Part shown: positions 1 through 64,000 of the stretch, piece by piece
How positions within the stretch are numbered: the first letter of the stretch is position 1
Layout of the letters: the number at the start of each line of letters is the position of its first letter
Assembly (NCBI GenBank): GCA_963774665.1
Contig: CAVZGB010000021.1
Location: forward strand, 255,467-319,466
Direction: 5' to 3'
From: an uncultured delta proteobacterium
GTDB taxonomy: Bacteria > Desulfobacterota > Binatia > Binatales > Binataceae
DNA: 64,000 bases
Made by a program: the position numbers and the translations under genes
Notes under the pieces: generated by a model
Database searches by the model: none
What the model was told of the DNA's origin: nothing
The model's input: the letters and a program-made list of their open reading frames with translations, nothing else

Positions 1-139
1 GGCCTACGCACAGAAGGAAGCCGAACGGCAGGGGCTGACAGATCAAATCGACATGCAGAAGCTCGAAAAAGCCGTCGAGCAGAAGACCGGCGTCCCGACC
101 TACATCATGCCGGGCCCGGCCCCTGGCAGCGCCAGCTAA
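1..139 (+). CDS. 3' end of a gene truncated by the window edge (...AYAQKEAERQGLTDQIDMQKLEKAVEQKTGVPTYIMPGPAPGSAS*); product not recognised
   Basis: Open frame in phase 2 from the window start to TAA at 137-139. Absent from the ORF track because it is truncated. Confidence 0.35.
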   Translation, partial: AYAQKEAERQGLTDQIDMQKLEKAVEQKTGVPTYIMPGPAPGSAS

Positions 140-153
140 GTCGGGGGAAGTCA

Positions 154-265
154 GTCACTTTTATTTTATGTGAAACCCGCCGTGGGTTTCACACTTCCTT
201 GGGCAGGGGCGACCCCTGCACCCAATGTTAAGACGAAGATGCGGGACTTCGTCCCTGTTCGAACG
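154..265 (+). repeat. Structured intergenic repeat, family 1, copy A. It has three consecutive hairpins: GTGAAACCC/GGGTTTCAC, CAGGGG/CCCCTG and GGGAC/GTCCC.
   Basis: About 90% identical to 43644-43748 and to the reverse-oriented partial copy at 4529-4596. It begins 15 nt after the upstream stop codon. Confidence 0.8.
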
Positions 266-291
266 GGTGAAGAGGATCCGTCTGCGCACGA

Positions 292-1914
292 TTACTTTGG
301 AGCGGCGACCTGCTTCTTTACGAGGTAAAAATATCGATGGCCGAGGCCGAACGGGCCGGGCCATTTTAGCCGCCGGACGACTTCCATGCCGGCGATCGGT
401 TCGCTCGCGATCGTGTACTCGTTCACTTTCGGCGACGTGATCATCGGGATTCCCGACTCGAGCTCCATCGTTTCGATTCCATGCTTGGGGTACCGATAAA
501 GATCTTCGCCGTTGAGCGGATAGCCCGCATCGATCGCTGATCGCGGAACTCCCTGGTGCTCCAGTTCGTTCCGGGTCGCGAGGACCACGGCCAAACCTCG
601 TTGATACGCATACGTCCCGCCTAGCGACATCAAGCCCATCGCGAGCGTCATCGCAAATCCCGCTGCCATGACCAGCCTCCTTCGAGGGAGCGGCGCAAGC
701 GCAAGCACGATCGCGCCGGCCGGCACCAGCACCAAGTAATAGCGATCGTTGTAAAACCATAACGGCACGGTAGCAGCCCAATAAATTAACGCCGCTATCA
801 GGATCGCCGCCGACGCTCGCCCGAGAGTTTTGAAGGTTGACGCTAGGGCAACGAAAAATCCGGCCGCGCCCACGCTCGCGAGCGCCAGCAGCACGTACTG
901 CCAGTCGCCTTCCCACATAAAGCGATTCGCCCCTCCGCGCAGTATCAGGACGTTGTGCCAACCGCCGAAGCAACTGTACTCGGGCGTTACGGGTAGCTCA
1001 TGGTCCAACTGCATCAGGATCAGAGCGGCTGCGAAAATCCCGACACCATAGAGCACCACTCTCCGCCATCGCGACGTTGTGAGCTGCAGAATCGCCAGCG
1101 GCGACAATACCGTGCCCAGGTAGAGCGCCGGGCCGAGCAATCCTGCGCGCAGGTAGGTCGCGAGCGGCACCAAAAAAAGGTAGTGGAAACGATTTTCGTT
1201 GAGCAGCAGGTCCCACGGCTTCGGGCCCAATACCGTCAGCCAGATCCACAGCCCCGTGCAGACCGCCAGCGCGACGCCGAACGGCGCCATCATCTTGATC
1301 CATCGCGCGAGGTCCCACCGATTGGTTCCGCGCGGCCTCGCATCGTAAACCAGCATCGCGCCGACGCATCCTGCTATCGCCATCGCGCCGAACGGCCGAA
1401 TCATGAATGCGATCACCGCCATCGCCGCGGCTAGCCACATCCACAACTGCTCGTGCTCCCCTTCCGCCTTGGCGAATGCAAGATGCGCCGCGACCAGCGC
1501 GGTCAGAAACGGAATTTCGGTCATGAACGAAAAACTCAGGAAGGTGAAGCACGGATTGCAGATCAGCAGCCCCGTCGCCGCGAGCGCCTGCCATCGCGGC
1601 GCTCCGCATTTGATCGCGAGCGCGTGGAACATCACGCCGCACAGCACTGCCAGCATCACCACCGACAGTTCCAGCGAAACCGAGTTCGCGCCGAACGCAT
1701 GCGCCCAGCCCACGCCGTAGAAGACCTGCGCTATCGGCATGTCCTGCGTGAAGCCGGCGAACCTCATCTCACCGGTGCGCAGGAACCGCCGCACGGCAGA
1801 GTCGTAGAGCCAACTGTCCACGACGGGCGCTTCCGTCAGCGGATGTAAAATCCAAAGCGCAAACGCGTACCATCCGATCACCACCGCTGCCGCGGTCCAT
1901 CCTGCGCGCCTCAT
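292..1914 (-). CDS. Polytopic GT-C fold membrane glycosyltransferase (ArnT/PMT-like, GT39/GT83-type) with a C-terminal soluble domain
   Basis: 540-aa ORF with 10 or more predicted transmembrane helices and an ArnT/PMT-type periplasmic loop layout. It is adjacent to ArnB-like and UXS-like genes. Family call is by resemblance only. Confidence 0.55.
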   Translation of the reverse strand: MRRAGWTAAAVVIGWYAFALWILHPLTEAPVVDSWLYDSAVRRFLRTGEMRFAGFTQDMPIAQVFYGVGWAHAFGANSVSLELSVVMLAVLCGVMFHALAIKCGAPRWQALAATGLLICNPCFTFLSFSFMTEIPFLTALVAAHLAFAKAEGEHEQLWMWLAAAMAVIAFMIRPFGAMAIAGCVGAMLVYDARPRGTNRWDLARWIKMMAPFGVALAVCTGLWIWLTVLGPKPWDLLLNENRFHYLFLVPLATYLRAGLLGPALYLGTVLSPLAILQLTTSRWRRVVLYGVGIFAAALILMQLDHELPVTPEYSCFGGWHNVLILRGGANRFMWEGDWQYVLLALASVGAAGFFVALASTFKTLGRASAAILIAALIYWAATVPLWFYNDRYYLVLVPAGAIVLALAPLPRRRLVMAAGFAMTLAMGLMSLGGTYAYQRGLAVVLATRNELEHQGVPRSAIDAGYPLNGEDLYRYPKHGIETMELESGIPMITSPKVNEYTIASEPIAGMEVVRRLKWPGPFGLGHRYFYLVKKQVAAPK

Positions 1915-2008
1915 CGACTCCTGCCTTGCTCCCGTTTTGACCTATCCCTTATACTCCGAAATTAACTCGACCAACGGGACTGCACCGATTTCAATCGAAT
2001 CACACACG

Positions 2009-3190
2009 ATGCGACAAGTAGCTTTTCATCGTCCGTCCATCGGACCCGACGAGGAGCGTGAGGTACTCGACACCCTGCGCTCCGGATGGATCACCACCGG
2101 CCCCAAGGCCAAGCGCTTCGAAACCGAATTCGCCGACTACGTCGGCGCCAAACACGCCCTCGCCCTTTCCCATTGCACCGGGGCGCTGCATCTCTCGCTA
2201 TGGGCGCTCGGCATCGGCCCCGGCGACGAGGTTATCACCACGCCGTTCACCTTCACCGCGACTGCTGAAATTCTCGGCTACCTCGGCGCGCGTCCGGTGT
2301 TCGTCGACGTCGATCCCGGCACCTTCAACATCAATCCCGCCCGTATTGAGGAGGCGCTCGAGAGCGGCGCGAACAAACGCGTCCGCGCGATTCTGCCGGT
2401 TCACTTCGCCGGTCATGCCTGCGACATGGACCGGATTCTCAACATCGCGCGCACCTACAATTTGAAAGTTGTCGAAGATGCCGCGCACGCCGCCGGTTCC
2501 GCGCGCCACATGGACGGCCGCGGGATGGCGAAAGTCGGCACCATCGGCGACCTCACCTGCTTCAGTTTCTACGCCACCAAAAATTTCACCACCGCCGAGG
2601 GCGGCATGATCACCACCTCGGACGACGCGCTGGCGGAGAAAATCGCGGTCGCCAGCCTGCACGGGATGAACAAGGACGCGTGGAAGCGCTACGACAAGAG
2701 CGGCTCGTGGTACTACGAAATCCACGACATGGGCTTCAAGTACAATCTGTCCGACGTGCACGCCGCCATCGGATTGGCTCAGCTCAAGCGCGCCGACGAC
2801 TTCATGCGCCGACGCGGTGAAATCGCGCGCGCCTACAACGACGCCTTTCGCGGCGACGACGCGCTCCAGCCTGCGTACTCCGAGCCCGGCATCGAGCACG
2901 CCTGGCATCTCTACGTCCTGCGGATCCGCCCCGAGCGGCTCAAGCTCGGCCGCAATCAGTTCGTCGAACTTTTGCGCGAGCGCGGCGTCGGATGCTCCGT
3001 GCACTGCATCCCGCTGCACACGATGCACTACTACCAGCGGATGTACGGTTACCGCGACGGCGATTTTCCCATCGCCGAAGACATCTTCAGCCGATGCCTG
3101 TCGCTGCCCATTTACGCCGCCATGACCGACGACGACGTGGCTTACGTGATCGAAACCGTTCGCGCCATCGCGCGTGAAAACCGTCGCTGA
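2009..3190 (+). CDS. DegT/DnrJ/EryC1/StrS PLP-dependent sugar aminotransferase (ArnB-like, UDP-4-keto-pentose aminotransferase)
   Basis: Motifs are collinear with ArnB: SGWITTGPK, GDEVITTP, ILPVHFAG, VVEDAAHA, FSFYATKNFTTAEGGMITT, FKYNLSDVHAAIGLAQL and HAWHLY. The ORF track starts at 1937; the ArnB-like N-terminus begins at M25 (MRQVAFHRPSIG). Confidence 0.8.
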   Translation: MRQVAFHRPSIGPDEEREVLDTLRSGWITTGPKAKRFETEFADYVGAKHALALSHCTGALHLSLWALGIGPGDEVITTPFTFTATAEILGYLGARPVFVDVDPGTFNINPARIEEALESGANKRVRAILPVHFAGHACDMDRILNIARTYNLKVVEDAAHAAGSARHMDGRGMAKVGTIGDLTCFSFYATKNFTTAEGGMITTSDDALAEKIAVASLHGMNKDAWKRYDKSGSWYYEIHDMGFKYNLSDVHAAIGLAQLKRADDFMRRRGEIARAYNDAFRGDDALQPAYSEPGIEHAWHLYVLRIRPERLKLGRNQFVELLRERGVGCSVHCIPLHTMHYYQRMYGYRDGDFPIAEDIFSRCLSLPIYAAMTDDDVAYVIETVRAIARENRR

Positions 3191-3205
3191 CCCGGGAGAA
3201 CAACT

Positions 3206-4147
3206 GTGCGAACACTGGTAACCGGCGGAGCAGGATTTCTCGGCTCTCATCTATGCGAGCGCCTGCTCAAGGACGGCGAGGAGGTCATCTGCCTCGACAA
3301 TTTCTTCAGCGGCAAACGCGCCAACATCTCGCATCTGCTCGGCAACCGCAATTTCGAATTCATCCGTCACGATGTAGTCGAGCCAATCCTGCTCGAAGTC
3401 GATCGCATCTTCAGCCTTGCTTGCCCCGCCTCGCCCGTGCATTACCAATACAACCCGGTGAAGACCACAAAGACCTCGGTAATGGGCACGATCAACATGC
3501 TGGGCCTCGCCAAGCGGGTCCACGCACGCATCCTGCTCACGTCGACCAGCGAAGTTTACGGCGACCCCGAGGAGCATCCGCAAACCGAATCATATTGGGG
3601 AAACGTAAATCCGATCGGCGTGCGCTCCTGCTACGACGAGGGCAAGCGCGTCGCCGAATGCCTCATGATGGACTATCACCGGCAGAACAACGTCGACACT
3701 CGCATCGTGCGCATCTTCAACACTTACGGCCCGCGGATGGCGATCAACGACGGCCGCGTGGTCTCGAACTTCTGCGTCGCTGCACTGCGCGGCGAAGATC
3801 TCGAGATTTACGGCGACGGCAATTCGACCCGCTCGTTCGCCTACGTCGACGACATCATCGACGCCCTCGTGCGCATGATGAATCAGGACACGCATATCGG
3901 GCCGGTGAACATCGGCAACCCCGACGAATTCACGATCGCGGAACTCGCCAAGCTCGCGATCGAGCTGGCGGGCAGTTCCTCGAAGGTAGTGATCAAGAAT
4001 CCGCGCGCCGACGATCCAGTCCGCCGCAAACCAAATATCGAGCTGGCGAAAAAAGTTCTCGGATGGGAGCCGCGTATCGCGCTTCGCCCCGGCCTCGAAA
4101 AAACCATCCTGCATTTTCGCGAAATACTCGGCATCCCGCAGAAATAG
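3206..4147 (+). CDS. UDP-glucuronate decarboxylase (UXS-type short-chain dehydrogenase / ArnA-decarboxylase-like)
   Basis: 313 aa with GTG start. [10 protein letters not shown] Rossmann motif and YDEGKR catalytic motif. Strongly UXS1-like along its whole length. Confidence 0.8.
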
Positions 4148-4242
4148 CGCGCTTTTGTAAGCAGCCGTTCGGCTTGCGATTCGTTTCCGACGGCGACAAG
4201 ATAATCTTAGAGTCCTTTCTCCGCGCAAATCACCGAAGCATC

Positions 4243-4524
4243 ATGAATTCAAGGATTTCGCGAGCCGCGTTCCCATTGCTTTTGTTAGTCGCGATCGCGG
4301 GATGCTCCGCGACACCACCGCCGCCTGCTCCCGCGCCGGCGTCAATCGTGTACATGCCGCCAGATCCCAATCCGCCTCCGCCCGACGAATGGAACATATT
4401 GCCCGACCCGACCACCGGTCAGGTCGACGTCTATCATCAAGGCGGCTACGTAGGCTCCGTCACCGGCGACGAGCCCGCCAACCAGGACCCACCAATCCCG
4501 CACCCCGTCCCGCGCACGGACTAA
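4243..4524 (+). CDS. Small proline-rich lipoprotein
   Basis: Last 93 codons of the 3253..4524 frame. Lipobox LLLVAIAGC followed by a Pro-rich tract. The upstream part of that frame overlaps the UXS gene out of frame and is not coding. Confidence 0.45.
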   Translation: MNSRISRAAFPLLLLVAIAGCSATPPPPAPAPASIVYMPPDPNPPPPDEWNILPDPTTGQVDVYHQGGYVGSVTGDEPANQDPPIPHPVPRTD

Positions 4525-4528
4525 ATAC

Positions 4529-4596
4529 TGGGCGCAGGGGTTACCCTGTCGAAGGAAGTGTGAAACCCACCGCGGGTTTCACATTAAATAAAGTTC
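4529..4596 (-). repeat. Family 1 repeat, truncated copy B in reverse orientation (first two hairpins only)
   Basis: Its reverse complement matches copy A positions 161-230. It lies between the convergent lipoprotein and acyl-CoA dehydrogenase genes, so it sits 3' of the minus-strand gene. Confidence 0.7.
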
Positions 4597-4613
4597 TCCA
4601 GTTCCCCTGCCCT

Positions 4614-5786
4614 TCACTTCAGAAGGTTGCGCGCGATCACGACGCGCTGAATCTGCGAAGTGCCCTCGTAGATCTGTAATAACTTCGCGTCGCGCATCAG
4701 CTTCTCGACCGGATATTCCTTCATATAGCCATAACCGCCGAAAATCTGCACCGCGTCGGTCGTGATCCGCATCGTCGCGTCGGCGCTAAACGCTTTCGCG
4801 TACGCTGAAATCGTGTTCGCCCCCTGTCCCTTGTCGACCAGCCACGCCGCCTTGTACGTCAGCAGCCGCATCGCTTCGATTTCGATCGCCATGTCCGCCA
4901 TCATGAACTGGATCGCCTGGAAGTTTGCGATCGGCTGCCCGAACGCGCTGCGCTGCTTCGAGTACTTGAGGCATTCGTCGAGCGCGCGCTGCGCAATCCC
5001 GATCGCGATCGCGCCAATCTCCGGCCGGCTGTGATCGAACGTCGCCATCGCGTACTTGAAGCCCTCGCCCTCGCGCCCGACCAGCGCGCTGGCCGGAATC
5101 CGCACGTCCTCATAAAAAATTTCGCCGGTATCCGCGGCGCGCTGCCCGAGCTTGCCATGCATCCGGTTGCGCGTGATTCCCGGCACACTCGACGGAAACA
5201 CGAAGCATGAGATGCCCTTGTGCTTGAGCCGCTTGTCCGACGTCGCGAAGGTGACGTACCAGTCCGCGCGCGACCCATTCGAGATGAAATGCTTGGTGCC
5301 GTTGAGGATGTACTCGTCGCCCTCGCGCCGATAGGTCGTGCTCATCGCAGCGACGTCCGAGCCCGCGCCTGGCTCCGTGATCGCGAACGCGCAGAAGGTC
5401 AGCTTCTTTACCAGCTGCCCGAGATAGGTTCGCTTCTGCTCGTCGTTGCCCGCGATCAGAATCGGCAGCGTCGCGAGGTCGTTGGCGCCGACCGCGTTCG
5501 AGATTCCCGCGCATCCGTAGTTCAGCTCCTCGACGATCAGGCTGGTGTCGAGCACGCCAAGCCCCGGTCCGCCCAGCTCCTTCGGTACTCCGAAGTTCAT
5601 CAGCCCCGCCGCGAACGCCTTCTCGCACACGTCGACCGGAAAAATTTCCTTTTCATCGTACTCACGAGCGCGCGGAATTATTTCCTGCTCGGCAAACTTA
5701 TGCGCCAGCTGTTTCAGTTCGAGCTGTTCGTCGGTCAAATCAAAACCCAGCATCGTAATATTCTCCCCGCGATCGATCGTCGCCAT
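4614..5786 (-). CDS. Acyl-CoA dehydrogenase
   Basis: 390 aa with typical ACAD N-terminal, middle and C-terminal domains (…YEGTSQIQRVVIAR…). Confidence 0.9.
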   Translation of the reverse strand: MATIDRGENITMLGFDLTDEQLELKQLAHKFAEQEIIPRAREYDEKEIFPVDVCEKAFAAGLMNFGVPKELGGPGLGVLDTSLIVEELNYGCAGISNAVGANDLATLPILIAGNDEQKRTYLGQLVKKLTFCAFAITEPGAGSDVAAMSTTYRREGDEYILNGTKHFISNGSRADWYVTFATSDKRLKHKGISCFVFPSSVPGITRNRMHGKLGQRAADTGEIFYEDVRIPASALVGREGEGFKYAMATFDHSRPEIGAIAIGIAQRALDECLKYSKQRSAFGQPIANFQAIQFMMADMAIEIEAMRLLTYKAAWLVDKGQGANTISAYAKAFSADATMRITTDAVQIFGGYGYMKEYPVEKLMRDAKLLQIYEGTSQIQRVVIARNLLK

Positions 5787-6039
5787 TTGTGTTAATCGAC
5801 CGCACGCCCCAATGAAAGAGCAGCGCCTTCTGTCATGCTGAGGAAGCGAGCAGCGCGAGCGGAAGGAAGCATCTCGGACAGGTTCGCTTCACGCGAACCC
5901 GGTTCCGGTCTCTGTAATCGCGCGCTTCGCGCGCTCCTCTATCAGCCGCGCCGTTCGCTCAAAGCTCTTGCGCGCCTTGAAAAACCGCGCGCATGTCGAT
6001 ACGAGGGTAGATGAGTTTGAAAACTAAAGGAGATCCACG

Positions 6040-6339
6040 ATGCCGATTACCGTGATTGCGAAACTTAAAGTACAGCCCGGCAAAGACGCCGAGTTCGAAG
6101 CAGCAGCAAAACAAATGATCGCGACCGTGAAAACCGCTGAGCCCGGCACTCTTTCCTACGTCCTCCACAAAAACACCAAGGATGCGACCGAGTTCATCTA
6201 CTACGAGGTCTACCAGGATCAGGCCGCGTTCGACGCGCACGGCAAGACTGATCACATGAAAGCTTTCGGTGGCAAAATCGGCGCGCTGCTGGCCGGCCGC
6301 CCGGAGATCTCGATCCTCCAGGAAGTCGCCCGCAAATAA
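6040..6339 (+). CDS. Antibiotic-biosynthesis-monooxygenase (ABM) domain protein / putative quinol monooxygenase
   Basis: 99 aa matching the ABM fold pattern. Strong RBS AAGGAG lies 8 nt upstream. Confidence 0.65.
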   Translation: MPITVIAKLKVQPGKDAEFEAAAKQMIATVKTAEPGTLSYVLHKNTKDATEFIYYEVYQDQAAFDAHGKTDHMKAFGGKIGALLAGRPEISILQEVARK

Positions 6340-6344
6340 TATCT

Positions 6345-6431
6345 GCGCGATTGTTGCCCTTCCCTCGGGTTAGGCAGACTCTAATTCCGGTTCCCCTTCC
6401 CACTCGGGGAGGGCTTGGGGGTTAGGTTGCT
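6345..6431 (+). repeat. Structured intergenic repeat, family 2, copy i: a CCCCTTCCC-loop-GGGRAGGG hairpin followed by GGGGTTAGGTT, about 1.5 units
   Basis: Shares CGCGATTGTTSCCCTTCCCTCG…GGTTAGG with 12495-12544. Also related to 43830-43870, 60695-60738 and 50237-50278. Confidence 0.75.
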
Positions 6432-6668
6432 GCTTTTGGAGATGTCCAACTTTGCCTGACCCCAGCGGATTTTCTGTGCTACGCATATTCGCGTGGACAA
6501 ACGTCATCACATCCCGGCGTCGCCCAAATGAGGCGACGCCGGCTTCTATTTGACGGAACGAGCTACCCTTGATAGCGCCATGACGCATTTTTGCTGGTGA
6601 AAATCTCCTCCGGCAAAGATTTAGTTCTGATAGGAGGTTCAGAATATTGCGTACTAGAGGGAGGAACG

Positions 6669-7865
6669 ATGGCACGCAGCAACGGATGGATGCGCAGGAA
6701 ATGGCGGTCTCTAATTTTCGCGTCTGCGATCAGCAGCCTGATTATTTTCGCAAACGGGACAGCGTCCGCTAAAACAACTCCCCCGCTTTCGCTATGCGTT
6801 AATCACGCCGGCTCGGGCGGATGCTTAACCACAATCCAGGGCGCAGTGGACATGGTGCCGGCGGGCGGCAACGCGACTATTACCATCGCTGCCGATGTCA
6901 CCCCGTACGTAGAAGACGTCACTGTCACCGACGCAACCGTCAGCTTCGTAGGCGGCGGTGCTGGAATGACCGTGGTGGACGGCACCAACGTTTCGAGCAT
7001 TCCCACATTCAAGTTTCAAAATGATTCGAATGGCGAGCTGCACTCGATGACGATCGAGAACGGCAACGGCGGTCAAGGCAGCAACGTGAATTTCATCCAG
7101 TTCGCTTCGAAGGGCAACGGGGGCGTCGGAACCCTGAAGATCGAGAATTGTGAAATTACCGGCGGTGTACGGCCTTCCAACATCCTTCCGGAGGGCGCCA
7201 TCTTTTTCGTCGGAAAGACGCTCATCATCGATTCCTCCAGCATCGACAACAATGTGGACCAGGGCATTCTCATCGGTGGCGCGCCACACGTATTCATCAC
7301 CAACACCACCATCAGCGACAACGACACCACCGGCAATAACGGCAATGCGACCGGATGCGGAATGCACATTTCGTCGGGCACAGTTGTGCTCAACAACGAC
7401 ACCATCACAGACAACCATTGCGTGGGAGGTTCCGGCCACGGGCAATCGCCGACTGTAGGGGGCGGACTTTTCATCGATTTCCCCGCCAAAGTCTCGATAT
7501 CGAACACCGTGATTGCAAACAATACCGTCGCTGGCACTTTGCCCGCCGGGCCGGACTGTTTTGCACCCGGCAAGGGCGTCAAGTCGAAGGGATTCAATCT
7601 GATAAAGGATACCTCGTCCTGCACTATCAAGCTCCAGAAATCTGATATCGCCGCGGGAACCGACCCTTCGCTGGGTTCGCTCGCTGCGTGTGCGTCCAGC
7701 GGACTCGAGGTTGAAACGCCGCTGGGAGGCAGCCCGATAATTGGAAAAGGAAATCCGGGCAAGCTTACCGGCAAGGTTGGCGCTAAGGGCTCGAGCTGTC
7801 TGCCCACCGACGAATGCGGAGCCGCGCGCGCAAAAGGAACGTGCACCATCGGCGCTGCCCAATGA
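6669..7865 (+). CDS. Secreted right-handed parallel beta-helix repeat protein (pectate-lyase-fold; possible polysaccharide lyase or adhesin)
   Basis: Signal peptide MRRKWRSLIFASAISSLIIFANGTASA. Repeated motifs ITG/IxN/NNT…DN/G-rich rungs, and a Cys-rich C-terminus. The ORF track begins at TTG 6591; the internal ATG at about 6669 gives a proper signal peptide. Confidence 0.55.
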   Translation: MARSNGWMRRKWRSLIFASAISSLIIFANGTASAKTTPPLSLCVNHAGSGGCLTTIQGAVDMVPAGGNATITIAADVTPYVEDVTVTDATVSFVGGGAGMTVVDGTNVSSIPTFKFQNDSNGELHSMTIENGNGGQGSNVNFIQFASKGNGGVGTLKIENCEITGGVRPSNILPEGAIFFVGKTLIIDSSSIDNNVDQGILIGGAPHVFITNTTISDNDTTGNNGNATGCGMHISSGTVVLNNDTITDNHCVGGSGHGQSPTVGGGLFIDFPAKVSISNTVIANNTVAGTLPAGPDCFAPGKGVKSKGFNLIKDTSSCTIKLQKSDIAAGTDPSLGSLAACASSGLEVETPLGGSPIIGKGNPGKLTGKVGAKGSSCLPTDECGAARAKGTCTIGAAQ

Positions 7866-7924
7866 AGGGTTCGCTGACGACGTGAAATATTTTATACTTC
7901 AAGTAATGGTTTAGATTAATCACA

Positions 7925-9175
7925 ATGCCTTCCACCCTCGCAATCCTCGGCGGCCAGCCGCTTCGCACTCGCCCCTTCCCGGCGTGGCCAGTTTTCGACG
8001 TCCGCGAACGTGCGCAGCTCGAAGACGTCCTCACCTCGCAAAGCTGGGGCGGCTACCCAAGTCCCAATCGCAAGGCCGCCGAGTTCGCCGCCGCATTCGC
8101 CGCCTACCAGGGCGCTCGCTTCGCGATTCCGACCACGTCCGGCACCAGCGCGCTCGAGGTCGCACTCAAAGCACTCGGCATCGGCGCCGGCGACGAGGTC
8201 ATCGTCCCCGCGATCACTTTCGCCGCGACCCCTTACGCTGCCGTCGCATGCATGGCGCGTCCCGTCTTCGCCGACGTCAGCGCTGCTGACGCATGCATCG
8301 ATCCCAAATCCGTCAAGCGTCTGATCACGCGCCGCACCAAGGCGATCATCCCGGTCCATTACGGCGCGTCGCTCGCCGATCTCGACGCACTCGCGGAAAT
8401 CTCGCGCGCGCATTCCATCCCGATCGTCGAAGACTGCGCCCACGTCCCCGGCGCTCAGTTCCGCGATCGCGGCGTCGGCACTCACGGCGCTCTCGGATGC
8501 TTCAGTTTTCAGTCCTCGAAGCCGATGACCGCGGGCGAAGGTGGAATGATCACGACCGACGATCCCGAGCTCGAGCAGCGATGCCAGTCGCTCATCAACT
8601 GCGGACGCCGCCGCCCGGAAGACAATTTCGAAGGTCCGCTGATGGGCGCGAACTATCGGATGACGGAATGGCAATGCGGAATTCTGCTCGCGCAACTCGC
8701 GCGCCTGCCCGAACAGATCGAGCACAAGAGCCGCGCCGCCGCCCGCCTGCGCGCAGAACTCGCCGCCATCAAGGGTCTGAGCCCGATCGCACGCGATCCA
8801 CGGGTCACGCGCGAAGTAGTCTACGCATTTGTATTTCTCGTCGACGAATCCGCGCTCGGCGTGTCGCGCAATCGATTCGTCCGCGCACTTCGCGCCGAAG
8901 GCATACCATGCGGCGTCGCCAACGACCCGGTTTATCGCTCCGCACTATTTCCGCGCGAGTCCGCCCCCTATCGCAAAGCAGTTGAACTGGCGGGCGCCAA
9001 TCCCGACACCGCCGCGATCGATTGCCCCGTCGCTGAGCGTTTGTTCGAGCACGCCATCGTCTCGATACCGCACGAATGCCTGCTCGGCGACGACCACGAC
9101 CTCGACGACATCATCGCCGCAGCCGCCAAAGTGGCTTCCGGAGCCACCGACCTCGCCTCGGCCAAATTGAAATGA
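7925..9175 (+). CDS. DegT/DnrJ/EryC1/StrS family PLP-dependent aminotransferase (second paralog)
   Basis: 416 aa with aminotransferase motifs: FAIPTTSGTSALEVAL, IIPVHYGAS, IVEDCAHV and FSFQSSKPMTAGEGGMITT. Confidence 0.85.
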   Translation: MPSTLAILGGQPLRTRPFPAWPVFDVRERAQLEDVLTSQSWGGYPSPNRKAAEFAAAFAAYQGARFAIPTTSGTSALEVALKALGIGAGDEVIVPAITFAATPYAAVACMARPVFADVSAADACIDPKSVKRLITRRTKAIIPVHYGASLADLDALAEISRAHSIPIVEDCAHVPGAQFRDRGVGTHGALGCFSFQSSKPMTAGEGGMITTDDPELEQRCQSLINCGRRRPEDNFEGPLMGANYRMTEWQCGILLAQLARLPEQIEHKSRAAARLRAELAAIKGLSPIARDPRVTREVVYAFVFLVDESALGVSRNRFVRALRAEGIPCGVANDPVYRSALFPRESAPYRKAVELAGANPDTAAIDCPVAERLFEHAIVSIPHECLLGDDHDLDDIIAAAAKVASGATDLASAKLK

Positions 9176-10538
9176 GTCCCCTCTTCGCCGGAGCCGCACG
9201 CGTGAAACTCGACCCGCCGGCCGGCCTGGCGATGCTCGGTTACGGCAATCGCGTCGGCCGCAACGCCGGCATCCATGACGACCTCGCCGCGCAGGCGCTC
9301 GTGCTGAGCGACGGGGTGAACAAAGTCGCGATAGCCGGCGTCGATGTGCTCGCAATCGGGATTCGCATCGCTGACGAGATTCGCGAACGCGTCGCCGCGA
9401 GCTCCGGCATCCCGGCCGATTCGATCCTGGTTTGCGCGACGCACACGCATTCTGCGCCCGCCTTCAACATCTTCGCGACTCCGCGCGTCGACGCGAAGCC
9501 TGCTGAGGGCCGCGACCTCGAATGGGAGCGCGCGCTGCCTGAGAAGATCGCCAGCGCAATCATTCAGGCGAGCGAAAAGCTGGAGCCAGCGACGCTCCGC
9601 GCGGCTGCCTCCCAATTCACGCTCGGAATCAATCGGCGCCTGATGCGTCCGCATCGTCAAATTCAGCTTGCCGCAAATCGCGCCGGCCCAGCCGACGCCG
9701 AAGTCAGCACGCTCGGTGCATATCGCGCCGAACGGATCTCCGATCGCATTCCTGATGAACTATCCATGCCACGGCGTCGTGCTGTGCGAGGACAACCTGC
9801 TCTACTCGCGCGACTGGCCCGGCTTCGCGATGGACGAAATCGAAACCGCGGCCGCCTCCGCCGGAGGCCCTGCGCCCAATTTCGATTTTCATCCAGGGCG
9901 CGACCGGCAATATCGATCCGCGCAGCCGCGGCAACTTCGAAGTCGCCGAGCAGCACGGACGCGCGATGGGCCGCGGCGCGTTCGAAGCGCTCCAGCAGGC
10001 TCCCTCGATTGCCGACGCACGAATTGCCGCGCGCAGAATCGCGCTGAATCTCAAGCTCAAAGATCTCAGCGCCGAACTCGCCATATCGCGCGCTTGCGCC
10101 GACCAGACCCAGGCCTCGCTCGACAACCATCGCGGCGGCGACGGCTATCAGTTGAAACGTCTGCGCGACCACCATGCGCAGTCCCGCGCGGCGCTGGCCG
10201 CTCTGGAAGCCCTCGAGGAGCAAAACCGCCGCGACCGACGCGTCGACATCGAGCGCGGCGAGCTTGCCACCGCGATGACGGTCGTGACTGTCGGCAATCT
10301 CGCGATCGTCGGCATCCCCGGCGAGCTCTTCGTCGAGCTCGGACTTGCGATTAAGGCGAACCCGAACTTCGCGCGAATTTTTGTCGCCGGCTACTGCAAC
10401 GATCTCATCGGGTATATTCCCACCCGCGCCGCGTACCCCGAAGGCGGCTACGAAGTCGATACGGCGAGAATTGCCGCCGGCAGCGGCGAGACGATCGTCG
10501 ACACCGCCCTCTCAGCGCTCGCTGCGATGCGCGCGTAA
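9172..10538 (+). pseudogene. Neutral/alkaline ceramidase-like hydrolase, split over three reading frames as assembled
   Basis: Frame 1 carries MSPLFAGAARVKLDPPAGLAMLGYGNRVGRNAGIHDDL…HTHSAP. Frame 2 carries GSPIAFLMNYPCHGVVL…DW. Frame 3 carries FIQGATGNIDPR…GYCNDLIGYIPT. The single-nucleotide shifts are near 9735 and 9890. Confidence 0.5.
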
Positions 10539-10541
10539 CTC

Positions 10542-10897
10542 GTGCGCGAGATTCAACATCGCGAACTGCTCCAGATGCTCTTCGTCCGACGCGCAGGTCG
10601 TCGACGCTCTCCCGACGCACGAGTACGCCACCGCTCACATCCGCGGCGCAATTCACATCCCGGTCGGACGCGTCCTGCGCGACGCACCAGCGTTGCTCGA
10701 CCGCACGCGCCCGGTCGTCGTCTATTGCCGCGATTCGTTGTGAGACCTCAGCGCGCGAGCTGCGGCGCAGCTCGAGTTGCTCGGCTTCACCGACGTCCGC
10801 CACTACTTCCGCGGCAAGGTCGACTGGATCGTTCGCGGATCTGCCGACCGATCCGCCGGCGCCGCTCTCAGAGCGGATGCGCGCGCTTCGCTACTTC
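10542..10897 (+). pseudogene. Single-domain rhodanese (sulfurtransferase), disrupted as assembled
   Basis: The N-terminus MREIQHRELLQMLF is in one frame. SSDAQVVDALPTHEYATAHIRGAIHIP…RPVVVYCRDSL is in another, with a shift near 10585. An in-frame TGA at 10741-10743 follows the active-site CRDS. The C-terminal …AAAQLELLGFTDVRHYFRGKVDWI continues after it. Confidence 0.5.
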
Positions 10898-11257
10898 ATG
10901 AATAATCTCGCGCCCGGCCTGCGCGCGTTCTGGATTCACTACTCAGACCGGGTGCGGGTCGCCGAGTTCATGCGCGACGACCTGGTCCGCCTCGGCCCCG
11001 AAGACCACGTCCCGCCCTCTCCTCCCGATTCGCCAACGCCGCGCGCCGTCGTGCTCGATCGCAACGAAGTCTTGCTCGGCACAATCGAACGAGCCGAACC
11101 GTCACCACGCGCACTCGATACGATGAATCCCAACCCGCAAACAATCCGCCCCGACATGACCCCGCGCCTCGCTAAGAAGCTGTTGGCTTCAAATCCATAC
11201 CTGATAGTGACGACCGCGAAGGGCAAATATCTTGGACGCTACGTCCCTGAAGACTGA
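10877..11257 (+). CDS. CBS-domain protein
   Basis: C-terminal LDTMNPNPQTIRPDMTPRLAKKLLASNPYLIVTTAKGKYLGRYVPED is CBS-like. The start is uncertain; an alternative ATG lies at about 10970. Confidence 0.4.
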   Translation: MRALRYFMNNLAPGLRAFWIHYSDRVRVAEFMRDDLVRLGPEDHVPPSPPDSPTPRAVVLDRNEVLLGTIERAEPSPRALDTMNPNPQTIRPDMTPRLAKKLLASNPYLIVTTAKGKYLGRYVPED

Positions 11258-11260
11258 GCT

Positions 11261-11689
11261 CTATCGCTCGATCACGCCATCGCTCGAGATATCCAGATGG
11301 TAGGCGACTTCGCGCGCGAGCTGCTCTGGCCGTGCGCGATAGTACTCGACCTGCGGCACACCTGGGATTGCCGCGATGACGTCGTCTACTGCGACTGCCT
11401 TGAAACCGTGATGCTCGAAGAACTCGTCAGCGTCACTGCCGAACAAATAAAGATGGCGTGCGCCGCGCGTGTGCGCAGCCTTGCGCGCCGCCGCGATGAG
11501 CGCGGCTCCGATTCCTCGCCCCCGACTCGATTCATTCACGTACAACGAGCGAATCAGCGCCGCATCGATCATCGACTCGACGCCAATTACTCCGACCGCT
11601 TCATCGCCGATGTACGCCACGATGTAACACGCCGCCGGCCACTCGATTCCGTCGGTCATCATGCCGGCCCGCGCGAGCATTTCGCGCAC
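11261..11689 (-). CDS. GNAT family N-acetyltransferase
   Basis: 142 aa with acetyl-CoA binding motif …RGRGIGAALIAAA…. Confidence 0.8.
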   Translation of the reverse strand: MREMLARAGMMTDGIEWPAACYIVAYIGDEAVGVIGVESMIDAALIRSLYVNESSRGRGIGAALIAAARKAAHTRGARHLYLFGSDADEFFEHHGFKAVAVDDVIAAIPGVPQVEYYRARPEQLAREVAYHLDISSDGVIER

Positions 11690-11768
11690 GAGCGTCGAGG
11701 TTGCGCGTCTGCTCGACTACCAGTTCGCCTGCGCGATGCTTGCGTATCGCCATGTCGCCGTTCGTGAT

Positions 11769-11999
11769 CTACTTTTTCGGCGGCGGAAACAGCTGCACTC
11801 CCGCCTCGTCTACCACCGTGATTGCCTTCACCGGACACGAACGCGCAGCCGAAACAATTATCGAGTCGTCCGCGCCCGACGGGTTGACGACTTCGGACTT
11901 GCCCTCGTCGTCGAGTTGAAACACGGCCGGCGCCGTTTCCACGCAGTCGCCGCTGCCGATGCAGCGGGTTTTGTTTACCGAGATCGAAAGCTTCGCCAT
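11769..11999 (-). CDS. Small single-cluster ferredoxin (about 8 kDa)
   Basis: 76 aa carrying CIGSGDC…CP cluster ligands. Confidence 0.75.
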   Translation of the reverse strand: MAKLSISVNKTRCIGSGDCVETAPAVFQLDDEGKSEVVNPSGADDSIIVSAARSCPVKAITVVDEAGVQLFPPPKK

Positions 12000-12089
12000 C
12001 GCTACCTCCGGGGTTCTGCTTGAACAATAGAATCCACGCCGAGCGCGCGCAATTGAATCCGCCCGCAGCGCGGCTAATACTCATTCGCG

Positions 12090-12482
12090 ATGAGCCAAAT
12101 CGCAGGCACCGGCATCGACGTCATCGAAGTCGATCGCATCGAGCGCGCCCTCACGCGCCCCTCAACCGGCGAGCGCTTTCGCGCCCGTGTCTTCACTGCC
12201 GGCGAGATCAAGTATTGCGAGTCGCGCGGGCTTCCCCGCTACCAGAGCTACGCTGCGCGTTTCGCGGCCAAGGAAGCGACGATGAAGGCGTTAGGCACGG
12301 GATGGAACCGCAACGTCGGATGGAGCGAAATAGAAGTCGTGCGCGAGCGCGGCAAAGCCCCGACGATCGCGCTATCGGGCAAGGCTGCCGCCTTCGCACA
12401 GCGCAAACAAATCACGCGCTTCCACCTGAGCATCACCCACACCGCCGCCCAGGCGATCGCCCACGTGATCGCAGAAACCTGA
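12090..12482 (+). CDS. acpS: Holo-[acyl-carrier-protein] synthase (4'-phosphopantetheinyl transferase)
   Basis: 130 aa with GIDVIEVDRIERAL…FTAGEIKYC…AARFAAKEATMKALGTG. Confidence 0.85.
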   Translation: MSQIAGTGIDVIEVDRIERALTRPSTGERFRARVFTAGEIKYCESRGLPRYQSYAARFAAKEATMKALGTGWNRNVGWSEIEVVRERGKAPTIALSGKAAAFAQRKQITRFHLSITHTAAQAIAHVIAET

Positions 12483-12494
12483 GATCTTATTTAT

Positions 12495-12544
12495 CGCGAT
12501 TGTTCCCCTTCCCTCGAGGGAAGAGGTTAGGGGTTAGGTTGCCG
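12495..12544 (+). repeat. Family 2 repeat, copy ii (CCCCTTCCC TCGA GGGAAGAGG hairpin followed by TTAGGGGTTAGGTT)
   Basis: Immediately 3' of acpS, between convergent genes. Related to 6345-6431, 43830-43870 and 60695-60738. Confidence 0.75.
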
Positions 12545-12676
12545 CGGATCGAGAATAGGCCGAAAGGACGCCGCAACGCAAAACCGGAACCGGCGGCGCT
12601 TACGCGCCGCTGTCCGGAGGCCAGAAGCCAGTTCCTGCCGCTCGCGTTGCTCGCTTCGGTCAGGATGACAGGGAGG

Positions 12677-14107
12677 CTACTTCGCCGGTGACGCGGCGGC
12701 CTGCGGTGGTGGCGGCGGCGGGGCTTTTGCCATGTACAGCGGCGCGGGACGGTTGAGTTGCTCGAAGCTGAAATTGCTCAGCGAGTATACTGCCTTACTC
12801 CCGCCTGACGTCGCGTAGTATTCGGTTCGCTGTGCTGGCTCGCCGGGCATTGGCGGTGCAGTCGGCTTGACGCTGATCTTCGCGAGCTTGACCATTCCGA
12901 GCTGCTTGCCGTCCTTGCCTTCCAGCGTGATTTCGAGCGCGGGATTGTCGAGTCCGAACGGCTGCGCACTCGGCATCGGATCGGCGACGATCGATTCGCC
13001 CTTCAGATCGCGGAACTGATTGAGCAGCCGCTCGACGACTGGAATATCGGCCTCCGTCGTCTTGCTGCCAACTATGACGGACCAATTGCCGACCGGTATG
13101 CGCTTGAGGGTAAATTCGCCGTCGCTGGTTTTAACCTTGACCGTCTCGACCGACTCGGGATCAATCTTGACGATAGTCTTGTCGCGAAAATCCAGCGGCG
13201 ACTTGTCCAGGCTCGTCATTACGTATTCGGCCACCGCGTAAACCGGCGCGCGTTCTCCGCGACGCACGTAGATTCCGCTCTTGCCCTCGCCGGCCTGCTT
13301 GAATCCGAACAGCATCGATTGTTGCTCGCCGTTCTTGAGCACCACCGTGGCAGTCAGATGCGGTTTTTCGAGCCCGTATTGCGCGACGTTGGGGGGCGCG
13401 TCCGACACGAAGTCAGTCGCGCGCGCATTGACTAGCGTGCCGAGCGCCAGCCGGACCGCGGTATCATCAGCTGACGACGGTGCAGGCTTGACGATCTTCC
13501 AGTTGTCGCCGTCGCGATCGATTTCAACCGTAGCACCGTTGTCGCGCGTGATTATCAGTTTTTGAACGTCGTCGATTTTGAACGCCATCAAGTCGCGAAC
13601 GCGCAAATCATTGACCGTCTTGTTCATTCCGGCCGAGAACGCGCCTTCCGTCAGCAGCACCGCAGGACTGTTGGAGAGGTGAACGTAAGCGTTAAAGCCG
13701 ATCGGAGTCGATTTCCCGACCTCGATCGATGGAAGTGTTTTCTGGTCGAAGGTCGTCACCGTGATTGTCGTAGTGGGCGGCTTGAGCCCGAACGGCGCGA
13801 GGTCCGCTGGCTTGTCATCGACGGTGCGAACCAGGACGCCGTCTGCAATCGCACGCGCGAGGTTGTTGGCCTGCGTCTGATCGGCGTCGGCGCCGACGGG
13901 CTTCACGAGGCGCCATGACTTGCCCTTGTCGCGCTCGAGCACGATGTCCCGATCGGAATACTTGAGTTCGATTTTCGCGATGTCGTCCGGCTTGACGTTG
14001 ATCAGTTTCGGCTTTTCCTCATTCGCCGAATAGTGACCGACCACAAAAGCGTAGCCGCCGACAATCGCGAACAGGATTAGAACGATAATGGTGTTGCGCA
14101 AGCGCAT
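12677..14107 (-). CDS. DUF4340-domain protein (partner of GldG-type ABC systems), N-terminal membrane anchor
   Basis: 476 aa with a transmembrane helix at the N-terminus and a Pro-rich C-terminus. Lies immediately downstream of the GldG-like gene in the same operon. Confidence 0.6.
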   Translation of the reverse strand: MRLRNTIIVLILFAIVGGYAFVVGHYSANEEKPKLINVKPDDIAKIELKYSDRDIVLERDKGKSWRLVKPVGADADQTQANNLARAIADGVLVRTVDDKPADLAPFGLKPPTTTITVTTFDQKTLPSIEVGKSTPIGFNAYVHLSNSPAVLLTEGAFSAGMNKTVNDLRVRDLMAFKIDDVQKLIITRDNGATVEIDRDGDNWKIVKPAPSSADDTAVRLALGTLVNARATDFVSDAPPNVAQYGLEKPHLTATVVLKNGEQQSMLFGFKQAGEGKSGIYVRRGERAPVYAVAEYVMTSLDKSPLDFRDKTIVKIDPESVETVKVKTSDGEFTLKRIPVGNWSVIVGSKTTEADIPVVERLLNQFRDLKGESIVADPMPSAQPFGLDNPALEITLEGKDGKQLGMVKLAKISVKPTAPPMPGEPAQRTEYYATSGGSKAVYSLSNFSFEQLNRPAPLYMAKAPPPPPPQAAASPAK

Positions 14108-14136
14108 CGGAGATTAGGTCGCAGCCGCGGGACGCC

Positions 14137-15702
14137 TCAATTGCGCCGTTCCCACCACACAACGATCCCGGCAATCAGCAGCAACTCGGGCAGCAGCAGC
14201 ACTGCGAATGCGAACACGATCGAGAACTGCCCCTCGGTCAGGCGGAAGCGCGACGCGCGAATCGAGCGCGGCCGGATCGAGATCGAGTTTTCTTCGCCGG
14301 TCAGCCAGTCGGCGCTGTTAACGAAAAAATCGCGGTTGAAGAACGTGGTCACATATTGATTGTCGGCAAACTCGGAGCTGCCGAACACCACGATGCGCGC
14401 ATCGCCTTTGCCCCATCCCAGCTGCTGGAGGTCGCCGTTCACCGCCATCGCCACCGCGATCGGCCCGCGAGTGTCCTTCGCGCTCAGCTCGGCCTTTTGC
14501 TGCCGGAACAGCGTATCGAGGTCGACCTCCGCCCACGACGTATCACTGGTGTTCGCGATCGGCGCGACCGTAAGGCCCGGTTTCAGATTCGGCTCGGCGG
14601 TCAGCGATCGCGACATCGGGAACACGGTGCGCTGCTTGAAATCCTTGGTGATCGGATGATCGCCGTAGTTCTGCACGATCGGATTCAGACCAAGCGCGGG
14701 ACCCTCGAACAGACGGACGACCTGGTCCACCACGATGTCGTTGCCGACTTTGACGCCCCACTCGCTCGCCAGCTTGACCATCGCTTCTTCGTCGATCGGA
14801 TTGTCGGGACGCTGCGGCCGGAACATCGCGATCATGCGCCCGCCATGCTTCAGGTAGTCGTTCAACGCGTCAATCTCATGCTGCCCGAGCGGCTTGATCG
14901 GTCCCGCTACCACGACCAGGTTCGCGTCGTCAGGCACCTTCGGCAGTTGCGCGAGCTCGAGCTTGCGGACCTCGTAACCCTCGCCTTCCAGATCTTTTTT
15001 GATGGTCCCGTAGCCGGTCTGGGTTTCCGCGTCGTCGGGATCCGCCTCGCCATGCCCATCGAGGAACTCGATCACCTTCTTGGTGCTTCGGGTCGCGCGA
15101 ATGATCGCGTTGGTCAGCGATTCCTCGGTGAGGTCGGTGACGTTGGTGCCCTCGCCGCTATCAGGTCCGCCGTATTGCAGATGCGTCGTGCCCATCACAG
15201 ACACCTTGAAACGCTCGGCCAGCTCCGGATGCTTATCGGGATCGACCAGTTCGTAGGTGAACTTGGGCGAGTAGTACGCGAAGGTCTCGTAGAGTTCGCG
15301 CGCCGCCGGATTCTCGCCGCCCTGGAAGAAGCCGTACAACTTCAGCGGCTTCTGCAGCCCTTTGACCACGTTTATCGATTGGCTTGAAAGGCTGTAAACC
15401 TTTTCGCTCGTAAGGTCGAGCCGCGTGTGATGTATCGACGAAATATAGTTGACCGCGACCAGCAACCCGATGAACGCAATCGAGTAGATTGCGGCGTTGG
15501 CGCCGTAACGCGCAGAACGTCCGGTCGAGATCGATGAAAGTTCGGAGCGGCTGGACGTGATCCACAGGACGATCGCGAAGATGCCGCCGGCCAGGTTGAC
15601 CCATACGAACAGCCGAAAGCCGCTCGAAATAAAATAGTCAACCAGCCCGAACGCGAGCAGAACCAGGCCGAGAATTCCGTAAAGAGCCGCCGATCGCCGC
15701 AT
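14137..15702 (-). CDS. GldG-like auxiliary component of an ABC-2 transport system
   Basis: 521 aa with N- and C-terminal transmembrane segments flanking a large periplasmic domain. Operon position is after the ABC-2 permease. Confidence 0.7.
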   Translation of the reverse strand: MRRSAALYGILGLVLLAFGLVDYFISSGFRLFVWVNLAGGIFAIVLWITSSRSELSSISTGRSARYGANAAIYSIAFIGLLVAVNYISSIHHTRLDLTSEKVYSLSSQSINVVKGLQKPLKLYGFFQGGENPAARELYETFAYYSPKFTYELVDPDKHPELAERFKVSVMGTTHLQYGGPDSGEGTNVTDLTEESLTNAIIRATRSTKKVIEFLDGHGEADPDDAETQTGYGTIKKDLEGEGYEVRKLELAQLPKVPDDANLVVVAGPIKPLGQHEIDALNDYLKHGGRMIAMFRPQRPDNPIDEEAMVKLASEWGVKVGNDIVVDQVVRLFEGPALGLNPIVQNYGDHPITKDFKQRTVFPMSRSLTAEPNLKPGLTVAPIANTSDTSWAEVDLDTLFRQQKAELSAKDTRGPIAVAMAVNGDLQQLGWGKGDARIVVFGSSEFADNQYVTTFFNRDFFVNSADWLTGEENSISIRPRSIRASRFRLTEGQFSIVFAFAVLLLPELLLIAGIVVWWERRN

Positions 15703-15714
15703 CCGCCCCCTACC

Positions 15715-16488
15715 TTACCGCCAGCGCGCCGACTCGACCGATCGTTGGGTCAAGAACAGCGCCACGAAGATGAGACTCAGGAAATAGACAATGTCGCGCG
15801 TGTCGATGATACCGGTAACCATCTGCGCGAAATGGTCCGGCAGCGAAAGATAGCGCAGCAAGTCGGAGAATGACGATCCGCCCGCCTGCGCCGGCCACGA
15901 AATCACGAACAGCCCCAGCAGCAGGCCGAAACAACTGATCGCCGCAATTATCTGATTCTGCGTCAGCGAGCTGGTGAACAGCCCGATCGAAACGAACGAA
16001 ATCGCCAGGAACGCGAGACCCAGGTAGCCGGCGAACATCACGCCGATTTCCGGGTTACCGAATGCAATCAGGATCAGCGGGAACATTCCGGCGAGCCCGA
16101 TCATGATCAGCATGAACGCCGCCGCCGCGATGAACTTTCCCGCGACTATCTCGCCCGTGCGGATCGGCGCGGTGAGCAACAGCTCGTAGGTGCCGGTGCG
16201 CTTTTCCTCGGCAAAACTTCGCATCGTGATCGCAGGTACGAGGATGACGAGCACGATCGCGAGGTTGTGCAGCATCGGCATGATTACTCGCTCGTTGAGA
16301 TTGAGCTTCTGCAAAACTTCCGGATTCTGCATCGCAGCATATGCGGTCAGCGTCACTTCGAAGTAGCGCAGCAGCGCAAAGAAAAAGAAGCCGCCCAGCA
16401 GCAGGAACACCGTCATCACGACGTAGGCGACCGGCTGCAGGAAATATCCCGCGAGCTCCTTGCCCGCGATTGTCAGAGAATTTTTCAT
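15715..16488 (-). CDS. ABC-2 family transporter permease (GldF-like)
   Basis: 257 aa with six transmembrane segments. Follows the ABC ATPase gene. Confidence 0.75.
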   Translation of the reverse strand: MKNSLTIAGKELAGYFLQPVAYVVMTVFLLLGGFFFFALLRYFEVTLTAYAAMQNPEVLQKLNLNERVIMPMLHNLAIVLVILVPAITMRSFAEEKRTGTYELLLTAPIRTGEIVAGKFIAAAAFMLIMIGLAGMFPLILIAFGNPEIGVMFAGYLGLAFLAISFVSIGLFTSSLTQNQIIAAISCFGLLLGLFVISWPAQAGGSSFSDLLRYLSLPDHFAQMVTGIIDTRDIVYFLSLIFVALFLTQRSVESARWR

Positions 16489-16503
16489 TCGAGCGGCACG
16501 GGT

Positions 16504-17271
16504 CTAGGTATGCCCCGCTCCAACCTCCTCCAGCTTTTCTTCCGCCGTCGCACCGTCCTCGTGATGCTCTTTGGTGATCGCGTTCAGGAAAATATCTTCG
16601 AGCGAGGTCCCGGCCGGCAGCTTCTTCAGGTATTCCTCGAGCACCACACGGCCGTCGGCGATGATCACGACCTTGTCGCAAATCTGCGACACCTCGGGCA
16701 GGATGTGCGTCGAGAGCACGACGGTTCTATTGCCGGCGAGATGGTGAATCAGCCCGCGAATTTCGTGAATCTGGCGCGGGTCGAGACCGATGGTCGGTTC
16801 GTCGAGCACCAGCACCGGCGGATCATGAATCAATGCTTGCGCCAGGCCGACGCGCTGTCGATAACCCTTCGATAGCTGTCCGCAAATCCGATGCGCCATG
16901 TCGGTGAGTCCGCAAACTTCGAGCACATGCTCGAGCGCCGACTCGATCTTCGCGCGCGGGACGTCGCGGAGCTTCGCAACGAACCGCAGGTAGGCCTCGA
17001 CGCGCATGTCCGGATAGAGCGGAGGATTCTCGGGGAGGTAACCGATTTTGCGGCGAGCCTCGAGCGACTGCGAAAAAATATCGAGTCCGTCAATCAGCAC
17101 GGTGCCCGCAGTCGCCGGCATATACCCCGTGATGATGCGCATCGTGGTGGTTTTGCCGGCGCCGTTGGGGCCTAGAAAGCCGAGGATGGACCCGCTCTCG
17201 GCCTTGAACGATACGTCTTTAACCGCGACAAAGTTGCCGTAGGCTTTAGTTAGGTTTTTAACCTCAATCAT
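16504..17271 (-). CDS. ABC transporter ATP-binding protein (GldA-like)
   Basis: Walker A GPNGAGKTTT, signature LSKGYRQRVGLA and Walker B VLVLDEPT. Confidence 0.9.
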   Translation of the reverse strand: MIEVKNLTKAYGNFVAVKDVSFKAESGSILGFLGPNGAGKTTTMRIITGYMPATAGTVLIDGLDIFSQSLEARRKIGYLPENPPLYPDMRVEAYLRFVAKLRDVPRAKIESALEHVLEVCGLTDMAHRICGQLSKGYRQRVGLAQALIHDPPVLVLDEPTIGLDPRQIHEIRGLIHHLAGNRTVVLSTHILPEVSQICDKVVIIADGRVVLEEYLKKLPAGTSLEDIFLNAITKEHHEDGATAEEKLEEVGAGHT

Positions 17272-17580
17272 TCAGTTCGTCCGATTCCAGAGCCGCCTGC
17301 GTCACAACCGAGTCGGTCGGTCAAATGAATTGACGATACGAACCACACGGTAATTCGATCAACAACAAGGCAACCGTCTAATTAAACACGCCACGCTGAA
17401 CTGTCAATACGATGATCTAAGGCGGTAGTGGTTCAGTTCAAAAGTCCGACTGACTCTTCGACGGTCCAAACCAGGTCCGAAACGTTGGCTTCCATCGCAA
17501 GCGTAAACTGATTCTCCATGCGCGAGCGGAGCCGTTGGCCGATCGCGGATGGTGTGTTAACTTTGTGATGGATAGAGATC

Positions 17581-17760
17581 ATGAAGCATCAGGCTAACAC
17601 GAAACGCTCTGAGACCAAGCGCCCTAAGACCAGCCTTCGAGACTTGGAACGGGTCGGTGAAGTCATTTCTGAAAGCCGCAGTTTTTTCGGTAATCTTCCA
17701 GAAATCAAACTAGCGAAGAAAATCCGATTGGATCGAATCGTGAAAGTCGCCAAGCGATAG
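17581..17760 (+). CDS. Small ORF (59 aa, basic), possible antitoxin-like partner of the downstream PIN gene
   Basis: ATG 17581 to TAG 17760, below the ORF-track length cutoff. Lies in the low-GC islet in the same frame and direction as the PIN N-terminus. Confidence 0.25.
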   Translation: MKHQANTKRSETKRPKTSLRDLERVGEVISESRSFFGNLPEIKLAKKIRLDRIVKVAKR

Positions 17761-17772
17761 AGCGCCTTTCAG

Positions 17773-18287
17773 TTGCCCGCGAATCGGCATCTCTTCAGCG
17801 ACAACCCGCTCCCGACCGAAATCGTTGTCGATTCCAGCTTTGTTTTCCATGCGCTGATAGAAGACGAGAGAAGCGGATATCACGTCCCCGCCGCGACTTT
17901 GCGGAAAGATTGCGCGGTGCGAACGCCACCCTGATCTATTCGGCTTTGATTTTCCTCGAAGCGCCTCAATGCTGGAAACGCTTGTACAATACGGGCGCGC
18001 TGCTCCCGTCAAAGCGGGGTGCGGATCTCGCCAACGACAGAGCGAGCGCTTTCACTGAAGCAAATACTGCTCTTCAAACCTTTCTTTCCGCGTTCAACAG
18101 AAAGGAAGTGCGCGTTACGAAACAGCTCATGAAAAGCGCGACTGCTCAGGTCGCTGAGTTCAATCTCGGTTCCCACGATGCAATTGCAGTTGCAATTTCT
18201 CGTTCCGGGGTTCCAAATGTTGCCGCTCTTGATCGGGGATTCAAGAGGGTTGACGGAATCGAGCTATGGGACGGAATGCTCACGTAG
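17773..18287 (+). pseudogene. PIN-domain (VapC-like) toxin homolog, frameshifted as assembled
   Basis: N-terminal EIVVDSSFVFHALIEDE is in one frame, with a TTG start at about 17773. …LIYSALIFLE…LGSHDAIAVAISRSGVPNVAALDRGFKRVDGIELW is in the 17910..18287 frame. The shift is near 17905. Confidence 0.4.
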
Positions 18288-18340
18288 GCGATTTGCTTTT
18301 GGGACCCTGTTGCTTTGCGGACTGTATCGGATAGTTTCGA

Positions 18341-20938
18341 TTGATGGCCGCAGATCGCAAGCAGCTGATTCTGGTCGACGGATCGGGTTACATCTTCCGC
18401 GCATTTCATGCGCTGCCTCCCATGAATACCTCGCACGGGCTGCCGACCCAGGCGGTTTATGGATTCATCAGGATGCTGCTGAAACTACTGAAGGACGTGC
18501 GCCCGTCGCATATCGCGATCGTCTTCGACTCGCCGAAAAGAACTTTTCGCGACGACCTGTTCGCTGACTACAAGGCGAATCGCAGCGAGGCGCCCAATGA
18601 TCTCATCGTGCAGATTCCGTATATCCATCGCGCGGTCGCGGCGTTCAGGATCAAGTCGCTGATGATCGAGGGCTTCGAGGCTGACGACGTGATCGGCACG
18701 CTCGCCAAGCGTGCGGCGAAAGAGGACTTCGTAGTCACGCTCATCACCGCGGACAAGGATTTCATGCAGCTAGTCGGCCCGCACGTGACGCTCTGGGACA
18801 CGATGCGTGACAAACGAGTCGGAGCGCGCGAGGTGCGCGATCGCTTCGGCGTCGAGCCGTCGGCGCTGGTCGATATCCAGGCACTGACGGGCGACTCGAT
18901 CGACAATATCAAAGGCGTGCCGGGCGTCGGCGAGAAGACGGCGTCCGCGCTGATTCAGAAATTCGGCAGCATCAAGCAGCTTTACGAGAACCTCGACCAT
19001 ATCGAGGAATCCGGGATTCGAGGCGCCAAGAAAGTGGCGGGCCTGCTCGCCGAGCATCGCGCGGCGGTGGACCTCGCGCGAAGATTGGTCCGCATCGAGA
19101 CCGACATGCAGCTCAAGATCGAGCCCGACGAGTTCGCGTGGCAGGGCGTCGACGAGAAGTTGGCCGCCGATCTCATGCGCGAGTTGGAGTTCAATTCGAT
19201 CATTCGCGAGATATCGCCGTCGCAGGCGGACCTTCCAGGCCTGGAATCGAGCGCGACGCCGGTTGCGACCGTCAGTGGAAAAGATCTTGCTGAGGCGCTC
19301 CAGGCTCTCGCCAGCGCCCCACGCATTGCAGTTGATCTCGCGACGTCTGAAAACGGCAAAGACACGTTGCAGCTCGCGAGCGCCGAGCAGACGGTCGTCA
19401 TCGAGCATGACGGGATCGCGAGCGCGGCATCCTTGCTCAGCTCCGAGAGCCCGCCCAAATCGGTCCACGATCTCAAGAATCAACTCGAAGCGTTCGCGCG
19501 CCACGGAATTGCTCTGGCGGGTGTCGATTTCGACACGATGCTGGCAGGGTTTCTGATCAATTCCGGGCAGGGCGAGCCTTCCCTCACCCAGCTATATCAC
19601 GAGTATCTTGCACCGCTGGGTGCGAGTACTCCGCCGGGGACGAACGCGGACCTGGTGAGAAATCTTCGCGAGGCGTTGACGACGCGTCTGGAAGCCGACG
19701 GGCTAATCTCGATGTACAGCGAGATCGAGATGCCGATTGCGCCGATCCTGGCCGAGATGGAAACCGCCGGAATCGGGATCGACGGCGAGGCGCTCAAGGT
19801 CATATCGAAGGAATTTGCCGAAGAGATAAATCGGCTCGAGCGCGAATGCTACGAGCTGGCCGGCCGCGAGTTCAATCTCAACTCGCCCATCCAGTTGCGC
19901 GACGTTTTGTTTACTCACCTGAAACTGTCGGCCAAGGGCCTGAAAAAAACCAAGAGCGGATTTTCCACCGACGTCGATACGCTCGAGAAGCTCGCGGCGG
20001 TGCATCCGATGCCGCGCAAGCTGATCGAGTACCGCACGATCTCGAAATTGAAATCCACTTACGCCGACGCGCTGTCCGAAGTGATTCGCTCGGGCACGGG
20101 CCGAATCCATACGACATGGCATCAGGCTCTGGTGCCGACTGGACGCGTCAGTTCGAGCGATCCGAATCTTCAGAACATCCCGACTCGCAGCGTCGAGGGC
20201 CGCAGGATTCGCCGCGCGTTCGTGCCCAAGCCGGGATGCATCTTCGTGTCTGCCGACTATTCGCAAATCGATCTGCGCGTGATGGCACATCTGTCGGGCG
20301 ACAAGACTCTCGTCGATGCGTTCACTACCGGCGAGGATATTCATATCCGCACCGCGACCGAGGTGCTGGGAGTCACGGCAGACAAGGTTAACGCTGAAGC
20401 GCGGCGGCTGGCCAAGGTGATAAACTTTGGGATTATCTACGGGATGGGATCGCAGCGGCTGGCGGGCGAACTCGGGATTGCGCTAGCTGAGGCCTCGGAC
20501 TACATCAAGCGCTACTTCGAGCGGCTTCCCGGCGTGCGCGCATGGCTCGACGATACGGTTCGTATCGCGCGTACGACAGGCTACGTAACGACGATGTACG
20601 GACGCCGTCGCTACCTGCCCGAGCTGAACGCGCAGCCGGGTGGAGCGCGTGCGCAAGCGGAGCGAATCGCAATCAATACTCCCATCCAGGGCACGGCGGC
20701 AGACCTGATAAAACTCGCTATGATACGCCTGGATAGAGTGCTCAAAGAGCGTGGCCTCGCCGCGCGAATGATTCTGCAGGTGCATGACGAACTACTGCTG
20801 GAAGCGCCGGATGGCGAATGGCAAGAGGTCGCGGCGCTGGCAAAACGCGAAATGGAGGGGGTGGCCGATCTCAAAATTCCGCTCAAAGTTGAGCTGAAAT
20901 CCGGTCCAAACTGGGCCGAGATGAGCGGAGCGGCATGA
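18341..20938 (+). CDS. polA: DNA polymerase I
   Basis: 865 aa with a 5'-3' exonuclease domain (…GYIFRAFHA…), motif A DYSQIDLRVMAHLSGD, motif B RRLAKVINFGIIYG and motif C QVHDELLLE. Confidence 0.95.
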   Translation: MMAADRKQLILVDGSGYIFRAFHALPPMNTSHGLPTQAVYGFIRMLLKLLKDVRPSHIAIVFDSPKRTFRDDLFADYKANRSEAPNDLIVQIPYIHRAVAAFRIKSLMIEGFEADDVIGTLAKRAAKEDFVVTLITADKDFMQLVGPHVTLWDTMRDKRVGAREVRDRFGVEPSALVDIQALTGDSIDNIKGVPGVGEKTASALIQKFGSIKQLYENLDHIEESGIRGAKKVAGLLAEHRAAVDLARRLVRIETDMQLKIEPDEFAWQGVDEKLAADLMRELEFNSIIREISPSQADLPGLESSATPVATVSGKDLAEALQALASAPRIAVDLATSENGKDTLQLASAEQTVVIEHDGIASAASLLSSESPPKSVHDLKNQLEAFARHGIALAGVDFDTMLAGFLINSGQGEPSLTQLYHEYLAPLGASTPPGTNADLVRNLREALTTRLEADGLISMYSEIEMPIAPILAEMETAGIGIDGEALKVISKEFAEEINRLERECYELAGREFNLNSPIQLRDVLFTHLKLSAKGLKKTKSGFSTDVDTLEKLAAVHPMPRKLIEYRTISKLKSTYADALSEVIRSGTGRIHTTWHQALVPTGRVSSSDPNLQNIPTRSVEGRRIRRAFVPKPGCIFVSADYSQIDLRVMAHLSGDKTLVDAFTTGEDIHIRTATEVLGVTADKVNAEARRLAKVINFGIIYGMGSQRLAGELGIALAEASDYIKRYFERLPGVRAWLDDTVRIARTTGYVTTMYGRRRYLPELNAQPGGARAQAERIAINTPIQGTAADLIKLAMIRLDRVLKERGLAARMILQVHDELLLEAPDGEWQEVAALAKREMEGVADLKIPLKVELKSGPNWAEMSGAA

Positions 20939-20981
20939 ACAACTCCCTGAATTTAGTCGCCCTCATTAGCGTCTACTCAAG

Positions 20982-21560
20982 TTGAGAACACTAGGCCGCC
21001 ATGACGGCGACGAAGCCGAGCTCATCGAACGCTCCCGCAAGGGCGATTCGGAGGCGTTTGGCGTGCTGGTGGAGCGGTACCAGCGCAGAGTGGTCGGAGT
21101 CGCGTTGGCGGTGGTGCACAACCAGGATGATGCGATAGAACTGGCGCAAGAAACTTTCGTCCGCGCCTATGAAAACCTCACAAAATTCGAATCTCGCTCG
21201 AGCTTCTCAACCTGGCTCTATCGAATCGCGGCCAATCTCGCGATCGATTTCTGGCGCCGCGAGGGACGCCACGTAGTTCTGCATGGAGAAGACGCTGAAA
21301 CTGAGATCGGCAAACTGCCGACTACTACCGGAGATTCGTTCAAGGAGGTCAGCCGCAGTGAACTTTCGGCGCGCCTAAAGCAAGCACTGGAGGAGTTGAC
21401 GCCGGAACATCGTGCAGTGATACTTCTACGCGAAGTTGAAGGAATGTCATACGACGAGATTAGCGACGTTTTGCAGTGCCCAAGGGGGACGGTCATGAGC
21501 AGGTTGCACTATGCACGCACGCACCTGCGTAACATCCTGAAGGATCTGGGCGGGAACTGA
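20982..21560 (+). CDS. ECF-subfamily RNA polymerase sigma-70 factor
   Basis: Region 2 (…FSTWLYRIAANLAIDFWRR) and region 4 (…REVEGMSYDEISDVLQCPRGTVMSRLHYAR) are present. Starts with TTG. Confidence 0.9.
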   Translation: MRTLGRHDGDEAELIERSRKGDSEAFGVLVERYQRRVVGVALAVVHNQDDAIELAQETFVRAYENLTKFESRSSFSTWLYRIAANLAIDFWRREGRHVVLHGEDAETEIGKLPTTTGDSFKEVSRSELSARLKQALEELTPEHRAVILLREVEGMSYDEISDVLQCPRGTVMSRLHYARTHLRNILKDLGGN

Positions 21561-21569
21561 GCGACGTAT

Positions 21570-22157
21570 ATGGCTGAATGCGGTGAAATTAGCATGATGC
21601 TCGGCGCGTTCGAGGACTCGGAACTCGAACCCAACGAGATGCAGGAAGTCGCGTATCATCTGGCGCGATGCGAATCCTGTACGGGCGTCCTCGCCGATTA
21701 CTCGACGCTGGGACGAGACCTGAGATCCATTACAGAAGCACCTTCGCTGGCGGGTTTCTCGAATGCGGTAATTGCTCGCATCGATCGCCTGCCGAAGCCG
21801 GTGCTGACAAGAATCGAGCGTTTCTTCAGGCGTCAGTTCGAGTCGGTCGGCACCGGGTTCGCGTGGGGCAGCGCTGTAGTGGCGGCCGCTGTCGTCACGA
21901 TAGTTCTGATGACGCCGTACGCCGAGCAATTAGCCAATCGAAGCGCGATGCCGACGATCGTCGCCAGCTCGAATCACAACGTCGCGCCTGCGCCCGCGCC
22001 TGCTCAGATGGCTGATGCGGCCACCAGCGAGCCCACAATGGCGGACAACGATTCTCATGCCGACATCTCACGCCTCGAGTCGGAGAACCATTCTGTTGCA
22101 GTTTGGAGCGAGCCCCGCAGGGACACCACGGTCATCTGGTTGCCGGATCAGCCTTAG
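21570..22157 (+). CDS. Anti-sigma factor (zf-HC2 N-terminal domain, one transmembrane helix)
   Basis: HLARCESC zinc-finger motif followed by a transmembrane helix. Lies immediately downstream of the ECF sigma gene. Confidence 0.7.
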   Translation: MAECGEISMMLGAFEDSELEPNEMQEVAYHLARCESCTGVLADYSTLGRDLRSITEAPSLAGFSNAVIARIDRLPKPVLTRIERFFRRQFESVGTGFAWGSAVVAAAVVTIVLMTPYAEQLANRSAMPTIVASSNHNVAPAPAPAQMADAATSEPTMADNDSHADISRLESENHSVAVWSEPRRDTTVIWLPDQP

Positions 22158-22163
22158 GTCGCC

Positions 22164-22682
22164 ATGTCGCTGCGTCCCGGTAGCCTCACTTTCCTCATCA
22201 TAGTGATCTCGGCCTTCGGACAGGCCGGCATCACCAACGCGCAGTTAGCGTCGAAGCAGGTTAACGTTTACGTCGATTCGGTGATGGCCGCCGATACCAA
22301 CGAGGGGACCGACCCGCGGCTCGCACCAATGGGCCAGAAGCTGCGCGGCCTGTTCGGCTTCTCGACTTACAGTCTGATCGGTCACAACGAGGGCGAGACC
22401 GATTGTGGCAAGATGATCGCGTTCACTCTGCCCGGCGGCAAGATTCTCCACGTGCAGCCGCGCGCGATCGACGGCGACATGATCGCGATGGAGATCGTGC
22501 TGTTCGACGGCACGCGCCCGATGATGACAACCGACCTCAAGCTCAAGAACAACGGGACCTTGATCGTCGGCGGTCCGCGTTACGAGCAGGGGATGATGAT
22601 CATCTCGATCGGCGCGAGCACCGGCGGAACTCCGCCAATGCAGGCGCAGGCCACTCCTCCAGGCGAAGCGACTTCTCGTTAA
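22164..22682 (+). CDS. Secreted protein of unknown function, third gene of the sigma/anti-sigma operon
   Basis: 172 aa with N-terminal signal peptide …LIIVISAFGQAG. Confidence 0.45.
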   Translation: MSLRPGSLTFLIIVISAFGQAGITNAQLASKQVNVYVDSVMAADTNEGTDPRLAPMGQKLRGLFGFSTYSLIGHNEGETDCGKMIAFTLPGGKILHVQPRAIDGDMIAMEIVLFDGTRPMMTTDLKLKNNGTLIVGGPRYEQGMMIISIGASTGGTPPMQAQATPPGEATSR

Positions 22683-22686
22683 GACT

Positions 22687-23343
22687 TCACAACGGATCGA
22701 AATACGGCGCTACGCGGCCACTGAAGTGGAACTCGCGCGCGAGTGCAATCCACTTGCGATCTACGCCATGCAGCGGCTCGGGCAGACTATCCAGCGGAAA
22801 GAACGCGGCTGCGAGCGCCTCGAGCGGATTCGGCTTCAGCTCACCGCCGACAATTCGACAATAAAAAAGCATCGAGTAGATATGGCGCGCAGGTGAGCCG
22901 TACTTCTTGTTGTCGATCACAGCGATCAGACGCTCGGGCTCGACGATAAGGCCAGTCTCCTCGCGCGCTTCCTTCGCCGCGTTCTCAGCGGGCGATACGC
23001 CGACATCGCAGAACCCGGTGGGATACCACCACTTCCCGGTTGGCCGCTGAATCATCAGGATTTCGTCGCGATCGTTGAACGCGATCACGCCACATCCTAC
23101 CGCCGCGGTGACGTATCCTTCGTAGCCGGCGATCACCTGCTGGCGCCATCGGCGGCGCAATGCTTCCGCGTCGTCGTCGTTCGCACCGGCTACGACCGAA
23201 TGCATCCGCGCCGCCTCTTTGAGCAATTCCTCGTAGCGCTCGGAATCGTAGCCGTCGGGCTTAAAGGCGAATCCGGTACGCGCGATCGCCGTGATGCGTT
23301 CGATAAAGCGCGCCAGTTCAGGGAGCAGATCAGAGTCGGACAT
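22687..23343 (-). CDS. NUDIX hydrolase with an N-terminal accessory domain
   Basis: Nudix box GFCDVGVSPAENAAKEAREETGL. The start is taken at MSDSDLLPE (M22 of the track ORF). Confidence 0.8.
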   Translation of the reverse strand: MSDSDLLPELARFIERITAIARTGFAFKPDGYDSERYEELLKEAARMHSVVAGANDDDAEALRRRWRQQVIAGYEGYVTAAVGCGVIAFNDRDEILMIQRPTGKWWYPTGFCDVGVSPAENAAKEAREETGLIVEPERLIAVIDNKKYGSPARHIYSMLFYCRIVGGELKPNPLEALAAAFFPLDSLPEPLHGVDRKWIALAREFHFSGRVAPYFDPL

Positions 23344-23536
23344 GCGATGTTCCTTGTCGTGAGTTCGCCGAGGAATATAGCATGAGCTCGCGTCGCTCCC
23401 TGTCATCCTGAGGGTAGCGAAGGATCTCGCGCGTAGCGCGTACTGATAGACGCCGAACGCAAGGCGTCCGTCGAGATTCTTCGCTACAGCAGCTTCCGCT
23501 CAGAATGACAGAAGAAGTTAGGAACGGATTTGTGCG

Positions 23537-24385
23537 ATGAAACTTATCCTCAGCCGCAAGGGATTTGATTCGGCCAACGGCGGATGTCCGAGCCCAATCC
23601 TTGACGGCCAACTTTGCTCGCTTCCGATTCCGGATGCTGATGCGCCGACGTGTTACGCCGGAATTTCCTCGTTCAACGGCTCGTCGATCGCTCAAATGGT
23701 CGAAGACCTGACCCGCGGTCGAGTCCGTCGGAGCGATGGCGCACATCTCGATCCCGATTTGCGTCGCGATTCTATCTCGCGCGCCGCTGGATGGCGTCCG
23801 ATCTTCGGCCAGGCAGCAGCTGCGCAGAGTCATCTCGCGCGGCACGAGGTAGGATGCGGCGATCTCTTTCTTTTCTTCGGAAGCTTCCGACAAGTCGAGA
23901 AGATTGGAGGCACGCTCCACTTCGTTCGAGATGCGCCGAGACTTCACGTTATCTTCGGATGGCTCCAGGTTGGGAGAGTGTCACGCGCAACCAATGAGCT
24001 TACGACTGAAATCCCGTGGGCGAACGGACATCCGCATCTCGCCGCGCCCGAGCGATACAAGAACAACACGCTTTATTTCGCGAGCGATCTTCTCTCGTCA
24101 ATTGGCCTCAAAACCAGAGGCGCCGGAACCTTCGACCGTATCAGACCTGCATTGATACTCACGGAGACCGACGCGAATTGTTCAACGTGGCGACTGCCGC
24201 GATGGTTCAATCCAAAGGGCCGCCCTGCCCTTTCTTATCACTCGAAGCCGGCGCGCTGGACGGATTGCGACAACTCGATGCGCTTGCAGTCGGTCGGCCG
24301 CGGCCAGGAGTTCGTGCTCGACGTCGACCAGTACTCTGAAGCGCGCGCCTGGTTGCGATCGATCTTTCGCGCCGCTAATCGCTAA
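23537..24385 (+). CDS. Conserved hypothetical protein, family not recognised (MKLILSRKGFDS…GGCPSPI… N-terminus)
   Basis: 282 aa with balanced, non-repetitive composition. Divergent from the NUDIX gene. Its 3' end overlaps the convergent kinase-family gene by 4 nt. Confidence 0.5.
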   Translation: MKLILSRKGFDSANGGCPSPILDGQLCSLPIPDADAPTCYAGISSFNGSSIAQMVEDLTRGRVRRSDGAHLDPDLRRDSISRAAGWRPIFGQAAAAQSHLARHEVGCGDLFLFFGSFRQVEKIGGTLHFVRDAPRLHVIFGWLQVGRVSRATNELTTEIPWANGHPHLAAPERYKNNTLYFASDLLSSIGLKTRGAGTFDRIRPALILTETDANCSTWRLPRWFNPKGRPALSYHSKPARWTDCDNSMRLQSVGRGQEFVLDVDQYSEARAWLRSIFRAANR

Positions 24386-25440
24386 CGCCGCGAAGCCGAG
24401 TTGCATACCGACCAGGCCGCGTCGGCGAGCGCGGGCACTCGTTCCTTGCTGGCAGCGAACAGTGGATCATCGGTCTGGCCGAGCACGAAGCGCGCGTAGC
24501 TGCCCTCCATAATGATCGCGAGCTTGAAGAGCGCAAACGCCTGGTAGAACGGGAAGTCGCGCATCGCGCGGCCGGTGAGGCGCTCGTATCGATCGATCAT
24601 CTCGCGCCGCGTGAGCCATCCTGGCGCCACTTGCATACTGGCGATCACGCCGCCCGACGCGTCGGTCGGGTCGGGCCAGTAGGTCAGCATCCAGCCGAAA
24701 TCCGCGAGCGGGTCGCCAATCGTCGACATCTCCCAATCGAGCACGGCGATCGCGCGCGCACTCTTCGGATCGAACATCACGTTGTCGAGCTTGTAATCGC
24801 CATGGACTATAGTCGGCGCCGGCGACTGGGGGATTCGCGCGCGCAGCCACGCCTTGACGTTTTCCATGACAGGCAGCGGACGCGTGTGCGGAATCGTGCG
24901 TTCGAGCTGATCGGTCCATCGCGTGAGCTGGCGTTCGAGATAGCCGTCCGGCCGCCCGAAGCCTTCGAGGCCGGCCGCGCGCCAATCGACCTCCTGCAGC
25001 GCGACCAGCACATCCACCATCTGCTCGCTAACCTGCCGGCGCAGCTCGGGGGTCTGCACGAAGTGCTTGTTGTCGGCACGCACGACGTCGCCGCGCATAT
25101 ACTCCATCAGGTAAAACGGCGCGCCGATGTATGACGGATCGTCGCATCGCGCATACACGCGCGGCACCGGCACCGCCGTTTGCTGCAGGGCTTCGATCAC
25201 GCGATATTCGCGCATCATGTCGTGGGCTGTCGGGAGCAAAGGCCCACGCGGAGGGCGACGAAGGGCCCACGACTTGCCGTCGAAATGAATCAGGTGGACC
25301 TCGTTGGAATGGCCAAACGAGATGTTTTCGGATCGAAGCGCGCTCGTATTACCGAGCTTGCGCTGATCGAGGAAGCGCTTGAGGCCGTTGAGATCGACCG
25401 TGGCGGACGGTCCGGTTTTTTCCTGCGTCGTAGTACTCAT
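24382..25440 (-). CDS. Phosphotransferase (APH/choline-kinase-like) family protein, often found with acyl-CoA dehydrogenases
   Basis: Brenner motif HGDYKLDNVMF and DWEMSTIGDPLADFG. Confidence 0.8.
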   Translation of the reverse strand: MSTTTQEKTGPSATVDLNGLKRFLDQRKLGNTSALRSENISFGHSNEVHLIHFDGKSWALRRPPRGPLLPTAHDMMREYRVIEALQQTAVPVPRVYARCDDPSYIGAPFYLMEYMRGDVVRADNKHFVQTPELRRQVSEQMVDVLVALQEVDWRAAGLEGFGRPDGYLERQLTRWTDQLERTIPHTRPLPVMENVKAWLRARIPQSPAPTIVHGDYKLDNVMFDPKSARAIAVLDWEMSTIGDPLADFGWMLTYWPDPTDASGGVIASMQVAPGWLTRREMIDRYERLTGRAMRDFPFYQAFALFKLAIIMEGSYARFVLGQTDDPLFAASKERVPALADAAWSVCNSASRR

Positions 25441-25528
25441 CGAGCGTACTGTTTTCGCAAACGGGGCTCGCGGTCAAGCGCCTGCCCATCTTGCGAGAGC
25501 AAACCACGCACCTATACAACGAAATGCA

Positions 25529-26440
25529 GTGACCGCGGCGCCAAAGTTGAACGACAGTCCGAGCACGAGCAAGGTGGCCGCGATATTCCGCCTCGCGCGG
25601 CCTCATCAATGGATCAAGAACGCGTTGGTGCTGGCGCCATTGGTTTTCGGCCAGCGGCTGTTCGTGTTGCACGACGTCGTGCTTGCAATCGTGGCATTCG
25701 TTGCGTTCTGCGCACTCTCGAGCGCCGGATACGTTCTAAACGATATCGCCGACCGTGACGCCGATCGGCTGAATCCTGAAAAATGCGACCGTCCGCTGGC
25801 GCGGGGCGATCTCTCCGTCGCGACGGCGACCCGGGCGGCCCTGGCGCTGGCCGCGATCGCAATCGTGCTGAGCATTATACTGGGCGGCGCGTTCCTGGGA
25901 ATCGCCGTCCTATACGCCGCGCTTCAACTCTTTTATTCACTCTGGGCCAAGCACCAGGTGATACTCGACATTATCGCGGTTGCGATCGGGTTCGTGCTGC
26001 GCGCATTCGCCGGCGGCGTCGCGATCAACGTCGAAGTATCGCCATGGCTGGTTTTCATCACGTTCGTGTTGGCGATGTTCCTGGTGTTGGCGCGCCGACG
26101 CCACGAGCTGATCGCGCTGGGCGACGGAGCCATCGCGCATCGCAGCGCGCTCTCGGAATACAGTGTCCGGCTGGTCGATCAGATGATCTCGATCGTCGCC
26201 GGCGCAGCGCTTGTCAGCTACATGATTTACACGGCGTCGGCCGAAGTCGAAGCGAAACTCGGAACCCGGCACCTTTATCTGACGGTGCCGTTCGTCGCAT
26301 TCGGAATCCTGCGTTATCTCTACCTGATTGATGAGCGCAACGAAGGAGGCGACCCCGCCCGCGCATTGATCCACGACCGGCCGCTGCTGCTCGCGGTCGC
26401 GTTGTGGATACTTACAGATATCGCGTTGCTCTACTTCTAG
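25529..26440 (+). CDS. UbiA-family prenyltransferase resembling decaprenyl-phosphate phosphoribosyltransferase (DPPR synthase)
   Basis: …LARPHQWIKNALVLAPLVF…, Asp-rich YVLNDIADRDADRLNPEK and eight or more transmembrane helices. The start is uncertain: GTG 25529 or TTG 25547. The track ORF from 25379 overlaps the divergent gene. Confidence 0.65.
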   Translation: MTAAPKLNDSPSTSKVAAIFRLARPHQWIKNALVLAPLVFGQRLFVLHDVVLAIVAFVAFCALSSAGYVLNDIADRDADRLNPEKCDRPLARGDLSVATATRAALALAAIAIVLSIILGGAFLGIAVLYAALQLFYSLWAKHQVILDIIAVAIGFVLRAFAGGVAINVEVSPWLVFITFVLAMFLVLARRRHELIALGDGAIAHRSALSEYSVRLVDQMISIVAGAALVSYMIYTASAEVEAKLGTRHLYLTVPFVAFGILRYLYLIDERNEGGDPARALIHDRPLLLAVALWILTDIALLYF

Positions 26441-27654
26441 GGCGTCCCTTCGCGCGCGGCTGGAGCTTCAGCATGAGGTAATTCCGAGCGCATCCTCTCC
26501 CGGAAGATCAGCGCGGCGCAAAGGTACGCAGCCAGCAGCATTGGGAAACTTGGACCCGGCACCGCCTTGATCAAGGCGGACACGATCAAGAAAGCGAGCA
26601 TCGCGCTGCCAGCTATCAATCCGATGTTGCGGGTTGGTTCGCGAGGCTCGAACCCCTGCCATGCGGCGGTCAGTCCGAATAAGCACGCAGGCAGCAGCAG
26701 TATGAAATCCTGTCTCCACGCCAGCGGGGACATCAACACCGCGAGTGCGACCCACAGTCCGAACGCGAGGTCGTCGAGATCGGCGCGTCCTTGGGCTGCT
26801 ATCGTGGCCGCAGCCGCGATTGCTATCAGCAGGAGGTCGATAAGCGCGGTCAATCCCCAGACTGCGAAGAGCGGCTCGACGTTGATCCTCGTACCAGTGA
26901 AGTACGCCGCGCTGGCTCGCGCAAAGGAGAGCACGCTAAGTCCGTGGCGCCCGGCGATGCGATATGCGATTGGCAGCCCATTCGTCGCAAGCGCAATCCA
27001 ATGCACAGGATTCGTCAGCAGTACGCCGGCAGCGAAAAAGCCGATCGTCCAGCCGAGTGCACGCGATCGGCGGCCAAACAAAAAATATCCAGCCACTGCT
27101 GCGGGATAGAGCTTCAGCAACGCCGCGAGCGCCAGCCACAGTCCGGCGGCAGCCTGGCTTTGTCGCCGCGCGCAGAACCATGCCGCTGACAACAGCGCCA
27201 GCAGCATCGGCGCTATCTGGCTCCATACCAATGCGGCCGCGAACGGACTCGATAGTATCGCAAGCGAAAGCACGATGATCGTCGGCGCGGAGCCAAGCGG
27301 CGACGCACATCCGCGCGCCAGCAGGAGCACGGCGATCACCATGCACAGGATTTGCGACGCCTGCCAGATCCAGAACGCAGTTTTCTGGTCGAGCCGGGCG
27401 AGCGGTGAAAATATCTCGACGAAAGCCGGCGTGTAGTTACAACCACGCATCGGTCCCCGCTGATCAGTCCACGGGTCGCCGCCGTTCGAATAGTCGCTCC
27501 ACCAGCCGTAGAAGACGACGAAATCGAACTGATCGTATCGATGCGAGATGGTATGCAGACGCTGGGCAAGCAGGAGCGCCGCGACGACCATCAGGATCGC
27601 CGCCCCAGCCCTGGTAATCCTAAGCCGCTGCTGAGCCGGAATTTCTGTCTTCAA
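26437..27654 (-). CDS. GT-C membrane glycosyltransferase of the DUF2029/GT87 type
   Basis: 405 aa, polytopic. Its stop overlaps the UbiA-family gene stop tail-to-tail. Family call is by architecture only. Confidence 0.5.
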   Translation of the reverse strand: MKTEIPAQQRLRITRAGAAILMVVAALLLAQRLHTISHRYDQFDFVVFYGWWSDYSNGGDPWTDQRGPMRGCNYTPAFVEIFSPLARLDQKTAFWIWQASQILCMVIAVLLLARGCASPLGSAPTIIVLSLAILSSPFAAALVWSQIAPMLLALLSAAWFCARRQSQAAAGLWLALAALLKLYPAAVAGYFLFGRRSRALGWTIGFFAAGVLLTNPVHWIALATNGLPIAYRIAGRHGLSVLSFARASAAYFTGTRINVEPLFAVWGLTALIDLLLIAIAAAATIAAQGRADLDDLAFGLWVALAVLMSPLAWRQDFILLLPACLFGLTAAWQGFEPREPTRNIGLIAGSAMLAFLIVSALIKAVPGPSFPMLLAAYLCAALIFRERMRSELPHAEAPAAREGTP

Positions 27655-27666
27655 GCACTTGAAGTT

Positions 27667-30285
27667 TCAATAATTCGGCAGCACTCCGGTCGGTGCCCCG
27701 ACCAAGCCCTGCGTCTGGAACGGATTGCGTCCGAACGGACTGCGTCCCACCGAGCCCAAGCCGCCCAGCGTCAACTGGAACTGGACCTGCACTTCGTTGG
27801 GATTGGTCGAATCGGTGATTCCAAGATCCGCCGCCCAACAATCGCAGGGCGATTTCAGACGCACACCGTATTCGGTGGACAGCATCCTGTTGTCCGCGAG
27901 ATCGTAGCTGGGCGCAATGTAGACGCCGAGTCGATCGAATAGGTCTGTGTACGCGCGCCCCGATACGAATTGCGCAGCGTTTCTGGCCGTCGCGGGGAAG
28001 ACTGTAGCCTTCCTGGCGGCGTAGTTGTATGCGAACTGAAGGAACGAGCCTTGCAACGCTTTGCCCAGGTATATCGGCGCGCCTTTGTTGCCCCAGGGCG
28101 GCTGAATATCCAGCGCCGCGTTCGCAAACGTGATCCCGGCATGCGCTCGCGGATTGTAGTCGAGTTGGGAAGACAGTCTGAAGATCTGGGTCGCATTGAC
28201 GTTCAGCAGTCCCTCGATGTCCGACACTTTCGAACCGTCGGTCGCCACCTCATGCGAGGTGTCATACGCCTGCAGTACCGTGAGCGAGCCAAGTTCCTGC
28301 GAACGTTCGCCATTGCGAGTGATATTTCCGCCGCGAGGCGCCAAAGAGTCCGCGAGCGGATCTTCATGGAACGGCCCGACGTTCGAGTCGCCGTTAGGGG
28401 ATATCGCTTCCGTCGGAGTCGCGTCGGTGGTCGTATCTTCCGCCGCTTCTCCCTTCATCTTGGCGTATAGCCGCGTGGTGAATCCATACGTGATGAGACT
28501 GCGCGAATTCAGACGATCGGTCTGATCGAACAGGGGCTGATTACCCTGGTAAATGCGCGGCACGTACGCATAGTTGGCAAACGGCTCGATCGTGTTTTTC
28601 AGCTTCTCGATCGATTTCCATTGGAAGTCGTAAACGCGATCGAGGACCGTTGAGATTCCCGCGCTGGCGTATGGGACCATTCGGGCGCTGGTTCCGTCGG
28701 CGCCAAATGGACTCAAAGTGACACAATTATTGAAAGCGAGAGAAACGCCGCCACCGCCAGGGCAAGTCCGGTTAGCGTGGTTGACAGGAGGGACGGTTCC
28801 GACCGGAATGATATGAATATCCCGTCCAGCCGTGTCGTAGAGAACACCTTGCGTACCCACCTGCCCGTAGCCAGTCAGGTAGTCGCCCAGGCGCCATGGC
28901 AGTGTGATCTTGGGCTTGGCAGAGAAGCGCCCGCCGTCGATCCCCTGGTACCGGTAGAAGTTGACCGCCTCCGTATCGTAGTCCGCGAACATGGTGTTAT
29001 TGAACAATTCCTGGCGTCCGTTCACCGTCAGATCGGGCAGCCGTTGCAACGCAAACTGTTGCGGCTGAATCAGATCCTGGTTCCAGGTGCCTTGCAGACG
29101 CGCGTAGGCGTTTTCAAATTGATCGATTAACCCGAAGTTCGACATCGCATTGGTCATCGATCCGAAATTTATCGCGCCTCCCGGCCCATTGGCGAAGCCG
29201 CGCGACAACGTCCATACATCCATTTCGCGCAAGTACAGGCTGTCACTCACGGAAACTGTGTCGCCGTATGCGATCAGATTGTCCGTGAGATGCTGCCGCG
29301 TCATCGCGATAATCCCAAAACGATTGATCGGGATATGCGGATCGGCGATCTGCCCATCTACGATATTGTTCAGCCGATTCGCTTCAGATCGGAGCGACTC
29401 GTTGTAGAATGCGCCATCCGCCCACAGGTAGTCGTCTTTGCCATTGACCAGCCGGTATTCTGCCAGGCCTCCGACCCGCTGCGAGGTCTCGATATCGCCC
29501 GCCACCGTCGCGTCGGAACTCTTATTGATCGCGATGTAGTACGGCTGCAGCCACTGAAAGCCCCGCAGTCCCGATTGTCCCTCGCGCCCGCTCAGGAAGC
29601 CGCTGTGACGATCCGAGTCAGCCGGAAAAACCATGTACGGCAACGGAATCAGCGGGTAGCCGGCGACGTTGAAGGTGCCATTGTGGACGGTCCCCGTCTG
29701 CCCGACGTTCACTGTCATCTGCTTCGCGTTAATCGACCAGTCGGGGGTGCCCTTCTCGCATCCGCAGGTCGTGAAGTATCCGTCTTTGACCTCGTAGGTC
29801 TGCCCCTCGAGCTTCGTAACCTGTTTGCCTTCAAGGTGATAGATATTTTGCTTCGCCAATATCTTGGTGTTGTAGAGCACCATCGTCTCGTTGGTCATGT
29901 CGATAGTGCCTTCGGTCGCCCACATCTCGACCTCAGGATCGATCAGATGGACATGGCCAATCGCGCGGGCCTTGCGGTCGCGGCGCATGATGTCGATCTC
30001 GTCGGCCTTCAACACGCTGCCGCCCTGGGTCATGACGGCGTCGCCCTTGACCACGAAGGTGTCGGTCTTCGAATCGTAGATAGTTTCCTGACCGGTGACG
30101 TTGACCGGTTCTTCGTGCTCGGCGCGGACCGGGGTTGGAATTCCACCGGATTTCTTTTTCGCAGGCGCCGCAGCAGCGGCAGGAGGATCGGCGGCACGGA
30201 CGACAGCCACGGAAAGCAGCGCGGTCCACACGATCGCGAGCGTGATAGCTAATCTTTTAAGCGCCGGCTTCAGGAAACAACCCAC
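27667..30285 (-). CDS. lptD: LPS-assembly outer-membrane protein LptD (OstA N-terminal domain plus C-terminal beta-barrel)
   Basis: 872 aa. Signal peptide, then OstA-like …VKGDAVMTQGGSVLKADEIDI…IGHVHLIDPE, then a long barrel with a C-terminal aromatic residue. Confidence 0.8.
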   Translation of the reverse strand: MGCFLKPALKRLAITLAIVWTALLSVAVVRAADPPAAAAAPAKKKSGGIPTPVRAEHEEPVNVTGQETIYDSKTDTFVVKGDAVMTQGGSVLKADEIDIMRRDRKARAIGHVHLIDPEVEMWATEGTIDMTNETMVLYNTKILAKQNIYHLEGKQVTKLEGQTYEVKDGYFTTCGCEKGTPDWSINAKQMTVNVGQTGTVHNGTFNVAGYPLIPLPYMVFPADSDRHSGFLSGREGQSGLRGFQWLQPYYIAINKSSDATVAGDIETSQRVGGLAEYRLVNGKDDYLWADGAFYNESLRSEANRLNNIVDGQIADPHIPINRFGIIAMTRQHLTDNLIAYGDTVSVSDSLYLREMDVWTLSRGFANGPGGAINFGSMTNAMSNFGLIDQFENAYARLQGTWNQDLIQPQQFALQRLPDLTVNGRQELFNNTMFADYDTEAVNFYRYQGIDGGRFSAKPKITLPWRLGDYLTGYGQVGTQGVLYDTAGRDIHIIPVGTVPPVNHANRTCPGGGGVSLAFNNCVTLSPFGADGTSARMVPYASAGISTVLDRVYDFQWKSIEKLKNTIEPFANYAYVPRIYQGNQPLFDQTDRLNSRSLITYGFTTRLYAKMKGEAAEDTTTDATPTEAISPNGDSNVGPFHEDPLADSLAPRGGNITRNGERSQELGSLTVLQAYDTSHEVATDGSKVSDIEGLLNVNATQIFRLSSQLDYNPRAHAGITFANAALDIQPPWGNKGAPIYLGKALQGSFLQFAYNYAARKATVFPATARNAAQFVSGRAYTDLFDRLGVYIAPSYDLADNRMLSTEYGVRLKSPCDCWAADLGITDSTNPNEVQVQFQLTLGGLGSVGRSPFGRNPFQTQGLVGAPTGVLPNY

Positions 30286-31598
30286 TCCGCCCCTCGCGGC
30301 TTAGAAAGTACGGGTAAACTTCGCCGATAAGATACACCGATCCCGTAACAAGCGCCACGTCGTCTGCCGCCAGTTCAGAACACACACGCTCGATCGCGCG
30401 AAGCGGATCGCGCTCGACGCGTGCCGGACAATGCGCCGCGAAATGCGCCAGCAGCTCTTCAGGTTCGAGCGGGCTCTTGGGTTTGGCGCGTGTCAAAGTG
30501 ACGTCGCGCACGCGAGGACCGATCATCGCCGCCATCCGCGTCCATTCCTTGGCGGATTGGCAGCCAAATATCAGCCGCGGCTTCACCTCGGGCCCAAGTT
30601 CGACGCTCATCGTTTCGAGCAATGCGGCAATACTCATCTCGTTATGCGCGCAATCGAGGATAACGAGCGGCCGCTTCGATACGACATCGAAGCGCCCCGG
30701 CCAGTATATTTCGCCGCAGGCCCGTCCGTATTGCGTCTTCATCCATACGCCAGCCCTGCGCGCGCAAAGCTTCGAGGGTAGCAACCGCAATCGCGGCGTT
30801 CTCATGCTGAAACGGACCCGCGAGCCCAAGCTCGAGATCGCGTAGCTCCAGTCCAAGGCCGTGATAGTCCAATCGATGCGCCGGCGCGTGCGACTTGTAC
30901 GAAAAATCACGATCGATCAAGCGCACGGCGCTTCGTCGCTGCGCCGCAATCGACGTCAACGCGAGCCGCGATTCGTCGTCACGCGCACCAATCACTACCG
31001 GGACGTCGTGCTTGATAATCCCGCCCTTCTCGCCCGCAATCGCCGCGATCGTGTAGCCGAGATATTCCATGTGATCGAAGCCGATCGGCGTGATAACGCT
31101 CAAAATCGGCGTCACGACATTGGTAGAATCCAGCCTGCCCCCCAGCCCCGTCTCGACGATCGCGATATCGACGTTCTCCTCAGCGAAGTACAGGAACATC
31201 ATCGCAACCGTGAACTCAAAAAACGTGAGCGCGAGGCCCGCGCGATCGTAAATCGCGCGCAGCCGCTCGATATAGTCGAGCATCAGCCCCGCCGGAATCT
31301 CCGCTCCCGAAATCCGTGTCCGCTCCGCGAGGTTCACAAGATGCGGCTTGGTGTAGAGTCCCGTCCGATAACCCGCGCTCCGCAGACAACTATCAAGCAT
31401 CGCGGCGACGGATCCCTTACCCTTGGTCCCCGCGATATGCACCGCCTGAATCCGCCGATGAGGATTGCCAATGACCTCAAGCGCAGCCTCCATCCGCTCG
31501 AGCTTGTAAATCTCCCCGCGCGCCTCGAGCGAATAGAGCCAATCGATCGTCTTGCTGAGCTGATCCATATCCAGCCGAAGTTTATCGGCTATCAGCAT
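30257..31598 (-). CDS. folC: Dihydrofolate synthase/folylpolyglutamate synthase, frameshifted near 30713 as assembled
   Basis: The N-terminal 318-aa ORF carries GTKGKGS and …DHMEYLG…. The C-terminal ORF carries YWPGRFDVVSKRPLVILDCAHNE. The junction …GLRRNI/YWPGRF implies one extra base in a TTT run (plus-strand 30709-30711). Confidence 0.8.
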
Positions 31599-31645
31599 TG
31601 GGCGGAAGATTGCGATATAAAGAGTGGGCGTTTGAGGAGGAGTCG

Positions 31646-31936
31646 ATGAGCGAAAGCAAGCGGTTCGATCAGGAACAGATGCGCGGTGCCCGGTTTTGCG
31701 GATGCGGTCTGGCGCAAGCCGAATTTGACGACGTGGACTTGGCTGATTCCAGATTTACTAACGTAAATTTGCGCCAGTCGTCATTTACAAACATAAATCT
31801 GGAGGGCGCCAAGCTCACCGACGTCAATCTCGCCCATGTCAGCATCGACAACGCGAACATCAGCGGCCTGACGATCCTCGGTTGGAATATCGCTGACCTG
31901 ATCAAAGAGGCGCAGCAAAAAAAGAGTTCAACTTAG
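31646..31936 (+). CDS. Pentapeptide-repeat protein
   Basis: Tandem A(D/N)LxX pentapeptides (DLADSRFTNVNLRQSSFTNINLEGAKLTDVNLAHVSIDNANISG). RBS GAGGAGG precedes the ATG at 31646. Confidence 0.7.
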   Translation: MSESKRFDQEQMRGARFCGCGLAQAEFDDVDLADSRFTNVNLRQSSFTNINLEGAKLTDVNLAHVSIDNANISGLTILGWNIADLIKEAQQKKSST

Positions 31937-32817
31937 GACACTCCCCTGCGCTTGCCCTTCGGTGCGCCCTGCCCCGCGCCGCGATTCCCCCGCGGCTTCG
32001 TCAGCATCGCTAGGATTCGTGACAACGTGAAACGCATCTGATGGCGCGGGACGATCGCGTCGAGCATCCCGTGCGCAAGGAGGAACTCGGCGCGCTGGAA
32101 ATCGTCGGGCAGTTCCTGATTGCTGGTCTGCGCCGTCACCCGCCGGCCCGCGAAACCGATCAGCGCGCCCGGCTCGGAGATATTCAAATCGCCGAGCATC
32201 GCGAACGACGCCGCCACGCCGCCTGTCGTGGGATCGCACAGCACGGAAATGTACGGCAGGCGCGCGTCGCGATATCGCGCGATCGCCGAAGATACTTTCG
32301 CCATCTGCATCAATGACAGCGGACCTTCCTGCATTCGCGCGCCCCCCGACGCGACAAATATGATCACCGGCAGCTTGCGCTCGCATGCGATATCGAAAAG
32401 CCGCGCGAGCTTCTCGCCGACTACCACGCCCATGCTGCCGCCCATGAATTCAAAATCCATCACGCCGAGAGCCACCGGCCGATTCTCGATCTTGCCGATC
32501 CCCACCACCACCGCGTCGTTGCGGCCGCTGTTCGCGCGCGCCTGTTCCATCCGCTTCGGATACGGCCGCGAATCGACGAAGCCGAGCGGGTCGCCAATCG
32601 CCATCTCGACCATCAGCTCGCGCCAGGTCCCGCGATCGACGCTGATCGAAAGCCGCTGCGGCACCGTCACGCGGAAATGATATCCGCACTTCGGGCACAC
32701 GTTCAGATTGCGCTCCACTTCCTTGCGGAACGCCATCTCCTTGCACGACGGGCACTTCGACCAGATGTCGTCCGAGGGGGCCTGCGTCGTAACCGGCGTC
32801 TGTTCCCGTTCAGCCAT
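31933..32817 (-). CDS. accD: Acetyl-CoA carboxylase carboxyltransferase beta subunit
   Basis: Zn-ribbon CPSCKEM…CPKCGYH plus the carboxyltransferase domain. The start overlaps the trpA stop. Confidence 0.9.
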   Translation of the reverse strand: MAEREQTPVTTQAPSDDIWSKCPSCKEMAFRKEVERNLNVCPKCGYHFRVTVPQRLSISVDRGTWRELMVEMAIGDPLGFVDSRPYPKRMEQARANSGRNDAVVVGIGKIENRPVALGVMDFEFMGGSMGVVVGEKLARLFDIACERKLPVIIFVASGGARMQEGPLSLMQMAKVSSAIARYRDARLPYISVLCDPTTGGVAASFAMLGDLNISEPGALIGFAGRRVTAQTSNQELPDDFQRAEFLLAHGMLDAIVPRHQMRFTLSRILAMLTKPRGNRGAGQGAPKGKRRGVS

Positions 32818-33662
32818 CAGAATTCTCCGCCACGGGCGTTTGCTCGGTGCGTCGCGCCGACTTCATCGCATCCTTCATCGCGCCGACCAGACCGCCCACC
32901 GCCATCCGGCACGTCGCCGGACTTCGCATGCTCTTCGATCAACAATGAAATCGCGCTGCCTACCACCACCGCATCCGCCATCCTCGCGACTTCGGCAGCC
33001 TGCTCAGGCGTCGAGATACCGAAGCCAACGCCAATCGGCAAATCGGTCACGCTGCGAATCTCGCGCATGTGCTCGGCAATGCCGGTGTCGAGATGCGTCC
33101 GCGCGCCGGTCACACCAGTCACCGACACATAATAGAGAAACCCGCTGGCGGAGCGCGCGATCGCGCGACTTCGGTCGATAGGCGTCGTGGGCGCGAGCAG
33201 GTAAATCAGGTCCAGCCCGTTGGCGCGCGCCGGCTTCTTGAGCTCGCCGGACTCTTCAGGCGGCAAATCGATCACCAGCAACGCGTCGATACCCGCACGC
33301 GCAGCGTCTGCGCAGAGCCGCTCGCATCCGTAGTGAAAAATCGGGTTGTAGTAGCCGAACAGGATCACCGGAATCTGCGTCTGCGCGCGAAGCTCGCTCA
33401 CCATCGAGAGTATCGCTGCCAACGACGCGCCCGCGCCGAGCCCGCGCGCCAGCGAGCGTTGATTGGCGGGTCCGTCGGCCATCGGATCGGAAAACGGCAC
33501 ACCCAGCTCGATCAAGTCGGCGCCGCGCGCCTCGAGCTCGAGCACCAGCTTGCGCGTCGTATCCATATCGGGATCGCCGGCCACGATGAACGGGATCAGC
33601 GCCGCCTCGCCGCGCGCGCGCAGCTCGCGAAACTTCCGTTTGATTCTATGCGCCGCTGCCAT
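32810..33662 (-). CDS. trpA: Tryptophan synthase alpha chain, with an apparent frameshift about 25 codons before the C-terminus
   Basis: …ALIPFIVAGDPD…GVPFSDPMADGP…. The tail reads naturally (…GLVGAMKDAMKSARRTEQTPVAENSDG*) only in the -1 frame, which then overlaps the accD start. Confidence 0.8.
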
Positions 33663-33664
33663 CG

Positions 33665-34858
33665 CTACACCGTCACCCCGAACGCCTTGGCGACCGTCTG
33701 CATATCCTTGTCGCCGCGCCCCGACAGATTCACGATCATGATTTGTTCCTTCGTCATTTGCGGCGCCAGCTTGATTGCATGCGCCACCGCATGCGAGCTC
33801 TCGAGCGCCGGGATAATTCCCTCGGTCTCCGACAGCGTCCTCAACGCGTCGAGCGCCTCGGCATCCGTCACCGACGTGTATTCAGCGCGCCCCACGTCGT
33901 TCAGCCACGAATGCTCGGGGCCGACGCCCGGATAGTCGAGACCCGCGGCTATAGAATGCGTCTCGCGAACCTGCCCGAGTTCATCCTGTAGCAAGTAGGT
34001 TTTATTGCCATGCAGTACGCCGACGCTGCCCGCCGTGATGGTGGCCGCATGATGCGGTCCGCTGATGCCGAGACCGGCCGCCTCGACGCCAATCATCTTC
34101 ACGTTGGTATCTTTGATAAACGGATAGAAAAGCCCGATCGCGTTGGAGCCGCCGTTGACGCATGCGACCAGCACGTCGGGCAGCCGTCCTTCGTGCTTGA
34201 GAATCTGACGGCGCGCCTCGCGCCCGATGACCGCCTGGAAGTCGCGCACGATCATCGGGTACGGATGCGGCCCCGCGGTGGTGCCAATCAGGTAGTAAGT
34301 GTTGCGCACGGTCGCGATCCAATCTCGCAGCGCCTCGTTCATCGCGTCCTTCAGGCTCTTGCTGCCGCTCTCGACAGGCGAAACCTTCGCGCCGAGCAGC
34401 TTCATCCGAAAGACGTTCAGCGATTGCCGCTCGACGTCCACCGATCCCATGAACACTTCGCACTCGCGGCGGAACAACGCCGCCATCGTAGCCGTCGCGA
34501 CGCCATGCTGTCCCGCGCCGGTCTCGGCAGTGATCCGCGACTTGTTCATCCGCACCGCGAGCAACGCCTGCCCGAGCGTGTTGTTCACCTTGTGCGCGCC
34601 GGTGTGGCAAAGGTCCTCGCGCTTCAAATAAATTTTCGCGCCGCCAAGTTTCGATGTGAGATTCTCGCACAGGTAGAGCGGCGTCGGACGACCAACGAAC
34701 TCGCGCGATCGATTCTCGAGCTCTTCGCGAAACTTCGGATCGCGGCGCGCATCTTTGTAGGCGCGCTCGAGCTCGAACAGCGCGGGCATCAGGGTTTCCG
34801 CGACGTACTTGCCACCGAACTGGCCGAAATGGCCGCGGCTATCGGGAACGTTTTGCAT
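33665..34858 (-). CDS. trpB: Tryptophan synthase beta chain
   Basis: 397 aa with [12 protein letters not shown]-lysine motif and GGGSNA. Confidence 0.95.
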
Positions 34859-35447
34859 TGTTGACGAAGCTCCTAAGTTTGTCGTGATCCTTCACGCCCG
34901 GCGACGACTCGACTCCGCTCGCACAATCGACCGCGTAAGGTCCGAGCGCTGCGACCTCGGCGACGTTGTCGGGATTCAATCCGCCGGCGATAAACGCACG
35001 GCTCAAATCGACCGCGCGAAGTTGATCTAACGAAATACGATTTCCGGTACCGCCAAACAGTTTCGCGTCGAAGGCATCGTACAGCACATAGTCCGTACGG
35101 CGCACGGTCACACTCGACATCTCGCCCAGCTTCAGCCGTCGCGCGACGATCGATGGAACGGGCCAGCCGGCGAGCGCTGCGTCATCCTCGTCGCCGGAGA
35201 ACTGGATCATGTCGAGCGACACGGCGCGCAGGCGCTCATCTATATATGACCGGTTCGCGTTCACGAACACTCCGACCACCAAAGCGCGCGCGCCAACCGA
35301 CGCCCGAATCTCACACGCGCGATCGACGTCGACGAAGCGCGGCGTCTTCGCGTAGAAGTTCAGTCCAATCATATCGGCGCCGGCCGCAATCGCCGCGCGC
35401 GCATCTTCGACGCGCGTGATGCCGCAAATTTTGACTCGAACTGTCAT
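34839..35447 (-). CDS. trpF: Phosphoribosylanthranilate isomerase
   Basis: 202 aa with VKICGIT and …QFSGDE… motifs. Operon position between trpC and trpB. Confidence 0.85.
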
Positions 35448-36223
35448 AGCGCTCGCATCAGTTCGCCAAGTTTCGCGCCTGGCTTTCCGCCTCGCAGCAA
35501 ACTCTCGCCTATTAGAAATGCGCGCGCGCCTGCCGCGTCGAGCCTCCGAATATCGTCAGGCGAATCGATTCCACTTTCTGTAACGATCACCGCGTCGCCC
35601 TTGTAGCCGTTAAGCAACCGCTCGGTCACCGCGATATCGGTCACGAAAGTGTGCAAATCGCGATTGTTGATGCCGATAAGCTCCGCGCCAATCTTCCTGG
35701 CGAGCGCGAACTCGGCAGCATCGTGCGATTCGACCAGCGTCGCCATCCCAAGCTCACGCGCGAGCGCCGCCAGCGATCGCATCTCACCTTCTTTCAGCAT
35801 CGCGGCGATTAGGAGAATGCAATCCGCGCCCGCCGCGCGTGCCTCATAAACCTGGTACGGCTCGAAGATGAAGTCCTTGCGCAGGAGAGGGATGTCCACC
35901 GCGGCGCGGACCGCACGCAGATCGTCGAGCGTGCCTTTGAAATGTACGTCGGTCAGAACCGAGATTGCGGCAGCGCCTCCGGCGACATACTCGCGCGCGA
36001 CGTTTGCCGGATCGAGTCCCGGCATGATGTCGCCCTTGCTCGGGGACGCGCGTTTGATTTCGGCGATTATCGCGGGACGACTAGCGCGCAGCGCTCCGAT
36101 GAAATCGCGCGGCTTGGGCGCCCTCCCCGCTTCGGCGACGATCGCCATCGGCGATACGACCGCGCGTCGAGCACGCACTTCGACGCGTTTAGCGGCGTAA
36201 ATGTTGTCGAGGATCGAGGTCAT
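35444..36223 (-). CDS. trpC: Indole-3-glycerol-phosphate synthase
   Basis: …IIAEIKRASPSKG…LRKDFI…. Confidence 0.9.
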   Translation of the reverse strand: MTSILDNIYAAKRVEVRARRAVVSPMAIVAEAGRAPKPRDFIGALRASRPAIIAEIKRASPSKGDIMPGLDPANVAREYVAGGAAAISVLTDVHFKGTLDDLRAVRAAVDIPLLRKDFIFEPYQVYEARAAGADCILLIAAMLKEGEMRSLAALARELGMATLVESHDAAEFALARKIGAELIGINNRDLHTFVTDIAVTERLLNGYKGDAVIVTESGIDSPDDIRRLDAAGARAFLIGESLLRGGKPGAKLGELMRAL

Positions 36224-37242
36224 TGTAATCCGTTGCTGGCGCGCCGCATCTTGTCGAGGACTTCCAGCGCGCGGCTCTTGGCGATGATTTCGCGCGCCAT
36301 GTCGACGCCTTCTTTCAGCGACGCGGCCTTGCCGCCCACGTAAATCGCAGCGCCGCCGTTCAGCGCGAGCACATCTTGCGCCGGCCCCGCGCCGCCATCA
36401 AGCGCGCCGCGCAGAACTCGCACGGCATCGTCAAGATTCGTGATCATAAGCGCGCGAAGGTCGCTGCGAGGTATGCCGAAGGTTATCGGCGTAACTTGAT
36501 ACTCCGCCAGTTCGCCGTCGCGAAGTTCCACTATCCTGGTCGGGCCGCTGATCGCGATTTCGTCGATTCCATCGCCGCCGTGCACGACCATCGCGCGCCG
36601 CGTTCCGAGCGCCTTGAGCGCATTCGCCATCGGCCGGATCAAATTCTCTTCGGCGACGCCCAGCAGATGGAAGCGAGGACGCGCCGGGTTGCCGAGCGAC
36701 CCCATCAGATTGAAGATGGTGCGAATTCGGAGCTCGCGCCTGAGCGGCGCAATCTTTTTGAACGCTGGATGATACACCTGCGCGAAGATGTGACAGCATC
36801 CCGCGGCGTCGAGGCATCGCTTCAGCCCGTCGGGATCGCAATCGATCTTAACGCCCAGCGCTTCGAGCACGTCTGCCGTGCCTACTGTGCCACTGATCGC
36901 GCGATTGCCGTGTTTGGCGACCGGCACACCAGCGGCGGCCGCGATCAACGCGGCGCCGGTCGAGATGTTGAAGGTGCTGGCGCCGTCGCCACCGGTGCCG
37001 CAGGTATCGAGCACCTTACCATCGCGAAGATTCAGCGGACGCGCGCGTGCGAGCATCGCGCGCACCGCGCCTGCAAGCTCGTCGGCCTCAGCGCCCTTGA
37101 TTTTCAGCGCCACCAAAAACGCGCCGACGACAGCGTCGGACGCGCCGCCGTCCATGATCTCGCCAATCGCCAGTTCAGCCTCGGCGTCGGTGAGCGAGCG
37201 CCCGTCGATGAGCGCCTGCAGGGCTTCGTGGAGTCCGCTCAT
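36220..37242 (-). CDS. trpD: Anthranilate phosphoribosyltransferase
   Basis: …DTCGTGGDG…VAKHGNRA…. Confidence 0.9.
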   Translation of the reverse strand: MSGLHEALQALIDGRSLTDAEAELAIGEIMDGGASDAVVGAFLVALKIKGAEADELAGAVRAMLARARPLNLRDGKVLDTCGTGGDGASTFNISTGAALIAAAAGVPVAKHGNRAISGTVGTADVLEALGVKIDCDPDGLKRCLDAAGCCHIFAQVYHPAFKKIAPLRRELRIRTIFNLMGSLGNPARPRFHLLGVAEENLIRPMANALKALGTRRAMVVHGGDGIDEIAISGPTRIVELRDGELAEYQVTPITFGIPRSDLRALMITNLDDAVRVLRGALDGGAGPAQDVLALNGGAAIYVGGKAASLKEGVDMAREIIAKSRALEVLDKMRRASNGLQ

Positions 37243-37857
37243 TGCGCGGTTCCGTTTTTGTCGAGGCTGTCGAGAAAGTTTTGCAGCAGATGCTTTCCCT
37301 CGAACGTCAGAATCGATTCGGGATGAAATTGCACCCCTTCGACTGCGTAATGCTTGTGGCGAAGCCCCATGATTTCGTCTTCCGCCGTGCGGGCACTGAC
37401 TTCCAGTGCCGGCGGAATCGACGCCGCGTCAACCAGCAGCGAATGATAGCGCATCGCGTCGAACGGGCTCGGGATGCCCTGCGAAAATCGTCTTGCCGTC
37501 GTGGATTATCGGCGACGTCTTGCCGTGCATCAGGCGATCGGCGCGCACGACTTTGCCGCCGAACGCCTCGCCGATACATTGCAGGCCGAGGCACACGCCG
37601 AGAATCGGCAGTTCACCCGCCATCTCGCGCAGCAGAGTCAGCGAGATTCCGGCCTCGGTGGGAGTGCATGGCCCGGGCGAGATTACGACCGCCGCGGGAT
37701 GAAGCGCGCGAACGCCGGCGACGTCGATCGCGTCGTTGCGCCTGACGATGACGTCGGCGCCGAGTTCGCCGAGGTACTGCACGATGTTGTAGGTAAACGA
37801 GTCGTAGTTGTCGATCATCAGCACTCGTTTTTTAGTGTTTGACGCCATCGTGATCAC
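37239..37857 (-). CDS. trpG: Anthranilate synthase component II (glutamine amidotransferase), frameshifted near 37465 as assembled
   Basis: The N-terminal ORF carries catalytic …ILGVCLGLQ… and ends …GKTIFAG. The second ORF continues with …RYHSLLVD…GVQFHPES…. One extra base in a CCC run (plus-strand 37477-37479) explains the break. Confidence 0.8.
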
Positions 37858-39359
37858 CTCTTCGCCGCGGTTTCGAAATCGCGCGCGGCCTGGAGTGCCC
37901 GCACCATTGCGCGAGCCTTGTTCACCGACTCCTCGAACTCGGCGCCGGGGTCAGAATCTGCGACGACGCCGCCGCCTGCCTGGATGTACACGCGGTCCTT
38001 CTTGATCAGCAGCGTGCGCAGCGCGATCGCGGTGTCGGTGTTGCCGGTGTAGCTGAAGTAGCCGACCGCGCCCGCATAGACGCCGCGACGCACCGACTCG
38101 AGCTCGTCAATGATTTCCATCGCGCGGATTTTCGGCGCGCCGGAGACTGTCCCTTGTGGAAAGGTCGCGGCGAACGCGTCGAACGCGTCGCATCCTTCGC
38201 GCAGCACGCCGGTGACGTTCGACACGATATGCATCACGTGCGAGTAGCGCTCGACCACCATCAGCTCGGTCACTTTCACCGAACCGATTTCAGAGACGCG
38301 GCCGACGTCGTTGCGCCCGAGGTCGACCAGCATCACGTGCTCGGCGCGTTCCTTTGGATCGGCGAGCAGCTCGGCTTCGAGTTCGCGGTCCTCGGCCTCG
38401 GTCACACCGCGGCGGCGAGTGCCTGCGATCGGCCGCAGCGTGATCTCGCGACCCTCGACTCGCACCATCACCTCAGGCGACGCGCCGACCAGCGTCTGAT
38501 CGCCCAAGCGCAGGTAGAACATGTACGGCGACGGGTTAATCGTGCGCAGGCTGCGGTAGATATTGAACGGATGCGCGGTGAGAGGCGCTTCAAAGCGCTG
38601 CGACGGGACGACCTGGATAACGTCGCCGGCCGCGATGTATTCCTTCGCGGCGGAGACCATCGCCATGTAGCCTTCGCGCGTCATGTTCGAGGTGATCGAC
38701 GTGTCGTTGATCGCGACGTTGCTCGCGCCTTCGAGAAACGGCGGCACGGCGGGACGCTTGAGGCGCTCGATTATCTCGTCGATCTTAATGCGCGCGCTTT
38801 GATACGCCATTTTCGTCGAGGCGAATTCCTCGACCGGCACGTTGGCGATAATTTTGAGCGTCTGGCGGACGTTGTCGAAACACAGCACCGTGTCGGTGAA
38901 CATCAGGTGAAAATCCGGAGTGCCGAGATCGTCGGTGGCGGTTTCGGGAATCTTCTCGAAACATCGCACGATGTCGTAAGCGAGAAATCCGACGGCGCCG
39001 CCGAAGAAGCGCGGCAGGTTGGGCAGCTCGGGGGCGCGGAAGCGCTTGACCTCGGCGCGCAACTCCTCGAAGGAATTCTCGACCGAGCGCACCTCGACGC
39101 CGCGGCCGGGCCGGATGATATCCATGCGGTTCTTACGCGCGCGCATGACGAGGAAAGGATCGGAGCCGAGGAAGGTGTAGCGGCCCCATTTCTCGCCGCC
39201 GCGAACGCTCTCGAGCAGGAAGGCGTAATCGTCGCGCGCGATTTTGAGGAAGGCGGAGACCGGAGTCTCGAGATCGGCGGCGACCTCCTCGAAAACCGGG
39301 ATGAGGTTGAATCCGTCAGCCGCCAGTCGTTCGAATTCTTTTTCCGTTGGCTGCAACAT
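37854..39359 (-). CDS. trpE: Anthranilate synthase component I
   Basis: 501 aa. Chorismate-binding domain …[12 protein letters not shown]…GAVGYFSY…. Confidence 0.95.
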
Positions 39360-39393
39360 CTAGTTTGCCTCTGTTACGTCCGACTCCATCACT

Positions 39394-39435
39394 CCAAAAA
39401 GAAAAGGGCCGCAGGTTTCGCCTGCGGCCCTTTTT
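39394..39435 (-). terminator. Intrinsic terminator of the trp attenuator (GGGCCGCAGG-CGAAA-CCTGCGGCCC followed by UUUUCUUUUU on the minus strand)
   Basis: Perfect 10-bp GC stem, 5-nt loop and U-tract. Lies about 35 nt upstream of the trpE start and 27 nt downstream of the leader-peptide stop. Confidence 0.7.
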
Positions 39436-39456
39436 AAAAATCGGTTTTGCGATGAA

Positions 39457-39537
39457 CTACAAAGCCGGCGCGCAGGCGGGTGCATCGAGGTGCCAGCGCC
39501 ACCATCCCGCGCAAACATTTCGGCTCATGAGATTCAT
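39457..39537 (-). CDS. trpL: trp operon leader peptide (MNLMSRNVCAGWWRWHLDAPACAPAL*) with three Trp codons in a 4-codon stretch
   Basis: 26-codon ORF between the upstream gene's stop and the attenuator terminator. TGG TGG CGC TGG falls at codons 12-15. The CGCCTGCG segment in the ORF can pair with CGCAGGCG in the terminator's left arm, giving an antiterminator. Confidence 0.55.
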   Translation of the reverse strand: MNLMSRNVCAGWWRWHLDAPACAPAL

Positions 39538-39544
39538 CTTGGGG

Positions 39545-40270
39545 TTAATCATGATGGCGAGTCAGGTGCTTGTCAACTGGATGAGCCGTCCCGACTACTC
39601 CGAGGGTGAAGTTCAGGGTGGTGAAGTATGGGACGAAGAGGCCGCCGGATTCGGTGACGTCGAAGTAGCGCGCGATGCGTTCGATCATCAGGCGGTCGTC
39701 GAAGCCGGTGTGTTCGTGACGCGGGATTTTGTCGGTTTGGCTTAGCGCGCCTGCCACCAGGTCGCGCCAGGACAGGCGGTCGCCGTACATCCCAAGCGCA
39801 CGGTAGCCGAGTTGCTTCGCTACCAGCATCGCGCCGCGCTCGACCGGGATAGTGAAGAACACCGGGCCGCGCACGACGCGCGCGAGAAGCCGCAGATAGC
39901 CATCGACGTGTTCGTCGGGAAGGTGCTCGAGCGTCTCCATGCAGATGCCGACGTCGAAGGTCGCCGACAGGTCGATGTCGGATGGCGATTTCGATTTCAT
40001 GATCGCCACTTCGGAGCGCGTGGCCCATTGCGCCTTTACCCAGTCCAGGATGTCGTCGTCGGCCTCGTAGCCGACGTATCGGTTGACGGCAATACCGCTG
40101 CGCTCGAGGTAGGAGATCGTTTTTGCGTCGTAGCATCCGATTTCGATTATGTCGGCGCGGCGGATGTTCAGCCGGCGCAATCGATCGACGAGCCACCAGA
40201 AGCGGCGCTCGTGCAGGAAGCGGCGCGCGCGATTACCGTTAAAGAGACTATCGTTGTAGGTGTCGGGCAT
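39545..40270 (-). CDS. Class I SAM-dependent methyltransferase (putative)
   Basis: Rossmann-like …IIEIGCYDAKT…VGYEADDD… and LEHLPDE. The start is taken at MPDTYND, because the first 28 codons of the track ORF run through the AT-rich palindrome. Confidence 0.5.
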   Translation of the reverse strand: MPDTYNDSLFNGNRARRFLHERRFWWLVDRLRRLNIRRADIIEIGCYDAKTISYLERSGIAVNRYVGYEADDDILDWVKAQWATRSEVAIMKSKSPSDIDLSATFDVGICMETLEHLPDEHVDGYLRLLARVVRGPVFFTIPVERGAMLVAKQLGYRALGMYGDRLSWRDLVAGALSQTDKIPRHEHTGFDDRLMIERIARYFDVTESGGLFVPYFTTLNFTLGVVGTAHPVDKHLTRHHD

Positions 40271-40271
40271 T

Positions 40272-40349
40272 AGTAGGACGAAATTTATTTCGTCGATTCC
40301 GATTTGACGGAATAAACTATTTATTTGACGGAATAAATTCCGTCCTACT
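40272..40349. promoter_or_regulatory. AT-rich dyad-symmetric element: 22-nt imperfect inverted repeats (GTAGGACGAAATTTATTTCGTC … GACGGAATAAATTCCGTCCTAC) flanking a direct repeat TTTGACGGAATAAA x2
   Basis: Seen directly. About 30% GC in a genome that looks 60-65% GC. Lies between the SPOR-protein gene stop and the methyltransferase start. Confidence 0.5.
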
Positions 40350-40350
40350 G

Positions 40351-41049
40351 TCAATGCGAGGTCGTGTAGGCCTGCTTGTATTGTTCGCGCAGTTGGTTTT
40401 GTGCGGCGTTGGCTTCGTCGGCGCTCGCATAAGGGCCGACGCGGACGCGATACCAGACCCCGCCGTTGAGCGCGGTTTTCACTTCCTGCGCGTTGTAGCC
40501 AAGGCCCTTCAGCCGCGAGACCATCTCGTCCGCCCCACTCTTGTCCATCACGGCTTCGATCTGAATGTTGTAACCCTTGGAGCCGGGAGGAAGAGCGCGC
40601 GGCGGTGCGGTGGGCGCCGAGGCTTCCTCGGTATCGTCTTCGGTGTCCTCATCAGATGGAGGGTTAGCCGCAGGCGCCACGGCCGGCGGTCTGATGCGTG
40701 CGACGGCGGCCGGTGAAGTTCGCGCTGCGGGATGCGCTTCGCCGATTGCGGGCGCTGGCGGTTTGACCGGCTCATGCGGGATGGCGGGCACGGCGGCCCG
40801 CCCCACTGATGGCGGCACCGACGCGACCGCAGGCGACGCGGCGGCCGCCGGCGACATCTCGGATACCGGAGGCAGCTTTTCAGGGGGATTCGGCAGCGGG
40901 TAGGTCGAAGAGATTTGACTCACGTCGGGCTGCGTCTGCCGCGCCATCTCGTAGCCCGCGACCAGTCCCAGCGCGAAGACCGCACCCGAGAGTCCGACCA
41001 ATCCGGCTAGAATCAGAAACCCGCCGCCCGCCCTGATTTCGAATCGCAT
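40351..41049 (-). CDS. SPOR-domain cell-division protein (FtsN/DedD-like): N-terminal transmembrane anchor, Pro/Ala-rich linker, C-terminal SPOR
   Basis: C-terminal …GYNIQIEAVMDKSGADEMVSRLKGLGYNAQ…GVWYRVRVGPYASADEANAAQNQL. Lies downstream of argS, as is typical. Confidence 0.75.
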   Translation of the reverse strand: MRFEIRAGGGFLILAGLVGLSGAVFALGLVAGYEMARQTQPDVSQISSTYPLPNPPEKLPPVSEMSPAAAASPAVASVPPSVGRAAVPAIPHEPVKPPAPAIGEAHPAARTSPAAVARIRPPAVAPAANPPSDEDTEDDTEEASAPTAPPRALPPGSKGYNIQIEAVMDKSGADEMVSRLKGLGYNAQEVKTALNGGVWYRVRVGPYASADEANAAQNQLREQYKQAYTTSH

Positions 41050-41065
41050 CAGCTTCTTCCGTTCC

Positions 41066-42742
41066 TCACATCCGCTCCGGAGCGCTCACTCCGAGCAACT
41101 CCAGTCCGCCCGCGATCGCATCCTTGAGAATCCCGGCCATGTACATCCGCGCCAAACTGAGCTCGCGATCCGGTCCAATTATACGATTCGCGGGCTTGTT
41201 GTAGTAGCGATGGAACTCGCCGGCCAAATCGAGCAGATAGAACGGAATCCGATGCGGCTCGAGCGCCTCGGCGGCGGCGGACATGACGTCGGGGAGTCCA
41301 ATCGCGCGCTTGGCGAGATCGAGTTCCTCGGCGCCGAGCAAATTGAGATCGATCGCGGACGTGTCCGCGGGAAGCGTCAAGTCCTTCGCTGCCCCCTCGC
41401 GGAAGATACTCGCGAGGCGCGCGTGCGCATACTGGACGTAAAAGACGGGATTTTCCGGCGCCTGCTTTTTGGCGAGTTCGAGATCGAAATCGAGCTGGCT
41501 GTCGGACTTGCGGAACAAAAAGAAAAATCGCACCACGTCGGCGCCGACCTCGTCGATCAACTCGTCGAGCGTGACGTATGTCGCCTTGCGCGTCGACATT
41601 TTGACTTTCTCGCCAGCGCGCGTGAGCGTGACGAACTGGTAGATGATCGCGTGGACCGGAGTGATGTCGTAGCCGAGCGCCTTGACCGCGGCGATGACCT
41701 CCTGGTGCTCAGCGATATGATCGGCGCCGAAGACGTCGACGATCAAGTCGAAACCGCGCTTCAGCTTCTCGATGTGATAGGCGATGTCGGGCGTGCGGTA
41801 AGTCGGCTGCTTGTCGGGTCCGGAGCGCACCAGCACCGCATCCTTGGGAAGTCCAAGCGGCTCGCCGCGCAGGAATATCGCGCCGTCCTGCTCGAAGGTG
41901 AGACCCGCGTCGTGCAAAGCCTTCAGGACATCGTCGACCTTTCCCGCGTTGAAGAGATCGAGTTCGTTGGTGAAGACGTCGAAGCGTATTCCGAGGCGCG
42001 TGCAGGTCTGATTGATGTCGGCGAAGATCGCTTTGACAGCCACCGAGCGGAAAATCTCGAGATCGGTCACGGACACGAGCGAATCGCCCCGCTCCGCTTT
42101 CAATGCGCGCGCGATGTCGACGATGTACTCGCCCTGGTAGCCGTCGGGGGGCATCGGAGCGTCGATGCCGTGCGCTTGCAGATAGCGCGCTCGGACCGAC
42201 TCGCCGAGCAGCTTCATCTGGCGGCCGCCGTCGTTGAAATAATATTCGCGCGTTACGTCGAAGCCCGCCGCCTCGTAAAGGCGCGCGATCGTGTCCCCGA
42301 GCACCGCATTGCGGCCATGACCGACGGTCACGGGTCCGGTGGGATTTGCGGAGAGAAATTCGACCTGGACCTTCTTTCCAGCGCCCGGACGCAACTCCCA
42401 CGAGCGTGGCTTCCAGAACGCGCGGCCCGCGCTCGCAGCCTGGCGCATCTCGGAATGCCAGTACGTCGGCGACATTTTGAAATTGATGAAGCCGGGGCCG
42501 GCGACTGAGACCTCGCTTACTTCGGCGGGCAGCGTGACGTGCGACTTGATTATCTCGGCGATTGCGCGAGGCGGTTTGCGCTCGGGCTTCGCGAGCGTCA
42601 GCGCGATGTTCGAGGCGATGTCGCCGTGGGCGGAATCGCGCGGCGCCTCGATTCCGATCGACGGAACTTCGGAACTCAACTGACCAGCGGCGCGCGCCCG
42701 CCCGATTGCGTCGCGAAGGATGGAGACGATCAGTTCTTTCAT
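41066..42742 (-). CDS. argS: Arginine--tRNA ligase
   Basis: 558 aa with class I HIGH-type (…PTGPVTVGHGRN…) and KMSK-like (KMSTRK) motifs, plus the C-terminal DALR anticodon-binding domain. Confidence 0.95.
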   Translation of the reverse strand: MKELIVSILRDAIGRARAAGQLSSEVPSIGIEAPRDSAHGDIASNIALTLAKPERKPPRAIAEIIKSHVTLPAEVSEVSVAGPGFINFKMSPTYWHSEMRQAASAGRAFWKPRSWELRPGAGKKVQVEFLSANPTGPVTVGHGRNAVLGDTIARLYEAAGFDVTREYYFNDGGRQMKLLGESVRARYLQAHGIDAPMPPDGYQGEYIVDIARALKAERGDSLVSVTDLEIFRSVAVKAIFADINQTCTRLGIRFDVFTNELDLFNAGKVDDVLKALHDAGLTFEQDGAIFLRGEPLGLPKDAVLVRSGPDKQPTYRTPDIAYHIEKLKRGFDLIVDVFGADHIAEHQEVIAAVKALGYDITPVHAIIYQFVTLTRAGEKVKMSTRKATYVTLDELIDEVGADVVRFFFLFRKSDSQLDFDLELAKKQAPENPVFYVQYAHARLASIFREGAAKDLTLPADTSAIDLNLLGAEELDLAKRAIGLPDVMSAAAEALEPHRIPFYLLDLAGEFHRYYNKPANRIIGPDRELSLARMYMAGILKDAIAGGLELLGVSAPERM

Positions 42743-42862
42743 TGCAGCAGCCGTGGGCGCTTACCGCAATCGTGTCAGATAGAAGCCGTCATGTTAAGGC
42801 GGGTTGACCCTCGCGACGGTGCGATGCGAACGTGGAAGCCAATCATATAGAGGTTATCCACA

Positions 42863-43642
42863 ATGGAACTCGGACTTGGCGGCAAAGCGGCAATCGTCAC
42901 TGGCGGGAGCAAGGGAATCGGGCGCGCGACCGCAATCGGGCTCGCAGCGGAAGGCGCGTCGGTGCTGGTATGCGCGCGCGGTCGCGAGGCGCTGGATGAA
43001 ACCGTAAAGCTGGCGCGCGGACGCGACGGCGCTCGCGTTGAAGCGATCCAGGCGGACCTCAACCAACCTGAAGACGTGAAGCGAGTCGTCGCGCGATGCG
43101 TCGAGGCGTTCGGCAAAATCGACATCCTGGTGAACAACGCGGGCAGCGCGCGGCCCGGCGATTTTCAGAAGCTCACCGATGACGAATGGCTCGAGGATTG
43201 GAATCTCAAGTTCTTCGGCTACGTGCGAATGGCGCGCGAAGTCTTGCCGCAGATGCAAAATCAGGGGCATGGCGTCGTTGTCAACGTGATCGGAACCGGC
43301 GGGCTGATCCCGACTGGCGGCTACATGATCGGCGGATCGGCAAATGCTGCGCTCAACCATTTTACCAAGGCGCTCGCGAACGAGGGATCGAAGCATGGCG
43401 TGCGCGTCGTGGGCGTGAATCCAGGGCCTATTTTCACCGACAGGCTGCGTCTATTCACCGAGCGGCGCGCAGCGGGCGGCAACATCGACGAGGTGCTGAA
43501 GCGGATGACGCCGCTCGGGCGTCCCGGCAAAGCGGAGGAAGTCGCGGACCTGGTGATGTTCCTCGCGTCGGAGCGGGCGGCTTTCATTCATGGCGCGAAC
43601 ATCACGATCGACGGCGGCGCGAATCCGGGGCTGATCGGGTAA
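42863..43642 (+). CDS. SDR-family oxidoreductase (3-oxoacyl-ACP reductase-like)
   Basis: TGGSKGIGRA cofactor motif, NNAG, and a Y-x3-K catalytic core. Confidence 0.85.
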   Translation: MELGLGGKAAIVTGGSKGIGRATAIGLAAEGASVLVCARGREALDETVKLARGRDGARVEAIQADLNQPEDVKRVVARCVEAFGKIDILVNNAGSARPGDFQKLTDDEWLEDWNLKFFGYVRMAREVLPQMQNQGHGVVVNVIGTGGLIPTGGYMIGGSANAALNHFTKALANEGSKHGVRVVGVNPGPIFTDRLRLFTERRAAGGNIDEVLKRMTPLGRPGKAEEVADLVMFLASERAAFIHGANITIDGGANPGLIG

Positions 43643-43643
43643 G

Positions 43644-43748
43644 TCACTTTATTGAATGTGAAACCCGCGCGTGGGTTTCACGCTTCCTTGGGCAGGGGTG
43701 ACCCCTGCACCCAGTGAGAAGAAAAGATGCGGGACTTCGTCCCTGTTA
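43644..43748 (+). repeat. Family 1 repeat, copy C (full three-hairpin unit)
   Basis: Starts 2 nt after the SDR gene stop. About 90% identical to copy A at 154-265. Confidence 0.8.
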
Positions 43749-43829
43749 GGAGCGTTAGTTCGCTGGGAGGTTTGTCTGCGCCTGTGTTCCCTTCTCGAGC
43801 GAGCGAAGTGCGGTTACTCCATCCCCTCT

Positions 43830-43870
43830 GGTTCCCCTTCCCACTATGGGAAGGGGTTAGGGGTTAGGTT
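43830..43870 (+). repeat. Family 2 repeat, copy iii (CCCCTTCCC ACTA TGGGAAGGGG hairpin followed by TTAGGGGTTAGGTT)
   Basis: About 80 nt downstream of family 1 copy C. Overlaps the last codons of the convergent VOC gene. Confidence 0.75.
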
Positions 43871-44315
43871 CCTTCTTCCTAGTCCAGGTAGGGTCGCTAT
43901 TTAGAGTTGGATAGCCTGAGCCTAGTTGGATCAGGACGCCGTGGGAGGAGCGCGGGGAGATGAAGGACTCGAAGCTGGTTGGCGACCACTCGTGCTCGTC
44001 AACGATTCGCACGCCCTGCTCTTTCAGCCCGACGGTCTTTTCCTTGCAGTCGGGGACGTTGAACGTCAAATGATGCATCCCCTCGCCGCGCTTCTCAAGG
44101 AACTTGTGCAGAAACGAACTCGCTCCGAGCGGCTCCAGGAGCTCGATTGACAGTCCGTTCAGATCGAACGCAGCCAGCGTGAAGCCGGCCGCTTCATTGG
44201 CAGCCTCAAATTGAAAAGTGGCGCCGAGAACGCCTTCGAAAAACTTGCGCGCCTCGGCGACGCTCTTCACCGCGATTCCGATATGGTCGAGTTTGCCGAT
44301 TGGTGGATTTGCCAT
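43857..44315 (-). CDS. Glyoxalase/VOC-family protein (methylmalonyl-CoA epimerase-like)
   Basis: 152 aa from MANPPIGKLDHIGIAVKS… with …GMHHLTFNV…. The upstream 144 codons of the track ORF are Arg-rich out-of-frame noise and are discounted. Confidence 0.65.
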   Translation of the reverse strand: MANPPIGKLDHIGIAVKSVAEARKFFEGVLGATFQFEAANEAAGFTLAAFDLNGLSIELLEPLGASSFLHKFLEKRGEGMHHLTFNVPDCKEKTVGLKEQGVRIVDEHEWSPTSFESFISPRSSHGVLIQLGSGYPTLNSDPTWTRKKEPNP

Positions 44316-44366
44316 CGCCACAGTCTCCAGATCGATTGACGTGATGTCGAATATGATCGAATAGAG

Positions 44367-44867
44367 ATGGCTATGCCAGCGACGCAATGGAAGATGCCAC
44401 CGATTATCAAGGTGTACGAAGCCCTCGGAGCGATTGGAGACGGACGCGTGCGAGTTGAGGACGAGCGGCGGGCGACGGTGACGTCGTCGGACGGGTCGAA
44501 GACTTATGAGGTCGAAACATCGGCCGACGGGCGCGAGATCGCATCGAACGACAACGCGTCGTACTGGCAGGGCTACGTTGGATATCCTGCAATTGCGGTG
44601 CTGATCGCGCGCGGGCTTTATCGTCCACCGGCGAACGTCACCGACGCGCTGGCGGGAGTGCCGTGGAAGGAGCTCAATCGCAAGTACAAGAATGACTTTG
44701 CGAAGACGATTGCGGAAGTCGAGAAAGAGCTCGAGCAGGCCGGGCACGATCCCGATGCGGTGCGATCGGAAGCTGAGGCCGTACTGAATTTTCTTCGGAC
44801 ACTGCGGCCGGTGCGCGGCAAGCGCACTCGCCCACCGTCGGAAAAGCCGGCAGTCAAGATTCGCTAG
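44367..44867 (+). CDS. Hypothetical protein
   Basis: 166 aa with balanced composition (…YEVETSADGREIASNDNASYWQGYVGYPAIAVLIARGLY…). No family recognised. Confidence 0.4.
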   Translation: MAMPATQWKMPPIIKVYEALGAIGDGRVRVEDERRATVTSSDGSKTYEVETSADGREIASNDNASYWQGYVGYPAIAVLIARGLYRPPANVTDALAGVPWKELNRKYKNDFAKTIAEVEKELEQAGHDPDAVRSEAEAVLNFLRTLRPVRGKRTRPPSEKPAVKIR

Positions 44868-44871
44868 CTAA

Positions 44872-45180
44872 TTAGCTGCAGGTACCTGTCACTGACACAT
44901 TGTACGACTGCACGAGAAAGAAATCGCGCACGCTCAGCTCCGTTGTCACTCCCGACACTTTGCCGGTGGCGCAGTTGCTCAGCAGGTTCGCGAGCGCGGT
45001 CTGGGTGAGTCCTTGCGGCGCTACCAGATGTAGGTAGCCAAGGTCGCTGGCGTTCGCGCTGATTGGATTTCCGGCGCCGGAGCGGTCGGCGATCGCGCTC
45101 GATTGCACGAAGACGCATCCGTAACTCTGCGCGCATCCCGCAACAATCGCGGCCACAAGGATCCAGTTGAGGCGTTTCAT
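44872..45180 (-). CDS. Small lipoprotein
   Basis: Signal peptide plus lipobox MKRLNWILVAAIVAGCA. Start is at M8 of the track ORF. Confidence 0.5.
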   Translation of the reverse strand: MKRLNWILVAAIVAGCAQSYGCVFVQSSAIADRSGAGNPISANASDLGYLHLVAPQGLTQTALANLLSNCATGKVSGVTTELSVRDFFLVQSYNVSVTGTCS

Positions 45181-45282
45181 CGTCGCGATGCTAATTCGCA
45201 TAGTGAATTTGTGTCAATCGCACTGTTGCGCGAGCGGTCGGGATGGTAACGTTGCAAGACTCGAGACGGGACGGGGGCTTCG

Positions 45283-45987
45283 ATGGCGAATGGGGCTGGC
45301 GGCTCGATCGCACCTTACTTCACGATTTGGACTGAACCGCGCGCGACGATTCGGCGTATCGTCGACACGAATCCGACCCGCAACGTAATCGCGCTCGCGG
45401 CTATCGGGCCAGCGATTAGTGCGCTTTCCTTTGAGTGTTTGAAGGCGAAAGAGCTCGGCAGCGAACACATCAGTCTGCTATGGGCCACCGCCTTCGTCGC
45501 AGCCAAGCCAGTTCTCGGAGTAATCAACCTGTTTATTGGTGGCGTGGTTTTAAGATGGACAGGAAGCCTGCTGGGCGGCGTCGCGAGCTCCGTCGAACTG
45601 CGGGCCGCGATCGCGTGGCCTCAGGTAATCAAGATTGGCGGTGGGATTCTCGGGCTGCTGATCTGGATCGTGCTCGGCATGCCGGTACCTCATCTTACGC
45701 CTGGAACGTTGCAGCAAATCGATTCTCCGTTTCCTCGTATCGCGGTCGTCGGGGGACTAGTCGGAGGAGCGTTCGTGTTTTGGGAACTCGTCGTCTGGCT
45801 GAAGTGTATTGGCGAGGTGCATCGTTTCTCGGCATGGCGCGCATTGGCGGCGACGCTGATACCAGGGCTCATTGGGTTTGCCGCATTCGTTTTCATCGAC
45901 TCTGCATTGGGTCCTCTATTACATCACCGATCAAATTCACCTAAAATCGCGCAGCCTGAACCGAGAAGCGACGGCGCTCATCCCTGA
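45283..45987 (+). CDS. Yip1-domain membrane protein, paralog 1
   Basis: 234 aa with five transmembrane segments. The N-terminal 45 aa and 60 nt of 5' leader are identical to paralog 2. Confidence 0.55.
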   Translation: MANGAGGSIAPYFTIWTEPRATIRRIVDTNPTRNVIALAAIGPAISALSFECLKAKELGSEHISLLWATAFVAAKPVLGVINLFIGGVVLRWTGSLLGGVASSVELRAAIAWPQVIKIGGGILGLLIWIVLGMPVPHLTPGTLQQIDSPFPRIAVVGGLVGGAFVFWELVVWLKCIGEVHRFSAWRALAATLIPGLIGFAAFVFIDSALGPLLHHRSNSPKIAQPEPRSDGAHP

Positions 45988-46104
45988 CTGCGGCCCCGCG
46001 CGATTGTAACGACCTCATGCTCTCGACTGCGGCCGAGCTTCCATCTGTTGCGCGAGCGGTCGGGATGGTAACGTTGCTAGACTCGAGACGGGACGGGGGC
46101 TTCG

Positions 46105-46743
46105 ATGGCGAATGGGGCTGGCGGCTCGATCGCACCTTACTTCACGATTTGGACTGAACCGCGCGCGACGATTCGGCGTATCGTCGACACGAATCCGACC
46201 CGCAACGTAATCGCGCTCGCGGCTATCGGGCCCGCCGTCGGTGCGCTGGCGAATCAGTGGTCGAAGGCGCTGGGCGATACCACCAATCTGTCGTCGCTGT
46301 GGCCGATCGAGGTCGCGTTCTCGGTCGCATTCGCGGCGGTCCTCGGCGTGGTCTCTCTGTACATTTCGGGCGTGATCTTGAAATGGTCGGGAGGACTGCT
46401 AGGCGGCGTCGCGAGCCGGGTCGAAGTGCGGGCCGCGCTGGCCTGGGGGCAGATTCCTGCGATCGCCGCCGAGATCATCCTGCTGCTCGCGGTCCTTCAG
46501 GGCATCGCAATACCGCATCCGACGGCAGCCGAGATGCTCAAGGTCGATCCGGCGTTTTACAAGGTCGGCGTCGTCGAAGGCGTGCTGACAATCTGGGGCA
46601 GTATCGTCGTGCTGTACTGTATCGCCGAAGTGCATCGATTCTCCGCGTGGCGGGCGTTTTGCGCGACTCTGATCCCGGCTCTCATTGCGATGGTCGTCCT
46701 CGGGGCCGCGGTCTGGGTGCTCTACGGACTCGTCCATCACTGA
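46105..46743 (+). CDS. Yip1-domain membrane protein, paralog 2
   Basis: 212 aa, about 45% identical to paralog 1 after residue 46. The shared C-terminal motif is …IAEVHRFSAWRA…. Confidence 0.55.
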   Translation: MANGAGGSIAPYFTIWTEPRATIRRIVDTNPTRNVIALAAIGPAVGALANQWSKALGDTTNLSSLWPIEVAFSVAFAAVLGVVSLYISGVILKWSGGLLGGVASRVEVRAALAWGQIPAIAAEIILLLAVLQGIAIPHPTAAEMLKVDPAFYKVGVVEGVLTIWGSIVVLYCIAEVHRFSAWRAFCATLIPALIAMVVLGAAVWVLYGLVHH

Positions 46744-46747
46744 GGGA

Positions 46748-48973
46748 TCAGTCGACATGTAACCGCGCTGCCAGGCGCGAGAAGCGCCGACGCTCGTCCT
46801 GATTCCGCACCGCCTGCTGCAATGCGCTCTTCGTCCCGACCAGCACGCATACCCGTTCGGCGCGCGTGATTGCGGTGTAGAGCAGGTTGCGACGGAGCAT
46901 CAGGTAGTGACTCGAATGTATCGGCATCACGATCGCCGGATACTGGCTGCCCTGGCTCTTGTGCACTGAGATCGCGTAGGCAAGCGCGAGTTCGTCGAGC
47001 TCGGACAGGTCGTACTCGGCGTGAGTCTCCTCGAACATGACGCTCAGGCGCGCCTTATCAGTATCGATTCCAAGAATCCTTCCGATCGAGCCGTTGTAGA
47101 CGCCTTTGTCGTAGTTGTTGCGCAACTGGATTACGCGATCGCCCTCACGAAAAGTTCGATCGCCGGAGCGGATTTCGCGTCCCACGGGATTCAGCAATGC
47201 TTGCAGCTCGCGATTCAGAAGGTGCGTGCCGAGCGGGCCGCGATTCATCGGGGTCAGCACCTGGATTTCGCGAGGGTCGCTGATTCCGAAGCGTCCAATC
47301 AGCCGCTGTTGCACGAGCTGCTTGATCGTCGCGAGCACATCCTCGGCGGCGTTGCGCTCGAAGAAAAAGAAGTCGCCTTCGGCGTCGTTGGAGAGTTGCG
47401 GGAACTCTCCCCGATTCAGTCGATGCGCGTTGGCGACGATCAGGCTGCGGCGCGCCTGCCGATAGACTTCCTTCAACTGCACCACGGGCACGAAGTCGGA
47501 AGCGATCACGTCCTTGAGCACGCTGCCCGGACCGACGGAAGGAAGCTGATCGCGATCGCCGACGAGCAACAGCGAGCAGTTCGGCATCAGGGCGGAGAGC
47601 AGGCTCGAGGCGAGCTCGACGTCCATCATCGAGGCCTCGTCGATGATCAGATAGTTGGTGCGCAGCGGAAAATTCTTGCCGCGGATGAATCCGCCGCTCT
47701 GCGGATCGTATTCGAGCAGACGATGGATAGTTTTCGCGTCGCGGCCCGAGGCCTCCTGGAGCCGGCGAGCGGCGCGTCCGGTCGGTGCGGCCAGTGTCGG
47801 CTTCAATCCGACGTCGGCGAGTGCGACCAGCAGCGAGCGCAGCAGAGTCGTCTTGCCGGTGCCGGGACCGCCGGTGATGACGGTGACGCGGCTCGCCAGC
47901 GCGCATCGAAGCGCGCTCTTTTGTTCGGCTGAGAGCTCGAGCTCCGACGATTTGATCGCAGCCGCGACCGCGCGATCGATGAGGTCCTTGTTCATCGCGC
48001 GGCCTGCGTTCAATTCCGCGATTCGCGTGGCGACGTTCACTTCGGCCTCGTGCAGGCGCGCGAGGTAAATCGCGATGTGATCGTCTGCCTCTTCGGCAAT
48101 CACCTCGCCGCTGGCGGCGAGTTCGTTCACTGCGTCGTGCGCGAGGTCGGGTTCCATCTCGAGCGCGGTGCGGAACTGGCCTTCGAGATATTCGAACGGC
48201 GAATAGACGTGGCCCTCGTCGGACATGCGTTCGAGGATGTACAGCACGGCGGCGCGCGCGCGTTGGATCGAGTTGCGCGGGATGCCGAGTTTCTCCGCGA
48301 TGGCGTCGGCGGTGCGAAATCCGATGCCGTGAATCGTGCGCGCGAGCACGTAAGGATCGCGCTTGACTACGTCGAGCGCGTCCTTGCCGTAGAACTTGTG
48401 GATTCGTCGAGCGTGCGAGGCGGCCAGCCCGTGTCCGCGCAAAAAGACGGTGAGCTCGCGCAAGCCTGACGCGTCGCGCCATGCTGTGGCGATCAGTCGC
48501 GCAACCGCGCCGCCGATGCCCGGAACTTCGCGCATGCGTTCGGGCGCGTTGTCGAGCACTTCGCCGAGCGTGTCGCCGAAGTGTTCCGCGATTCGCCGCG
48601 CGAGCCTGGGGCCGATGCCTTTTATTTCGGAAGCGAGGTAGCGTTCTATCGCGACGGCTCCTGCAGGGCGCAGCGTTTCGAAATCGACGACGTGGAACTG
48701 CTCGCCGAAGCGCGGATGCTTTTCAAAGCCGCCCAGCGCCCGGATGGTCGAGCCGACTTCGAGACCCGCGAGATTGCCGACGACGGTGACGCGGCGAAAA
48801 TCGCCATGCTCCTGCGGGATGACGACGACGGCGACCGAGTAGCCGTTCTTGTCGTTGACGAACAGGACCTGATCGAGGATGCCCTCGACAGTCTCGGTCG
48901 CTTGAACCGCTTGTGCCACGGCAACAGGATTACGCGCGACGGAGGCGGCGTCCAGTTGATGCGTCGCGCGCAT
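46748..48973 (-). CDS. recD2: RecD2-type ATP-dependent DNA helicase (RecD/TraA family)
   Basis: Helicase motifs …VITGGPGTGKTT…, LLLVGDRDQLPSVGPG and …VHKSQGSQY…. The start is taken at MRATHQ (M47 of the track ORF); it overlaps the stop of the upstream kinase-family gene as TGATG. Confidence 0.85.
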   Translation of the reverse strand: MRATHQLDAASVARNPVAVAQAVQATETVEGILDQVLFVNDKNGYSVAVVVIPQEHGDFRRVTVVGNLAGLEVGSTIRALGGFEKHPRFGEQFHVVDFETLRPAGAVAIERYLASEIKGIGPRLARRIAEHFGDTLGEVLDNAPERMREVPGIGGAVARLIATAWRDASGLRELTVFLRGHGLAASHARRIHKFYGKDALDVVKRDPYVLARTIHGIGFRTADAIAEKLGIPRNSIQRARAAVLYILERMSDEGHVYSPFEYLEGQFRTALEMEPDLAHDAVNELAASGEVIAEEADDHIAIYLARLHEAEVNVATRIAELNAGRAMNKDLIDRAVAAAIKSSELELSAEQKSALRCALASRVTVITGGPGTGKTTLLRSLLVALADVGLKPTLAAPTGRAARRLQEASGRDAKTIHRLLEYDPQSGGFIRGKNFPLRTNYLIIDEASMMDVELASSLLSALMPNCSLLLVGDRDQLPSVGPGSVLKDVIASDFVPVVQLKEVYRQARRSLIVANAHRLNRGEFPQLSNDAEGDFFFFERNAAEDVLATIKQLVQQRLIGRFGISDPREIQVLTPMNRGPLGTHLLNRELQALLNPVGREIRSGDRTFREGDRVIQLRNNYDKGVYNGSIGRILGIDTDKARLSVMFEETHAEYDLSELDELALAYAISVHKSQGSQYPAIVMPIHSSHYLMLRRNLLYTAITRAERVCVLVGTKSALQQAVRNQDERRRFSRLAARLHVD

Positions 48974-49874
48974 CAACAGGTGCGCTTGCGATCGGCGAGG
49001 ACTTCGTCGATCTGGCGCCGGGCCATCGCGACGATCACGGGGTTGGTGTCCAGGTAGTAAGGGAGAGCGATCAGGCCGGTCGAGAGCGCCCAGCCGCGGC
49101 TTCTCGCCCAACTGGCGTCATCGATAGACAGCGCCACGCGGAATGCGTCACGGCTCTCGCCGGAGAAGAGCGTCCACGCAGCTACGAAGTCGCACGCGGG
49201 ATCGCCTACGGCCAAGCCGCCGAAGTCGATGACGGCGCTTAGATGGCCGTGGTCGACCAGCAGGTTGCCAGCATGGAGGTCTCCATGGATCCAGACGGGC
49301 GGACCGTCCCACGCAGGTGCTTGGGAAGCCTCGTCCCAGGCCGCGGTGACAGCGTCAGTATCCAGCTCGTTGTGCAACTTCGCGATCGCGGCCCTCGTGT
49401 CTGCGTCTCGTATTGCCAGCGGGACGCCGCGGCCAAAGTTGTGTGCCCCGGGACGCGGGCCGCCGGTGATATCGATCCGCTGCATCGCGGCTACGAATTG
49501 CGCCAGGGCGATCGCAGCCTGGCGAAGATCTGCGAAGCGCTCGACGATCGCGTTCTCGCCCGGGGAGCCATCGACAAACCGACCAATGCCAGGGGTAACC
49601 GTCGGCGGGCATCCCTTTCGCGAGCGGGACCGGGATGGCGAGTGGCAGATGCGGGGCCAGTCGAGGCAGCCACTGAAGCTCCTTGTCGACCTGAGTGGTC
49701 GCCCACTCGATGCGCGGCAGTCGGACGCACATGTCGTCGCCGAGGCGATAGATTGCGTTGTCGGTCCCGCCGGAGCGAACGCGCTCGAGGGGAAGATTTG
49801 CCCATTGCGGATAACTGCTCGGCGAGCAACCGGCGCACGAGGGATGCGTCGATGTCGATCTCGGTAGCATGCAT
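48973..49874 (-). pseudogene. Aminoglycoside/choline-kinase-type phosphotransferase (APH family), spread over three frames as assembled
   Basis: MHATEIDIDASLVRRLLAEQ, then YPQWANLPLERVRSGGTDNAIYRL…WLPG, then …IHGDLHAGNLLVDHGHLSAVIDFG…. The shifts are near 49815 and 49555. Confidence 0.55.
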
Positions 49875-50236
49875 TTTAACAGCGCACATGAGCGGCTTTC
49901 TGGACGAGATTCAGGGGCGATCGGGGCGATTTGTGGTGGAGACGATGCCGAATTGCGATCGGTCGTTTCGAGGGAGACTTGCAATTCATACCACCTGTTG
50001 TGGTTCAGTGATGTGAGTACCACCATCGGTAGCTTTGTTCCGTCAAATTTGGTGTTTTCGAAACGAATGTTGCCCGAGGCGTCGAGTGGAGGGTGCTGAC
50101 GGTTGATCACACCGTATGTCGTAGCATGATGTGCGCGCAGCAGGCAGGCTGAACAGTTCATCCATGAACGCGGAGAGAAAAAAGAGCCGGGAATCTTCGA
50201 CGCTCTGAAGACACGACGCGCGCTGCCCCAGCGGAG

Positions 50237-50278
50237 CCCTCACCTTTGCCCCGTCTCACGGGAGAGGGGAAGAAATCC
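50237..50278 (+). repeat. Family 2-related hairpin (…GCCCCGTCTC ACGG GAGAGGGGAAGAAATCC), partial
   Basis: 17 of 18 positions match the GGAGAGGGGAAGAGATCC segment at 60721-60738. Lies just 3' of the MATE gene on the minus strand. Confidence 0.55.
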
Positions 50279-50333
50279 AAACGAGGCTATGCGGGGTCAT
50301 CCTTGCAGGGAAAGGAAAGAAAGCTGAGCCGGG

Positions 50334-51731
50334 TCAGACTTCGATTGTTTCCCAGTGGGCGGATTGGAAGCGCCAGACTTTTACCGTTGAGCGGACGATG
50401 TAGTCGGCGATCAGCGACCACCAGATGTAGTTGATGCTGCCGCCGTGGTACCAAATCAGAATTGTCAGGAAGAGGCGCATGCCGTAGAAGCCGGCGAGCG
50501 AGCCGTAGAGCGGGAATTGTGAGTCGCCGGCGCCGCGCAGTGCGCCGGTGATGGTCCAGTCGATTGCCATCAGGGGTTGTGCGGCGGCGAGTGCGTACAT
50601 GAACTGCACCGTGTATGCGATGACGGTTTTGTCGTCGATGAAGAGCGCTGCGATCCAGTGGGCGAAGGCAATAAACAGCAGGCCCATGGCTGTCATCAGC
50701 ACTATCGACATCCGGGTCGCTTCCCATCCGGCTTTGCGCGAGAACTTCGGGTCGCCCGCGCCGAGGCCCTGGCCGACGAGGGTAGCGGAGGCGGCGGAGA
50801 ATCCGAAGCCGGGCAGGAATGACAGCGCGAGGATTCGCACGCCGATAAAATAGGCGGCGATTTCCTTGGGGCCGTAGCGCGCGACGAATCCGACGTAGGC
50901 GACGAAGCCGAACTGGATCAGCAACTGTTCGATAGCGGCGGGATTGCCGACGCTTAGAATTCGCCGGCCGAGGCTGAGGTCGGGCCATAGACCACGCCAT
51001 CGGAAGTTCAGCACCATCCCGGGGATCGACAACGCATAGAAAAATAAAATTCCGCCGAATGCGATCGCGAGCAAGGTCGCGACCGCCGAGCCGTCGACGC
51101 CGAGTGCGGGAAATCCGAACTTGCCGAAGATGAGCACGTAGTTGAGCAAAATTGCGAGCACGTCGATGATACCGCCAATCCACAGCGGCGTGCGCGTGTC
51201 GCCGGCGCCACGCAATGCCGACGCGCACATCAGGAAGATTCCCTGGAACGGCTCCGACAGCATCACGACCTGGAGGTAGCGCGCGCCCATGTCGGCCATT
51301 TGGCCATGCACCTGGAACAGGCCCATCAGCGGACGTGCGAAAATGATTACCGGGATCGCGATGATGGTCGAAACCAGCACTCCGAAGACAACCGACTGCT
51401 TCAGCACCTCCTCGGCGCTGTCGCGATCGTTCGCACCTATGTAACGCGCGACCAGCGCGACCGTGCCGGTGCCGACCGCGGCGATTCCTGCGCGCACCGC
51501 GCCGAGGATCTGCGTCGCCAGCCCGACCGCGCCGACGGCATCCGCGCCGAGGCGTCCCACCATCAGCATCGAGGAGAGACCGAGAATCGAATCGAGGCCG
51601 AACGACAGGATCACCGGCCAGGCGAGCGCCCACACTTCGAAGCGGATCCGCTCGATCGGTGGCAGGGTCATCGCGACCCCGCCTCCGCCCTGCGCACCGA
51701 CCTCGGGGACCGCTTCCAGAAACTCGGACAT
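50334..51731 (-). CDS. MATE-family multidrug/toxin efflux transporter
   Basis: 465 aa with 12 transmembrane helices in a duplicated 6+6 MATE pattern. Confidence 0.85.
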   Translation of the reverse strand: MSEFLEAVPEVGAQGGGGVAMTLPPIERIRFEVWALAWPVILSFGLDSILGLSSMLMVGRLGADAVGAVGLATQILGAVRAGIAAVGTGTVALVARYIGANDRDSAEEVLKQSVVFGVLVSTIIAIPVIIFARPLMGLFQVHGQMADMGARYLQVVMLSEPFQGIFLMCASALRGAGDTRTPLWIGGIIDVLAILLNYVLIFGKFGFPALGVDGSAVATLLAIAFGGILFFYALSIPGMVLNFRWRGLWPDLSLGRRILSVGNPAAIEQLLIQFGFVAYVGFVARYGPKEIAAYFIGVRILALSFLPGFGFSAASATLVGQGLGAGDPKFSRKAGWEATRMSIVLMTAMGLLFIAFAHWIAALFIDDKTVIAYTVQFMYALAAAQPLMAIDWTITGALRGAGDSQFPLYGSLAGFYGMRLFLTILIWYHGGSINYIWWSLIADYIVRSTVKVWRFQSAHWETIEV

Positions 51732-51777
51732 GATTCTGATCAGTTACGCCAGCACGAGGCGAGATAGTCAATGGACT

Positions 51778-53286
51778 ATGCTCGAACGTGCGGCAGGCAG
51801 AAGATTGCGCGCGCGAAATCCGCTATATCTCGCGCGGTGGGCCGACAGCACAATCCCGATGGGCGGTAGAGCGTCGCGGCGGCCGCTCGAAATCTTCGCA
51901 GCGATATTTGTCGCCGCAGGTTTTATCTATTCGTTTCATCTTGGCACGGACGCGCTCGGCGCGAGCGAGGCCTACAGCGCGTGGGCGGCGGCGAAGCCGG
52001 GGCTCGGGGCGATCGTTCGCACACCGGTGCTGCATGATCCCGGCAAGCAGGTTTTTTATTACGTCATCCTGCACTACTACACGCGGATATTTGGGCTGAG
52101 CGAACTTTCGCTGCGATCGCTGTCGGTGATCTTTTCACTAACGACGCTGGTGCTGGTGTTCGCGATCGGCTGCGAAATGTTCGACGACAACACTGCGCTC
52201 GCGGCGGCTGCGATGTGGGCGTTCAATCCGCTCGCGGTTGTGTTCGCGCATTCGGCGCGAATGTATTCGATGCTGATTGCTTTAGCGCTCGCACAACTGC
52301 TGACGCTTTGGCGGGTGCGCAAGCGTCCGAGCATGAGCGGCGCAGTGGCATGCGGTATGGCGGGCGCCGCGCTCCTCTACACACACCTCGGCGGCATCCT
52401 GTTTATCGGAGTGGGCGTTGCGATGCTCGTGCGCGATTACCTTCACGGGCGGAAAAATCAGATGGCATGGATCGCGATCGCTATAACCCTGGTGCTGTTT
52501 GTTCCGTACGTGCCGGTTGCGCGTGCGCAGAGCGAAACGCTGATCGCGGGCCATTGGCTCGACTGGATCGGAACGGGATATGAGTATCCACTGGCTATCA
52601 AAGTAGTATTGGCACTCGCGGCGGGCGCGGTGGCGCTGTGGTTTGTGGCTGCAAAGACCCGAGACTCGGGCGACGGCCAGCTCATTTGGCTTGGCGCATG
52701 GACGATCCTGCCGGGACTCATGCTGGCGGCGGGGTCGATCGTGATCCGGCCGATGTTCAACCTGCGCTACGTAGCGCCGTCAACAGCGACGCTCGCATTG
52801 TTGACCGCGGCAGGATTGGCGTGGGTCAGCGTGAAATGGCGCAACCTGCTGGTGGCGGGCTTCGCGCTGGCATGCTTGATCGTGCTGCCGTTCGACCGAT
52901 CCGACCCGCAACCGTGGCGAGCTTTCGCCCGGCAAGTATCGCAAGGCGGTTCATCCGATCCCGTATTCTTTGAATCCGGATTTGTCTCGACCGGCAATGC
53001 GTCGAGCATTCCGAACGGCGGATTTCCATTCGGCTATTACTCAGTTCCTTTCGATTACTACTTCCGGGGCAACAATCCGCGAATAGCTATTCCCGGATTC
53101 GATGCCACGTCGGCGCGAATGACTATTGAGGAACGGGTGTCATCGGCGGGCGGCGGATGGCTCGTCAGTTGGAAGGATGGTGACGCGGTAAGCAGCGAGC
53201 TTCCCGATCCGAAGCGGTTCGATGCGGTCGAGAAGTATCGTGGCGACCATCTCGGGTTTTATCGGATCACTCCGGTTGGGAAGTGA
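51778..53286 (+). CDS. GT-C membrane glycosyltransferase of the PMT_2/GT39 (ArnT-like) type
   Basis: First periplasmic loop …GASEAYSAWAA… resembles the D/E-x-x-Y motif. Polytopic with a C-terminal soluble domain. The start is taken at MLERAAG; upstream codons of the track ORF overlap the MATE gene. Confidence 0.6.
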   Translation: MLERAAGRRLRARNPLYLARWADSTIPMGGRASRRPLEIFAAIFVAAGFIYSFHLGTDALGASEAYSAWAAAKPGLGAIVRTPVLHDPGKQVFYYVILHYYTRIFGLSELSLRSLSVIFSLTTLVLVFAIGCEMFDDNTALAAAAMWAFNPLAVVFAHSARMYSMLIALALAQLLTLWRVRKRPSMSGAVACGMAGAALLYTHLGGILFIGVGVAMLVRDYLHGRKNQMAWIAIAITLVLFVPYVPVARAQSETLIAGHWLDWIGTGYEYPLAIKVVLALAAGAVALWFVAAKTRDSGDGQLIWLGAWTILPGLMLAAGSIVIRPMFNLRYVAPSTATLALLTAAGLAWVSVKWRNLLVAGFALACLIVLPFDRSDPQPWRAFARQVSQGGSSDPVFFESGFVSTGNASSIPNGGFPFGYYSVPFDYYFRGNNPRIAIPGFDATSARMTIEERVSSAGGGWLVSWKDGDAVSSELPDPKRFDAVEKYRGDHLGFYRITPVGK

Positions 53287-53430
53287 TCGCGGATAGACTC
53301 AAAACACGACGCTGCAAATTGTTGCTGTAGCCCAGAACCCTCACCGCTGGCCGCGTTGCGGCCAGCTGCCTCTCCCAACGGGCGAGGTAAGAGTATGCGA
53401 ACCCAACATTCTGAGTCGGGCGAGGGAAGA

Positions 53431-55509
53431 CTAAGCGGCTTGGGAGGTTTGCGGGATCGACATTGAGCCGGCGCCGACGCGGATCGGGAGAATCACCAGG
53501 CTGTAGCCGTAGAGCTGCAGCCAGTTCTGGAGTTCGAGCGAGGTGTGATTGTGAAGGAAGCGGCCGATGAACCCTTCTATCTCGTCGGAGAAGATGAGCT
53601 TGCCGGCGAAGAACACGACGTGCGGGAATTCGTGCGCGACTTCCAGGCATAGCCGGCGCAGCTCGACGACGACGTCGGGCGCGAGGCCGGCGCGCAATTC
53701 GGGATGATACCCAAGGTCAGCGGCGAACTGGCAGTACTCATTCAAGTCGTCGGTCATCCGCTGCTCGAGCTCGTGCACTTCTTCGGGACCTTTGAGCAAC
53801 GCCGCATCGACTTCGCCGACTCCGATGAAGACCATGTTGCGGAACTCGCCCGGGAACAGTTGATGGACCTGCAACAGGGTAGCGAGCCCCAGACCATTGA
53901 AGCCGCTGATCAGGATCGCGGCCGTTGGGGCATTGGGATCGCGCTTGGCGGGCTCACGCTTTTTGACCGCGTACAGCTTCGGCAGAATATCGGCTTCGAG
54001 CTGCTCGATTGCCTTCGAAACCCGTTCGTAATGGCGGCGCACGGTGTAGCACAGCGCGATCAACCCGCCGGTGATTATTACGGTCACCCATCCGCCCTGG
54101 AAGAATTTGAGCGTCAGTGTGATGAAGAGAATGGTCGCCGTGAAGAATGTCCCGACGCCGTTGATGAGCAGCTTGCGAAGCCAGTGCTTGTCGGTCTTGC
54201 GCACACTCCACCAGTGCGTCGTCATGCCGAGCTGCGAAAGCGTGAACGTCACGAAGACGTTGATCGCATAGAGGACGACCAGCAGATCGACTTTCGCCTC
54301 GGTGCCAATGAGCAGCAGCGTGGCGGCGAGTCCGATCGTGATGACGCCGTCCTGCGTCACCAGGCGCGCGCTGAGGTTTGCGAAGCGTCGCGGGAGCCAT
54401 CGGTCGGACGCCATCGTTGCGAGCACGCGAGGTCCGTCGACGAAACCGGTCTGCGCGGCAACGAATAGCAGCGCGCCTTCGGTCAGCAGCGCGAAGGTGA
54501 TAATTGCGGGCCCTACGTGCAAGCCGAATATCTGCCAGTTGGAAGCGAGCCGATCGAACATGACGGCGTTGAGCGTCTTGCCGGCCTCAGCCTCGACGTT
54601 GAGCAGCAGGTAGCCGAGTAAGATTCCGCCCGCGAGGAAAGCGAGCGAAATCGCCATGTACATCATCGTGCGCTTGCCGGTCTCGGCGCGCGGCTCGCGC
54701 AAAATCGGCAGACCGTTGCTTACGGCCTCGATTCCGGTGTAGGTGCCGCCGCCGAGGCTGTAGGCGCGGAAGAAAATCACCGCGAGCGCGAACATCCCCA
54801 TGCTATTGGCGCTGGCGTGGACCTCGCGCACGGCGTGGCCGACGATTGACGGAAGCTCGGGCGCGCGGCTGAAGATCGCGTAGCCTACCAACCACGCATG
54901 CATGACGATGAAGGCGATGAAAATCGGCAGAAGCGACAGCACCGATTCCTTCACCCCACGCAGATTCATCAGGACCATCAAGACGACGACCAGAAGGCAC
55001 AACCAGAACTTGAACGGAAGCCACGATACGGGCAGAAAGCTGAAGATCGCGTCGGCGCCGCTCGCGATTGAAATCGCGATGGTCAGCACGTAGTCGACGA
55101 CCAGCGCCGATCCGGACACCAGGCCGAAATATTTGCCGAGCAATTTGGTCGCGACCAGGTAACCGCCGCCGCCGGTCGGGAAAAGATCGATGGTTTGCGA
55201 GTATGACGCCGAGATGATGAAGACGGTCAGCGCCATCAGCATCGCGAGGAACACCGCCAGGTATTGATGGTGTCCGAGCGCGAGGAAGGCCTCTTCGGGG
55301 CCGTAACAGGATGAGCTCAGGCCGTCGGAGCCCAGGCCGACCCATGCCAGAAACGCGACCAGCGAAAGGCTATGGAATATCTCGGGGTCGCGGACGTCGC
55401 GCGGCGGTCCTATCAGGACGTCGCTCAGCGTGCGCTTGCCAGAGCGCTCGCCGGTCGAGGCGGTAGTCTTCGAGCCGTTGGTTTTCGAGCCGGTTGTCGA
55501 TGATGACAT
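53431..55509 (-). CDS. APC-superfamily permease with a roughly 230-aa C-terminal cytoplasmic domain (KimA-like architecture?)
   Basis: 692 aa: 12 transmembrane segments, then a soluble domain. The APC family call is confident. The potassium-transporter (KimA-like) suggestion is speculative. Confidence 0.7.
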   Translation of the reverse strand: MSSSTTGSKTNGSKTTASTGERSGKRTLSDVLIGPPRDVRDPEIFHSLSLVAFLAWVGLGSDGLSSSCYGPEEAFLALGHHQYLAVFLAMLMALTVFIISASYSQTIDLFPTGGGGYLVATKLLGKYFGLVSGSALVVDYVLTIAISIASGADAIFSFLPVSWLPFKFWLCLLVVVLMVLMNLRGVKESVLSLLPIFIAFIVMHAWLVGYAIFSRAPELPSIVGHAVREVHASANSMGMFALAVIFFRAYSLGGGTYTGIEAVSNGLPILREPRAETGKRTMMYMAISLAFLAGGILLGYLLLNVEAEAGKTLNAVMFDRLASNWQIFGLHVGPAIITFALLTEGALLFVAAQTGFVDGPRVLATMASDRWLPRRFANLSARLVTQDGVITIGLAATLLLIGTEAKVDLLVVLYAINVFVTFTLSQLGMTTHWWSVRKTDKHWLRKLLINGVGTFFTATILFITLTLKFFQGGWVTVIITGGLIALCYTVRRHYERVSKAIEQLEADILPKLYAVKKREPAKRDPNAPTAAILISGFNGLGLATLLQVHQLFPGEFRNMVFIGVGEVDAALLKGPEEVHELEQRMTDDLNEYCQFAADLGYHPELRAGLAPDVVVELRRLCLEVAHEFPHVVFFAGKLIFSDEIEGFIGRFLHNHTSLELQNWLQLYGYSLVILPIRVGAGSMSIPQTSQAA

Positions 55510-55607
55510 TCGATTTGTGCGGGCGGTCCCCTAATGCAATTTGCAAATGTACGGGAAACTCGAACCTTGCGCAAAGCAATGCGCCGCGGGTCCGTCCAGC
55601 GCCGTCC

Positions 55608-56510
55608 TCAGACCGAGTACGCGGCGCGCGGTAATCCGAGCTGATAGCGCGTCGCGTCGATCAGGTTTTGCATGAGTGCTGCCACGGTCATCGGACCGGT
55701 CCCGCCGGGATTGAGCGTGATCCAACCAGCGACTTCTTTGACAGCTTCGAAGTCGACATCGCCAACGAACTTGCCGGGACCGACGCGGCGAAAGCCCACG
55801 TCAATCACGCAGGCGCCCGGCTTCACCATATCGGCCGTGATCAGGTAGGGCTGGCCGGTATGCGCGCCGACGCATGGAATGAGAATGTCGGCCTCGCGGC
55901 AAATTGCGGCGAGGTCGCGGGTGTGGCGATGGCACCACGTAATTGTCGCGTTACGCAGCCGCCCGCCGAGAATCAGCGCGGTCGGCTTGCCCGCGATATC
56001 GCTGCGTCCGATGATCGTGGCGCGCGCGCCGTCAACCGGCACCTGGTAGTAGTCGAGCAAGGTCAGCACGCCGCGCGGAGTGCACGGAATAAAGCGTCCC
56101 CATTCACCGCGATAGAAGCCGCCGACGCTGGCCGAACTGACGGCGTCGAGATCCTTTTCGGGCGCGATCGCGTCGAACAGGCGGAACCGGTCGACCGAAT
56201 CGGGAATGGGCAGTTGGAGCAGGATCGCGTTGACGTCCTTGTCGGCGTTGAGCTCGGCGATAACCTTCAGCAACGAATCGGTGGTCGCCTCGTCTGCCGT
56301 CATCCGCACCGTGCGGCTCTCGCATCCGAGTTCCGCCGCGACGCGCTGCTTATTCTTCACGTATTGCCGCGACGCCGGATCGTCGCCGACCAGGATTGCT
56401 GCCAGCGACGGGGTGCATCCGAACTCGCTCTTGAGCTGGTCAACGTGAGCGCGCAACTCCGGCATCAGATGCGCGCTGAGCGCCCGGCCATCCATGATAA
56501 TCGCAGCCAT
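55608..56510 (-). CDS. folD: Bifunctional methylenetetrahydrofolate dehydrogenase/methenyl-THF cyclohydrolase
   Basis: 300 aa. …ILVGDDPASRQYVKNK…TPRGVLTLLD…GRSDIAGKP…. Confidence 0.9.
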   Translation of the reverse strand: MAAIIMDGRALSAHLMPELRAHVDQLKSEFGCTPSLAAILVGDDPASRQYVKNKQRVAAELGCESRTVRMTADEATTDSLLKVIAELNADKDVNAILLQLPIPDSVDRFRLFDAIAPEKDLDAVSSASVGGFYRGEWGRFIPCTPRGVLTLLDYYQVPVDGARATIIGRSDIAGKPTALILGGRLRNATITWCHRHTRDLAAICREADILIPCVGAHTGQPYLITADMVKPGACVIDVGFRRVGPGKFVGDVDFEAVKEVAGWITLNPGGTGPMTVAALMQNLIDATRYQLGLPRAAYSV

Positions 56511-56640
56511 CGGATATCAGTCGGATTATAGCACCGGGTCGCGGCGAGCAAGGCGCTGTGGACAGAAGGTCGGCGCTGTTGGCAGATCACGAGCGCCCGT
56601 CTCGTTCCTCCGAAACCGGTCTGTTAGAATTTTTTCGTTG

Positions 56641-57774
56641 ATGAATGCGCCCAAGCGCACCGTTCTGTTCGACCTTCACCAGAAACTCGGCGCACGGATG
56701 ACCGTTTTCGGTGGTTTCGAGATGCCCGTGAGCTACAGCGGGATTATCGAGGAGCATCTTGCGGTCCGAAATTCGGCGGGAGTTTTCGATCTGAGTCACA
56801 TGGGTGAGTTTGAAATCAGCGGACCGCATGCGCTCGAGACGCTCGAACGAGCGTTCACCAATTCCGCGGCGCGGCTCAAGCAGGGCCAGGCGCAATACAC
56901 GATTATGTGCGCGGAGGACGGCGGCACGATCGATGACCTGATCGTCTATCGGCTCGGACCGGAGCGCTACATGCTCTGCGTCAACGCATCGAATATCGAC
57001 GCCGATCGCGAATGGATCGTCGAACTGAACGGCGGGCGCGCGAAGTTCGAAGATGTGAGCGAGGCTACCGCACTGATCGCAGTACAGGGCCCGGTGGCGG
57101 TCGCGATATTGGCGACGCTCGCGGATTTTCCGATTGCCGATATCGCGCGCTTCGGCGTCGCCGAAGGAACTGTAGCGGGAATCACGTGTCTCGCGGCGCG
57201 TACCGGATACACCGGCGAAGATGGCTTCGAGCTGTTCGTGGACAACGCCGGCGCGCGGCAATTGTTCGAGGCGATTCTCGACGTCGGCGCCGCCGCCAAC
57301 GCCAAGCCAGTCGGGCTCGGCGCGCGTGACACGCTGCGGCTCGAAGCGGGCCTGCCGCTCTACGGTCACGAACTCGATCGCAATTCATCGCCGCTCGAGG
57401 CGGGCCTCGGAGTCTTTGTGAAGCTGGGGCGTCCGTTCATCGGCGAGAAGGCACTTTCAGCGCAACGCAATCACGGACTCAAGAAGACACTAGTCGGCTT
57501 GCAGACTGACGACGGCAGAATGGTCGCGCGGCAGGGTTACCGCGTACTTCGCAACGGCGACGAGGCGGGAGTTGTGACCAGCGGGACGTTCGCGCCGTCG
57601 ATTCAGCGGCCGATCGCGATGGCATATCTAAACGTCGAGGGCGCGAAAAATCCGCCATCCGTGGGCGAGTCGCTCGAAGTGGAAATTCGCGAGCGCAAAG
57701 CGCGGGCAACAATCGTGCGGCGGCCGTTCTATCGGCCCGACGAAAACCATGCGGCATCAACTGCGAGCGTGTGA
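56641..57774 (+). CDS. gcvT: Glycine cleavage system aminomethyltransferase T
   Basis: …LFDLHQKLGARMTVFGGFEMPVSY…DLSHMGEF…. Start is at ATG 56641, in frame with the longer track ORF. Confidence 0.9.
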   Translation: MNAPKRTVLFDLHQKLGARMTVFGGFEMPVSYSGIIEEHLAVRNSAGVFDLSHMGEFEISGPHALETLERAFTNSAARLKQGQAQYTIMCAEDGGTIDDLIVYRLGPERYMLCVNASNIDADREWIVELNGGRAKFEDVSEATALIAVQGPVAVAILATLADFPIADIARFGVAEGTVAGITCLAARTGYTGEDGFELFVDNAGARQLFEAILDVGAAANAKPVGLGARDTLRLEAGLPLYGHELDRNSSPLEAGLGVFVKLGRPFIGEKALSAQRNHGLKKTLVGLQTDDGRMVARQGYRVLRNGDEAGVVTSGTFAPSIQRPIAMAYLNVEGAKNPPSVGESLEVEIRERKARATIVRRPFYRPDENHAASTASV

Positions 57775-57827
57775 TTGAATTGTAGGCCAAGTGGAGGCTG
57801 AGCGGGGGTGAAGGACGAACTGATTCC

Positions 57828-59180
57828 ATGAGATTCATGCCACATACCGACAGCGATGTCGCGTCGATGCTCGAGACGATCGGCGCCAAGCATCTTGACG
57901 ATCTGATCGCGCACGTGCCGGCAAATTTGCGCGCGAGCGCGACGATCAACCTCGAACGCGGGCGAAGCGAATCTGATGTAGTACATGAGATTTCAGCACT
58001 CGCGGCTCGCAATACTGGCGCGTCGGGGTTTGCGAGCTTCCTGGGCGCCGGCTACTACCGTCATTACGTCCCCGCCGCCGTGCGCGCCGTAATCGCGCGC
58101 GCGGAATTCGCGACCAGCTACACGCCGTACCAGGCCGAGGCGAGCCAGGGGACGACTCAGGCGATTTTCGAATTTCAAACGCTCATCACGCAGCTCACCG
58201 CGATGGAGGTCGCCAACGCCAGCATGTATGACGGCGCGTCGGCCGCGGCAGAGGCGGTTCTGATGGCGCGACGGCTGATGCCGAAGCGCGCGGTCGTCGC
58301 ACTCTCGCGCGCGTTGTGGCCGGACTATCGCGCAACTATTCGCACCTACCTGAGCGCGCTCAAGGGAATCGAAATCGTCGAAGTTCCGTTCGACGACGCA
58401 ACCGGCGCGACCGACGCCGCTGCACTCGATCGAATCGCCAACGATCGGTTGCTGTGCACCGTCACCGGCTATCCCAACGCGTTCGGCGTGATCGAGCCGC
58501 TCGGGGCGATTACTGAAAGAACGCATCGTGCCGGCGCGGTCGCGATCTCCGCCACTGCTGAGGGAATCGCGCTGGGACTGCTGCGCGCGCCGGGCGAACT
58601 CGGCGTCGATATCGCAGTCGGCGAGGGCCAGAGTTTCGGGCTGCCGCTTCAATACGGCGGACCGGGCGTCGGCTTCATGGCCGCGCGAACTCCTCATCTG
58701 CGCCAGATGCCGGGACGCCTGGTTGGACAGACCCGCGATCGCGACGGTCGCCGCGCGTTTTGCCTGACGCTCAATACTCGCGAGCAGCATATCCGTCGCG
58801 AACGCGCGACCTCGAACATCTGCACCAATCATTCGCTGTGCGCGCTGGCCGCGACGGTCTATCTCTCGTTGATGGGGCGCACGGGATTGCGCGAGCTGGC
58901 GGAGAGAAACGTCGAGCTGTCGCATCAGGCGGCCGACACGCTCGCGGCTGCGGGCATCGAGCGACGCTTCTCGGGACCGTTCTTCAACGAGTTTGCGCTG
59001 AAGCTTGCGAACCCCACGGCCGCTCTGGAAGCGGCAGAGCGCAAGCAGATACTCGCGGGCGTCCCGCTCGGCGACGACTATCCCGAACTTTCTGACGCGC
59101 TGCTGGTTTCGGTCACCGAAATGAATCGCGGCGATGAGTTCGCTCGGCTTGCGGCGGCAATTGGGGGAGGCCAGCGGTGA
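57828..59180 (+). CDS. gcvPA: Glycine dehydrogenase (decarboxylating) subunit 1
   Basis: 450 aa. …FLGAGYYRHYVPAAV…SYTPYQAEASQGTTQAIFEFQT…. Confidence 0.9.
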   Translation: MRFMPHTDSDVASMLETIGAKHLDDLIAHVPANLRASATINLERGRSESDVVHEISALAARNTGASGFASFLGAGYYRHYVPAAVRAVIARAEFATSYTPYQAEASQGTTQAIFEFQTLITQLTAMEVANASMYDGASAAAEAVLMARRLMPKRAVVALSRALWPDYRATIRTYLSALKGIEIVEVPFDDATGATDAAALDRIANDRLLCTVTGYPNAFGVIEPLGAITERTHRAGAVAISATAEGIALGLLRAPGELGVDIAVGEGQSFGLPLQYGGPGVGFMAARTPHLRQMPGRLVGQTRDRDGRRAFCLTLNTREQHIRRERATSNICTNHSLCALAATVYLSLMGRTGLRELAERNVELSHQAADTLAAAGIERRFSGPFFNEFALKLANPTAALEAAERKQILAGVPLGDDYPELSDALLVSVTEMNRGDEFARLAAAIGGGQR

Positions 59181-60706
59181 TGGCGAGTGCGGGCAGAATC
59201 GGACCAGTCCCGGTCACCGAGGATACTTCGACCATCGACCGAATCGAACCGATGGCGGGCGTTCCGCTTATCTTCGAACTTTCATCCGAGGGTCGGCGCG
59301 GAGCCGATTTGTCGCCGCGCACGGCTGATAGACGGGGCGCCGAACTACTGGGCGCCGAGCTTTGCCGCGAGGATCTCCCCGGTTTTCCCGAACTGAGCGA
59401 GCCACAGGTGCTGCGGCACTTCCTGCGTCTGTCGCAGCTCAACTTCGCGCAGGCGCTGGAGTTCTATCCGCTCGGATCGTGCACGATGAAGTACAACCCG
59501 GTCGTGAACGATGAACTCGCGGCACTGCCTGGGCTGGCGGGACTGCATCCGGCGACGCCCGCGCACCTGGCGCAAGGCGCGCTCGAATTGATCGCGCGGA
59601 TGGAAGCTGCGCTCGCGGAAATCACCGGCATGGACGCCGTGTCGCTGCATCCGGCGGCCGGCGCGCAGGGCGAGTTGACGGGACTTCTGATGGTCCGCGC
59701 GTATCATCGCAAGCGCGGCGAAGTGCGGCACAAGGTGATCATCCCGGATACGGCGCACGGCACCAATCCTGCCAGCTGCACGCTCGCGGGCTTCGAGGTG
59801 ATCGTCGCGAAATCGAACCGGCGCGGCTATCTCGAAGCGGCTGAGGTTCGGCGGTTGGTGAGCGACGACGTGGCCGCGATGATGGTCACCAATCCAAACA
59901 CGCTCGGAATTTTCGAGCCGCAAATCCAGGAGATCGCGGCTGCGCTGCACGAGCGTGGCGCGATGCTCTATCTCGACGGCGCGAATATGAATGCCCTGCT
60001 CGGCGTTGCGAAGCCCGGACACATGGGCGCGGACATCGTGCAACTGAACTTGCACAAGAGTTTCTCGACTCCGCACGGCGGCGGCGGTCCGGGCGCGGGA
60101 CCGGTTGCGGTGAGAAAGCATCTCGAGCCGTTCCTGCCGCTCCCCCGCTTGAAGCATTCCGACGCCGGGTACGAAATCGACGGCGATCGGCCGGACTCGA
60201 TCGGACGGATGCGCTCCTATCACAACAACTTCGGAATGATTGTGCGCGCCTATGCGTATATTCTCGCGCTCGGCGGCGACGGACTCGGGATGGCGAGCCG
60301 GCTCGCGATTCTCGGCGCGAACTACGTGCGCAAACGGCTGGAGCCGCACTTTCCGAGTGCCACCGGCGAGCCGTCGATGCATGAATGCGTGCTCTCGCAC
60401 GACCTAGAAAAGCGCGCCGACGTGAGCACGCTCGAAATCGCCAAGCGTCTGCTCGATTTCGGTATCCATCCGCCGACGATCTATTTCCCGCTGGTAGTGC
60501 CGGGCGCGCTGATGATCGAGCCGACCGAGACCGAGAGCAAGCAAATCCTGGACAGCTTCGTCGATACGATGGAGCGCATTTACGACGAAGCGTTGAGCGA
60601 TCCAGAGCGCGTCAAGAATGCGCCGCAGACCTTGCCGGTCTCGCGCGTCGACGAGGCGCTGGCCGCGCGCCGCCCGATTTTGAGGTGGGAGAAACCTCTC
60701 CCCTAA
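59180..60706 (+). CDS. gcvPB: Glycine dehydrogenase (decarboxylating) subunit 2
   Basis: …NLHKSFSTPHGGGGPG… carries the PLP-lysine. The GTG at 59177 or ATG at 59180 overlaps the gcvPA stop. Confidence 0.9.
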   Translation: MASAGRIGPVPVTEDTSTIDRIEPMAGVPLIFELSSEGRRGADLSPRTADRRGAELLGAELCREDLPGFPELSEPQVLRHFLRLSQLNFAQALEFYPLGSCTMKYNPVVNDELAALPGLAGLHPATPAHLAQGALELIARMEAALAEITGMDAVSLHPAAGAQGELTGLLMVRAYHRKRGEVRHKVIIPDTAHGTNPASCTLAGFEVIVAKSNRRGYLEAAEVRRLVSDDVAAMMVTNPNTLGIFEPQIQEIAAALHERGAMLYLDGANMNALLGVAKPGHMGADIVQLNLHKSFSTPHGGGGPGAGPVAVRKHLEPFLPLPRLKHSDAGYEIDGDRPDSIGRMRSYHNNFGMIVRAYAYILALGGDGLGMASRLAILGANYVRKRLEPHFPSATGEPSMHECVLSHDLEKRADVSTLEIAKRLLDFGIHPPTIYFPLVVPGALMIEPTETESKQILDSFVDTMERIYDEALSDPERVKNAPQTLPVSRVDEALAARRPILRWEKPLP

Positions 60707-60738
60707 CCCCTCTCCCTTCTGGAGAGGGGAAGAGATCC
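60695..60738 (-). repeat. Family 2 repeat, copy iv, in reverse orientation (CCTAACCCC / CCCTCTCC CTTCT GGAGAGGG)
   Basis: Overlaps the last three codons and stop of gcvPB. Lies between the convergent gcvPB and mobA. Confidence 0.7.
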
Positions 60739-60742
60739 CGTT

Positions 60743-61360
60743 CTATCTCGAGAGACCGGCCAGCTCTAGGGCGCGCTGGTAGTCCTCGGGGGTGTTCACG
60801 TTGAAGAAACTGGTGAGCTGCGGGTCGAGCTTTCTGAGTTCCTCTTCGCCGACCTTTCTTGCGTTGATTGTGCTGGCGTTGGCGGTCAGTCGCTTCTCGC
60901 CGCCGGCTGCGAGCGACTCGATCGCGTTTGCGCATTGCTTGCGATAGACCGCGTGCAGCGGCTGCAGCTTGCCACCGACTTCCGGGATAACGGCGTCAAA
61001 GTCATCGAGCATCGCAACCAAGTCGGCCGCAACGTCGGAATTCAGCATCGGCAGGTCGCACGAACAGGCAAACGCAATGCCGTGATCGAGCGCATTCAAG
61101 CCACGCCTAAGCGCGTCGAGTGGTCCTGCGAAGGCCGTCTCGTCGTGAACGATTTTCAAGCCGGGAATCTCGATGCGGGGCAGGCCTTCCGACTTGGGCG
61201 CCGCGACGATCACAATTTCGTCGAACCACCATTTGAGCTCGATGACAATCCTGGTAAGCAATGGCATCCCGCCGAAATCCAGCGCCGCTTTGGGCTGGCC
61301 CATCCGCGAGCTTCGCCCGCCGACCAGCACGATCGCGCCGGCTTCTTTGGCTGATGGCAC
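60743..61360 (-). CDS. mobA: Molybdenum cofactor guanylyltransferase
   Basis: …AIVLVGGRSSRMGQPKA… N-terminal nucleotide-binding motif. 205 aa. Confidence 0.8.
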   Translation of the reverse strand: MPSAKEAGAIVLVGGRSSRMGQPKAALDFGGMPLLTRIVIELKWWFDEIVIVAAPKSEGLPRIEIPGLKIVHDETAFAGPLDALRRGLNALDHGIAFACSCDLPMLNSDVAADLVAMLDDFDAVIPEVGGKLQPLHAVYRKQCANAIESLAAGGEKRLTANASTINARKVGEEELRKLDPQLTSFFNVNTPEDYQRALELAGLSR

Positions 61361-61399
61361 GCGATGAGTGTAGAGTGCGCGCGATTGACGCGCCAGCGC

Positions 61400-62039
61400 T
61401 TACGCCGCGGCTCGGCTCTCTGGTGCGCGATTTGCGCGCAACTCGGTGCCGATGATTCGCAGTGCCTCGGGATGGAAGATCAGCGCCAGATGACCGACGT
61501 CGTGCAGCGTCACGATCCGTCGAAACGCGGCGCTATTCACCAGCGGTTCGATTGGCGCAGGCACGATCGGGTCGTCGTCGCCGAAAATCCCGACCTCGGT
61601 CGGACTCCACTGGCCGTAGGAATACGGTGAGCCGAGCGTGATCAGCGATCGCACCGCGCTTTTCGGCGCGCTCGTGGCGTAGCGGCGAGCAACGGTACCG
61701 CCGAGACTGTGACCGATCAGATGAACGCCGTTGTCGCCCGATTTTTCCTCTGCGATACGCCCGAGTTGGGCGGCGGAATCAGTCAAGCGTCTGCCATCGC
61801 GGGTACTCGAAATAAGAAACGTTGTCGAATCCCGCCAGCCGCAGATACGCCGCGAGCGCCAGCAGATTCGAACGGCTACCGCCGAATCCGTGAAGTAAAA
61901 TAACGGGTTCGCTCGACGGCTCGCAGAAGTACGGCTCGCCTCGTTTGACCAGCCAGTCCATCGGATACGAGCCGAGCAATGCGCCCGCCGCGGCGATTTC
62001 GGTGATGACAGTTTTCGATTTCACTTTTTCGCTGTTCAA
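61400..62039 (-). CDS. Alpha/beta-hydrolase (lipase/esterase, GHSLGG nucleophile elbow), frameshifted near 61785 as assembled
   Basis: The upstream ORF carries …PVILLHGFGGSRSN…YPRWQTLD*. The downstream ORF continues with DSAAQLGRIAEEKSGDNGVHLIGHSLGG…. Confidence 0.6.
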
Positions 62040-62244
62040 TGCCTCCGCGATGAAAAGCTAACCACCTCTCATCTGTACGGCAACCGGGCGCGGGCACGGC
62101 GGCCCGCCCCACCAGGAGTATGCGCGCGCGCATTAGTTTCGCTGCTACGGCGCCGCAGCGTTACGAATCGGGTGTTTTGAAAAACCAAGGTACATTCCGG
62201 TATATACGCTAGACGCGCGGCAATCTCGGAGGGGGGAAATCGCG

Positions 62245-64000
62245 ATGGCTCGAAGATTCGCGGCCGGTCGTTTGATAGTCAATTGGGCGAGTTTGCTGTT
62301 CGCATCGATGCTGTTGTTCGGGCTTGGCGCGGCTAGCACATTTGCACAAAAGCCCGCAGACGTCGTCGGCAATTGGAGCGGTGCTTTGCAGGTGGACGGT
62401 GGCTTGCTGCGCCTGGCTCTGCATGTGAACACAGATACTGCAGGCAAGTTGAGCGTCACACTCGACAGCCTCGATCAGAACGCGATGGGCCTGCAGGGCA
62501 GCAATGTCGTGCTCAAAGGCGACAGTTTCAGTTTCGAAATTCCTTCAGTCTCCGGCACATACACGGGAACACTTGACGGCGACGGCAAAAATATCAGAGG
62601 CACGTGGAGCCAAGGCGTTCCGCTGCCGCTGGTTTTCACTCGTCAGAATGGTGGACCCATGCCAACCGCGATGCCGACTCCGACGCCGGCGCCTGCGATG
62701 CCTCCCGTTGCATTGGATAATCTCAAACCGGTCCTGGATCGCGAATTGGCGCCTGTCCTCGACCATGGATTGCTCAGCAAGGCGAGCGGCGGCGGCGGAT
62801 TGGTGATCGGTGTAATGGATCACGGCCAGCGGCGCATCTTCGCTTACGGCACCGCGAAGCCGGATTCGATTTTCGAGATCGGATCGATCACCAAGACGTT
62901 TACCGGGCTGGTTCTGGCGCAGATGGTGGTGCAGAAGAAGGTCACGCTCGATACTCCCATTCGTACGCTGCTGCCGGCTGGCGTTGTGGCGAAGCCCAAG
63001 GGCACGGAAATCACGCTGGTCGATCTCGCGACGCAGCATTCCGGGCTGCCGCGGATGCCGGATAACTTCAAGCCGCAAAATCCATTGAATCCATATGCCG
63101 ACTACCACGCGGCGCAACTGCAAGAGTTCATTGCCAAGCACGGCGCCGCCAAGCCGGCCGACGCTGCATTCCTCTACAGCAATCTCGGTTTCGGATTGCT
63201 TGGTTACGGGCTTTCATTGCGATGCCGGTGTTCCCTACGGACAATTGGTCTCGACCGAAATCACCGGCCCACTGCACATGAGCGACACCGGCGTCACGCT
63301 CTCGCCGGAGCAGCGATCGCGGCTGATCCAAGGTTATGATTACAACTTCGACCCGACCCCTCCGTGGGATCTGGATGCGTTCGCCGGCGCCGGTGCGATC
63401 AAATCGACGGCGGCGGACATCCTCACTTATCTCGACGCGAACCTGCATCCGGACAAGTACGCGACCGGCGCAGCCGCCGATTCGCCGGCGGCAACGCTGC
63501 CTGCCGCAGTCGCGCTGGACCATCAAGTGCGCTCGAACGTCACTGTTAGCGGCGACGACCAGGATAGCGTTGGCCTGGTTCTTCAATCCTAAGACGGGAT
63601 CCTACTTCCATTCAGGCGGCACCGGCGGATACAGGTCATTGGCTACGATTCAATCCTGCTCGAGGATCGGGCGATCGTGGTGCTCTACAATCGTGACGAC
63701 ACAGATCCCGGAGCGCCACGGTTGGTCGAACGGGTCGTGGAAAACATTGACGATTTGATGACCGGGAAGCCGTCGATCCCGTTGGATTTCATATCGGAGG
63801 AGGAACGTCTCGCGCTGGTTCCGCTGACCTTCACAGACAGATCGATCCAGGGCCCGTATCATTGCACGCTTACGCCATTTTCGCTGCCGCCCACAATCAA
63901 AGATCCCTTCAAGCCGACGGGGACAGGCGATATTCATATCGTTGCGGACGGCAACGGCAAATATTCGGAGGGAACCTGGATCGATTATATCCGGGCTCCC
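62245..64000 (+). pseudogene. Beta-lactamase/transpeptidase-family serine hydrolase with an N-terminal extra domain. Runs off the window; at least three frameshifts as assembled.
   Basis: Signal peptide, then S-x-x-K (GSITKTF) and Y-x-N (YSNLG). The text continues in other frames: …AGVPYGQLVSTEITGPLHMSD…, then …WFFNPKTGSYFHSGGTGGYRS…, then …VVLYNRDDTDP…. Shifts are near 63225, 63345-63590 and 63640. Confidence 0.55.

Follow-up and report, generated by a model that had tools for sequence, protein, structure and literature searches.

A predicted stand-alone polyprenyl-phosphate phosphoribosyltransferase gene tail to tail with a GT87-family GT-C gene in Candidatus Binatus, a plausible minimal variant of a published pentofuranosylation system

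In Candidatus Binatus, a diderm soil bacterium equipped with Lpt machinery, the gene of a predicted stand-alone polyprenyl-phosphate 5-phosphoribosyltransferase (PPPRS) of the UbiA superfamily abuts the gene of a GT-C glycosyltransferase of the GT87 family. The two genes plausibly constitute a minimal variant of an already published system. They lie in a 64-kb stretch of DNA that was analysed as a whole and is referred to below as the window (Table 1). The family identity of both proteins is secure; support for their functional coupling is no more than moderate. The initial annotation had described the pathway as uncharacterised, which no longer holds: periplasmic pentofuranosylation by a PPPRS and a GT-C in Gram-negative bacteria is a concept published in 2024, when a PPPRS, a flippase and a GT-C were shown to act together in the pentofuranosylation of the Citrobacter O antigen (PMC11127046). 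Automatic annotation already names both genes correctly.

Table 1. Features of the window discussed in the text
Feature	Coordinates	Strand	Details and basis
APH-family kinase gene	24382-25440	-	ORF map
Divergent intergenic region between the APH kinase and UbiA genes, presumed UbiA promoter region	25441..25528	.	88 nt; ORF map, sequence
Polyprenyl-phosphate 5-phosphoribosyltransferase (UbiA superfamily), stand-alone, predicted	25529..26440	+	303 aa, GTG start; Pfam, NCBIfam and Rv3806c matches
Shared palindromic CTAG with the TAG stops of UbiA (+) and GT87 (-)	26437..26440	.	Sequence read
GT87-family GT-C (GT-C_A fold), predicted to use polyprenyl-phosphate-sugar donors; an accessory in 'type A' loci	26437..27654	-	405 aa, TTG start; Pfam and PimE matches
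lptD, LPS assembly outer-membrane protein	27667..30285	-	Pfam LptD, LptD_2, LptD_N

The reading frame of the UbiA gene is open from position 25379, and the GTG at 25529 was chosen as the start, yielding a protein length common to about 100 homologs. The product has about eight hydrophobic segments and consists of the UbiA domain only, with no fused HAD phosphatase domain. It scores 90 bits against Pfam UbiA and 256.5 bits against NF008977, the NCBIfam model for decaprenyl-phosphate phosphoribosyltransferase (cutoff 234); the other two DPPR-synthase models give 203 and 139 bits, and those for ubiquinone, menaquinone, heme-o, chlorophyll and GGGP prenyltransferases give at most 58 bits. The protein matches the structure of mycobacterial Rv3806c (8j8j) over its full length (E=8.8e-32, 31% identity), and all PRPP- and Mg2+-binding residues of the latter are conserved. 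The motifs RPHQWIKN and NDIADRDAD occupy residues 24-31 and 71-79, respectively. The Mg2+-coordinating N73 and D77 of Rv3806c are found as N71 and D75 within NDIADRDAD and are invariant in the Rv3806c alignment, the phosphoribose-binding K28, Y70 and Q135 as K30, Y68 and Q133, and the pyrophosphate-binding R22, K87, R90 and K143, together with Y138, as R24, K85, R88, K141 and Y136. Y157 of Rv3806c is replaced by F155, a substitution reported for some mycobacteria, and the phosphoribose-binding residues of Rv3806c are absent from other UbiA enzymes (PMC10994848). From these conserved residues and model scores, the protein is confidently predicted to be a polyprenyl-phosphate 5-phosphoribosyltransferase, in agreement with the initial annotation of a DPPR-synthase-like enzyme. 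A paralog of this protein sits in polysaccharide clusters. The 883-aa and 298-aa proteins adjoining that paralog were considered as GT-C or LptD relatives and set aside, having no Pfam match.

For the GT87 gene, the 405-aa form starting at TTG was preferred over a 384-aa form starting at ATG because homologs share the N-terminal extension. The product matches Pfam GT87 with 80.7 bits (gathering cutoff 25; model positions 3-237 of 237), and its homologs carry GT87 annotation at NCBI and JGI. Sequence searches of the PDB with the single protein or a narrow profile returned no relevant match; a broader profile built from 60 diverse relatives, representatives of 50% clusters, reached PimE (9dm5, E=9.3e-21), with which the protein shares about 18% identity. 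When homologs were searched with this broad profile, nearly all matches were Binatus proteins that had already been recovered. A first AF2 model computed from 24 near-identical sequences had a pLDDT of 44.5 and was excluded from the fold search. A later model reached a pLDDT of 91.2 and a pTM of 0.91, and its best Foldseek matches in the PDB were the PimE structures 9dm5/9dm7 (E=3.9e-7, TM 0.68/0.71); GPI mannosyltransferase I, PIG-U, ArnT and PglB ranked next. Pfam, profile and fold thus concur with the DUF2029/GT87 type of GT-C that had been proposed from the first reading.

PimE is the GT87 polyprenyl-phosphomannose:Ac1PIM4 alpha-1,2-mannosyltransferase (PDB 9dm5, PMC12041525), and as far as the literature found showed, characterised GT87 enzymes with structures, i.e. 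PimE, use polyprenyl-phosphate-mannose (PMC12041525). The Binatus protein shares with it a GT-C_A core in which the JM1-tip aspartate D58 of PimE corresponds to D44, its tyrosine partner Y62 to Y49, and Y92, Q163, K195 and W319 to Y74, Q146, K181 and W313, respectively; D44, K181 and W313 are invariant among 24 Binatus GT87 sequences. Unlike in PimE, residues H321 and H322 are replaced by Q315 and D316. The position of H322 is invariably occupied by D or E in the Binatus GT87 proteins, and that of H321, a histidine in 48 of the 60 broader relatives, is not conserved in the Binatus subfamily. The two PimE histidines touch the C6-OH of the mannose being transferred (H321) and the phosphate (H322), and H321A/H322A mutants remain partially active (PMC12041525), so activity is likely retained in the Binatus protein. 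Judged from its sequence and model, the latter would be a PimE-like GT-C with an intact catalytic site, whose leaving-group chemistry may differ from that of PimE; loss of the C6-OH-contacting histidine hints weakly at a non-hexose donor.

We tentatively propose, at slightly less than an even chance, that the product of the UbiA protein is used by the GT87 protein for periplasmic pentofuranosylation, the two genes representing a stripped-down version of a PPPRS, flippase and GT-C system. The UbiA protein would act as a membrane phosphoribosyltransferase, presumably on undecaprenyl phosphate in this diderm host. An unlinked phosphatase would then remove the 5-phosphate from the lipid-linked phosphoribose and an unlinked flippase would bring polyprenyl-phosphate-ribofuranose to the periplasmic face. 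The donor would most simply be ribofuranose because no DprE1/DprE2-type epimerase is linked, and arabinofuranose or xylofuranose only if epimerases are encoded elsewhere; in the Citrobacter scheme, systems lacking an epimerase use a Ribf donor, and the PPPRS product has been shown to be the precursor of the donor that periplasmic GT-C enzymes use in both Citrobacter and mycobacteria (PMC11127046). The GT87 protein, with D44 as predicted catalytic residue and K181 and W313 as putative lipid-phosphate-binding residues, would decorate an envelope glycan with the lipid-linked pentofuranose. As acceptor we favour LPS or some other outer-membrane glycoconjugate, because the GT87 gene, located 3' of lptD on the same strand after a gap of 12 nt, is probably co-transcribed with it. 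The presence of lptD, claimed in the initial annotation, was confirmed directly upstream of the GT87 gene by the Pfam models; matches to the NCBIfam models of LptD are below their cutoffs. The ArnT-like gene cited alongside it is loosely supported: the gene at 51463-53286 passes PMT_2 (44.8 vs 26.1 bits) and that at 292-1914 is below the cutoff. Within the proposed scheme, the GT87 gene would be an accessory, often lost, that was relocated once, within a sublineage of Binatus, from another locus to the 3' end of the core UbiA gene, and the UbiA product would have to feed other transferases too.

The 4-nt tail-to-tail overlap reported at first was recovered with both reading frames in place, the two stop codons sharing a CTAG that was read directly in the sequence. 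The same overlap is present in loci L004, L006, L015, L033, L041 and L087-L090, and the two genes also abut in about 10 metagenome loci. A further candidate of lower identity (L130), seemingly of the order lptD-GT87 facing UbiA, was discarded as it lies on a 2.2-kb contig full of frameshifts. The UbiA and GT87 genes are not co-transcribed in the window since they are convergent. In the presumed promoter region of the UbiA gene, no convincing sigma-70 consensus was found; a promoter and terminator scan gave counts no higher than those of shuffled sequence and was left unused. Across Binatia loci, the conserved core arrangement is the convergence of UbiA and lptD, and the divergence of the APH kinase and UbiA genes is kept in essentially all of them. 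The pairing of UbiA and GT87 stood in part: the adjacency exists, but it is lineage-restricted, with GT87 located between UbiA and lptD in 8 of the 38 assessable Binatia species loci, it has a single origin, and the junction takes unrelated inserts. For these reasons the coupling of the two enzymes and LPS as their target are kept as inferences.

It is quite possible, if short of probable, that the two genes are chance neighbours. The UbiA protein would then make polyprenyl-phosphate-ribose, or its 5-phosphorylated form, for other transferases, for instance GT-Cs of the PMT_2/YfhO type or ones encoded in the polysaccharide clusters that house its paralog, and the GT87 protein would be unrelated, using polyprenyl-phosphate-mannose or another hexose donor as PimE, its nearest solved relative, does; its gene would simply have come to lie behind the lptD operon, in a convergent intergenic site that tolerates insertions. 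Several observations agree with this explanation besides the convergence of the genes in the window. About 79% of Binatia species have no GT87 gene at the UbiA-lptD junction, UbiA being always present, and even loci L007-L009, whose UbiA proteins are 92-93% identical to that of the window, are without it. The same junction harbours other inserts, namely an RND pump and STAND/cyclase-like genes, in L013, L016 and L017. Furthermore, the GT87 proteins encoded next to UbiA (type A) are monophyletic and nested within a second group (type B), encoded at a locus of the order rsmD-coaD-aminotransferase-GT87 facing NUDIX, without UbiA, where the GT87 and NUDIX genes overlap in the same way as UbiA and GT87. 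The linkage is therefore the result of one relocation event and not of repeated selection. The type-B locus also shows a tandem GT87-sulfotransferase-GT87 arrangement, as expected of a subfamily diversifying independently of UbiA. In a metagenome scan, no UbiA gene was found near the distant GT87 loci L120, L124 and L126.

Other observations speak against a chance association. With several thousand genes in the genome, only one or two of which encode a synthase of lipid-pentose donors, a GT-C gene has a low prior probability of landing beside such a gene by accident. In L026 (one genome), UbiA and GT87 are co-directional with a 24-nt gap, in an operon-like arrangement, which indicates that the adjacency survived an inversion. 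The Binatus subfamily has also not kept the residue with which PimE contacts the mannose C6-OH. In favour of coupling, every checkable Binatus genome encodes a UbiA together with one or more GT87 proteins of the Binatus subfamily.

The nature of the donor was approached through the genes surrounding UbiA, using DprE1/DprE2-like HMMs built from neighbours in 21-23 non-Binatia loci. The initial annotation had drawn an analogy with the arabinan-type donor, and this analogy found no counterpart in the gene neighbourhoods: no DprE1-like gene was found in the 64-kb window nor within 10 kb on either side of UbiA in about 45 Binatia loci, and no DprE2-like gene in the same Binatia loci. The only match in the window, an SDR at 42863-43642, was rejected as DprE2: it is a generic FabG-like protein scoring 93 bits, 16 kb away and without a DprE1 partner. 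Among non-Binatia relatives of UbiA, a DprE1-like gene lies directly downstream in 21 of 36 loci and a DprE2-like gene in 23 of 36, with the full order UbiA-DprE1-DprE2 in 21, and the closest homologs (37-44% identity) belong to UbiA-DprE1-DprE2(-HAD)(-GT-C) clusters. None of these 36 DPPRS loci has a GT87 neighbour, and seven non-Binatia loci have an LPG_synthase_TM-type neighbour, absent from Binatia loci. No HAD or PAP2 phosphatase gene occurs near UbiA in any Binatia locus, where HAD HMMs derived from the non-Binatia loci match nothing, and no MATE, SMR or GtrA flippase was found among the annotated UbiA neighbours of at least 80 aa. Given the lack of DprE1/DprE2 genes nearby in Binatia, a ribofuranose donor is as plausible as an arabinose one.

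AftC, a GT-C enzyme of mycobacteria, is assigned to GT87 and is among the extracytoplasmic enzymes served by the product of the mycobacterial pathway. A true D-arabinofuranose pathway, in which unlinked DprE1/DprE2-type epimerases would produce polyprenyl-phosphate-arabinose for an AftC-like GT87 arabinofuranosyltransferase, would fit this assignment, the frequent epimerase neighbours outside Binatia and the D-Araf glycans made with DPPRS homologs in Gram-negative bacteria, as in the P. aeruginosa pilin cited in PMC11127046, but is decidedly unlikely given the epimerase survey above and the clustering of epimerase genes with the PPPRS gene in characterised systems (PMC11127046).

The closest published counterpart of the proposed pentofuranosylation is found in Citrobacter youngae O1/O2, where the ORF15 PPPRS-PRP, the ORF14 MATE flippase and the ORF12 GT136 GT-C add pentofuranose side chains to the O antigen (Kelly et al. 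2024, PMC11127046). In both of these LPS-producing diderms, a polytopic GT-C is encoded beside a PRPP:polyprenyl-phosphate phosphoribosyltransferase of the UbiA superfamily, and the two synthases agree in their NDxxD and K/R motifs. However, the 303-aa Binatus synthase is devoid of the HAD phosphoribose-phosphatase domain fused to the Citrobacter PPPRS-PRP, no MATE, SMR or GtrA flippase gene lies beside the pair, and the GT-C is a PimE-like GT87 of 405 aa with no CBM instead of a GT136. The Citrobacter genes belong to an O-antigen cluster, whereas the Binatus pair is convergent and has lptD on one side and a kinase gene on the other. The coupling of PPPRS and GT-C was demonstrated in Citrobacter, whereas we infer it in Binatus.

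The mycobacterial decaprenyl-phosphoarabinose pathway comprises the Rv3806c DPPRS, the Rv3807c phosphatase, DprE1/DprE2 and the Aft/Emb GT-C enzymes (8j8j, PMC10994848). In contrast to mycobacteria, DprE1/DprE2 and PAP2 phosphatase genes are not near UbiA in any Binatia locus, arabinan polymerases are absent in the Binatus comparison, and the host is a diderm with Lpt machinery and no mycolate, whose carrier is presumably C55 rather than C50. Likewise, the PIM glycolipid acceptor of PimE is not expected in Binatus. A third counterpart is the D-arabinofuranosylation of the P. aeruginosa PA7/Pa5196 pilin by a PPPRS homolog, DprE1/E2 homologs and the TfpW GT-C, as cited in PMC11127046. There, as proposed for Binatus, the lipid-linked pentofuranose used by a periplasmic GT-C originates from a DPPRS homolog in a Gram-negative bacterium; following the same citation, the epimerase and phosphatase genes are clustered and the target is a type IV pilin, whereas neither a pilin gene nor an epimerase gene is linked to the Binatus pair. 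A search of the literature on the Binatia/Binatota envelope and on DUF2029 found nothing relevant.

A broader extension is speculative and, in our estimation, unlikely. Un-epimerised polyprenyl-phospho-ribofuranose, or its 5-phosphorylated form, would be a general periplasmic donor in Binatus made by a stand-alone PPPRS, and the Binatus GT87 clade, in which an acidic residue replaces the histidine that binds the phosphate in PimE, would comprise the first GT87 pentofuranosyltransferases outside Actinobacteria. These enzymes would decorate the lipid A-core or another Lpt-transported glycolipid, and strain-wise gain and loss of GT87 would generate surface variation.

The practical gain is modest, the mechanism having published prototypes and no long-standing question being opened. 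If the pair is functional, glycosylation with lipid-linked pentofuranose would extend to the uncultured soil phylum Binatota, GT87 would join the GT-C families able to partner a PPPRS in diderm bacteria, and glycoengineering would gain, in the two genes, a minimal module with which to attach ribofuranose to envelope glycans.

Both reading frames of the convergent pair lie exactly where the initial annotation had placed them. The plus-strand frame is open from 25379, and a GTG start gives a product of 303 residues, which matches in length about 100 close UbiA homologs with the N-terminus M-x-AAPKL; the RPHQWIKN and NDIADRDAD motifs are both present. The opposing GT-C gene was kept in its 405-residue long form because the N-terminal extension is conserved across homologs. 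The reported tail-to-tail overlap of 4 nt is real, the palindrome CTAG being common to both stop codons. The top homologs of both proteins belong to Candidatus Binatus (Binatota), under the existing NCBI names 'decaprenyl-phosphate phosphoribosyltransferase' and 'glycosyltransferase family 87 protein'. The nearby folC is broken across three reading frames, whereas a 97% identical relative (L004) has an intact 421-residue FolC; the alignment with it over 1411 nt contains two gaps of one base each. The split probably stems from indel error in a MAG assembled from long reads; otherwise folC would be a pseudogene. Similar errors may affect other genes of the window.

Coordinates of features in the window and at homologous loci (L-numbers)
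Sequence	Position	Strand	Feature
Window	292-1914	-	polytopic protein, 540 residues
Window	1937-3190	+	DegT-family sugar aminotransferase, divergent from the 292-1914 gene
Window	7925-9175	+	second DegT gene
Window	22687-25440		NUDIX hydrolase, Nmad3 (nucleotide-modification-associated domain 3) protein and APH-family kinase, upstream of and divergent from UbiA
Window	25529-26440	+	UbiA-family gene
Window	26437-26440		CTAG overlap
Window	27654-26437	-	GT87 (GT-C) gene, TTG start
Window	~26440/27667		equivalent of the UbiA-lptD junction
Window	27667-30285	-	lptD, ending 12 nt ahead of the GT87 start
Window	30257-31598	-	folC
Window	51463-53286	+	PMT_2 GT-C, 607 residues
L001, L002, L021	10001-10912		second UbiA paralog (also L011, L044)
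L013	10912-18423		junction cargo
L016	10912-15441		junction cargo
L017	3158-6621		junction cargo
L026	10913-12360		inverted GT87 with repeats
L030	1970-2142		inverted GT87 with repeats
L132	3796-9087		rsmD-type GT87 locus (also L005, L099-L128)

The UbiA-family protein scores 90 bits against Pfam UbiA and 256.5 bits against NCBIfam NF008977 (decaprenyl-phosphate phosphoribosyltransferase, curated cutoff 234), and at most 58 bits against the ubiquinone, menaquinone, heme-o, chlorophyll and GGGP prenyltransferase models. The Mycobacterium tuberculosis enzyme Rv3806c, with the cryo-EM structure 8j8j, aligns with it from one end to the other (E=8.8e-32, 31% identity). The Mg2+ ligands (N73/D77) and pyrophosphate ligands (R22, K87, R90, K143, Y138) of Rv3806c (PMC10994848) have identical equivalents in N71 and D75 and in R24, K85, R88, K141 and Y136, respectively. 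The phosphoribose ligands K28, Y70, Q135 and Y157 are not kept in other UbiA enzymes (PMC10994848); the first three are identical in the window protein (K30, Y68, Q133) and the fourth is F155, a replacement also found within mycobacteria (PMC10994848). The NF008977 score and the conserved ligands thus set the protein apart from the quinone prenyltransferases. The phosphoribosyltransferase assignment holds, and the protein is predicted with high confidence to be a PRPP:polyprenyl-phosphate phosphoribosyltransferase (PPPRS).

The GT87 assignment of the GT-C protein is equally correct. Pfam GT87 matches it at 80.7 bits (gathering threshold 25) over the entire model. Among 1.84 billion cluster representatives, 3184 relatives reached E<=1e-3, of which just 61 also reached E<=1e-30. 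A profile from 60 diverse full-length relatives matches the mannosyltransferase PimE (9dm5, E=9.3e-21), and an AlphaFold model built on the alignment of these relatives is confident (pLDDT 91.2, pTM 0.91). Its closest PDB folds are PimE (TM 0.68/0.71), followed by GPI mannosyltransferase I, PIG-U, ArnT and PglB, which jointly point to a GT-C_A fold. The PimE residues that were functionally tested (PMC12041525) are mostly kept (D58, Y62, Y92, Q163, K195 and W319 correspond to D44, Y49, Y74, Q146, K181 and W313), so the enzyme looks catalytically competent; D44, K181 and W313 are invariant across 24 Binatus sequences. PimE H321 touches the C6-OH of the transferred mannose and H322 is a phosphate ligand (PMC12041525). 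H321 is replaced by Q315, a position variable within Binatus and His in 48 of the 60 broader relatives, and H322 by D316, which is D or E in every Binatus sequence. Residues 313-316 thus read W-x-x-[D/E] in Binatus, versus W-x-H-H/Y in PimE and the broader relatives. The acidic residue may provide metal-assisted leaving-group stabilisation or reflect a different donor; the changed pair hints only weakly, if at all, at another sugar or leaving-group chemistry.

When each GTDB species was represented by one genome, 80 loci were recovered, about 44 of them in Binatia. The Binatia loci share the conserved block polA-ECF sigma-anti-sigma-(NUDIX)-Nmad3-APH, UbiA, lptD-folC-accD-trpABFCD, in which APH and UbiA diverge. 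The NUDIX/Nmad3/APH trio is conserved across Binatus. The core state is UbiA convergent with lptD; of the 38 species loci that could be assessed, no more than 8 have GT87 between them (L014, L015, L025, L026, L030, L033, L041, L048), as do L004 and L006. These loci are dispersed over the UbiA tree, and L007-L009, whose UbiA is 92-93% identical to that of the window and closer than at some GT87-positive loci, carry no GT87 at the junction. In Binatus the junction acts as a hot spot for insertion: in different species it holds cargo unrelated to GT87, namely large STAND/adenylate-cyclase-like genes and an RND efflux MFP and pump pair. At L026 GT87 is inverted, so that it shares the strand of UbiA and starts 24 nt past its stop codon; at L030 it likewise runs in the direction of UbiA, with palindromic repeats ahead of it. 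The G/C-rich palindromes bordering the inverted genes (CCCCTTCCCC...GGGGAAGGGG) may be REP/MITE-like elements with a part in rearrangement.

Scanning metagenomes with a GT87 profile revealed two locus types: type A, lptD-GT87 convergent with UbiA (about 10 loci, 65-97% identity), and type B, rsmD-coaD-aminotransferase-GT87 convergent with NUDIX-ADH (25 loci, 43-69% identity). Type B sometimes carries two paralogs as GT87-sulfotransferase-GT87, and its GT87 stop has a 4-nt overlap with the convergent NUDIX gene, as at type A. In a neighbor-joining tree the type A genes form a monophyletic group inside type B, which fits a single relocation beside UbiA with vertical descent, one inversion and several instances of loss thereafter. 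Genomes lacking the type A gene still encode a GT87 of the same subfamily, as in a 3.27-Mb contig (UbiA at 0.07 and 0.98 Mb, GT87 at 1.47 Mb) and a 4.58-Mb chromosome. At a separate locus, some of the Binatus genomes carry a further UbiA paralog (84-89% identical). Because it adjoins genes for a Wzm/Wzt-type ABC transporter, a GT4, a Wzy_C/O-antigen-ligase-like protein and an acyltransferase_3, besides unannotated 883- and 298-residue proteins, its setting suggests that the lipid-pentose donor is used in surface polysaccharide decoration or modification.

Older precedents include the mycobacterial DPA pathway and the Pseudomonas aeruginosa pilin Araf system (cited in PMC11127046). Periplasmic addition of alpha-ribofuranose to the Citrobacter O antigen was shown to be carried out by a PPPRS fused to a HAD phosphatase, together with a MATE flippase and a GT-C enzyme (Kelly et al. 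2024, PMC11127046); added epimerases switch the sugar, ORF13 to Xylf and DprE1/E2 to Araf, and candidate systems were noted in many bacteria (PMC11127046). GT87 is unmentioned in the text and supplement of that paper. The Citrobacter GT-C belongs to GT136, whereas that of the window is a GT87, and the 303-residue Binatus UbiA protein has no fused HAD domain. Among 36 loci outside Binatia (UbiA 37-44% identical; Acidobacteriota, Desulfobacterota, Gammaproteobacteria, Planctomycetota and others), UbiA is followed by a DprE1-like FAD oxidase in 21 and a DprE2-like SDR in 23. HAD phosphatases, LPG_synthase_TM proteins and diverse GT-C or polytopic proteins (YfhO, PMT_2, TMEM260-like or without Pfam match) are frequent; none of the 36 has a GT87 neighbour.

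Sequence and structural modelling give strong evidence that both genes are real, one encoding a PPPRS and the other an intact GT87 of the PimE type. Their functional coupling, in which GT87 would use a pentofuranose donor that originates from the product of the PPPRS, is plausible and falls just short of an even prospect. It is improbable that chance placed a GT-C gene next to a lipid-pentose synthase gene, of which a genome has one or two, the adjacency outlived the inversion that made an operon-like UbiA-GT87 pair, both families occur together in all genomes that could be checked, and biochemical precedent exists. That the genes are chance neighbours is also a serious possibility, if a somewhat lesser one: the linkage has a single origin and is missing in about four-fifths of species, the junction tolerates unrelated insertions, the genes are convergent in the window, accessory genes are not linked to the pair, and the nearest solved relative has a mannose donor. 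An arabinofuranose donor, after the arabinan analogy of the initial annotation, is improbable and would need DprE1/E2 genes unlinked to UbiA. Profiles from the non-Binatia DprE1, DprE2 and HAD neighbours matched at no Binatia locus, and the one match in the 64-kb window was a generic SDR at a distance of 16 kb, leaving the arabinan analogy unsupported. Near the pair there is no FAD_binding_4/ALO, HAD, PAP2, GtrA or MATE gene.

The window also encodes a polytopic protein with sub-threshold PMT/PMT_2 similarity, a clear PMT_2 GT-C and two DegT proteins, the first matching PseC and ArnB models best, below their cutoffs; these are possible further candidates for lipid-linked-sugar modification and alternative users of the UbiA product.

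If UbiA and GT87 are coupled, ribofuranose would be the simplest donor, since an epimerase is missing. LPS would be a reasonable acceptor because GT87 is probably co-transcribed with lptD, but this synteny is clade-wide and of little functional weight. The proposed LPS target is likewise unsupported. The pair may represent a minimal GT87-based version of the known pentofuranosylation systems in an uncultured phylum.

Follow-up and report, generated by a model that had tools for sequence, protein, structure and literature searches.

A predicted leader-peptide transcription attenuator upstream of trpE in an uncultured Candidatus Binataceae bacterium

The trp operon and its leader region

The DNA analysed here, a window of 64,000 nucleotides, contains a tryptophan biosynthesis operon on its minus strand. 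Pfam assignments give the gene order trpE-G-D-C-F-B-A, with a gene for a PALP-family (pyridoxal-phosphate-dependent) enzyme occupying the trpB position, and a single leader lies ahead of the whole pathway. The genes directly following this leader (trpE, G, D, C, F, the PALP-family gene and trpA) make the same amino acid that the leader would sense. An accD-like gene and then a Mur-ligase/folC-like gene are located 3' of trpA. The trpG gene of the window contains a 1-nt frameshift at 37476-37478, and if this is genuine the operon may be decaying. Upstream of the leader, a methyltransferase-like gene (39545-40354, stop codon 39547-39545) is encoded on the same strand. The elements of the leader are listed in Table 1.

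Table 1. Elements of the trp leader and the adjoining trpE gene, in window coordinates
Feature	Position	Strand	Remarks
-35 hexamer TTGACA	39571..39576	-	within the 3' end of the upstream methyltransferase ORF; predicted promoter
-10-like hexamer CATGAT	39548..39553	-	ends 10 nt 5' of the leader ATG; predicted
Leader peptide ORF, trpL-like, MNLMSRNVCAGWWRWHLDAPACAPAL	39457..39537	-	26 codons plus TAG; ATG at 39537, TAG at 39459-39457
Regulatory codons UGG UGG CGC UGG (Trp12, Trp13, Arg14, Trp15)	39493..39504	-
Segment 1	39497..39512	-	GCGCGGG plus UGGUGGCG; partner is segment 2; would lie under a Trp-stalled ribosome; from minimum-energy folds
Segment 2	39461..39484	-	core CGCCUGCG at 39478-39471, then GCC and CUUU; partner is segment 1 or segment 3
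Weakened stop-codon hairpin CGGCUUUG...CAAAACCG	39442..39467	-	loop starts with the leader stop codon; one C-A mismatch
Segment 3, AAAGGGCCGCAGGCG	39419..39433	-	terminator 5' arm plus first loop bases; antiterminator partner of segment 2
Intrinsic terminator (3:4)	39396..39434	-	14-bp stem, loop CGAAA, U-tract UUUUCUUUUU
trpE putative ribosome-binding site GAGG	39368..39371	-	8 nt 5' of the ATG; read from the sequence
trpE, anthranilate synthase component I, 501 aa	37854..39359	-	Pfam Chorismate_bind 2e-95, Anth_synt_I_N 2e-37

A sequence-only reading of this region had described a 26-codon ORF on the minus strand carrying TGG TGG CGC TGG, and the ORF is present with its Trp codons at 39504-39493. 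Two further in-frame ATG codons, at 39552 and 39528, were considered as starts and rejected, the former as it falls inside the -10 hexamer and the latter as it is lost in close relatives, where codon 4 is T or S. Such an ORF is rare by chance. Throughout both strands of the 64-kb window, exactly one ATG-initiated ORF of 10-60 codons contains at least 3 Trp within 5 codons, namely the leader ORF, against a mean of 0.25 in 100 first-order Markov simulations of the window. In addition, the 201-nt leader folds with a z-score of -3.0 relative to dinucleotide shuffles.

The intrinsic terminator with a CGAAA loop and a U-tract, which had also been noticed ahead of trpE, proved to be longer than described. 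The hairpin GGGCCGCAGG-CGAAA-CCTGCGGCCC at 39430-39406, of which CCUGCGGCCC at 39415-39406 is the 3' arm, extends with the flanking AAAA/UUUU to a 14-bp stem at 39434-39402, and is followed by the U-tract running to 39396. The spacer from the leader stop codon to GGGCC is 26 nt rather than the 27 nt counted earlier, and the distance from the terminator to trpE, put at about 35 nt, agrees closely with the 36 nt measured from the end of the U-tract to the ATG at 39359, within which GAGG is found. An alternative pairing of a leader segment with the 5' arm and loop of the terminator had been suggested as well. This pairing stands, as the segment-2 core (39478-39471) is complementary to CGCAGGCG (39426-39419); the core corresponds to leader codons 20-23, not 19-22, and ends 12 nt 5' of the leader stop codon.

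Conservation of the leader in relatives

The closest TrpE sequences among 185,579 species representatives belong to three metagenome-assembled genomes (MAGs) with 81, 76 and 75% identity, followed by a next best of about 55%. Two of these MAGs bear the label Candidatus Binataceae and the third 'Proteobacteria bacterium', which places the window in a relative of the Binataceae (Binatota), an uncultured lineage. All three have a TTGACA promoter, a leader ORF and a terminator in this order upstream of trpE, with the leader peptides MKDSTYRRAWASWRWRHVAPVCAPVL, MYCEIRTAWATWRWNIGAPAWAAVS and MRCEISTARAAWRWDVGAPAWAAVS. With the TrpE N-terminus, a query that presupposes no leader, a scan of metagenomes yielded 30 further trpE loci with 67-97% identity, of which 27 were usable and 3 were cut off too near trpE to be judged. 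The judged set thus comprises 30 loci (3 MAGs and 27 metagenome contigs) with 28 distinct sequences, and the alignment of the 28 distinct relatives and the window, with duplicates removed, contains 29 leaders.

Conservation of the tandem Trp codons had been named as a check of the sequence-only reading. The promoter, the leader ORF with clustered Trp codons and the terminator are found in 30/30 judged relatives (28 distinct). The Trp motif itself varies, as WWRW, WAxWRW, WAWRW, RRWW, RWWW, SWRW, DWRW or WxSWPW, and UGG-CGY-UGG or UGG-UGG-UGG stands at the regulatory-codon columns in 28 of the 29 leaders. The last Trp codon is followed by the stop codon at a distance of exactly 11 codons in 28/29 distinct leaders, including that of the window, and the interval between these two points is free of indels in all 29. 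Indels do occur elsewhere, among others in the N-terminal part of the peptide, which is variable. The stop codon is UAG, UAA or UGA without a change of its alignment columns, and the Arg codon among the Trp codons shows a synonymous CGC/CGU change. The leader thus bears the signature of a translated frame in which selection acts on the geometry and not on the peptide.

The promoter is similarly well kept. In the window, a promoter-like TTGACA-17-CATGAT at 39576-39548 of the minus strand matches the consensus at 10 of 12 positions with a 17-nt spacer; a consensus scan found 3 matches of that grade in 5 kb, where 1.2 were expected. A sigma-70-like match is retained in 29/29 leaders, and its TTGACA is invariant at a constant distance from the leader ATG in every one of them. 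The distance from the end of the -10-like hexamer to the leader ATG is 7-14 nt with a mode of 10. No recognisable Shine-Dalgarno sequence precedes the leader ORF in the window, and one is generally absent across the 29 leaders. From the positions of the promoter and the start codon, a 5' UTR of only about 1-5 nt is predicted, making the mRNA near-leaderless. Leader translation would therefore depend on initiation of the leaderless type. In this the leader transcript would resemble rnTrpL of S. meliloti, a leaderless RNA made from an RpoD-like promoter and ending at an intrinsic terminator (PMC6614838).

The hairpin might instead be a plain terminator of the methyltransferase gene, with the Trp-rich ORF as a chance frame. 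It lies about 110 nt downstream of the methyltransferase stop codon on the same strand, it may well also halt read-through from upstream, and the weak Rfam matches obtained for the region all resemble the terminator only. However, the upstream neighbour varies among the relatives. The methyltransferase gene is present only in the window and one other locus, many loci have a SPOR-domain gene after argS, and others have unrelated DNA, and at all of them the leader and its terminator adjoin trpE. As the leader keeps its place before trpE next to different upstream neighbours, its hairpin cannot simply be the terminator of such a neighbour. In addition, the 10/12 promoter with its invariant TTGACA stands between the end of the methyltransferase gene and the ORF, 30/30 relatives retain both the Trp codons and the frame, and only 0.25 Trp-cluster ORFs are expected per window by chance. 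We rejected this explanation on the basis of synteny and the intervening promoter, and regard it as extremely improbable.

Trp-rich leader ORFs with terminator-like hairpins and U-runs were also seen before trpE in another Binatia MAG (motif GWWR) and in three Syntrophales/Smithella MAGs (WWW or WWWW). These leaders indicate that the attenuation device is widespread outside the classic phyla.

Alternative structures of the leader RNA

In the full-length transcript of the window folded at equilibrium, the terminator always forms, with or without a stalled ribosome. Folding the complete leader to equilibrium around a blocking ribosome was thus dropped as a test of the switch, and the switch must be kinetic. 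The E. coli attenuator is likewise understood as a kinetic switch. Folds were run on transcripts cut before the terminator 3' arm, or before segment 3, mimicking nascent RNA, with the ribosome assumed to cover positions -15 to +14 relative to the first base of the A-site.

The terminator hairpin of the window alone has a free energy of -26.3 kcal/mol. Without a ribosome, the transcript cut before the 3' arm forms the 1:2 structure (GCGCGGG:CCUGCGC plus UGGUG:CACC) at -40.6 kcal/mol, leaving the terminator 5' arm free. When the A-site is placed on any of the three UGG codons and the transcript ends in the terminator loop, the 2:3 antiterminator forms at -25.4 kcal/mol. It consists of the core pairing between segments 2 and 3 together with GCC:GGC and CUUU:AAAG and occupies 39433-39419. 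The same stretch is used as the 5' arm of the terminator, so the two structures are mutually exclusive. A ribosome on the stop codon covers segment 2 and leaves the terminator arm unpaired.

The mutually exclusive 1:2 and 2:3 states, whose demonstration by folding had been named as another check, were reproduced by constrained folding in 29/29 leaders. In transcripts that extend only to the stop codon, the 1:2 structure forms in all 29, and its core partners lie inside the assumed footprint of the stalled ribosome. Upon stalling, 2:3 becomes the minimum-energy structure in 29/29, with at least 7 of the 10 terminator-arm bases paired with segment 2 and energies of -20 to -35 kcal/mol. Placing the ribosome at the stop codon leaves the terminator arm essentially free, with no more than 3 nt paired upstream, in 23/29 leaders including the window, and the other 6 keep 4-6 nt of the arm paired upstream. 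When segment 3 is present and no ribosome is placed, 13 of the 29 leaders favour 1:2 at equilibrium and 15 favour 2:3. The order of synthesis must therefore matter.

Comparison with slid controls supports the terminator and the antiterminator in the 29 leaders. For the terminator, 93.3% of the alignment cells are paired, compared to 38-63% in the slid controls, with 6 pairs changed on both sides. The corresponding values are 86.2%, 44-55% and 4 pairs for the antiterminator, so that the alternative pairing, whose lack of conservation would have spoken against the sequence-only reading, is conserved, and 81.5%, 25-45% and 5 pairs for a further hairpin at the stop codon. The covariation of the antiterminator was no better than that of shuffles, which matched its both-side changes in 70/500 and its further pair types in 405/500 cases. 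As its 8-bp core is almost invariant, the antiterminator is supported mostly by conservation and wobble-compatible change, not by true covariation. Alignment column 146 contains A or G only and faces U both in the antiterminator (UA 14, UG 14) and in the terminator (AU 13, GU 10), as would be expected for a base obliged to pair in two structures.

RNAalifold recovered the terminator from the whole alignment and the 2:3 core from the truncated alignment, and gave a weak helix of only 4-6 bp for 1:2. This weakness arises from a shift in the register of segment 1 from one subgroup to the other, the sequence being GCGCGGG in the WWRW group and GCUUGGGCG in the WAxWRW group. Therefore, 1:2 was tested per sequence and not by column counts.

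Alternative hairpins alone do not tell what chooses between them. The selector could be something other than a stalling ribosome, such as Rho, a TRAP-like RNA-binding protein or a riboswitch, of the T-box or another kind. The trp operons of some other bacteria are indeed controlled by TRAP or by T-box leaders, the latter acting on trp genes in some Gram-positives. Against this, no Rfam family, the T-box included, reached its gathering score anywhere in the 64-kb window, and no T-box match was found even at E <= 10 in the leader. Besides the hairpins, only the translatable ORF, the Trp codons and the fixed 11-codon distance from Trp to stop are conserved. These are precisely the needs of a ribosome sensor, and none of them is required by a protein or ligand sensor. 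Rho is not needed, as the terminator has a full U-tract. We consider a selector other than the ribosome hardly credible.

Another explanation is that the locus is mainly a free-standing gene for a small RNA or small protein acting in trans, as known for rnTrpL and peTrpL of S. meliloti, the cis control of trpE being incidental or secondary. With a promoter and a terminator of its own, the element would yield an RNA of about 145 nt, the peptide is conserved in its C-terminal half as A-P-A-C/W-A-P/A-x-x, and the leaderless trp attenuator RNA of S. meliloti, which has trans functions, provides a precedent (PMC6614838). However, it is exactly the conserved C-terminal codons that make up segment 2, and the RNA pairing of that segment explains the conservation of this part of the peptide. 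The element is always found immediately upstream of trpE, and 29/29 leaders preserve the logic of the three folding states. Furthermore, a trans role would supplement cis attenuation, not replace it. A mainly trans-acting element is thus very unlikely.

The hairpin at the stop codon is an additional feature of the leader. Most relatives have this extra hairpin, CGGUUUYG-UAR...CRAAACCG, the loop of which begins with the leader stop codon, and a conserved AAACCGAUUU is found in this region of the relatives. It is nested in the antiterminator in 15/29 leaders. The WWRW subgroup, to which the window belongs, does not show this nesting; here the C-A mismatch weakens the hairpin, and a longer 2:3 helix takes its place. 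The hairpin probably joins segments 2 and 3 and would be melted by the terminating ribosome. It is also a possible transcriptional pause element. On a wider interpretation, the Binataceae trp leader would be a separate, phylum-specific attenuator design, with near-leaderless translation and the stop-codon hairpin as a fifth element, and not a simple copy of the four-segment attenuator of E. coli. In that case the hairpin could provide a pause or a timing step, or clamp segments 2 and 3 together, with only the terminating ribosome able to melt it, and the terminated RNA of about 145 nt or the peptide might act in trans as in Sinorhizobium. We think such a separate design rather unlikely.

Proposed mechanism and relation to known attenuators

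We propose that the leader is very probably a ribosome-mediated leader-peptide transcription attenuator for trpE-G-D-C-F-B-A of the Candidatus Binataceae bacterium. The analysis itself shows the sequence elements and how they are conserved, pairings that are thermodynamically feasible and mutually exclusive, and the linkage to trpE. To these the proposal adds the Trp-dependent read-through, the translation of the leader, the footprint geometry, the kinetic competition, and the promoter and start site, all of which we infer.

Transcription would start only a few nucleotides 5' of the start codon of the leader ORF (39537). As RNA polymerase advances, segment 1 (39512-39497), which has Trp codons inside it, would pair with segment 2 (39484-39461), and the ribosome translating the 26-codon leader would set the outcome. 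When charged tRNA-Trp is scarce, the ribosome would stall at UGG UGG CGC UGG and cover segment 1. Segment 2 would then be free from about 3 nt past the front edge of the ribosome and would pair with segment 3 (39433-39419) once the latter is made. The 2:3 pairing would take the terminator 5' arm, and the polymerase would continue into trpE. When tryptophan is plentiful, the ribosome would reach the stop codon, 11 codons past the last Trp codon, and cover the 3' half of segment 2. Segment 3 would then pair with segment 4, leading to termination at the U-tract (39405-39396).

The mechanism is a textbook one, and only the lineage is new; the understanding of attenuation is unchanged by the Binataceae case. 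With it, the range of leader-peptide attenuation, all geometric rules kept, comes to include the Binatota/Binataceae, which are to our knowledge an uncultured soil and peat lineage without described gene regulation. It also flags a likely leaderless regulatory ORF. A narrow literature search on attenuators in Binatota, phylum-wide surveys included, returned nothing specific to this lineage.

Such attenuators escape Rfam-based annotation. The enterobacterial Trp_leader family (RF00513) gave no match on 38800-40200 even at E <= 10. The best Rfam match, BjrC68, was rejected, as it scored 25.3 bits against a threshold of 39 and aligned with the terminator only. Going by these searches and the predicted folds, the Binataceae leader is outside the Trp_leader sequence family, yet appears to work like a member of it. 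The alignment of 29 sequences could seed a new RNA family model.

The E. coli trp leader encodes TrpL in a 14-codon ORF with a WWR motif. Similar to it, the Binataceae leader has a short ORF with adjacent Trp codons beside Arg (GWWRW), the 1:2, 2:3 and 3:4 pairings, a terminator just before trpE and an operon for the whole pathway, in line with the attenuation logic of the E. coli trp operon as summarised in PMC6614838. The E. coli-type architecture assigned to the locus by the sequence-only reading is borne out by the anatomy, the three-state folding and the relatives. The Binataceae leader differs in that it shows no detectable sequence or structure homology to Rfam Trp_leader, and in that its ORF is longer (26 codons compared to 14) with three Trp codons. 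Its stop codon is placed after segment 2, whereas that of E. coli lies between segments 1 and 2, and its 5' UTR is predicted to be almost absent and has no Shine-Dalgarno sequence.

The trpL/rnTrpL attenuator of S. meliloti is ribosome-dependent, has three stem-loops and lies directly upstream of the anthranilate synthase gene (PMC6614838), all as proposed for Binataceae, and its RNA is leaderless, a geometry that the predicted near-leaderless Binataceae transcript resembles. However, no sequence similarity was detected between rnTrpL and the Binataceae leader. The S. meliloti device attenuates trpE(G) alone, the other trp genes being in separate operons, whereas in Binataceae one leader precedes trpE-G-D-C-F-B-A. 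Furthermore, trans functions of both the RNA and the peptide have been shown in S. meliloti (PMC6614838).

Attenuators of trp genes have also been predicted in Actinobacteria (Corynebacterium, Streptomyces), with a leader ORF containing a run of UGG codons, a GC-rich terminator and poly-U (PMC1262725), and in alpha-, beta- and gamma-proteobacteria (Vitreschak et al. 2004, as cited in PMC1262725). The Binataceae leader differs from these in its lineage, belonging to the uncultured phylum Binatota (PMC8262859). GC-rich triples common to the antiterminator and the terminator are conserved in predicted attenuators (PMC1262725), and the Binataceae triple CGCCUGCG / CGCAGGCG / CCUGCGGCC behaves alike.

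The leader ORF and its hairpin

A hairpin of the form CGGUUUYG...CRAAACCG, the loop of which begins with the leader stop codon, is conserved in A3, the alignment of 29 distinct trp leaders (28 relatives and the window). Compensatory changes occur in its stem, one pair being UA in 14 leaders and CG in 7. The hairpin is intact in most relatives, whereas it is weakened in the window's own subgroup, the leaders with the WWRW motif. It could serve as an antiterminator clamp or as a pause hairpin.

At the start of the leader (window 39537-39553 and the same region in the 28 relatives), only 7-14 nt separate the -10-like hexamer from the ATG, and a Shine-Dalgarno sequence is generally absent before this ATG, which implies that translation of the regulatory ORF is predicted to be nearly leaderless.

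Features located in the window
Feature	Position	Strand	Remarks
Stop-codon hairpin	39467-39442	minus	A3 columns 94-101 with 118-125; conserved
Methyltransferase gene	39545-40354		between SPOR-domain gene and trp leader; compared with L081-L110
52-codon ATG ORF	39360-39518	minus	frame other than that of the leader ORF
accD-like gene (carboxyl transferase), then Mur-ligase/folC-like gene	31933-33662	minus	after trpA

Surroundings of the leader and the trpG frame

Most relatives have the order argS, SPOR gene and leader, with nothing between the last two. Among the window and the metagenome contigs L081-L110, just two loci, the window and L081, carry the methyltransferase gene; judged from this distribution, it looks like a recent insertion, its 3' end now overlapping the leader promoter. 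The 52-codon ORF crosses both leader and terminator, and its stop directly abuts the trpE start codon. Since the interval from terminator to trpE is 100-170 nt longer in three related loci (L001, L093 and L110), this ORF is probably non-coding.

Two minus-strand frames make up trpG, 37857-37429 and 37454-37239. Within the stretch at issue (37429-37480) the window reads TTCGCAGGGCATCCC, compared with TTCGC(N)GG(N)AT(Y)CC in five relatives, the G-run near 37476-37478 being one G longer than in these five. An assembly or homopolymer error could account for the extra G; otherwise the attenuator-controlled operon carries a real frameshift.

Distant trp leaders and downstream gene order

Three Smithella/Syntrophales MAGs (L006, L009 and L013) carry WWWW or WWW leader ORFs upstream of trpE, and two terminator-like hairpins with U-runs lie in succession between leader ORF and trpE. 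In L012, a Candidatus Binatia MAG, a different leader, MRTNTGWWRLPVTQRLRHG, is located about 130 nt upstream of trpE; after it come the hairpin GGGGCCATAGG...CCTATGGCCC and a T-run. Trp attenuation thus seems to operate in a more distant lineage of Binatia as well, where the leader sequence is unrelated.

Downstream, the window order of trpA, accD-like and Mur-ligase/folC-like genes is the same as in Sinorhizobium meliloti, for which the order trpFBA-accD-folC has been described (PMC6614838).
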